From Bugula neritina (Eukaryota; Animalia; Bryozoa): DNA of 64,000 nucleotides. The stretch's first letter is position 1, and each line of letters starts with the position of its first letter. Location of the stretch: assembly GCA_964035545.1 (NCBI GenBank), contig OZ037771.1:9541408-9605407 (forward strand), written 5' to 3'. A model generated the notes under the pieces. It was given only the letters and a program-made list of their open reading frames with translations. It was not told the DNA's origin and made no database searches. A program made the position numbers and the translations under genes. This document shows, piece by piece, positions 1-64,000 of the stretch.

Positions 1-940
1 CTCGTATTGTGTAGAGTGCTCTGGACAGATTGTGGTCTGGAGAGAGCAGTGGCTGAAGCCATATCAGGTCAGCTGGATGCTGCACGACAGGTGCTTCTGC
101 TACTGAAGCCAGCTTGTTGACCTATTGCAAGAGAGAAGATACCTCAACCTATAGAATGGGAGATCTTCATCCCTAGGCAGGACAAAACGAGAAACACACT
201 AGATCCGCCCACTCAGCTTAGAACCCCGGTTCATCTAGCTCCGGGCAAGGCCTAGCGGCTCATAAGTAGATGACATGCCCACCCCCCAAGTGTGCGAAGG
301 CGGGGTCACCCCATCTGTAGAGCCCGCAGGATGCTCAACCTCCCAACAACCTTTGGCTTTGGAGAGATGTCAACATGACCAGAGACCTTTCAGCTACCTG
401 GCAAATTACCACTGTCAACATCTCAAGCTGAAACCTCTAAGAAAACAGGAGGAAATGGTACACCAGGTGCAGATAAAATTCTGAGCCGGGAAAGAAAAGT
501 AGATCTGAAAGCTCAGGTCAAATCTGAAAACGACGACCCACCAACCAACCCAGTTAGCCCGCCAGTAGCCATCCAGCCTGTTTGAGTTGTGTTGGCCTGG
601 GTAGGCAATCATACCCTGGACACACGGATCACACGGACCCCATCCAAGAGAAAAAAGAAAGGGTCACAACCATCCCGTTGACCTAGCTGATTAGAGCTGG
701 AACCACCACGACCATCAATGAACAGACCCTCACCCAGCCTCTATGGGTAGCTTAGACCACAGGGCAGCCAAAATAAAAAAAGGATCCAACTTACCCACAT
801 ACAATTGTCTCATCACTGGCAGATTAGGGCGCTTTCTTGCCAAGAGAGCAATTTGAACAGAGGAGATAAAGAGCCTGATGCATCGACTCTGATGACTGAA
901 AGAACTGGCTGGGAGCTGCCAGCATTAGCCACCTAGACTG
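1..940 (+). mobile_element. Degraded 3' fragment of a Ty3/Gypsy element (integrase tail and coiled-coil remnant)
   Basis: YCVECSGQIVVWREQWLKPY (5-64) and LERCQHDQRPFSYLANYHC match YRVERSGQISVQSEKRLKPY and LERSQRTRAPPSYLQDFWC in the other elements. EEIKSLMHRL..LKE near 868-905 resembles EEVEQLLHSLQHLKRE in the 40453 ORF. Many stops. Confidence 0.75.
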
Positions 941-979
941 TATACATTCTGTGTGATACTATTGTTTGTTTTTTATACA

Positions 980-1101
980 AACACACACACGCACGCACGC
1001 ACACACACACACATATATATACATATATGTATATATAGATATATATAATATATATACATATATATGCATATATACACACACACACACATATATATATATA
1101 T
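980..1101. repeat. (CA)n/(TA)n compound microsatellite
   Basis: Seen directly. Confidence 0.95.
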
Positions 1102-1316
1102 GGGGGTTTAGATTTACGGCTTTTTTAACTTTATTTCAGACAAACATTTCAAGTGCAACTTGTCTGATCATATTTTCTATAAATTATTCTTTCAACAGTT
1201 TTCTAAAAAAAGAACAAAATAATGTACACAATTTTGACTCACTACTGTATAAATGTTAAATTTAATAATTCTAATTATCTATCTAATTAAAAGAACTTGG
1301 ATCCACACAAAAACAT

Positions 1317-1720
1317 TGTTATGAATTTATGCGATTCACTCTAAGTGTGGGTATTGAAGACTAGATGCTTGCAGATTACTAATCTAGAGCGTCGAGTATA
1401 AATAAAGGTTTATTAGATACAAATTATATAAGAGTCAGTGAAAATAATACAAGTAAGAAATAAAACTACATGACTGATATCAGGTACGCAACTACTTAAC
1501 TAAACAAGCTCCACTCTGCAACAACCTGGGGCTTGCACATCACAGTCCTTATGTACATGTGCAGCTGATGATCGTTAGCCAATCCAGATTGATTGATCCT
1601 CAGCCAATGATATACGAGATAGCGTGGCATATCAAAGTGATAACTTCTAAGTACTAAGCTAAGGTAGCGGAGCATAGTACGGGAGTAGTGTCACTTCAGA
1701 GGAAACCGCAATTCCTTACA
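1317..1720 (-). mobile_element. Probable solo LTR
   Basis: TG...CA ends with an imperfect 10-bp inverted repeat (tgttatgaat / attccttaca). The minus-strand start tgtaaggaattg resembles the LTR at 46309. CCAAT boxes and a minus-strand AATAAA are present. Flanks (acat/atac) are not a clean TSD. Confidence 0.55.
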
Positions 1721-1842
1721 ATACTTTCAAAACTGCATTGCAGTTGTACAAGTATATAGGTTTTGGTGCCAGGAGGTTTTAATGGGGGAAGGTGTATGCA
1801 GTAAATAGTGAGGTTTTGTGCTATTAGAACTAACATTAATAT

Positions 1843-2310
1843 TGTAATGGCTAGCGGAAGTGGGAGCCTCTCTGTCCCCTGCTTAACATATAGTTATAGT
1901 TTATAGTCATAATCAGTTATAAAGTTTCCATCCCAGTCTTCCTGTTTTGCACGCGGCGGGCAACATGAGCTGATGAATAACATTGTGGATCTACTCGCCA
2001 AATAACACTAACAATAACACGTGAAGGTGTCAACCAATCAGGGTTGACCTAGTACTTATAAACAGCGCCTGCCGGCGCCCACAGCAAGCAGAAGACTATG
2101 CTAGTAACTGGATAGTAACTAATGTAGCGTTATAGCTCTTGTATAAATTATCGACTGATGTAACCTATTTTGCTTTGTATCTTTTGTAACTAATATAATC
2201 ATATCGCATCTAATTGACAGGTTTGGTTCTGTTATAGCCTCACTAATGATGCAGTAATCAATCACATACAATAGTACCCACTAGCAGTTATAATTCACAA
2301 AACTACAACA
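1843..2310 (+). repeat. 5' LTR of element A (468 bp)
   Basis: Direct repeat of 6502-6967. CCAAT lies inside gtcaaccaatcagggttgac, with a TATA-like cttataaa downstream. Confidence 0.95.
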
Positions 2311-2311
2311 G

Positions 2312-2329
2312 TGGTGGCAGCAGTGAGAT
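2312..2329 (+). promoter_or_regulatory. Primer-binding site, tRNA-Leu
   Basis: tggtggcagcagtgagat is 16/18 identical to TGGTGGCAGCGGTGGGAT, the complement of the 3' end (incl. CCA) of metazoan tRNA-Leu(AAG/TAG). Confidence 0.85.
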
Positions 2330-2377
2330 CTTTGCGTGTGATAAGACTGCTATCTGAACTAATCTAAGGAATTAAAA

Positions 2378-2735
2378 ATGGCGGATCTTGACGAAGGAGC
2401 TTCCGCCGGGACAAAAGAACCGACGCAGCCTGTACCAGAAGAAAATGGTGAGCCTGATGATAATGTTCTTGCAAATCCCGTGCTAGGAGGCGAGGAAGCT
2501 AACCGGGAATTACCTGGTGACAGGTATCGCCTGAAGGCCCCCGTCTTTACTGGCAACAAAGGCGTAGAGCAGTTCATTCAGGAATTCAGTGATGTGGCAG
2601 AAGTCACTCAGTGGCCACCTTGCGTGGCGCTGCTAAAGCTGGGAATGTCAATGGCAGAGAAAGCCAAACCCTATGGGTTGGGGCCTGATGTCGGTGGCAT
2701 CTTTGCAGCTTTGAGGACTAGGTTCCGCATCTCCA
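2378..2735 (+). pseudogene. gag: Truncated gag (capsid N-terminal part) of element A
   Basis: YRLKAPVFTGNKGVEQFIQEFSDVAEVTQWPP... is homologous to the gag ORFs at 42853 and 55894. Confidence 0.85.
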
Positions 2736-5142
2736 CTCCGGACTCCAGGCATTTGTTGGCCTGGTAGGGTACTATCGGCAGTACATACTAGATTTTGCGT
2801 GAGTAGCGCAGCCGTTAAATTGGCTCACCGCAAAAGGGTTTTCCTTGTGGTGGACCCCAGTCAAACAGCAGGCGTTCGACCATTTCAAGAGTTGCTTGCT
2901 TAAAGCGCCCGTTTTGGCCTACCTCGACCCCGCTCAGGAATACATCCTGGATACGGACGCCAGCAACCACAATGTTAGTGCTGTGCTGTCGCAAGTCCAG
3001 GTGGTTCGGAAAGTAGTAGTAGTCTACTACAGCAAGGCTCTCTCTGCCGCCAAGAGGAATTACTGCACCATCAGGAAAGAGCTCTTGACAGTAATCAAGG
3101 CGGTGAAACACTTTGGGCCTTATCTTTAAATCAGAATGTTCCGGCTGCGTACGGACCATGCCTCATTGATTTGGCTGTGTAAGAGAGCTGAGCCTTCCAG
3201 CCAGGTTGCACGGTGGCTTGAAATCCTGGCCAAGTTTTCGTACCAGATTAAACATCGATCCAAGAAGAAACACGGCAATGCGGACGGGCTGAGCCGGCGA
3301 CCCAATGGAGGATGCAGACAGTGTCTTGGCATCGATAAGAGAGACAGAGGCCCCTCGTGATCCATGTTAAAGACAATGCCTGCCTATGGAGCAGGGTACA
3401 GCTGAGAGCACGGCCAGCTGGTGCCGACGCCTGGTCAACATGCGGAGGCTGTACGGACCCTCCGCGCTAACCCCGTCTTGGCCGATAATGTCTTTGAGCT
3501 GAGAAAGCTCCAGGAAACCCTTCCTGGAGTAGTAGCCAATGTTTACCGGGCCAAGAAGAAGGGTCGACGGCCTAGTGAGGAACCGTTGAAGCAGGGATGC
3601 GCCAAGTTCTGGCTGTTCTGCCAATGCTGGGAATCTCGCGGGATCAACGAAGATGGACTCCTGACCATCACATTAGCCGCCAAAGGCAGGCACCCAGAGA
3701 GGGAATGGGTGGTCTGTTCTACTGCTATCCACTGGGAATTTATTTGGGACACTCATAAGCAAGCTATCGCAAGAGTCCAGAGAGTGTTCGCTAAATTGCA
3801 ACTCCGCTGGTAGTGGCCAAAGATGGGGCGTGATGTGCGGCTCAAAGTGAGACAGTGCAAGTTCTGCCAAGCCAGTAAGCATGGCCCTGGTGAAGCGGGG
3901 CGACAGAAGTTATATGCTGGCCAGTCCAGTCCTGGCAAGTGGTAGCTGTCGATCTGGTCGGTCTCATGCCCCCAACACCCCGAGGCAACAACTGGATCTT
4001 GGTGCTCACGGACCACTTTACAAAGTGAGCTGACGCCCTGGCTATCCCAGACGTGTCGGCTCCGGCGGTGACCCGTGTGCTTGGCCAGAATGTGTTCTGC
4101 TATTTTGGCCTACCCAAGCAGATACATTTCGGCCAAAGTGCTCAGTTCTAGTCTCAGCTGATGAGCGACCTCTGTCGCCTCTGGGGGTAAATCAAAGCAG
4201 GACTACCCCTTACCATTCACAAAGTAACGGGGTGGTAAAGCGTAACAACCGCATGTTGGGTGATGCACTCCGAAGCCTGCTCCTTGGCCGCGGTCAACAG
4301 GAATGAGATACGGTTCTCCCGCAAGTCATGCAGGCTTACCGCAGCACCCCACACACAAGTACTGGTGAAACTCCCAACCTCTTGATGCTCGGTCGAGTGA
4401 CCCGGGTCCCCGGCCACTTAACCTACCATGTTCCCGATTATGATAACTCTGTACATGAGTATGTGGGGGAGTTGGTTCAACATATGAGAGTCGCACACAA
4501 AATGCTTCGCCAGAAGCAATGGCAGGTACAGACTGAGGACTCTGATAGACCTCTCCTCTATTAGGTGGGGGACAAACGGCTAAACTACAGCCCAAGTTTG
4601 TGGGGCCCTACTTGATAGTCGAGGCTATGCCCAATCATACGTACAAGGCTGAGTGCATGAAACCGTATTAGGCTAGCGCCGATGCAGTAAGTGATGCACC
4701 CTCGTTGCTCAAGCCTAGGAGGCAGACGGCACCGCGAAGGCAGCTCTGGCACGGACCTGAGTATGAGGTGATAGTACCACGAGACAAGGACCTGGTAAGA
4801 GTCGAGCGACTACCCCTTCCACCGGAGGTGAGTCTACCGCCTCCCGCTCCAGCCCCAGTACCGTCACCTCCCAAATATGACCCAGGTCCGGAGGTGGGAA
4901 CCCCTATGGCAAAAGAAGGTTCCATTCCCAAAGATGGAGGAGAAACCAGAGCTGGGACTCCAACTCCAGCTACCCCACCTGTGAAACCTACGAGTCCACC
5001 CGTGGAGGCTCCGCTATTTCTAGAGAGAAGTCAGCATTCTAGACAACCCCCGTCCTATTTGCAAGATTTTGTATGTGACTGCCTGCGAAACGGCAGATCT
5101 ACAAGTCAAACGGTAGGCTCCGCTGAGAACTGTCTCACCTAG
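2736..5142 (+). pseudogene. pol: pol remnant of element A (RT end, RNase H, integrase)
   Basis: ILDTDAS..VSAVLSQ, ELL.VIKAVKHF, LRTDHASL, THKQA..C..C, VAVDLVG, YRSTPHTSTGETP. Frameshifts and stops throughout. Confidence 0.92.
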
Positions 5143-5302
5143 CGTGAAAGTTGTGTTCTCACCGGAGCAAGTGGCTTTTGCAAGGGCAGATATTCTTCTA
5201 GTACAGAAACAAGTCTGCTATCAGCTCAGTCACTAGACTTGATAAGTTAGGACAAACTAGCTGAAGATAATACTAGTGAGTAATGGCGACGAGAATCCAA
5301 AA

Positions 5303-6270
5303 TGATAGAAGGTCTATGCGATCTTAGTCTCGAATTCGTTATTCTCGGTCAGACTACCTCACTGGTACTGGTCTCGCAAGTGTTCTACTGGAAGCGTTGT
5401 GACTTCCAGACTGTTATAAATTCGGGTTTCTTGAGAATTATATTGGTGGATCAATATTGATCCAACATTAATTCTGCTCTTTCAAGTGTCAGTCGACCTG
5501 TTATCACGGGTGACTTCTGGACGATCAGCTCCATTTGGCGCAGTGACGACTTACCAAGTCAACCTTTTTCTTCCCTCATAGAATTTGAAGATGACGGACT
5601 ACTGGAATCTCTTCACAGGTAATGGCGATGGGTATCACCAGCGACGGACAGGAAAATTGAGGCCGCTTGGAGCCTTAGCGGCAGTACTGTATGTCAACTG
5701 TGCCAAAAGCCATCAGCCTCAATTAGGGTGCTCAGAATGCATGTGGACACTCACTATATTCTTGCTTTCTGCCTTTGTGGAGAGTACAACAGCCAGCCCT
5801 GTGTTGTCTCTGATCACCAACTGTGGGTCAACTGTTACGTGGAAGCTATCTTTGCAGTTGATGAGGACAACTTCCCGGACTTTCTTGACGTTATCCGTCC
5901 TTTCGTCTACTCCTGACCGTTCTTTCACAAGGATTCCCACTCCATCACCACGTGAACCTGGATTATCGAGCCCGATCATTCCAAATCACCTTAGGCAATT
6001 TGGGCCAGCCTCTACCGCATCTCCGCGGCCGTATAGCGGGCTGAAGGAAAGCAAAACTGATAAGACGTCATTCGCATCGTCTTCTACTTCGAAGCATACA
6101 AATTCCACTTATGGTATAGAGCATAGAATCCGAAGACTACAAGTTGGTTCAGACAACTGGCACCTCAGCTCCTAGCTGTAACGACCGGACTGAACCACTT
6201 AAAAGACTCAATAGGCCGCAAAAAAAGGAAACTCCGTGGTCAGAAATTCAAGTCTGGCACCTACCGTTAA
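5303..6270 (+). pseudogene. Accessory ORF3 remnant of element A (C2H2 and C2HC zinc fingers, coiled-coil tail)
   Basis: The frame of the 5728 ORF reads CQLCQKPSASIRVLRMHVDTHYILAFCLCGEYNSQPCVVSDHQLWVNC..VDEDNFPDFLDVIRPFV from 5692. It is collinear with ORF3 at 61423. Confidence 0.8.
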
Positions 6271-6501
6271 GTATAACCAAGTATATAGTCTGTTGGACAT
6301 TCATTCTTACTCGGTGGACAACTTTGTGTCTATGTACTGCTAAATTTCTGGTTTCTTTTTGCCTTTCTTATACTGTGACCTATTGTTACTGATGTATGTG
6401 TGTATTTCTTCTTTGTATGTATTTTCCTCTTTGTATTTTACACACTACCTCGCCATTTTTTTAACTTTATCAAGAAGTGGGCTTCCTGCAGGTGGGGGTG
6501 G

Positions 6502-6967
6502 TGTAATGGCTAGCGGAAGTGGAAGCCTCTCTGTCCCCTGCTTAACATATAGTTATAGTTTATAGTCATAATCAGTTATAACATTTCTATCTCAGTCCTA
6601 CCGCTTCGCACGCAGCAGGCAACATGAGCTGATGAATAACATTGTGAATCTACTCGCCAAATAACATTAACAATAACACGTGGAGAGGTCAACCAATCAG
6701 GGTTGACCTAGTACTTATAAACAGCGCCTGCCGGCGCCCACAGCAGACAGAGGACTATGCTAGTAACTGGATAGTAACTAATGTAGCGTTATAGCTCTTG
6801 TATAATTTATCGACTGATGTAACCTATTTTACTTTGTATCTTTTGTAACTAATATAATCATATCGCATCTAATCAACACTCGGATCTGTTATAACCTCAC
6901 TAATGATGCAGTAATCAATCACATACAATAATATCTACGAGTAGTTATAATTCACAAAATTACAACA
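6502..6967 (+). repeat. 3' LTR of element A (466 bp)
   Basis: Direct repeat of 1843-2310, preceded by the PPT. Confidence 0.95.
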
Positions 6968-7939
6968 GTATTTACAATTAGTTAGTTTGAAAAAAGCTTG
7001 ATTAATTAATTTTAAGTTAAAACTTTTAAGGCATTTTTCGTAAATTTCTATAGTCTAAAATGTTGTGTGATGCATTGCAATTTCCATATTATGTTGAAAA
7101 CTAAGCAAATACAAATAATAATAAAATTGTTTTAGAAAATTTGCTAAATTAAAACTTGAACGTTTGTATCTGTAAAATAATTAATTTGTTGGAATAAGAA
7201 GCCAGTATATCAAAATACTATAGGTACTCGGTATTACATGTACTGCAATAGCACTGATATTGGCAGGAAATGTTTGTTAAAACAGAATTTCTGGTAAATT
7301 TTGAAAAATAACATGAGCCAAACTAATGTTGAGCAAACTCTGCACAATGTTAGAACTTTGAATTATTTGAGAGAAATAAATTCATGTTATAAATTTAATT
7401 GCAATACATTGCAACAAACCTTTTATCTTTTTCTGAAAAATCGCTTTCAATAAAATCCGGAGAAGTCTAATATAAACTTAATGTTCTAGTAACTAGTTTC
7501 TCTAATAAAATGTTATTGCTGCTACATGCCTGTGGTCCCCCTTTGCTTGTGTCTGACCCAGCATAACCACATCAAACCCTCAAATTAAATGCTGCTCCAT
7601 ATTCTAATTAAAAATTAAAGTAAAATAATTATTGCAAAATTTACAGGCTCTGTGCAAATTTTTTCATGAAGCATAAACATATCTACCAGTTGTTCTACAT
7701 CTCATGTGTTAACATATATATTGTAGGAGAAGCAAGGCTCTAAACCTTATCATATACATTTCATTGGGAGTTATGATAGCCATGTTTCTTTCAACTTTGG
7801 GTTTGTGCATCTGGTGCGTGTTGGATCCTAGTGCTGGGTGAGTTAAGTAGCGATATCACAGAATCCTCGGCTGTTTCTAGCTTTCATTTCATTAATTACT
7901 TTGCTCGAGAGTTTTAATCAATGACTATAAACTTACAGA

Positions 7940-12084
<4,145 letters not shown>

Positions 12085-12198
12085 ATTGAAAACTCGTAAT
12101 CAATAATATTGCTCAGTTTGGGGGTCAATGAATATAGCTTACATGCTATTGGTTTCTATACTTTATGTCATAATCATTAATATATTCAAATCAATGCC

Positions 12199-12224
12199 AA
12201 TAAAAATATTCGCAATGTTTTATT
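12199..12224. terminator. Facing poly(A) signals of the two convergent genes
   Basis: AATAAA on plus at 12199-12204 and on minus (tttatt) at 12219-12224, between the stops at 12084 (+) and 12383 (-). Confidence 0.5.
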
Positions 12225-12382
12225 GATTATTATTTTCAAAAATGCTATATTTTGAACAAAGTAATGCCGTAGTTGTTCTGAATTAAATAGCCTTGGTAGT
12301 ATAGCACTGCATGTAAAATACACAACGTGTTCATGGTACAAACATTTTTTAAGAAACATATTGTTGCTGCTTAAATGTCAAG

Positions 12383-15300
12383 TTAATAGCAGTATATATT
12401 ATCAGTGTTGAAGTTGTGCCAGCTGTAGGAGGCATTGTGGACATACCAGTTCCAATACCTGCTGCAATTAGTGTGTCTGCCACTCAACTGCTTTCTGAAA
12501 ACCTTTTTTGTGGGTTTATCATCTGATGACTCAGGAGATGCGACAGCAAATCGATTCAGTTGAAGAGATGAACTGTTTGAAGCTAAAGAGCCAAGAGAAA
12601 ACCTGATTGGTCTTCTAGTGGTAGTCGGACTGCTTGTCACTGGAGACTGTCTCCATCTACTTAATGCTAGGCTTGCTGAATTGTTAGTATTTGCTGCAAT
12701 TGTTAAAGATAAGTTAGGCGACATTCTGTTCGAACTAAATCTTCGAGTCTGCTTCGGCTTTTGTGATGACTCATGTTCATTCTTTACTTGTTCATCTTCT
12801 GGAATGCTGAGTGAAAACAATGGTTTCTTGGCAGCCCTTGCTACAAATGGACTGCTAGAATAAGTGTTCAGTGTTTCACTACTATGAGACTTTGAGAATG
12901 CAACTGGCAAACTTGGCACAGGTGACCGGGATTGATCCGAAAATTTTTGTTTTTCATTCTCCATTGATTTGAAAGCAATATAAGAATGTGTAGGGTTGTC
13001 CATCACGACAGCATTTCTTCTTTCTCTACTTCTACGCTGCATATTTTGTGATTGATCACTGACTTTTCTAACACGGCAGAGAGAATTTTCAGGTTCGTAG
13101 GCTAAAGCATTGTTGCTGGCGACCCCTTGGTTAAGGCCACTGGTTATTGCAGGTTTGTCTAAAGCACTTCTTCTGCGCTTACTTGTATCCTGCTTCAACT
13201 GAGTGGGTCTTGCAGCACTGCTCATCCGACGGAGAGAGTTTGATGGCTCATATCCTGTTGGTGAAAGGGTCAAATCAGCTACCGCACTTTGCTTGATTGT
13301 GTTATTATTGATGGAATAAAGCTTCTGATATGTGTTCACTTCACTGGCATGCCGGACTGCCTCTATGAAGTTGTGGTGTGAAGCTGTTTTCTGTAGCAAA
13401 CTGCTTGATGCTGTTAAAAAAACAACGCTAGTTTATTTAAGTAACCTTCAATTTATGGACAATACAAAACTGGTTGATGAAGTATTCTATTGCCAAATTG
13501 CTGGAGACAAACAGAATAAACATTTTATTTACTGTTGCTTTTAATTATTTTCATTAATGAAATAGGGCTTCTGTTTTTACTAACTTGAAATATGTAATAT
13601 ATTGAGACATTTGTAATCGAATTTTCTTTTAAAGCCTATTGCAGCAAGCAGCTTAAAAGCATGTTTAAATATTAAATATGGGTTTATATTAGTTTTCACA
13701 CAAATTTTTGTAGGTATTACTGTTAGATTACACAGATACCGTCTACCTTATCAGCATAAGAAAATGTGTAAATAGAAAGCTAAGCGAGAACTAATAAAGT
13801 AGTTTTTACTAAGAAGTTATGATTAAATATTCTTAATAGTCTGGCAGAAAAATGCCAATTTTTGACTTAGGTTCGCAATCCCGGATAAAGTTTTTTTCTC
13901 TCCGGATTATTCAAATATAGGGTCTAGGTAAATGTTTTCAGGTGGGTGTGGACTTCTTACCCTTGAGCATTTTGAGAAATTCAAGATGGCCGCCAGGCAC
14001 CAAACGATTTTTTCTAATTGAAATGTACCTACCCTTTGGGGCTAAATTTAAGGTTCCAATGCTTTGAAATCTTTAGAAATTAATATAATAAAGATTGCTT
14101 ATGCCTTTATCATATGTATTATTGAGTAATAGGCAAATGATACCCAAGGGTAACTAAGCTAAGCCTTAATCATTCATTTTTTCAAGTTTAACCTAGCCTT
14201 GCCGTCTTTATAATTTCCTTGCATCTTTGCATCGGTTTGTTCTAACTTCATAAAAATTTACTATATGGTGTGATTTTATATGCTGATTACAAATATGTCC
14301 ACCAAATAAAACTGAAAAGGGTTCTGCAAACTTAAAATGCAACGTCATTGCCATATGAGCTAAATAGCAATTTATTTCCAACTGGCATGCCTAACGAAAA
14401 GGTTTGTTTAACTGCCAACTTATTAGTTATTTTCAGTTTTAAAACTTTAGCTATGTTTTTTAAAGTTATAAAAAGGGGTCAACAACCTTAATAACACAGC
14501 ACCATGGCTTCTTAACATAATTTAATTGCTTTATTATTGACACATCATCTATCTAAATATTGACATTTTTGCTTTCAAAAACTATTTCTACAATCAGCAC
14601 ATTTGACTTTTCCTCTAAAAGCATTTGTAAACAGTTTTTTATGAATGAAAATGTATTTCATGCTGAGGGAAGTAATACATATTCTATTAGAACAGTAGTT
14701 CTCAACCTTTTTCATACCAATCCCTTTTCATTAACGTTTACTATTATTTCTCCTCTTTTAATGACCTATGTTAAGTGCACTGGAAGACTAATAGCTAAAA
14801 GTGATTTGGTAGAAGTAGTTAATTCTACTTTTGGTGGTTTCTCCAAAATGCTAAATAGAAAAAGTTTCTCCAGAATGCACAAGGTTTGAGAATATTGGTG
14901 GGAGAACTGTTAAAGCTAGTCTTGATGAAAGTGTAATCACTAGCATGAAGAAGCTTGAAAAGATGTTGATTAAGATTGCAGAGAACTCAAGAACAGCAAA
15001 ACTGTTGGCCATGTGCTTTATTGAACCAATTTTTACTATCAACACCAACATCATAGCTGTTAGAGAATGAGACTGGGCCTTACACCTAGCAATGGAAGAG
15101 GAAATGCACTATCTGCATAGCGTGGATGTCATGCCACAAGATATAAGGAATGAATTCGTGGCAGGTAACCACACAATGCATCATAAACGCGGCCAGCTCA
15201 ATGGCATCTGCTCGGACATGACCATTGAGGTGACCTTCGTAAGATTTGGTCACAGCAAGGGAGAATCATTGGCATCACCACTAAATCCGAAACTTTCAAG

Positions 15301-18300
15301 GTGTGGATGTACAGCACTTCTGCATGCAGCAAGATATAGTATGGCCTCAGTAACATCAGGGATGAGTCTGAAATAAATGCTTTCACTACTCATAAGGATG
15401 AGATGCAATCAAGAATCCAATCTCATTCAAAGGACAGGGAGTCTGTCAAACGGAAGATTGAACTCTGCAATGACCCACTCAAAGAATGATGCCACCCAGT
15501 TGCTCTTGTCAATATTGAAGCAGATAAATGCAACTGAGATGAGGATGCTTCGAAACATTTACAATATAAATTGGGAAGACCATGTAACAAATGATAATAT
15601 AAAGGAGGAGGCCAAAATAGAAGCCATCGCAATAGACATGAGGAGGAGACCTCTTCAATAGTATGGACATGTGCGCAGAAGAGATACGAAGGAAGATATT
15701 ATAATGGTGGCTGAGATGAAGATATAGAGAAAGAGCGGGGGGGGGGGCAAAAAAGGTTAATGGATACAGTGAAGGATGGCATACTGAAATGTGGCTTCTC
15801 AGATGAAGATGTTGACAATAGAATCAGATGACACTCTCTGATAGCACTTGGTGCCCTGAAAAACCGCTACTCATCCTGGACCACAGCGTACTGGGTGAGA
15901 AAGTCTGAGACAAAGCCCTATAATGAACAATTTGCTGCCTTCCCATGGCCTCTCAGGGGCAACAATGTAAAATATTGGAAAGGGAGTCATACTAAATGTC
16001 TTGGTAGAAGGAAAGTGTGATTTGGTGACACTAGTGCTTTTTTTCCAGGATTACTATTTATACAAGCTACCAAGTTTATGCTATGTTACTACAATTATGC
16101 AAAGTGCTCCTCCATGACATCTACAAGACAAAAAGGCTTGGGAAACCAAGGTCAGCAATGCTATTTGCAATGTGCCTTTAACTTATGTGCTTTGCCTCCT
16201 ACAGATGAAGCTATTGGACAATGTCACCAGAGCACACCTCCAGAAACTGCGGCATTAAACCCACTAGAACATTGTTAGGTGATAGGGAATCTAATAGAAC
16301 CTTTTTTCTCAAAAGGAGTAGAAAATGATGTTGTGCTGACACCAGACAGTATTATGAAGTGGATCATGTTAGTTAATTTGGTGTACACTTGATGACTCTA
16401 GCTTTTGGCGATTTTTTACAATTCAGCTGCTATTGTATATAGATTTTTGTCTCAAACTATCAAAATTTCAACAAATAAAACTGAATAATTAAGGCTTTTC
16501 CAATTATGCATGATTTTCTATGTCTATTTCTAATTTATTATTACCTTGAGATATCATATAGGCCGTGATGATTCACAAATGTATATTTAGCTTGTATGAC
16601 AATGACGCCGCGCTTAAATGTTGCAGGACCTCTTTCCAGTCATTTTTGTTATGCATAAGATAGAATCAGCAAATTATATTACCCCATATAGTAAGTTTTG
16701 ATGAATTTTAAGCCAAACTTTAAAATTTTTGATCATAATCTGCTGATGTGTACTAAATAAAGTAAAATGGCCGAAATTTATTAAATGCTCCTGTGGAAGC
16801 CAACAATCATGCAAAACAACACGATATGGCTATTCTAGTACATTTATCCCACGCACAGAGTTCTGCTCTTGTGAAGCAGTAACAGGAGTGTGCTGCAATG
16901 AACTATCATTTCTAACAAATGCTGATGATAGATAAAAATGAAAAAGGTGTTTAATATGAACATGAGTGAAAGTTTGTCGCATTTGTACGACTATATACAT
17001 GTTCAATTTTAACTTGAGCTGAGCAATATGCTGCATCTGTATCTTTTTTTCACTTCCCATTCACTGGCAATAAGCAATGTTTTTCTTTATATATCTGTCC
17101 AGTGTCCAAACAGTTATTCAAAAAGCCTTGTATCATTTCTCTGCACCATATGTGGTGTTTTATTGAAGCAATTCCGATTTTTGAACTGAGCAACATGTCT
17201 CTTGGCTCTTTACTTTGATTCCTTTTTTATTGGCATGGCACATATTCTTTCTGAAAATGCACATCTATTTGAATCATCAAAAAAATTTTGTTTTTGCAAC
17301 ATAATATAGACTTTATGCCGACAAGATTACGATTTTTTCATAATTGGCGGCCATCTTGGATTTCCCGAAATGCTCAAGGGTGGCAGGTCCACACCCACCT
17401 GGAAACATCTACCTGGACCCTCAAGATAAATAATCAAAAGAGAAAAAAACTTTATCCGAGATTGCGAACCTAACCCCCAGTTCTGCCAGACTATAACTAA
17501 GATAAGGAGAGTTAGATAAAATGACATAATTTAAGCTTCATAGATAAGACCTGGTGCACAGAGGTCACGGTTATTGTACACTCTCACATGTCCCACACTT
17601 ACACTAGTCGGCTATAGAGCAGCTCTCAACTGCATATAATGGTATTGGTTTGCTATTCGCACTAAAGCAGAGACAAAACTTAAACATCTTGTTGTCAGAG
17701 AACAAGGTTCTCATAGCCTGAAGACATGTACATCAGCAAAATTAATCCTATGACATGTAGGACAAAATGGCAGTATGTTTGAACAGTACCTTTTATGTAG
17801 AAGTATGAAGAATGCCTATATTTGTTACAGCTTTCAACTTTTTACCAATACAAAAATATTTTGTGGACTTTGAATTCACTGATTTTCATTCAATTTCTAT
17901 TGAATAATGTCAATAATTTGCTTATTAGAGTTATCCAAACTTGTGAGTTTCGTAGGGTGCCTACAAACTACTGTAACTAAACTCTAATTGAAATAATTTC
18001 TTATTGCAAATATTTCCATTACCAATATTTTGTGCAGTATAATAAGCAATATTGTTTCACTTACATCCTACAGAATTGTCTAAAATGCTTTCAATTGTTT
18101 CCTCTTTGAACTCTACAGCTTGCACTTTGGGTCTTGTATTGATTTCATCTCTACTTTGGGCGTGGGATTTGCTTTTCCTCCGACAGTTGTACACTTCTGC
18201 TAAATCATCTTCCGCTAGAACACCTTCACAAACACAGACAAAACCAACAGTTTAATAAATACCCTGATCTCCTTCATATATGCCAATTATTTATTTGAGT

Positions 18301-18949
18301 TTCATCATTTTACAAGCTGTAATCATAGGAACTCAGGCTAGTGATGCACCAGCTACAGCTAAAGGCTCACCCCACAGCAGTTTAGTGTAATAGTAATAAT
18401 TTGTAGCAGCAACTACATTAGAAAACGCTGGAATAAAGAGGCACTTTTGACTAGCTATAATTTCAGAACTGGCCCAGCACTAAACGTTGCTAATAGTCAG
18501 CGAATACAGCCCTCTGCTGATGATTCTAGTAAGGGTGAAATAAGAGGAACTCTTATAAAGATTTTTAATTTAAGTTAGAGATAAATAAGTACAAACAAAT
18601 ATTGATGATCATTTATTAAGTTCATAACTAATAAGTGTATTTCAATATATAACAAAGTTGAAACAAATTTGGTAATCTCTTGCAATTTAGTGCTAACGTT
18701 ACATATATCAACTTGTAATGACCACATCAGTACACAAAACACCCTTGAAAGTTAAACCCCTATGCTAGAACCTCAAATTGTTGATACTGGTGTATTTTAG
18801 ATAGTCAATCACAAATTGGTAAACCTAACTTTTTACATGGTTCACACACCACACCATTATCAAGTTATGAAGTAGGCTATATAATTATGAATAAATCAAA
18901 CCATCTTACCTTTAATAGATTTCTTTTTTCTTCTCTCTTTGCTTATCAT
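12383..18949 (-). CDS. Three-exon gene, ~408-aa Ser/Arg-rich, probably disordered uncharacterised protein (exons 18949-18910, 18223-18065, 13410-12383)
   Basis: A 1-kb open exon plus two upstream exons with phase-1 junctions (aaag|gtaaga, gtgaag|gt, ggat|gtaagt, ttttaacag|ca) gives MISKERRKKKSIKG-VLAEDDLAEVY...SVGS-SSLLQKT...NIYCY*. There is an in-frame stop upstream of the ATG. Confidence 0.7.
13837..17493 (+). mobile_element. Academ-type DNA transposon (decayed), intronic
   Basis: TIR ends tagtctggcagaa...ttctgccagacta with ~160 bp of outer IR plus an inner IR (~14250-14370 vs ~16585-16710), and a 3-bp TSD TAA. Remnant protein SRTAKLL..FI.PIF...RE.DWALHL, GNHTMHH..G..NGI.SDM.IE.TF.RFGHSKGGIIGIT and ALPPTDEA matches metazoan Academ transposases. 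Confidence 0.85.
15500..15905 (+). mobile_element. 5'-truncated RTE-clade LINE 3' end nested in the Academ element
   Basis: ATEMRMLRNI...WEDHVTNDNIKEE...RRRPLQ*YGHVRRR...MDTVKD is the typical RTE ORF C-terminus. It interrupts the Academ coding remnant. Confidence 0.75.
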
Positions 18950-20007
18950 CTTCAACTTTCACTAGAGCTCGGTTCAAAAACTTCTTAAAATTTTCCTCCT
19001 GTCTTGGTTTGCATCAGTTTCACTTGCATGCGTAATTTATGAGCAATACGTGAAGAAAACACTGTCTATGTTATTTTAATATAATTTGCATTTTTGAATT
19101 TAATTAAGAAGAACATGTATTTCTATTTTAGATTGCATAAAGTTTTTATACTAATTTGTTTTCTACAACTACCAGAGTGTCTGCTGTAGACTGGTTGTCT
19201 CGTGCCAAAGCGCAATTTACAAATGATTTGGGCTCAAGCTTTCTCTGTATAAACCCCACTGATAAGGTTTGAGATATGCTAATACTCTAAGCTCAGTCTT
19301 TAGTTGCACAATTTGTTGGGTTGGAAGCTTGCCGGAACCCCTCCACAATCAATGAAGCAAATGACAGAAAAACAGGGTGCACATGGCCAACAATTTGTAT
19401 CGCAAATTTGAGATCAATTCCAGTCAGTTAATTAAATGCCTTCTTTCATTAATATTGGAGCATTATGAAGCACGTTTTTATTCTCATACATCACATGCAA
19501 GTGCTAGTTTTAACTATAAAACAATGTACAGAGAAAAAAAATTAATATTTCAAGTATATTTTATTGTCATAAAACTTGAATGTTTTCACAAAATCGGTAG
19601 AAACGCTTACAAGAAAATATAGTCACACAAATTTTCACTTCATTAGCAGCTGCTAAACAAATGTGGTAACTAACTTTCAACATTGCAGACTACAAAAAGT
19701 AAACAGTGTTACAGATTTTTTACAGATTTCAAGTAAAATGATCCATGTCATTGTCCAGAATATACAGAAACTATACATGTATAGTTACTAGAAACATAAA
19801 ACACACAGGATATTTCACTGTTGAGTAAAACCTTAGGAAACGGTAAAGTCACACAAGAAAGCACAACAAGTTACATCTGCTAATCAACAAACTCATGAAA
19901 ACACCATGTGGTAGACAGCTTTTTGACTTCCGGAATTCTCCTAACTTAGCAGCAGCTTAGCCTAATGTTTGATTGAATAGAAGCAGCAGATGTTGGCACT
20001 ACTCAAG

Positions 20008-33561
<13,554 letters not shown>

Positions 33562-36457
33562 TGTATATCACTGCAGGTTAGACTACATAAGATTACCCAG
33601 TGTTGCAAAGAGTCCTAAAACAATATGAGCAATTCTACAATGCTGTTACGCGCTCCAGTCATCATCATACACGCTAGTTCACTACCAGAGCAAAAAATAT
33701 TTCACTTGGAAATAACAATTATGCTATATAAACAACTTAATATAGTTGATGCTGGATTTTTTGTTGAAAAATTAAACGATGGCTCAGAATTTACAGAGTT
33801 GGCTTTTACACAACAGAAAATAGCTTTTCAATTATTATACATAGCTTGTTATGAGAATAAGAACTAATTGATACTGAAATAAATGATAACTATAGAAACA
33901 GAAATATTGTTAGTTAGAAAAAAATATATAAAATTTATAAAACTTGGAAAAAACTAATAGATTAGATGAAGAAGAGCTGAGAAATGTATTATATAGGTAG
34001 CTGTAGGGCATGATATTAGTCCTAACATCCACTGATTGAATTAGGTAAAACACATGTGGTTGCCTATTATTTTAGGTGTGCATATAAGAATCCACATTTG
34101 ATTAAAAATAGTCCCGAAAAAAGTAATTGTAAATTAAAACTATGGAACTCACATTTCTAGACTTAAAACCATTTGGATACTGATAAAAAGGGTAAGTACT
34201 TGTAAATGTTCATGAACCCACAGCAGTAACACAGTACTATTGAAACAAAAATATTTGTACGAAGCAGATCAGAGCTAGTACAGTTGGTTAGAGCCAAATC
34301 CCAATTTAAAAAAAATTTACTTTCTTTGTGATTATCATTATGGCAATAGAATACAGATACACTAACAGAGCTGTTTCAAAGTCCAGTAAGTCAAGTCAAG
34401 GTCCTAACAAAAAATGTTCAAGCAAAGTCTAAAGTTGCGTTTATACCTCTGCTGAAAAAAGTACCGAGTTTAAGTTAATAATGCTTGTCCGGGTACCCCT
34501 TTATAGTCAAACTGAAACTCGTTGAAATCATATTGATGCGGTTGCTCACTTTCTAAAATTGAAATTTGACTAGCATAATGGGGCTGCCACACTACAGTCG
34601 AAACGCCATTTTGAAGTTGAGCGATCAGCCAATCACTGACTCGCCAGGTAAGCCCTGATTGGTTAAGTGCCTTTACTTTTTCCACATGCTACTAGCGAGC
34701 ATTATTATTTGATTTGGTTCTTCGAAAATTATATTATTTTACTTTTTAAATAATTATGATGAAGTTATGTATGAAAGTCTCAATAAATTATGAAAATATG
34801 TATTTATTAGATAAATTTTGCTGAATTTTATCTGCATATTTAATTTTTCTAATTTGGTTGAATTTTATTAGTGTACTATTTAGTACTTTAGGCTAGTGAA
34901 TAAGCTTGAATAAAGCTAAGTAATCTCATTAAATAAAGCTAGTAATGTTGAATAATTGAAGCTGGTAAATTAGAATAAAAATAACTAGTAAATCTTATTA
35001 AATTATGCTAGTAATTCTCAATAAATTGCGCTAAATTTGATTGTTGGCTACTGTGGATACTGCAAAAACTGAGTTATGGAATTCCTATTGGTTAAAAGTT
35101 TACTGCGGGGCTAGAGAGTTAGCTTTCATCATTTGTAGTGAACTGTAGTGTGTCATGGGCATTGTAGTATAATGTTGTTTACAATTGCTGAGTTATTTAT
35201 ATACTTAACAGTAATATGCTATTAATACATATGATGTCGTAGATTTGTGATTCATTCCTATGTTATATATATATACCTTACACTTATGATCAAGAGCAGT
35301 TCTTTCTATGCTGTCAAGCTGTATACTTTATACCTTACAATAATAAACGTCACGATACATTATTCCAATGGTCTCATCTTAATTATTACCCACGCAAACG
35401 TACAACAAGCAAGAAACATTACAGGCATAATAGCTATTTGATGCCCTGTGTAAACGATAAAATTGAGAAGGCGTAGGCTATATAAATATAACCGTATAAG
35501 TTCGTTGTCTAATCGCCAAAGTAATAACTAAATAACGATGTTTACAAGGAGTTATTACTCCTATTCTAAAATTGGCCGATTAAGTCATCACAGTACAAAA
35601 ATTTTTACGAGTGGCTTTTACAATGCAATGCAACTCGGCAAAATTTCAACCCGGCCAAATTGAAATTCTGACCGAAAATCGTGAAGGTATAAAGGCAACT
35701 TAAGACCAAACATAGTTGATTCAAGCCAATATAAAATAACTAAAAAAGACTTGACCAAGTCAGTTAAAAGAAATTCATGGGAATTGGAGAAACTGGAACC
35801 AAAGTAAATGTTCTTATATTTAGCTGTTTTGAATAAATAACATTTATCTACATTATAAGACTAATAAAAGTAGAACTAATGTAAAAATTAATGATGTTAT
35901 TAAATGCCATTTAATAATATCATTAAAATGGCATTGAAATTTCTAGAGGATATTTAGAATAATTTTCATTAAAATAGCAAGAGAAATTGAATACTATTGA
36001 ATCGGAACAATTCAACAAATTCACTTGAATTCTCATTATAAAACAAAAGCTAAAAATTAATTCAGTATTTTTTTTATTTGAGTAATGTACTCACATTTAA
36101 AAAATTTTATGCAAAAGCTAAATTTTTAAAACAAAGTGTATTAGTTGAAACAACAACTTCAGCAAGTTAATTATAATCAAGAAATTTTAAGGACTGGGAT
36201 CAACATGGCAGGAGCCTACAGTTAGACTCAGCGAGGTAAATCATTATCATTATGCTTGTCGACTAATCATTTAATTAACTATGAAAATATATCTAATTTT
36301 ATAATTCTATCAGCATATAAAAAAACAATTCAATGATAAAAAACTATTACTATAATCATGAGAATAATCCTTATACTTATAGTTATGAAATTGTACAACT
36401 CAGCTATACAATTGCATAACTAACTTCCAGTCAGCTCCATACTTTTACACTTACAGT

Positions 36458-36630
36458 GATAGTCACACTGATGCTATACTAATACTGATAGTCACACTGG
36501 TGCTATACTAATACTGATAGTTACACTGGTGCTATACTAATACTGATAGTCACACTGGTGCTATACTAATACTGATAGTCACACTGATGCTATACTGATA
36601 GTCACATCGGTGCTATACTGATAGTCATAG
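36458..36630. repeat. 29-bp minisatellite
   Basis: Unit gatagtcacactggtgctatactaatact. Confidence 0.85.
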
Positions 36631-36879
36631 TAACTGTAATGGTAAGTGTCAAATTACAATTCAAACATAATGGTAATGATACAATTGAAATGATAAAAAT
36701 TTGATTTTTTTCGAGCTGAAGTAAGTCACTGTCACATCTTTTAGTGCTTATACTCCATTTATTTTTATTAATTTATAATTGCTGTTGAGGATCTATTCCA
36801 ACAATTCTTGGAGTTGGAAGTAAACTTAAAGTTAGCTAAACAATGTTCAGTAACAGAGCAATAGTTATACTTATTACCC

Positions 36880-37800
36880 TAGTTATTAATTATTATTATA
36901 AATATATTTAATCTTACAATTAATGTTCTGCTAAGTCTAATAGTAATACTAATAGTAATAGTAACATAAATATACCATTGTGATAGTAATACTAATAGTA
37001 ATACATTTTACCAACACCAATTGAATAACAGTTATAGTAGCATTTACAGTTATAAAAATGGCACATGTAATACTCTAAACCTAGTACTATAGTACTAATA
37101 CTAATAGTATTATCATTATTACTACTACTGTCTACTAGTACTACTGCTACTACTAGTATTACTATTACTATTAGTATTACTAAGAGTAAGAGTATAACTA
37201 TAAATATTACTATTAGTATTAGTATTACTATTAGGAATAATATTAATAATAATAGTAATTTGAAAGTACAGGTATTACTATTAGTATGACTATAATAGTA
37301 AGTTAATAGTTTACTAATACTAATAGTACATACTATTACTATTAGTATTACTAAGAGTATAACTATAAGTATAAGTATTAATATTAGCAATACTATTAGG
37401 AATAATAATAATATTTAATAATAATAGAACTTTGATAGTTCACTATAAGTATTACTATTACTATAATAGTAAGTTAATAGTTTACTGATACTAATAATAA
37501 TTACTATTAGTATTAGTAATAGTATTAGTATTACTATTAGTATAACTATAAGTATTAGTGAAACTGAATTAGTCAATTTGAATTACTATAAGTATAAAGT
37601 TAAAGTATAAGGTTATACTTATACTAGCACTTATACTTATTCAGTTATTGACTAAAACCAGAGCCGGTGGCAGAGCTAGTGCTACTAAGCTCAACTAAGG
37701 CTAGAATTAGGGTCAGTTTCAGTTACTCATAGATATACTTATAGTCAGTATTATAGTGATACTGATAGTCATAGTGATACTCGTATCTTCAACATAAACT
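36880..37800. repeat. Low-complexity TAC/TAA/TAG degenerate trinucleotide tract (similar tracts at 43720-44170 and 50160-50410)
   Basis: Seen directly. Confidence 0.8.
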
Positions 37801-38892
37801 TAAAGTTAAAGCCTAAACTAAAGTAAAGCTAAAAGTAAAAGTAAACACAGTTACACACGCATACCGAGACTCGTAATGCTTCACGCCCTTAAAATTTAAA
37901 CTGACACTCTCAATCTAAAACCACTAATGTAGGCAATAGACATAGTCATAGATGACTACTGCGTTAGGAAATCGCAGGAGTATCACTGGAACTGAAGGTG
38001 CATGCCATGCGCTTAGCACGGCAAACAATAGTAACTGTAAGGTTTTGTGCTTTGCAAATTCCCGTGGGTTTACCAATCGGTTCCACATGCAAGAATTAAC
38101 CGGTGGTCTGACTTTGTTGTAGTGTCTGGTCAAAGTTCATCCAGCCAATTTAGCCAATAAGTGGGACGCGTTTACACGATAGTTGCTATAAACAGCTTCG
38201 ACTTGCGAGTTAACTGAAAGCAGTAATTTAAGTTCTCGAGTTCGGGAAAGTTTGACCTCCTATTTAAACCGTTAATTTTAAAAGCAGAAACCCCCAACTC
38301 AGAGCTGCCTATAGAACCTATTGTGTAAACCCGTGATAGTATTGTTGTATGTAGATAGGGGCGACCGGCTTCATACTTGTATACTAGAAAAACTACATAC
38401 TTTCGCGGAAATAGCGTCGGCATGTTCTATTACCGCTTCCACTACTTCTCTTTATTTTAATTCCAGAGCAGTGTGGTATATATAAGAGTGCCGACTTTAA
38501 AGCATGAAATGTCATTATGCCGCGCTGAGTACCGCGAGTTTATCTAAGTTTTAAAGGAAACATTTTGCCACTTTTGTTACTCGATTTTTTGTTATTTTCT
38601 GTGTACATTTTTTTAATTTTGTTTAAAGATAATGCTTTTAAACACATTTTTATGCATACAAAAAATTAAAAAAAATTGAAACTCACTCATGCACATAAAT
38701 ACCAAGCTATAAAGTTTAGGCTTCGCTGTGAATACAATGTGAATATTAATTGAAGAATGCCTGCAATAACCATTTTACACAAAATACATGACGGTTGCTA
38801 TAATTGTAAGACTAGTAAATGGGATGCAAATAAGCATAGTGATACTCTTTAGGTTATGTTATTTTTGAAATTTGCAGTAATAATTGGCATGT

Positions 38893-39587
<695 letters not shown>

Positions 39588-40452
39588 TGTTATAATTCGC
39601 TGCATGTAATTATTGGTGTGGGTTATTAGCTGATGGAACACAGTGACTCTTTGTGAGAGTATTTAGAACACAGTGACTCTTTGTGGGGGGGGGTATTTAT
39701 GAACAAATAAATAAGAAGATTGATACTCACTATCCCTTTATTGCACTCCAAAATACATATATCCAAAAATAGAAAGTTAGGGAGGACAACTCCTTACATC
39801 GTGTGGAAAACTATTAGTAACTATTATTCAAGGTATAAGGTAATTAACTAAGTATATAAGTGTCCTTGCTTGGTAGCTCCGAGTTGTGTCTTCATCTGCT
39901 GCTGGCTGTAGACTGAACTCACTGATGTGAGGGCTTCCTTTTATATGTTGGGATGTAGTTAGCCTAGAAAGTTCCATGCGAATTCGAGGGAGTTCGCTTG
40001 AATCGCAGGGGATTCGCTGGGTCATAACAAAAGGTCATCTTTATTATGTAAGCAGTCCTATGCGTAGCTAGGAACAATAGCTAATCCAGTCAGGGCTATA
40101 ACAATATATAGCTGGGAATAATAACTAATTCCGTCATTACCATCATGACACTTAGCTGTTAATGGACTGTGGCTATACAAATGATACATTTAAGAAAAAC
40201 ACGCATTCCATGGGAATGAAAGTAATAATAGTAAGGAAATACACGCAACAATTACAATATACACAATTTTACCACACACCCCCCTCCATCAGAAAGTACA
40301 ACCTCTTTCTGATATAAGAAATAAGAAAAATATAAATTGTTAAAACACACACAAAAATTGATATAAAAGAGCATAATTAAGTAGGTAGTACCAGGAAAAA
40401 GTATTTAGATATAACAACATGATCAGAAAATAAATATCCAACACACACTTAG

Positions 40453-41966
40453 CTAATTATACAGTGCTGGTGCGGTCCGAGGTACTTCTCGTTTGAGGTG
40501 CTGTAGGCTGTGCAGTAGTTGTTCAACTTCCTCATCAATCCGCTTAACTTCTTCCTTAATTCGATTCTTCAGGCATACTGTCAGGGCCTCGGTCTGCGGC
40601 CTTAATGCTTGAGTAGTTTGCCCAGTATCGACCTGATGTCCACTGTCTGCCCGCAGTGTCTGCTCCTCGTCCATTTCGCTTGCTGGTTTGCTGCTCTGGG
40701 CGCTGTTCTGCCCGCTATCAGGAACTTGTAACCTTTCTGCTGCTACCCGTAATGACTGGGTGTTTGATAGAAGGAGGTGCTGTATATCCTCTAGTGGGCC
40801 TCTGCTACGTGTTGGTTTACTTCCTTGGAGAGCTGTGCCGAAAGGTCCACCTTTCACCCGACCACAGTAGTATTCTCCCAAATATCCAGGGGGCCTTCGA
40901 GTCCTCTGACTGCGCCTTAGGCCTTCTGTGTCAGACACAGTGGCCTGTCCTTCAGTGTTGGTGGCTCTACCTTCTCCTACTTCTGAGGTAGGTTGGTCTA
41001 CCCTCTCCGGTATTACGGGTGATTCTACCGGTTCGGGTGCCTGAGGTGTTGGTTGCTCGGAGGCTCTTGCCTATTGGGGGGTTCTGGCAGTTCGGGATCC
41101 ATGGGTATTGGCTGTGGGGGTGGTTCCTGTACTTCGGGGTTCCTCTCGGGTAAGTTATAAGGAAGTTCCCATTCTCGGGTGGGAGCCGCCCTTCCTCCCC
41201 CGGTGGGTCATCGTGCTGGTTCTAGGAGTGGTGGCGCTTGTCCTACTGCCCCAGGGCTGGCCCAGTACGGTTTTAAGCGTTTCTCGCTTTGGACGGAAAT
41301 CTGTCCGGAGCGTTCTACGCGGTATGTGTGATTGGGCAGCACTTCGATGATACAGTATGGTCCCACGAACTTGGGCTGTAACTTAGCCGACTGTCCGCGC
41401 TTCCTCCTGTAACTAATCATCCATACCCAATCGCCAGTCTGGTAGAGTGGGGGCTCGTCCGAGTCTTCCCCTCACACTTGCCATTGTTTCTCCCTTAAGA
41501 CTTCGTGAGCCGTCCGCATCCTATCGACCAGTTCTCTCACATATTCGTGGACGGGTCCCTCTGGAAGGGGGACGTGGTACGTGAGATGATCTGGGACCCG
41601 CGTTTCCCGGCCTAGCATTAGGAAATTGGGTGTCTCCTGGGTGCTAGAGTGGGGGGTGCTGCGATATACACGCATAATCTGGGGTAGCACGGCGTCCCAT
41701 TCTTCTTGGCTTTTCCCCAGTAGTAAACTCCTCAGGGCGTCTCCCAGCATTCTGTTGTTGCGTTCTACCACGCCATTTCCTTGGGGGTGGTAGGGGGTGG
41801 TTCTACTCTGGTTAACCCCCCATACCCGACAGAGGTCTTTCATCAGCTGCGATTGGAATTGTGCCCCTTGATCTGTGTGGATCTGTTCCGGTAGCCCGAA
41901 ATAGCAGAAAACATGCTGGTCTAAAACTCGGGCTACCGTCGGGGCGGAGGCGTCCGGGATTGCCAA
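40453..41966 (-). pseudogene. pol: Integrase core/C-terminus plus coiled-coil tail
   Basis: IHTDQGAQF, TTPYHPQGNGVVER, KLQPKFVGPY, LRRSQRTRRPPGYL, then IKEEVKRIDEEVEQLLHSLQHLK. Confidence 0.88.
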
Positions 41967-41967
41967 G

Positions 41968-42853
41968 GGCCGCGGTAGTTAAACCCCGAAGCAAGGAGAG
42001 GGCAATATCTGCGGAAATATCCTTGGTTTCCACATTCCCAGCAAAAACTGACTGTTTCTCCCGGTGGCAGCGCCGGTGATCGCGGAGGCTCGTAGGCGGT
42101 ACCTACTGGGGTTTGATGTGTCAGTGCTGTTACCAGTTTAGCCAACATGTCGGTCAGTTGGGCAACCTTTTATGCAGCAGGTAACTCTCCCACGGCAACG
42201 GTCGCGGAGGGCGCTGCCTCTCGATCGGCTGCTGTGTCCGTGGGCTTTATCTTCACCTGGCGGGAGTTCCCGCGATTTCTATGCATCTGGTTTGCCAGGA
42301 GATAAGCTTCTTCTTCCGCCAGAGCGTCTTTGACGGTGGTAACTCCCCTAGCTAGAAATTGGTGGTGGAGTCCCAAGTCGTTGACGGACTGCACAAAGGC
42401 GTCAAATGTATACCTCTCACGGTTAGCTTGAGGCAGATCGCTATACGCAATCTGTGCCAGCTTCATTACCGTGGTGGCATGTTCTTGTAGCGGGGTATGG
42501 GAATCACGCCGCAGCCTTTGTAGACAGGCCTGGGCATCTATGGCAGAGATGCCGAAGCGGGCCCGTAAAGAAGCAAAGATACTATCGATGTCTGGCCCTA
42601 ACCCATAAGGCTTGGCCTTGTCCATCAATGACATTCTGAGCTTCAGCAAGGCCACTCTAGGTGGCCACTGGGCGACGTTCATCACGTCACCAAACTCTTG
42701 AATGAATTGTTCCACTTCTTCTTCACCCGTGAAGGTGGGTGCCTTTAACCGATAGCGGTAACGCTCTTCTACTACATGATTCAAAGGAATAACATCATCT
42801 CTACGCTCACCTTCTACCGGCTGTGGTTGCGTTCCAGCATCTTCAGTCTCCAT
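41968..42853 (-). pseudogene. gag: gag with one internal stop (42170-42172) and a degenerate CCHC knuckle
   Basis: METEDAG...YRLKAPTFTGEEEVEQFIQEF...WPPRVALLKL; CWECGNQGYFRRYC. Confidence 0.88.
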
Positions 42854-42868
42854 CTTGGATGTGCACTT

Positions 42869-42886
42869 ATCCCACCGCTGCCACCA
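42869..42886 (-). promoter_or_regulatory. Primer-binding site, tRNA-Leu (18/18)
   Basis: TGGTGGCAGCGGTGGGAT, 1 nt after the LTR end. Confidence 0.92.
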
Positions 42887-44449
42887 CTGTTGTAATTTCC
42901 AGAATTGTGGGTTGGTGTGCAATCAAGAGAGTCTTATTTACTATACTAAAAAAACTTCGCCAGCATAATTCGAATCAACACTACTATATTTTATACACAA
43001 GAATACATCACAAAAACTACAGTAACACAAATGCATTCAGCTAATTGATACGGTCTATACAGTTCACCAGTCTAAACTCAACTAACTAAACAGCGGGAAA
43101 CTACTATTACTAAAAATTGTCAGTTCTGCTAATTGGTTGTCTGTGGTTCCGGGTCATCTCTATGACCCCATGCTGCACTCATGGAGGAAATAAAATTTCC
43201 CCGTTATTACGCTGCTGGTAGCTCCACGAGCCACCACAACATTGCATTCACAGGGAAGCTTAAACTTTATAGCTTTGTATTTACGTGCATTGGTGAGTTT
43301 TAATTTTTTTTAGTTGTATGTGCATAAAAATGTGTCTAAAAACTTTACCAATAAACAGAATTAAAAAAATGTACACATAAAATAAAAAAATAAAATAGAA
43401 TAACAAAAGTGGCAAAATTTTCTCTTGGTAAGATTTATAAACTCGCGGTACCAGTCGCGGCATAATGATGCCCATATGATTCCCTAATATTTTCTAAAGT
43501 CGGCACTCTCAAATAATCCACACTGCTCCAGAGATGGTAGATATCATTTGTCTGAGCTTCAAAGGAGCTCCCTAAAGTCAAAGAAATAAAACCCTTAACT
43601 TTTTATATTTTTAATTTTTGAGTTGGTTATCAAATTTGAGTTTTGATTTCATTCACTACCTATAGTTAAATGCTAAAAATAATATTAATAGTCATGCAGT
43701 TAGAGTTATACTTATAGCAAATGCACTACTACTACTACTACTACTAGTAGTAGTAGTACTACTACTAGTACTACTGAGTACTACTACTACTGTACTAGTA
43801 ATGTTAAACTAAAACTTAATGTACAGTCTCATGACACTGTACTACTACTTAAACTTACCACTACCACTTCTATAAACTAAACTACACTTTAAATACCACT
43901 ATAACAGCCACTACCACTAATACTTATACTAGTACTAGTAGTACCACTACTACTACTACTACTAGTAATAGTAATACTAATACTAATAGTAATAGTAGTA
44001 AAGTCTTACTCTTAGTAATACTAACACTAATACTATTACGCCGTGATACTAAGTCTAATAGTAATACTAATAGTCACTAAATATAATACTAATACTGTAA
44101 TAGTAATGCTGATAGTATTAGTATCACTATAACTATTACTATTAGTATTAATACTTGTAAAAATATAATAGTCATCTCTTAGTTTACTCGGGCTACCCCA
44201 GGCTTTGTGGTTGGGAAAGTTTGAGTTTATGGATTGCCTTCTGCTCGACTCGCTGCTGTACTTCATTCATGCTTGCTTTTAAATGGCTTTTAATTCAATG
44301 ATCAATTGATTTGTGTACTATATTTAGTTGCAGCTTTTGCGAACAGTCACTCTCAGATCTCTGTTGTATTTAGTCGTGAATTTTGCATAACATATAGTGT
44401 GTCAGCAGGAGCCCAAAGGTCAGTAGTGTAGTGATAAGTTCACCCGGTA

Positions 44450-44520
44450 GCTCCCGTGGTGTAATGGTAGCTTCCTTGCTTGCAAGCCAGAGGACTCGGG
44501 TTCGATTCCCAGTGGGGGCA
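44450..44520 (+). ncRNA. tRNA-like Pol III unit (tRNA-Gln-like body, aberrant anticodon arm) inside the LTR, antisense to the element
   Basis: Acceptor stem GCTCCCG/TGGGGGC, A box TGGTGTAATGG, B box GGTTCGATTCC, and TTTTT 4 nt downstream. Confidence 0.7.
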
Positions 44521-45703
44521 ATTATTTTTCAAGTTCGCTGAAATATCTTTATTTGGGAAGCGCAACTAATCACTAAGAATACATTTCCAAGACTGACAAT
44601 ATATAAACAAACCGCAAAGATAAAGGGGATTTAAGACACAAATAAAAACCACACAACTATTATAATATTTACAAAACAGTTACATAACTGCATGATGCAA
44701 TGTCATGCACATTACATTTCCCCCTGATCTTATCAGATCAAACAAATATATAATAAAAAAAAAACGTTTAGTCATCTACATAAAAGTCTGCTAACCACCT
44801 AGGTGGCCGTCTATTTCTTACTGGTCGGTCAATCACTTCGTCTACACTTTCACTTTCCTCAACATTTTCACCATCCACAACTCTATTTGCATCTGCATTC
44901 TCATCAGCATTATCTGGCCTCAGGTTAATTTCAATGTCTCCATGTACCTGAGATTGCTGTTTTGTACTTGACGAAATGTCACCACTTTCCCTGTTCCCTG
45001 TATTAGCCAATCGAACATCACTTATATGTTGTGTCATACCATTACCGCAGTGTTCGACACAACCCTGGTAATCGTGCCCTGTGGCCATGCAGTTGTGCAT
45101 TTAAAATTCACAGGTTTTACATAAACTTTGTCTCCTACATTGTGGGGATTTTTATAATGTCTGTGGGTTTGCCTATTATTGATGGTGATACTTTAGGCAG
45201 CTTTACATTATAGCTGTATAAACTTTGTGAGGGTACTACATTGTTACTATTTGAAATGTTGTTGTACGAAAATACCATATTTTCTATTGAGAATTTAGTT
45301 CAAGCTGCCATTTTTTTATAGTCCTGTGATTGCGCTCTATAACACTATTCTCAGATGCTCTATAAGCACGGCTAAATATGTACTGTACATTCCACTTCCT
45401 AAGTAAATGTTCCAATCTGTCACTTCTGAAGCATGGTCCGTTGTCTGTCAGGACCACAGTGCTGAAACACCTTTAGTAGGTGATTTACCACAGAATCAGC
45501 AGTCTCATTCTGCAACTTTATCCACAAATCGAATGTATTTGGACCACAGTCGATAATAGTCAAGTATGGTACACTGTTATAATGACTCACATCTATTGTC
45601 AGCCTATACTAATTCTCATTGACCTCCAAAACTCCTTTTTCCCACTGCACTTGAGAGAGGTCAATGCTCCTACACACAGCACATTCTTTAAGCTTACCCT
45701 GAA

Positions 45704-45773
45704 GCTCCCGTGGCGTAATGGTAGCACACTTGCTTGCAAGCCAGAGGACTTTGTTCGATTCTCAGTGAGGGCA
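45704..45773 (+). ncRNA. Second, more degenerate tRNA-like copy in the other LTR
   Basis: gctcccgtggcgtaatggtagcacacttgcttgcaagccagaggactttgttcgattctcagtgagggca followed by attattttt. Confidence 0.6.
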
Positions 45774-46308
45774 ATTATTTTTAAATTCACTGAAATATCT
45801 TTAACTAATCAACTAATCACTACAAACACAATATATATACAAACAGCAAAGATAAAGGAGATTTAGGACACAAAGGAAAACCACACAGCTATAAGAATAT
45901 TTACAAAACAGTTACATAACTGCATGATGCAATGTCATGCACATTACAAACTGTAGAGTTTTATTTATTTAATTTTATATTTTGTTCATAAAATCCTGTA
46001 TTTCATTTTTTGTATTTCACCATAATTATTTTACACCACCTAAATTTATTGTATTGTTTGTATTTTGTTTCTGTATTGGTATAATTTGTGTTAATTTAGG
46101 TTTCACGGTATATAAGATAGGTAAATAAAGAACCAGTGAACTACTCCATGCAGCACAGTGACACTTACTAATTAGTATCCAACCTCAGTCAGAGTTAAAT
46201 ACTCAATAGTGAAATCTCACACAACTCTACAGTGAAACCTAACAGTGAAACCTAACAGTATAAGTATTAGTATTACTATTAGTATTAAACTATGTCTATT
46301 AGTAATAT

Positions 46309-49300
46309 TGTAAAGAATTGGTATAGTTATTGTCAATATCGAAAGGATAACTCCTCGTGGCTTATTCTCTATACGCTTGGCATGATGTCTACAAGTGCAA
46401 AGGATCAATTATCGTAATAGCTGACAATTGGAATGCGTATAGTCTCTCTTATACTCGGCTGGACAATTATTTCTAGCTACTAATGTACGCAGTTAAACAA
46501 GGCAAGACTAGTCAATTAGGAACAATAGCTAGCGTTAGTAAATAGCCAATCAGCTTAGTAGAAGGTTTGAATAACTTGTGAGCAGTTAGCGTGCTCGATG
46601 AGCCGGCAGAGCAGCTTGGGACTGGTTATTGAGTAGTAGTGCATAGATTGCTCTGTATTATGTAATGGTGTAAATTAGTGTAGTAGTTTTATTTGCTGTA
46701 TTTTTCATAAATAATAAACTTTGATAATCGTGATAAACCTGGTGAAGTAGCTTTAAATAAGTAGACCCACACATTATAGTTGAAGAACAGTTGGGGAAAG
46801 CGGGTGTATACAGCTGGGAGGAAGGACAACTTCGGTCCGAATCCCTTAATGAGGCTGTTAACAACCTTCACGCAAACCCCACACTGCTCAAGAACGTCAA
46901 GGAGCTGTGTCAGCTCCAAGCTACGCTACCAGGGGTAGTAGCTGACCTAGTCCGGGCCAAGAAGGAGCGACGGCGGCCTAGTGAGGCCGAACAGCGGGTG
47001 AAGAGTGCAGAGTTTAAATACTTCTGCGACCGCTAGGACTCCCTCCGGTTTAACAGCGATGGGCTGCTGACGATAACGTTGGCAGCCGGCACCAATCGCC
47101 GTGAACGAGAGAGGGTAGTCTGTCCGTCTGCTGTGAGGCGGGAGTTGATCTGGGACACCCATAAACAAGCTCATGCAAGAGCTGGACGGCTGACTAGGTG
47201 TGTTCAACTACAGTGGTTTTGGCCCGGTATGACCCGGGATGTCCGACTCGGGGTGCGGAAGTGTGAGATATGCCAAGCTAGTAAGCATGGCCGCTCCACT
47301 GTGACCGCAGGGAGGCACCGCCTCCATGCCGGTCGTCCGTGGCAGGTAGTCGCTGTAGATCTGGTAGGCCCCATGCCCACAACAGTGAGAGGTAATAACT
47401 GGATACTGGTATTAACTGACCATTTCACGCGGTGGGCTGATGCCCTTGGTTATTCCAGATTCGTCGGCCCCCTCGGTGGCCAGAGCCTTGGATCAGCAGG
47501 TATTCTGTTATTTCGGCTTGCCGGAGCAGATACACTCTGATCAAGGCGCCCAGTTTCAGTCGCAACTTATGAGCAATCTCTGTAAAACGTGGGGGGTAAA
47601 CCAGAGTCGGATGACCCCGTATCACCCGCAAGGGAACGGGGTTGTGGAGCGGAACAACCGCATGCTAAGGGACTCACTGAGAAGCCTGCTTATCGGTAGG
47701 AGCCAGAAAGAGTGGGACTTGGTACTGCCGCAAATTATGCGAGCTTACCGTAGTACCCCTCACTCCAGTACACTGGAGACCCTTAATTTTCTCATGCTGG
47801 GGAGAGAAACAAGGGTTCCTGAGCACGTAACCTATCATGTTCTGACTCCAGAGAGCAACGTCCTTGATTACGTGGACGAGCTCGTGAAGCACATGAGGAC
47901 GGCTCACGAGGTGCTACGTGAGCAGCAATGGCAGGTCAGGAGTGGTGACTCTGATGACCCCCTTTTGTATAAGGTGGGAGACTGGGTCTGGATGACCAGT
48001 CATCGCCGGCCGTGCAGACAGGCGGCTAAGTTGCAGCCGAAGTTCGTGGGTCCTTATTGGGTGATTGAGGTGATGCCTAATTACACCTACAAAGTGGAAC
48101 GGTCTGGACAAGTGTCGGTCCAGAACGAAGCACGGCTGAAACCTTACTGGGCGAGCCCTGATGCAGCAGGTCAAGCACCTCCTCTCTTAGAGCCTGCTAG
48201 ACGCCCTCCTATGAGGGGGCGAGGCATGGCATACAGAGAGATAGAAGAGATACTGCCAGGTCAGGAGGGAGCAGCCGACGCGCCGCCCGACCCGCCCAGG
48301 CCACCTCCACCCCAGGAAGAGGAGATCGACACACCGGAAGACCAGTCCGAGCCGGCCCCACCACCAGTGAAACCGGCCGACACTCCTGTCGCCCCGGATG
48401 AGATGGAAATTCCTCAATTTCATGAGGAAGAGGCCACTGAGAGGACACCACTCGTACTGGTGGACACCCCCGTGATGGTAGAGTCACCAGCAGCAGCGAA
48501 TCACCCAGTACTGTTGGAGCGTAGTCAACGTACTAGGGCGCCACCATCTTATTTACAAGACTTCTGGTGTGACTTGGTTGACATGCATACTATACTATAA
48601 CCTGTCAACCAGCACAATAGAAGTCTGGGGGGGGGCAGCTATTGAGAGTTGCGGTTCCTCGATATCGAGAGACTCAACTGTGAGTTGCGGGCCCCAGTTG
48701 GCGTGTATAATTACGTCAACTGGGAGGACAACAAGGGCGAAGCCAGCCACCGAGGGAGGGTTATTGCATCACCCCTCCTATCGTGTGGAACGCCCTTACC
48801 AGTTGTAACTGTCAAGGTGAACACACACTTGTGACAGTTGGCAAACTACGAACCCTAAGTGGACAGTAGGGCTAACATAGCGACTGTCCTATGGGAAGTC
48901 TACTAGTGCAATTCTTTTATTCAAGTAGAATTTAGACCAGTAGCCAATTGCCGTCTCGCTCTGTCATGGGATAGAGCTGGAGCTCCTGATGTCAGGTAAT
49001 TTTGCTGACGACTTAGAGTGAGGCGGTCGCCCGAATGATTCTGGTAATCAGTGGGTTGTTAGACTGCGGGACTCAGTCGTCGGTGTCGTACTGACTGGGT
49101 GGAGTCCCCTACAACAGAAGCTGAGAGCTCTGTTGAGGGTGAGACTGTTCAAGGTTGAGGAACTAGAAGATAGATCCTACCATCACCGTCACGCAGCCAC
49201 ACCCCCTCCTCTCTCGGTGACCGTTATGGACTAATATGCGACATGGATTAATTCGTAAAAACTCTCATATAGAGCAGGTGGCTGACGTGAGCAGCAGGCA

Positions 49301-50159
49301 GTTTGGCCCTGTTATTTCATCTGCCTTGCCGCAGGATTGCGATATTTCATCGATGGTGCTCTCGCCGGTTATATTGCTGTTTTGTACTAGTATTTTATGC
49401 TGTAATATTTTATGCTGTTTACTTTGTGTGTGACTTTTCTTTTGTGTATCCCTTTATTATTCTGTTTTACGCTTTCATCATTATGCGCCGGCCAACGACA
49501 CTTGCTGTCTATCGTGCTTTATCTGGGCGGTCAAGATCCTAGGCGCCAGAGACCAGGATGTCAAACATGAACTATGCTTATGCTGTCACATTGGCCCAAG
49601 ACTTGGGCCTGCTACCTAGTTTTACAGAAGTTTCAGTAGGGAGTGTACCTTTCGATAGGTGGGGAGGATGTAAAGAATTGGTATAGTTGTTGTTATTATC
49701 GAAAGGATAACTCCTCATGGCTTATTCTCTATACGCTTGGCATGATGTCTACAAGTGCAAAGGATCAATTATCGTAATAGCTGACAATTGGAATGCGTAT
49801 AGTCTCTCTTGTACTCAGCTGGACAATTATTGCTAGCTACTAATTTACGCAGTTAAACAAGGCAAGACTAGTCAATTAGGAACAGTAGCTAGCGTTAGTA
49901 AATAGCCAATCAGCTTAGTAGAAGGTTTGAATAACTTGTGGGCAGTTAGCGTGCTCGATGAGCCGGCAGAGCAACTTGGGACTGGTTATTGAGTAGTAGT
50001 GCATAGATTGCTCTGTATTATGTAATGGTGTAAATTAGTGTAGTAGTTCTATTTGCTGTATCTTTCATAAATAATAAACTTTGATAATCGTGATAAACCT
50101 GGTGAAGTAGCTTTAAATAAGTAGACTCATACATTATAGTGAACTGCAATATCACTACA
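46309..50159 (+). mobile_element. Ty3/Gypsy element D, deleted from the end of the 5' LTR through RNase H
   Basis: LTRs 46309-46780 (last 19 bp missing) and 49669-50159, with about 15 mismatches over 472 bp. PPT aggtggggagga, perfect TSD ATAT. The integrase region is nearly intact. Confidence 0.95.
46781..48600 (+). pseudogene. pol: Integrase of element D (HHCC, DDE core, GPY/F, Pro-rich tail); one stop and one frameshift
   Basis: THKQAH...CEIC, VAVDLVGP, IHSDQGAQF, NGVVERNN, FVGPY, LERSQRTRAPPSYLQDF. Confidence 0.93.
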
Positions 50160-52152
50160 ATATTGTATAAGCATTACCAATACTAATAGTAATACAGTAT
50201 TACTAGTAGACATAGTGATACTGATAGTAATACTAATACTTAACTAATACTATTAGTTATAGTTATACTAAATATAATTGTAATACTAATTGGTAATAGT
50301 TAGTAATACTATTACCAATAGTAATACTTAAGTATTACTAATACTGTAATACTAATAGTAATACCAATAGTAATAACGATAACTAATACTAGTACTAATA
50401 CTAATACTAATGTGATACTAAATCTAATCAAAATTGGCTATCGAAAAGCTTGGAATAATGCCACTAGCAACCAGAAGAAAATTAAACGAATCTGCCTGGC
50501 TGTCTATTTCTCCAGTGTCGGTAACCGACACTCGGTCTGTCCGCATCCACCTGCCCAACTCGGTCCAACTGTCGGTTTACATGAATCAGCAAAAATGAAC
50601 CCAACCAAGTGTATTGTAACTTGTAATTAGGAAAAAGCGATTAATTATTTACTATGCGAAAAGCTTAACAATAGCCATAGCATTTAAGGTATTAGAAAGT
50701 TACACCACAGACTTAGCTATAACTACAGTATTTAGAAAAATAGCCACAGTAACGTGCCAAGGGGGATAACTCTGATATTTACCACAATATTACCCAACAC
50801 TCAACAAATCATATAAACACCTGATCAAACAAACATTGTCTACAGTTTAGACTAGGTCTCAGGCTCAAAAATACATATTCCAATAGTTTACTACCACAGA
50901 CAATTGGAGATTTGAGCATTGGGATCATCTACAGCAACCACAGTGCGGTCCTATACTGCGCTCTCGCCACAGACAGGATAAGCAGGCCTGTTTTGCATCC
51001 ACTGTACATTATTTTTAAGTAGATTTTTACTGACACAGGTACATACATGTAACCCATAATTAAAAAGGTATTGCACCCCTTCTACCCAACAAAAATTTAA
51101 CAGGTATCAACAGGTAGTACTAATACTAATAGTAATACTAATAGTAAGGTAGTAATAAACAATGATTATATTTATAATTATAAAAATAAAATAATACTGG
51201 CCATACCTATGTTAAAGCTAAATGCAATATCATTATCATAGAGTTTTGTCACTAGTGTTTTTGTTTAACTTCCTATTCTTATATTTACTGTAGACATATA
51301 CCAACACTCATATTCATATTCATTCAAAACTGCCTGTCATTTATTTTTAAGATAGGAATCTAGCATGTGGCATATCCATTCTCGAGAAAAGTGCAGCGCA
51401 ATAACAGTTCAAGTTTGCATCAATATACCTGAAGTTGCTGATGTTCCACCACTATTTAATTTAACATTTTTACTGACTAAAGTTGTGACTGCTATCTCAT
51501 CAAAGAGTAAATAATATGTATATGCTAGCTTCCACTGCTGCATTGCTCAGTGGTCAACAAAATGTTGGGCAAATTTGTTGAAATACTAATAGGTGCTACC
51601 ACTTGAATGTTTGTCTCAGAAAGATAATGCTGTTTTACAGTTTGGATTTATCATCAACAACTAAACTCCGAAAAACTTTTGAGATAGCGCTTGAACAGGT
51701 ACAGATGTGTTATTATGGGAAAGGCAACTCCTAAATTTAGAGTGATTAACCATTTTTTCCATCAGCATCAAGTTCCGTTTACTCAGCTCTCCTGTCTAAC
51801 ATTGAATTCTTTTAATTATTGAATAAATATTGGCTCAACCATAAATGAACTCTAATGCTAGGTTCTAACTTACTGCTATTGCTCATGTTTATATCGCTTA
51901 GCACTATAACTTGTGTCCATTTTACTATAGAGCAGCAGTGTTCCAAGAAATTTTATATTGGGAACTTGGAAGTTTTAGTTGATGAGTGGAAATTTCAAAA
52001 ACCTGAATATGGAGAGTCAAACTGGTAACGTCTGCCCTGCCTCTATTGGACTTGACCGTTACTGGAATCACTACCAATATGTACAAAGGTTAGTGTTTTG
52101 CATCAGGGTGTTGTAACCTCCTGTCTGATATATGTGTGTGTGCGCGCGTGCG

Positions 52153-53324
52153 TGCGACCTGGTACCCCAAACAAGGGATGTATATAAAATTTTGAAAACT
52201 TAGTTCTTGCTATGGGGTGACAGAGCAGACCTTTCCAAACATTTTGCACTTTTTGTTTGAAGTCTCTAGCACAAATATAACTCGAGATATCAGTATTTAA
52301 AAACTTTAGCTTTATTAGAATTCACATTTTACTGTTAGTAGTGTGAATGATTGTTTTGAGTGTAATTACCTGTGTTGTTGTGATTTTCAAGCTTGAACGC
52401 TAAAGTTGAAGATTAAGTTCAGCATTTATCACCAAAGGGCAAAACAACTCATTAACTAATTGCATTGAAAGCTAACTTTGCATGGAGCACTATGAAAAAC
52501 TAAAACTAGCCTTCGGTTTTAAATATGATACTTCTGACAATACTAAGAAAGAGGTGTAATCTAAATTCATTTGATAAAAATTAAATTTGCAAGATCTCAC
52601 GCTATAAAAAATGACTAAAGTTGTCTTCTTTCTTTATTTGATAACTTTGCAATTTTTTCATCATTTAAAAAAAATTGATTGCCTTGGTTACCAACTTTAA
52701 ATACATTTTTAGAGCTGAAGGAGTTATCAAATGCTTGCGAAAATATGATGTTTGAAATCCTTGGAATTTTTTGTGTCAGGAAAGTTTAAAATCTAAAAAT
52801 TGGAAATTACTTTCAAATTTCAGTATTGGGTCATTTTACTTAATTTAGTACACACCGGAAGTTTCCAGTTTTTAGCTATTTTTCACAATTTAGCTGCTAA
52901 TGAACAAGAGTTTTTGCCCAAAACTAGTTAAATGTCAATCAACGCACACAAATAATTGAGGTTCTTTTTAATTTTGATTGATTTTCCATGTTTTTTCCTA
53001 ATTATTTAGCTACTTTTGATTGCAGACCGTTATGGTTTTTTCGTAACGGTCTGCAATCAAAAGTAGCTGAATAATTAGGAAAAAACATGGAAAATCAATC
53101 AAAATTAAAAAGAACCTCAATTATTTGTGTGCGTTGATTGACATTTAACTAGTTTTGGGCAAAAACCCTTGTTCATTAGCAGCTAAATTGTGAAAAATAG
53201 CTAAAAACTGGAAACTTCCGGTGTGTACTAAATTAAGTAAAATGACCCTATTTCCAAATTAAACCTTCATTTACTACGCTTTATAAACGCCGCCACATCC
53301 CCGGTTTTGTCGCAACTGGTCACA
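52153..53324. mobile_element. Non-autonomous DNA transposon-like element with TG(C/T)GACC termini, between dinucleotide repeats
   Basis: The left end tgcgacctggtaccccaaacaagggatgt resembles the reverse complement of the right end, tgtgaccagttgcgacaaaaccggggatgt. No coding remnant recognised. Confidence 0.55.
52828..53248. repeat. Near-perfect long inverted repeat (205-bp arms, 11-nt spacer)
   Basis: Arms 52828-53032 and 53044-53248 with two mismatches found; spacer tggttttttcg. Confidence 0.95.
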
Positions 53325-53327
53325 CAC

Positions 53328-53657
<330 letters not shown>

Positions 53658-53791
53658 GTATGTATTTTAGTGCACATGCACTCTTCATTTAGCTCAAGTT
53701 TTTCCGCTACTGCCTCAAGTATAAGTTTAGGACATTACAGTGTTAATCTATTGACCAACAATATTTTGCAATTCAATTACCTGCTTGTTAT

Positions 53792-54160
53792 TGTAATGGT
53801 TATCGGAAGTGAAGTCCCAATACCCTACTGTATAATAACTACAAACATGGCGTTTTTTCTATTAGTCCCTTCGTTTGGTATGTGGAGAGGTAATGTGACT
53901 GGCACGTAGTAACAAATGTAATCTAATCAGCTGTAGGAAAGGCACATGATCAACTCTCTTATAAGTAGGGCTTTCCACGCACTCAGTAGACCGGCTAGGC
54001 TGACAGTATACACTTTAACACTTATTTCTTGTTTTGTTCTATAACTAATGTAAACCTTTTATTTCTTGTATTTTGTTTCTAAATATATATCTACTATTCT
54101 CACGTTCTCAATTACACTCGGTTTGATTACATAACACATCAGGGTTGCCAGAGTATAACA
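53792..54160 (+). mobile_element. Solo LTR related to the element A LTR
   Basis: Starts tgtaatggttatcggaagtgaag (cf. tgtaatggctagcggaagtggaag) and shares cttataa, act.atgtaa..ct.ttt and acactcgg blocks. The right end is uncertain. Confidence 0.6.
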
Positions 54161-54162
54161 TG

Positions 54163-54340
54163 TAGAGCTGAGTCCAAGTTACTCAAACTCAAATGATTTG
54201 CTCGAATAATTGAAGTTATTTGACTCAATTTGAATCGATTTCATTTATTTATTGACTTGACATTATTCTATCTGGACTATTGCTTGGCTTGACTTTACTT
54301 GGTTAGCTTTTAATTTGACATGACTTGTAACTCAGCTCTG
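54163..54340. mobile_element. MITE with AGAGCTGAGT termini
   Basis: agagctgagt...actcagctct with internal gacttg repeats. A similar end occurs at 34367. Confidence 0.55.
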
Positions 54341-54346
54341 ATAATA

Positions 54347-54557
54347 GAAAAAACCCACACAAGTAGCCATCCTTGTGAGAAAACCCTAATGGAAGGGGTT
54401 TTTAGTAAATTGGGCTGAGGAATTAATCAGATGGGGCACAGGAGCTATTATGACAGGACGCTCTTCCTAACATCACCAATGGCCTTTGTCAGGGCTCGAA
54501 TTCATGACTCCGTGTTTACTAGGCAAACACTCTGACCCCTAGACCACAGCTGCTCTC
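54347..54557 (-). mobile_element. tRNA-derived SINE
   Basis: On minus: A box tgtggtctagggg, B box gaattcgagccc, then ccattggtgatgttaggaagagcgtcc, which resembles the GGAAGGGCATCC core of conserved-domain metazoan SINEs. A second copy lies at 20871. Confidence 0.75.
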
Positions 54558-54624
54558 TGTTCAGCTTGGATAATACGAGGAAACTAAATCAAAACATATT
54601 CACCCAAATACATTGGAAAGTATA

Positions 54625-57600
54625 ATGCAAGCGAATATCACGTAATTCTGTCGTTTATTAGTATTTCTGTCTAAGTGTATAGATGACTCCTACTTTTTCT
54701 GTTTATACCAGTGGTCATTCCACTTTATCTATAAGGCTTTTCCTGTGAGCTTCATAATATATTTATTGTATAGGTGGCTCAAAAAACACCACCAAGTACT
54801 CAAAGAAGCTGAAAGCAGTTATGATAAACTAAGACATTGCTCTTGCCATACAGTTGAGGTGCCACCAGCTCCATCATCATTCAACAAAAGTCACTCAGTT
54901 AGCCTCCAAAATCTTCAAAAATGGTAAATATTGTAAACATGTTTTCTAACCATCTCTATTTTACATGTCTGGCTCAAGAATCACCGCTAATTTCATGCAG
55001 CATGTGTTTATAAGTTTAAAAAGTTCATTATAAAACTTGGCTATTTGGCTAGGTATACTCACATAACAGAAGCTCCTTTAGTATTATCTAAAAGGATTAA
55101 TAATAAAATGTCAAAGAGAATGTAAAGGTATTCTTTATTTGCAAAACAAAGGTAATCAGTTTCTTGGGTAATATAGTCATTGTATACACAGTGTAGTACT
55201 ATATAGTATATACTACTGTATACCCATTGTAGTACTATATAGTACTGTATACACAATATTATGGTACTACTATATTGTGTACTGTAGTATAGGGATAATT
55301 TAAACTATGCATTCAAAGCATCAATATATGTTTATAGCCGACAACCTTCTGCCTCTAAAAGCATGACTAAACCACACAAAAGAGAAGCTAGGCGAAAACG
55401 CAAGACAGGAATTAACTCTGGAATTTCTGCACATACCGTTGCTGAAAAAGTTGAAGTTACTTTGAATGATGAGTACTTGGAGTTCATGTTGCAGTCAGCT
55501 AGGCATCGCAAAGAACGAGGTAAATCATATCCATAAACAAGGTAAAATGCAGCTATTGATCATTTGTAGTGGAGCACGCAATACACGCCTCCACGTGTCC
55601 CCTAGCCAATGAGAGATGCGTCAGGTGACAACCCCCAGCGATGCGTAACTAGAAAGTTGTTGTAATAGAGAGAGCGTACGAGTAACTAGTGAGGATGTAA
55701 TTCATTTAATCTGTGTGTTTTCTTGTATAATTTTATTAGTATGTAACTGTAAATAAATATCTTTTAATCCTATCACAAGCCCTATATTGCTGCGGATAAC
55801 CAAATCATAATTACAAGCTAGGAACCACGCATTAACATTGTGTAAATCACAACAGTGGTGGCAGAGTGGGATCCTAGCTACTGTTTGGAGACGATGGAAA
55901 AACATTGGAACATCATGGCCGAAAGTACAGCTTCAACTGAAGAAGGTGAGCGAGACATTATCATAAACCCTCTCGAGGCCGAAGAGGAGGCATATAAATA
56001 TACATTAGGAGCCCCCGCCTTCACAGGCCTTGAAGATGTTAAACAATTTATTCGGGAATTCAATGAAGTTGCAGCCATTACAAGATGGCCGCCGAGAGTA
56101 GCCCTGATAAAGCTACAGATGGCACTGACGGAACAAGCCAGGCCGTACGGACTGAGACCCAGCGTAGACGGGATCATCGCTGCGCTACGGGCCCGTTTTG
56201 GCATACCTGCCGCAGACGCCAAGGCCCGTTTACAGGGACTGCTCCGCAAAACATGTACACCACTCCCGGACCACGCTACCCTGGTGAAGAGACTGGCACG
56301 GATCGCGTATAGCGACCTGCCAGAAACACACAGACGACGCTATACGTTCGAGGCTTTTGTACAATCCCTCAACAACTTGGGCTTCCACCACCAGTTACAA
56401 GCGAGAGGAGTGACCACGATAGAGGCTGCACTACAGGAAAGCGAGGCTTATCTGGGGGCCGAGCAACTCTGTCGAGCGATAGAGACTACCCCGCGAGCCA
56501 CTAGAGGACCAGACCATCCGGTCCGAGTAGCTGCTGCTACTACTAGCCCTTCTTTGGAGACAGAGGTCGACCGCTTAATGACTATGCTGGAACAATTGGT
56601 GGCGACCATAACATACAGCAATCCCACGGGATACAAGAGACCAGGAGTAGAGACTCCCAGACCAGCTGCCCGTTGCTGGAGATACGGCACAAGGGGACAC
56701 CTCCGCTCGAGCTGTCCACGACCTAAGAAGCGGCAGAAACCCCACGATCCACGGAAGCCCCCCAGAACTCCGCGGGCCAAAGAAGAAGGAAAAGCAAGGT
56801 GGATACCGCCAGGCGTCCGTACGGACCCAGCGGTACGCCCCCCACCAGTGGCAAACACCTCGTCGGACCAGCCAGCCAGACCGACAACAAGAACCCTTCT
56901 CACTGCTTCTCACTAACCGCTTCAGCCCGCTATCAGAAATAGAGCCGGCCAGCGAGGCCCCTTCGGGCATCGGAGGGGATCAACCCACCCCTCCGCAAGG
57001 AAACTCTCACCGGCCCCGCAAATCGCGAAACAAACGGGCACAACCCCGTTCGGCCGAGACCGAGCACGCTGGTGTAGTACGGGTACAGCCTCACGGAGAT
57101 AGCTACTTCTTGCCAGAAAAGGTGGCTGGCAAAGCTGTCACCTTTCTGCTAGACTCCGGGTGTACCACTAATCTGCTCAGCCGCTGGGTCTTCGACACCC
57201 TCCCCTCTAGGGAGAGGGGAGCCTTAGCTCCCTATACCGGGGAACCGGGCACCTTAGCTGACGGGTCGCAGATTCCATTCTATGGTATTATAGAGCTGAC
57301 TGGGCGCGTCTGCGACCAGGCTATCCAGGAAACCTTCGTCATCAGCCAACTCGAAGAGGATGCTATACTAGGGATGCCGTTCTTGAAGAGACACGGTTGC
57401 CGCATTGACTTTAGCAAGTCAGCCATGCTGATGGCCGGCAAGGAACTCACCTGTGTCGACAAGTTCAGCCGTCCCCTAGTCGGAGGCGTGCAGGTAGTAC
57501 GGAACTGTACAATACTCGGCCGCTCCCGGGCTACCATTCACTGTAGAGTGAACAATAGCCAACTCTCGGGGTTAGGGGTTGTCGAAGGTGCGCACACGAG

Positions 57601-60600
57601 AATCCAACTCGCCAGCAGTCTTAACCGGCTGACTGACCGAGGAGAGATCTTGGTGCAGTGTGTCAACCCCTTTTCCGAAGCGGTACAATTACCATCAGGA
57701 TCCATGCTGGGCCGTTTCCACTCTATCCAGGAGAAGGATGTAGGGCTGTCGCTAGGAGCTGCGTCAGAAGGTCCCCAACAGAGCCCGTCAGTTAGGCGGG
57801 GGACCGTCCCACAACACGTCCAAGAGCTATACCAGGCAGCGTGTGACGGCTGCGCGAGCAACGAAGAGCGCCAGGCCATGGCCCAGTTGCTACGCGAATA
57901 TAGCGACGTGTTCAGCAGTGGGGACCATGACGTAGGCCTGACGACAGCCGTCCGTCATAAGATACCGCTGGCTGCCGGGACTGCCCCTATCCGACAGCCC
58001 ACACGGAGATTGGGACCGGAAAAGGAGAAGGAGGTCAGCCAACAAATCCGGGATCTTTTAGACCGCGGCCTCATAGAGCCAGCACATAGTGCGTGGAGCT
58101 CGCCGGTCGTCCTGGTCCGAAAAAAAGACGGCAGTTGGCGGTTCTGTGTGGATTATCGCAAACTGAATAGCGTGACCATACAGGACGCCTACCCCTTACC
58201 CAGGATCGACGAATCCCTGGACGCCCTAGCCGGCAGCAAGTACTTCAGTACGCTAGACTTGCTGAGCGGTGTCTGGCAGGTCCCCCTCAGTCCCGACGCC
58301 TAGGAGAAGGCGGCGTTCATCACGCGGGACGGCTTGTGGAAGTGGAAAGTCCTACCCTTTGGACTGACTTCCGCCCCCGCCACGTTCCAGAGGCTCATGG
58401 AACAGGTCCTCAGTGGACTCCACTGGAAGACACTGCTGGTATACCTTGATGACGTCATCGTGATCTCCTCAGACTTCTAGACACACATCAGTCGTCTGCG
58501 GGAGGTCTTTGAACGACTCAGAGGTGCCGGTCTGAAGCTCAAACCCTCCAAGTGCGCTCTCTTGCAGCCAGAGGTGAAGTACCTGGGACACATCGTGTGG
58601 CGACGGATCCCGAAAAGGTATGAGCTATAGAAGATTGGGTCACCCCCCAGGATTTGACCGGACTTCGGGCATTCCTCGGGCTGGTGGGGTATTACCGGCA
58701 ATACATACCAGACTTTGCGGGGGTAGCACAGCCGTTAAATCGGCTCACCGCAAAGGGGGTGACCTGGCAGTGCACTTCCGTCGAACAGAGGGCGTTCGAC
58801 CGCCTCAAGGGCCGCCTGCTAGAGGCCTCCATCTTAGCCTACCCAGACCCTGCCCTGCAGTACATCCTAGATACTGACGCCAGTGACCAAAACGTCGGCG
58901 CTGTGCTGTCCCAGGTGCAGGAGGGCCGCGAAGTAGTCGTGGCCTACTACAGCAAGTCTCTCTCACCCACCAAACGAAATTACTGCACTACCCGCAAGGA
59001 ACTGCTGGCAGTAATCAAGTCGGTGAAGCACTTTAGACCTTATCTGTACGGCAGGAAGTTCCGGCTGCGGACTGACCACGCCTCCTTGATTTGGTTGTGC
59101 AAGAGAGCAGAACCGTCCAGCCCGGTCGCCAGGTGGCTCGAGGTCCTGGCCGAGTTCTCCTACGGTAAGAAACGGTAAGAAACACGGCAATGCCGACCGA
59201 CTGAGCCGGCGGCCGGACGAGGGGTGTAAACAGTGCCTTAACATCGAGAAGAGGGGCGGGGTCCCCAAAAATCCGAGTTGAGAGCACTGGACCACCCTGG
59301 AATGGAGTATGACTGGGACCAGGGTCAACTCCGACAGAAGGCCGATACGCCTCCGGAAGCTATCCAGAGTCTCCGCGCCAATTCTGTCTTGACTGGTAAC
59401 GTCAGGGAGCTACAAAAACTCCAGGAAAACCTTTCAGGGGTAGTAGCCGACGTGTACCGGGCCAAGAAGGAGGGGCGACGACCCAGCGAAGAACAACTGC
59501 GGCAAGGATGCGCTGAGTTACGGCTGTACTGCCAACGTTGGGACTCCCTGCGGATCGAGCCGGATGGTCTGCTGACCATGACAGTGGCCACCTACAACAG
59601 ACACCACAGGAGAGAGAGGGTGGTCTGCCCAGCCGCCATTCGCTGGGAGTTAGTATGGGACACCCACAAACAGGCTCACGCAGGGGTCCAAAGGGTGCTC
59701 ACCAAATTACAGCTCCGGTAGTACTAGCCCGGCATGTGGCGCGATGTACGACTCAGAGTCAAGCAGTGTGAAATCTGCCAGGCCAGCAAGCATGGCCGTC
59801 TCCCTGGCGAAGTGGGGCGGCGTAGGCTATATGCTGGAAGGCCATGGCAAGTGGTAGCTGTTGACCTGGTTGGACCCATGCCTCTCACCCCCAGAGGAAA
59901 CAGTTGGATCTTAGTATTAACCGACCACTTTACCAGGTGGGCCGACGCTTTGGCTATTCCAGATGCGTCCGTCCTGACAGTGGCCAGGGTGTTGAACCAA
60001 AATGTATTCTGCTACCTCGGACTACCCGAGCAGATACATTCAGACCAGGGGGCTCAATTCCAGTCTCAACTGTTGAGCGATCTCTGCCGCCTCTGGGGAA
60101 TAAACCAAAGCAGAACCACTCCGTACCATCCTCAAGGCAACGGGGTGGTAGAACGCAACAACCGTATGTTGGGCGATGCATTCGGCAGTCTGCTCCTCGG
60201 CCGGGGTCAGGAGGAATGGGATACGGTACTACTGCAAATTATGCGGGCCTACCGTAGTACACCACATACCAGTACGGGGGAGACCCCTAACCTCCTAATG
60301 CTTGGCCGAGAGACGCGAGTGCCCGACCACCTCACATACCACATCCCCGAACAAGACTACACCATCCATGAGTATGCCAGTAAATTGATAGAGGACATGA
60401 AAGCTGCACACGAAATACTGCGAGCACAGCAGTGGCAGGTACGGCAAGAGGACTCTCAGGAACCACCACTCTATCAAATTGGAGACTGGGTATGGATGGT
60501 CAACTACCGTAGGCGTCGAGGACAAGTGGCTAAGCTCCAGCCTAAGTTCGTGGGACCCTACGTAGTAGTTGAGGCAATGCCCAATCATACGTACGAGTTG

Positions 60601-63600
60601 AAGCGCTCCGGACAGGTCTCTGTCCAGAATGAAGCCCGCTTGAAACCGTATTGGGCTAGCCCAGGAGCAGCAGGAGAAGCCCCCCCCCCCGTTGTTGGAG
60701 CCCAGGAGGCAGACAGCAACGCGCGGGCGGCAATGGCATGGGCCAGAATACGAAGTGATTGTGTCGCGGGAGGAGGACTTGGTAAAGCAGGAAAGGCCAC
60801 TCCCATCAACAGAGGTGCGCCCACCGCCCCCAATACCGAGTCTACCACCATCACTTCCGGATCCGCATCCGCGTCCGGACGTGCAAAACCCCCCCGCGGG
60901 AGGGGCTCTATCCGGAGACAATGTCGGGGAAAAAAATACCATCACCAACGACGGGCCAGAAACACCACCGGTGGAGCAAAATAGTCCACCAGTGAGTACA
61001 CCGCCCCGACCAACAACTACACCACCCTCCCCAGCTAGTACGTCACCTCCCTTGGAACGGGGACAACGTACTAGACAACCCCCAGCATACTTGAAAGACT
61101 TCGTATGTGACCGCGTTACAAGCGGCAGTTATGAAAGTCTAGCTGGGCACCGAACGGAAAGACTGGCAGCAAAACGTGGGAGTTGTGAACACCACGGGAA
61201 TACTAACTGTTGCGAAGGCGGAGTAGTGGACAAAACTACTACGCCCGAGGCAAACAGTTCCAGCCGTGCGCAACAAACACGCTGTCCGGTCTTTTCCTAC
61301 GCTGACATCACCAAGGGCAGACATATCCAAATCCAATCCACTAACATCCAAGCTTGAACACTGAGTATGATTTCAAACACCTGGTTCCCAGGTAAGCTTG
61401 CTCAGACCTAACATTCCCACTCATGGAAACAGGTCTAACATCAGTTAGTTCTGATTTAATCGCTCTGATTGAATCACAACTACTGGGGACTGAGTCTTAC
61501 GTGAAAGACGACGAGAACATAACAATGGCCGACGATCTACTAGATCTGGAGCTTGACACTATGTCTCTCAGTCAGTCTACACGCCACGACCCAGACCTTC
61601 GAGTGCCGTCTAAAAAGATGCATGACTCCCAGACTAGGAACAGTCGGTTGTCATCAGAATTATGCTGTAAAAATCACATTCGATCTAACAATAATTCTGC
61701 TCTTTTAGATACCACTCGTTCTCCCCTCTCTCAGGACATGCCGCCATTAGAGATGGCTTGGGATGAGGAATCTACCCCCGTCACGCTGCCGGAAGTACTC
61801 CTGACTCAATCATGCTGGATTACCAAGGATACAGAGGCACTCATTCAAGAGAATAAAGGCGATGACCAATGCACCACCTGCCGTCTGTGCCAACTCCATT
61901 TCACCACCCCGCGCAGGCTCAGAGTCCACGTCCCCCAACATTACGTCACCCCCTTCTGTTCCTGTGGTGAATATAGTTACCACAGGGACTACATCCTCCG
62001 TCATCAGCGGACCATGGGATGTCATGTTGGACATCTCTACGAAGTCGACTAACCCTCCTTCTCCCACTTTCTCGATCTCATCAGGCCATTTATCTCAGAC
62101 CCGACTCGCTATGAACGGCTGCGCCAAGAGTTCCCCGCGCCCCGTGCCATCACACAAGGACCCTGCCCCAAGCCCCCCGGGGTTTAAGAAACCACACACG
62201 CCCCGTCCCTCACCCCCCGCTCACACAGTGCCCCGTCCCAACTCCATACCCAGAGTCGTGCTGCAACGAATAGAAGTGCCCCAACGATGGCGACCCTCCC
62301 CTCCCGTTTCCCCACGACCCTCCCGTAAACGATGTTGGCTATCTTCATCCCCCAATCGCCACTCTGCCCCCGCCCGGAACCTAAAGGAAACGGAAGATCG
62401 AATACCTGAATTGGAGAGAGAAGTGCAAAGGTTGGCGCCTAGGATATCTGCCGCCGCCTCCGGGCTCTCCGCGACTCTGCGGCCCAACTGAAGAGGAATG
62501 CTTAAGACAGAGTGTCTAACCCTCTCTTTTCTCTACTTGTCCTACTCCCCCGTCCCTTACTATGCCGCAGGTGGTTTCTCCCTTACAGCCTCTACCTCGT
62601 GCCCCGGTGCCATAACAAATCTCCCGTTATGACAATCTGGTAGCTAGTCCATAAGTGTATATTTTTTTTAGTCGTCTGGGCCGTCAGCCTATAAGTGCCT
62701 CTCAACATTAGTAACACGGCGTCGTGTTCATACTGTTTTATGTTTTTTTTGTATTTGTGTTTTTTTATGTACATACCATACGCATCTCTCTCTATTTTTA
62801 TATTTTCTCTACTATTATATTTTTATTATTTTATCTGTTGTATCAGGAAGGTAGGCTTCCTGCTGGGGGGGGCGGTGTAGTGGAACACGCAATACGCGCC
62901 TCCACGTGTCCCCTAGCCAATGAGAGATGCGTCAGGTGACAACCCCCAGCGATGCGTAACTAGAAAGTTGTTGTAATAGAGAGAGCGTACGAGTAACTAG
63001 TGAGGATGTAATTCATTTAATCTGTGTGTTTTCTTGTATAATTTTATTAGTATGTAACTGTAAATAAATATCTTTTAATCCTATCACAAGCCCTATATTG
63101 CTGCGGATAACTAAATCATAATTACAAGCTAGGAACCACGCATTAACACTGTGTAAATCACAACACATTTTCACCTGTTTTGTATTCTATAATGTATCAA
63201 AACTTTTTAATTAAGATCTATTACATCATTTTGTGTAGATGCGAAAAAAAGTAAAGAAGATAAAGAACGAATGGAGGTTGACTGCAAAGGTAATCCTTTA
63301 TCTTAATAGCCTTCCCATAGTTTAGATTTGCCTCCTCGCAATAAAGAAACACTTTCTAGTTGAAAAGTACATCTTCATCATTTTAATCGTGAAACCGGAG
63401 CATATTCCTTTAAACTCTGTTGAGAGTGAAAGTGGGATTGTGAAAATTTATAAAGTTATAAAATTCTGTAAAAGCAGGTTTAGCAATTTATCATACTTTT
63501 ATCAATGTAATTTATTAAAAAAACTCATTTCAGAGTTATCTTATAGTTATTTCGCTCAAATGTTGTATTCTTAGAGTGGAAACAACTTCAACTTATTATC

Positions 63601-63814
63601 ATAATTACTATATATGACCACAAACTTTGGACCAATTGAGACTTTGCCTTCACTCACTACTCAGCTGTGTTCTTGAGACATGATGCACATTTTCTCACAT
63701 TGTGCTGTAGGAATACTTATTAATGATGATGTAAGGATTGCTCCACCAACTGAACAGCCTGGCATGAGACGGACACATGAAATTAAGTTACTTTATGGTT
63801 CTCAGTCTGATAAG
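54625..63814 (+). CDS. GEMIN8: Gem-associated protein 8-like (SMN complex), 3'-incomplete. Exons 54625-54641 (tentative), 54774-54923, 55338-55519, 63239-63289, 63711-63814
   Basis: Phase-compatible GT-AG introns. WLKKHHQVLKEA, TLNDEYLEFMLQSARHRKERD and PPTEQPGMRRTHEIKLLYGSQSDK match the three conserved Gemin8 blocks as I recall them from human ([57 protein letters not shown]). The first exon is a guess. Confidence 0.8.
55856..55873 (+). promoter_or_regulatory. Primer-binding site, tRNA-Leu-like
   Basis: tggtggcagagtgggatc, 1 nt after the LTR end. Confidence 0.8.
55894..56916 (+). CDS. gag: gag (capsid and degenerate zinc knuckle CWRYGTRGHLRSSC)
   Basis: Open frame homologous to the other two gag copies. 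Confidence 0.9.
   Translation: MEKHWNIMAESTASTEEGERDIIINPLEAEEEAYKYTLGAPAFTGLEDVKQFIREFNEVAAITRWPPRVALIKLQMALTEQARPYGLRPSVDGIIAALRARFGIPAADAKARLQGLLRKTCTPLPDHATLVKRLARIAYSDLPETHRRRYTFEAFVQSLNNLGFHHQLQARGVTTIEAALQESEAYLGAEQLCRAIETTPRATRGPDHPVRVAAATTSPSLETEVDRLMTMLEQLVATITYSNPTGYKRPGVETPRPAARCWRYGTRGHLRSSCPRPKKRQKPHDPRKPPRTPRAKEEGKARWIPPGVRTDPAVRPPPVANTSSDQPARPTTRTLLTASH
56651..61357 (+). pseudogene. pol: pol: aspartic protease, RT, RNase H, integrase; several stops and frameshifts
   Basis: FLLDSGCT, WRFCVDYRKLN, LPFGLTSAPATFQR, YLDD (58442-58453), ILDTDAS, THKQAH..CEIC, VDLVGP/HSDQG/VVERNN, FVGPY. Stops at 58301, 58478, 58621 and 59719, plus small indels. Confidence 0.95.
61423..62505 (+). 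pseudogene. Accessory ORF3: acidic N-terminus, C2H2 and C2HC zinc fingers, Pro/Arg-rich linker, coiled coil (stop at 62050, frameshift near 62175)
   Basis: CRLCQLHFTTPRRLRVHVPQH (canonical C-x2-C-x3-F-x5-L-x2-H-x3-H), then CSCGEYSYHRDYILRHQRTMGC, PRVVLQRI and LKETEDRIPELEREVQRL. Confidence 0.85.
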
Positions 63815-64000
63815 GTATGAAATCATTCTTCAGTTTCAGACTATTACTTAATGCAAAGTAGAGGGAAACAACTCTTATAGTTGTTTTTCACTTTTTACTT
63901 TACTGATTGGCTAAGCCTAGGGCCACACTGTGCGTATTTTCGCATGCGAAAATTAAAATCACAAATAGCAAAGGTGTCCACTGTAGCGTCAGTGATGCGT

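What the first reader, a model, noticed from the sequence alone, without database searches (positions are those of the whole stretch)
44427..45948. Integrase-bearing LTR element with an antisense tRNA-like Pol III gene built into both LTRs
Seen: both LTRs contain, at the same place near the U5 end, a ~70-nt tRNA-like sequence with a pairing acceptor stem, A box, B box (degenerate in the 45704 copy) and a T5 run right after it, on the strand opposite the element. Presence in both LTRs means it was in the RNA genome at reverse transcription and is not a later SINE insertion. The body resembles tRNA-Gln (GGTCCCATGGTGTAATGGTTAGCAC...) but the anticodon arm is non-canonical. Established: plant Cassandra TRIMs carry 5S sequences in their LTRs. 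As I recall, small-RNA-containing LTRs have otherwise been described in non-coding elements (Helenus/Ajax); here integrase coding remnants are present. Inference: the unit could provide a TFIIIC insulator against silencing, an antisense regulatory RNA, or a tRNA-fragment decoy.
Basis: partly seen in the sequence, partly recalled or inferred. Interest (0 to 1): 0.75.

Follow-up and report, generated by a model that had tools for sequence, protein, structure and literature searches.

The report
Inverted Helenus LTR capping dead Gypsy
The tRNA-like unit in both end repeats of this broken jumping gene is missing from its sister copies and is likely the whole end repeat of a tiny parasitic element, fused in backwards by a copying error, which would make it a dead one-off relic that points to the helper element the parasite depends on.

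Summary
In detail: a minus-strand, internally deleted Ty3/Gypsy-order element (44427-45948) carries a plus-strand tRNA-like unit in both LTRs. The idea of a built-in functional module is not supported. None of 198 contigs laid from four runs reaches from the family LTR into the unit. No tRNA hit was found in 45 related loci, and the unit is more diverged between the LTRs than the rest. Instead 44427-44531 (105 nt, TG...CA) behaves as the LTR of an abundant Helenus-type TRIM: varied flanks at both ends, and in other copies followed by this Gypsy family's own primer site. The best mechanism (inferred) is one template switch in a shared particle, which would explain the inversion, the lost U5 tip, the missing PBS and the deletion. 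Side result: the clade's primer site (38 of 78 loci) is complementary to the 5' 12 nt of tRNA-Phe, a mode my searches did not find in print. The scan noted a similar inverted Helenus-type LTR in a Copia element of another genome, but not this sequence.

The parts
44423..44426 (.). left copy of probable target-site duplication (GTAG; AGTAG with one mismatch if 5 bp)
   Evidence: sequence; empty-site joints 44422>45953 and 44423>45954 in X2, X6, X7 (table 5; sides 22-89 nt, letters between not known)
44427..44531 (+). complete 105-nt Helenus-type TRIM LTR (TG...CA), inverted relative to the Gypsy element; its start supplies the ...CA integration end of the 3' LTR
   Evidence: loose ends with varied flanks before 44427 (37 contigs X2, 29 X6) and behind 44531 (38 X1, 70 X2, 51 X6); behind 44533, 29 contigs of X7 continue with the clade PBS motif (table 7)
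44450..44520 (+). tRNA-like core with A box (44457-44467) and B box (44499-44510)
   Evidence: Rfam RF00005 29.7 bits; boxes printed
44525..44529 (+). T5 run, possible Pol III terminator, at the U5 end of the TRIM LTR
   Evidence: similar T runs follow the tRNA-like part in Helenus LTRs of the Kojima supplement
44532..44716 (-). native Gypsy-family part of the 3' LTR (U3-R-part of U5; AATAAA at 44548-44553); the native U5 tip of about 20 nt is missing
   Evidence: family contigs cover 44532-44716, with loose ends at 44521-44533 leading to another tip and then the PBS motif; loose ends behind 44716/44717 mark the U3 terminus
44717..44740 (-). polypurine tract (44717-44725) preceded by a short palindrome typical of the clade
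   Evidence: sequence; the same palindrome plus PPT in 32 of 78 related loci
44771..45692 (-). degenerate integrase remnant (end of zinc finger, core, C-terminus) broken by stops and several frameshifts
45689..45783 (+). second copy of the Helenus-type LTR, lacking its first 8 nt, joined directly to integrase; tRNA-like core 45704-45773 with degenerate B box
   Evidence: PBS, gag, protease, RT and RNase H are absent (2.7-2.9 kb in 5 complete relatives)
45784..45948 (-). native Gypsy-family part of the 5' LTR, starting TG at 45948
45949..45956 (.). 4 unexplained extra nt (45949-45952) then right copy of the target-site duplication (45953-45956)
   Evidence: joints

Best explanation
The element is a broken Gypsy-type insertion whose LTR tip is replaced, in both LTRs, by an inverted 105-nt tRNA-like repeat that is likely the complete LTR of an abundant Helenus-type TRIM, likely fused in by one template switch during reverse transcription. 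Shown: the unit is absent from family LTR contigs, occurs in many other contexts with sharp TG and CA ends, and in other copies is followed by the same primer-binding motif as this Gypsy family. Inferred mechanism: TRIM RNA and Gypsy RNA were packaged in one particle. RT finishing the TRIM's plus-strand strong-stop DNA (one full LTR starting at TG) jumped at the LTR/primer border onto the Gypsy RNA's U5, where a short in-register likeness exists, and went on as Gypsy minus strand. The TRIM LTR so took the place of the tRNA primer and the U5 tip. Plus-strand synthesis from the PPT copied the hybrid LTR. With no PBS copy to pair with, the second jump landed inside integrase, dropping 8 nt of LTR plus PBS, gag, protease, RT and RNase H. 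Integrase then inserted a DNA with one Gypsy end and one TRIM end. The product would be dead on arrival; the A/B boxes are baggage from the TRIM's Pol III promoter, not a function of the Gypsy family.
For: Family lacks the unit: depth 0 at 44512-44519 in 4 of 4 runs against 6734/5404/20284/190 at 44544-44551, 198 contigs laid; 8 listed loose-end rows (13 contigs) at 44521-44533 all lead elsewhere, 3 of them to the PBS motif. Unit is an independent LTR-like repeat: summed depth 100900-293561 at 44464-44529 against about 185-8800 over integrase; varied flanks exactly before 44427 and behind 44531. Shared primer site: 29 contigs of X7 continue from the unit's CA end into the motif that follows the 5' LTR in 38 of 78 related loci (0.1 of 78 in shuffles); one X14 contig shows the Gypsy LTR, that motif and the same next letters as the TRIM side. 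In-register likeness at the junction: native-LTR contigs were aligned 11 nt into the unit, to 44521, in X1, X6 and X14. Same junction in both LTRs. No duplication flanks the unit itself. Length 105 nt against 104 nt for the shortest animal Helenus LTR; about 38 of 46 letters alike, counted by eye, with the 3' half of Helenus-3_SaGl LTR. No tRNA hit in 45 related loci, 35 of them with 105 nt or more upstream of the PBS in view.
Against: No full TRIM (LTR-PBS-PPT-LTR with TSD) was retrieved; its second LTR rests on two weak joints with sides under 30 nt. The loose-end tables were cut (645 and 48 rows not shown). The window's own copy does not seem to be in the laid runs (at several internal sites all depth shows another letter, table 3), and no genome is held, so further hybrid copies in the source genome are not excluded. 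Summed contig depth is not copy number, and true tRNA genes or other tRNA-derived repeats may add to it. The TSD is imperfect, with 4 extra nt, while the clade's TSD is 5 bp (exact in 1 of 3 loci checked, one mismatch in the other 2). The template switch itself is inferred; likeness at the second junction could not be checked.
Confidence: 0.6

Rival explanations
1. Multi-step nesting: a Helenus LTR inserted backwards into the U5 of a Gypsy 5' LTR, a small deletion removed the native tip, one normal round of reverse transcription copied the hybrid into both LTRs, and a later deletion removed PBS to RNase H.
For: Same end structure. Inverted nesting of TRIM LTRs is ordinary, and the native tip and the inverted TRIM start both end in ...ACA, which could guide a deletion. 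The 3' LTR keeps 8 nt that the 5' LTR lacks, which fits a later deletion.
Against: Needs three or four independent events, and leaves no TSD remnant at the unit. It does not explain the in-register likeness at the junction. It predicts a PBS-bearing hybrid subfamily, of which no contig was seen (0 of 198).
Confidence: 0.2
2. One reading: a heritable subfamily of coding LTR retrotransposons that keeps an antisense Pol III unit in its LTRs as insulator, antisense RNA or decoy.
For: Unit in both LTRs at one junction; intact A/B boxes and T5 in the 3' LTR copy. The source genome is not available, so a private subfamily is possible.
Against: Absent from family contigs in 4 of 4 runs and from 45 related loci; more diverged than the rest of the LTR and B box decayed in one copy; this copy has no PBS.
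Confidence: 0.1
3. The unit is the head of a free tRNA-derived SINE or a processed tRNA pseudogene captured in the LTR.
For: Very high abundance, highest over the 3' half of the tRNA-like core; many contigs diverge 5' of 44475.
Against: Boundaries sit 23 nt upstream of the tRNA start at TG and end sharply at CA; other copies continue into a primer-binding motif rather than a body or tail.
Confidence: 0.07
4. The two repeats are a local duplication or gene conversion after insertion, not LTRs made together.
For: Imperfect TSD; only 90% identity between repeats.
Against: The repeats end exactly at the family's U3 terminus (loose ends behind 44716), a PPT precedes the left one, and empty-site joints skip the whole block.
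Confidence: 0.03

Closest known systems
Helenus TRIMs / TRIMp3 (Kojima 2024, PMC10886601; read main text parts 1-4 of 6, a passage search, supplement parts 1, 7, 10, 11 of 11 and a search of the whole supplement)
   Same: Short TG...CA LTR built around a non-functional tRNA-like sequence with A/B boxes followed by T runs near the LTR end; abundant solo LTRs; primer site shared with an autonomous Gypsy; no self-priming.
   Different: In the Helenus LTRs I read (parts 1 and 7) the unit is in sense orientation, as it is here relative to its own PBS; here one LTR is also fused backwards into the helper's LTR. The PBS motif is absent from the supplement (0 hits for either variant searched); animal PBSs shown there match tRNA 3' ends and fungal ones mostly anticodon loops, not a 5' end.
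Ty3/Gypsy-order LTR retrotransposons of invertebrates (unnamed clade; relatives in Watersipora, Trichuris, Elysia, Amphibalanus, Pycnogonum)
   Same: Protease-RT-RNase H-integrase order in relative P0004, zinc knuckle gag in P0006; TG...CA LTRs, PPT, about 4 kb, 5-bp TSD.
   Different: PBS complementary to a tRNA 5' end directly after the LTR; palindrome before the PPT; DUF7047 between RT and RNase H. I did not place the clade on a tree against Mag, CsRn1 or MolGy references.
Cassandra and Ajax (5S-derived TRIMs; as described in PMC10886601)
   Same: Small-RNA-derived Pol III promoter inside LTRs.
   Different: 5S rather than tRNA origin; sense orientation; non-coding.
Template-switch chimeras of LTR retrotransposons (PMC1950507, seen only as a search listing and abstract start)
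   Same: Complex insertions attributed to template switching during reverse transcription.
   Different: Here the proposed switch is between a TRIM plus strand and helper RNA and gives an inversion; I did not read that paper's cases.

Membership tests
Helenus (for 44427-44531) | LTR with TG...CA termini containing a tRNA-like sequence with A and B boxes | tested here: met
   termini supported by varied flanks before 44427 and behind 44531
Helenus (for 44427-44531) | PBS directly downstream of the 5' LTR | tested here: met
   29 contigs of X7, agreement 0.76, continue into the clade's PBS motif; seen in 1 of 4 runs among the rows shown
Helenus (for 44427-44531) | two LTRs around a short non-coding interior with PPT | tested here: inconclusive
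   two weak joints bring a second unit close behind the first (44533>45722, 44521>45694; sides 23 and 28 nt); PPT not seen; pattern scans found no contig
Helenus (for 44427-44531) | 4-bp TSD in animals | not testable with these tools
   no assembled TRIM copies with flanks were available
Helenus (for the whole 44427-45948 block) | under about 1.3 kb, non-coding, unit in sense orientation to PBS/PPT | tested here: not met
   1522 nt with integrase remnant; unit antisense to PPT and integrase; no PBS
Ty3/Gypsy-order LTR retrotransposon | integrase at the 3' end of pol followed by PPT and LTR; order PR-RT-RH-IN | tested here: met
   window: integrase-PPT-LTR; full order in relative P0004
Ty3/Gypsy-order LTR retrotransposon | RT phylogeny within a named clade | not tested
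   window copy has no RT; no reference set on hand
functional tRNA gene | canonical cloverleaf, detected by tRNA finders | tested here: not met
   ARAGORN 0 genes; non-standard pairs in D and anticodon stems; fold no better than shuffles
tRNA-derived SINE | starts at tRNA 5' end, carries body and tail | tested here: not met
   boundaries at 44427 and 44531, PBS downstream in other copies

The most novel reading that the evidence does not exclude
This is a fossil of co-packaging: one reverse-transcription accident in which a Pol III TRIM's strong-stop DNA primed its helper's minus strand, naming the helper of an animal Helenus directly. Helper and parasite belong to a widespread invertebrate Gypsy clade that primes with a 12-nt fragment from the 5' end of tRNA-Phe, a priming mode distinct from 3'-end, half-tRNA and self-priming.
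Probability: 0.4. Interest if true: 0.72.

Novelty: new variant of a known kind. Interest (0 to 1): 0.5.

Why it matters
For animal Helenus the helper was inferred only from PBS likeness (PMC10886601). A single insertion with one TRIM end and one Gypsy end, plus a shared PBS, would be direct genomic evidence that the two share a particle and an integrase. It also shows how tRNA-like pieces can appear in LTRs of coding elements without any function, a trap for annotation. The side finding may matter more: in 38 of 78 related loci the PBS is the complement of a tRNA 5' end, with no copy of its complement in the upstream LTR (0 of 38). If real, it is a further way to prime reverse transcription and would lie outside the reach of 3' tRNA-fragment silencing, which is directly testable.

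Tried and rejected
No whole genome is held for this window. DNA-pattern scans for the unit found 0 matches in metagenome, viral and prokaryote genome contigs. A protein scan of viral contigs gave 2 weak loci (L001, L002), left out of all counts. The look-up of sequencing runs: no RNA holder listed; all shares under 0.2; runs X7 and X14 are RNA only by guess, so nothing is said on expression. ARAGORN at lowered thresholds gave noise (44 calls in the window) and was not used; blastn of the two LTRs and an A/B-box pattern found nothing in 80 loci. Rfam was run on 45 of the 78 related loci; 33 were not scanned. One count was empty because of a pattern slip and is not used. Self-priming by the unit, and Tf1-type self-priming by the LTR (0 of 38), were tested and rejected. 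A check of PBS variants against tRNA 5' ends in viral contigs gave 6 matches: 1 Phe, 4 Val, 1 Thr; only the Phe one equals an observed PBS variant. Three of five main variants remain unverified, and a paper search for them gave 3 unrelated hits. Paper searches for 5'-end tRNA priming or tRNA-like LTRs in autonomous elements found nothing relevant; the library lacks most subscription journals and Repbase Reports. Passage searches of PMC8556966 and PMC7472051 did not name the clade or this priming. An autointegration reading of the 4 extra nt was considered and left open: they are the reverse complement of the 4 nt after the unit, but the clade's TSD is 5 bp. No structure or complex prediction was run.

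Full report
1. Observation. The window holds two direct repeats, 44435-44716 and 45689-45948, with 234 of 260 paired columns identical. Between them lies a broken integrase on the minus strand (Pfam rve E 2.7e-4 on one piece; tblastn with natural relatives over 44771-45692) and a polypurine tract at 44717-44725. The element therefore runs on the minus strand, and 44427-44716 is its complete 3' LTR. Rfam tRNA matches 44450-44520 on the plus strand at 29.7 bits, the only gathering-level hit in 64 kb; the second copy scores 21 bits. ARAGORN calls no tRNA and the fold is no better than shuffles, so this is a tRNA-derived promoter-like sequence, not a tRNA gene. The 5' LTR lacks the last 8 nt and joins directly to the integrase zinc finger; in 5 complete relatives the missing stretch from PBS to that point is 2.7-2.9 kb. 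Contigs that join left flank to right flank, skipping 1530 nt, occur in 3 of 4 runs, so the block is one insertion in a repeated flank. The TSD is GTAG with 4 extra nt on the right.

2. Do family copies carry the unit? No genome is held, so I laid contigs of public runs that hold parts of the element. On 44512-44730, 198 contigs were laid from 4 runs of 3 studies. Depth is 0 at 44512-44519 in all four and 6734, 5404, 20284 and 190 at 44544-44551. The 8 listed loose-end rows at 44521-44533 (13 contigs; 48 rows of the table not shown) lead into a native U5 tip of about 20 nt or another U5, in 3 rows visibly followed by a primer-binding motif, and never into the unit. Among more distant relatives (78 loci, roughly 40-60% identity in integrase), Rfam found no tRNA hit in the 45 scanned, 35 of which show at least 105 nt upstream of their PBS. 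Between the window's two LTRs the unit is 83 of 95 identical and the rest 151 of 165, so there is no sign of selection on it. Limits: the window's own copy does not appear to be in these runs, contigs drop rare variants, and hybrid copies private to the source genome cannot be excluded.

3. What the unit is. On the wider stretch, summed depth over 44464-44529 is 100900-293561 against about 185-8800 over integrase (not a copy number, and other tRNA-derived repeats may add). Loose ends with low agreement, meaning varied flanks, cluster exactly before 44427 (37 and 29 contigs) and behind 44531 (38, 70 and 51 contigs). So 44427-44531, which starts TG and ends CA, is a dispersed 105-nt unit with sharp ends. 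In 29 contigs of run X7 its CA end continues into the motif that follows the 5' LTR in 38 of 78 related Gypsy loci (0.1 of 78 in shuffles). One X14 contig shows the Gypsy LTR followed by that motif and the same next letters as on the unit's side. This is the anatomy of a Helenus LTR. In Kojima 2024 (PMC10886601; main text parts 1-4 of 6, supplement parts 1, 7, 10, 11 of 11) Helenus LTRs are TG...CA repeats with A/B boxes and T runs near the 3' end, in sense orientation in the parts I read, and as short as 104 nt in animals. By eye the 3' half matches oyster Helenus-3_SaGl in about 38 of 46 letters. A second LTR, PPT and TSD of the TRIM were not shown: two weak joints only, and pattern scans were blank.

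4. How it likely arose (inferred). Five facts need explaining: exactly one full TRIM LTR, inverted; no duplication around it; the native U5 tip gone; the same junction in both LTRs; and PBS to RNase H gone, with the 5' LTR 8 nt short. One event accounts for all five. By established retroelement replication (my knowledge), a plus-strand strong-stop DNA starts at the LTR's TG and runs to the primer. If RT, finishing the TRIM's strong-stop DNA, jumped at the LTR/primer border onto co-packaged Gypsy RNA, it would continue as Gypsy minus strand. The jump site has in-register likeness: read laying aligned native-LTR contigs 11 nt into the unit in 3 of 4 runs. The TRIM LTR, being DNA, would stay at the 5' end of the minus strand in place of primer and tip. 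Plus-strand synthesis would copy the hybrid LTR. Lacking a PBS copy, the second jump would land ectopically, here inside integrase. Integrase would then see a Gypsy end on one side and the inverted TRIM start on the other, both ending in CA. The product has no PBS and should be a single dead copy, which fits. I put 0.8 on the unit being a Helenus-type LTR foreign to the family, and 0.6 on the whole account. The main rival is stepwise nesting and deletion (0.2). Against the account: the imperfect TSD, the unverified second junction, and no assembly.

5. Side result on priming. The clade's PBS follows the LTR without a spacer and reads AGCTAT-nnn-GGC in five main variants. The commonest is complementary to the first 12 nt of a tRNA-Phe(GAA) primer printed in PMC10505166 (one passage). 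A second equals the 5' end of a tRNA-Phe called by ARAGORN in L086; the other 5 of 6 matches in that scan were Val or Thr tRNAs whose 5' ends equal no observed PBS. Three variants are unverified. No complement of the PBS lies in the 450 nt upstream (0 of 38), so Tf1-type self-priming is unlikely, and the unit itself pairs with the PBS over only 5 nt. A 12-nt 5' fragment of tRNA-Phe would be the likely primer; this is inferred from complementarity alone. The motif is absent from the Helenus supplement, and searches found no paper describing it, in a library that lacks most subscription journals and Repbase Reports.

6. Comparison and novelty. The 105-nt unit works like, and probably is, a Helenus LTR (two defining features met, one inconclusive, one untestable). 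The whole block is not a Helenus: it is coding-derived, and the unit is antisense to its PPT. It is a Ty3/Gypsy-order derivative by domain order in relatives, and I did not name the clade (searches gave no handle). Kojima notes that not a few Repbase LTRs hold tRNA-like parts and followed only those under 1 kb, so tRNA-like pieces in larger elements are not new as such. What is new here is a probable Helenus family with a primer type not listed in that paper, tied to its helper by a chimeric insertion.

7. Verdict. Observation confirmed; interpretation partly supported. It is not a coding LTR family with a built-in antisense Pol III gene but most likely a one-off TRIM/helper chimera. Novelty: new variant of a known kind. 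Interest 0.5, carried by the helper link and the 5'-tRNA-Phe primer site rather than by any function of the unit.

Noticed in passing
L003-L078 (38 of 78 loci), directly after the 5' LTR: The PBS reads AGCTAT-nnn-GGC in five main variants (15, 9, 6, 4, 3 loci, plus 1 single). The commonest is the exact complement of the first 12 nt of a tRNA-Phe(GAA) primer in PMC10505166 (one passage seen); another equals the 5' end of an ARAGORN tRNA-Phe in L086. No canonical TGG-type PBS was found at LTR ends.
   Followed up: partly
window 44725-44740 and 32 of 78 loci: A conserved palindrome (GATC-n-GATCA type) stands right before the PPT across the clade; role unknown, possibly a hairpin or a second tRNA contact.
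   Followed up: partly
window 45949-45952: Four extra nt between the U3 end and the TSD are the reverse complement of the four nt that follow the unit at 44532-44535; chance or an autointegration-like trace.
   Followed up: partly
window 44532-44567: This R/U5 stretch around AATAAA has higher depth than most of the LTR and is shared by contigs that match nothing else, one continuing into yet another U5: several related LTR families share it.
   Followed up: no
P0006: A natural relative encodes gag, protease and integrase in one frame with no RT or RNase H, so RT-less derivatives exist in this clade.
   Followed up: no
window 1843-6969, 46309-50140, 55565-63165: Three other LTR elements of a different Gypsy group (LTR identity 92, 97, 99%); the first and third have a canonical TGG-type PBS; no tRNA-like unit at Rfam gathering level.
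   Followed up: partly
window 52825-53251: A 427-nt near-perfect palindrome (96%), possibly a fold-back element.
   Followed up: no
window 26541-26870, 27952-29003, 29308-31200: Three tandem arrays with periods of about 41/82 and 34/68 nt.
   Followed up: no
window 12383-13432 (-): A 349-aa stop-free frame with no Pfam match.
   Followed up: no
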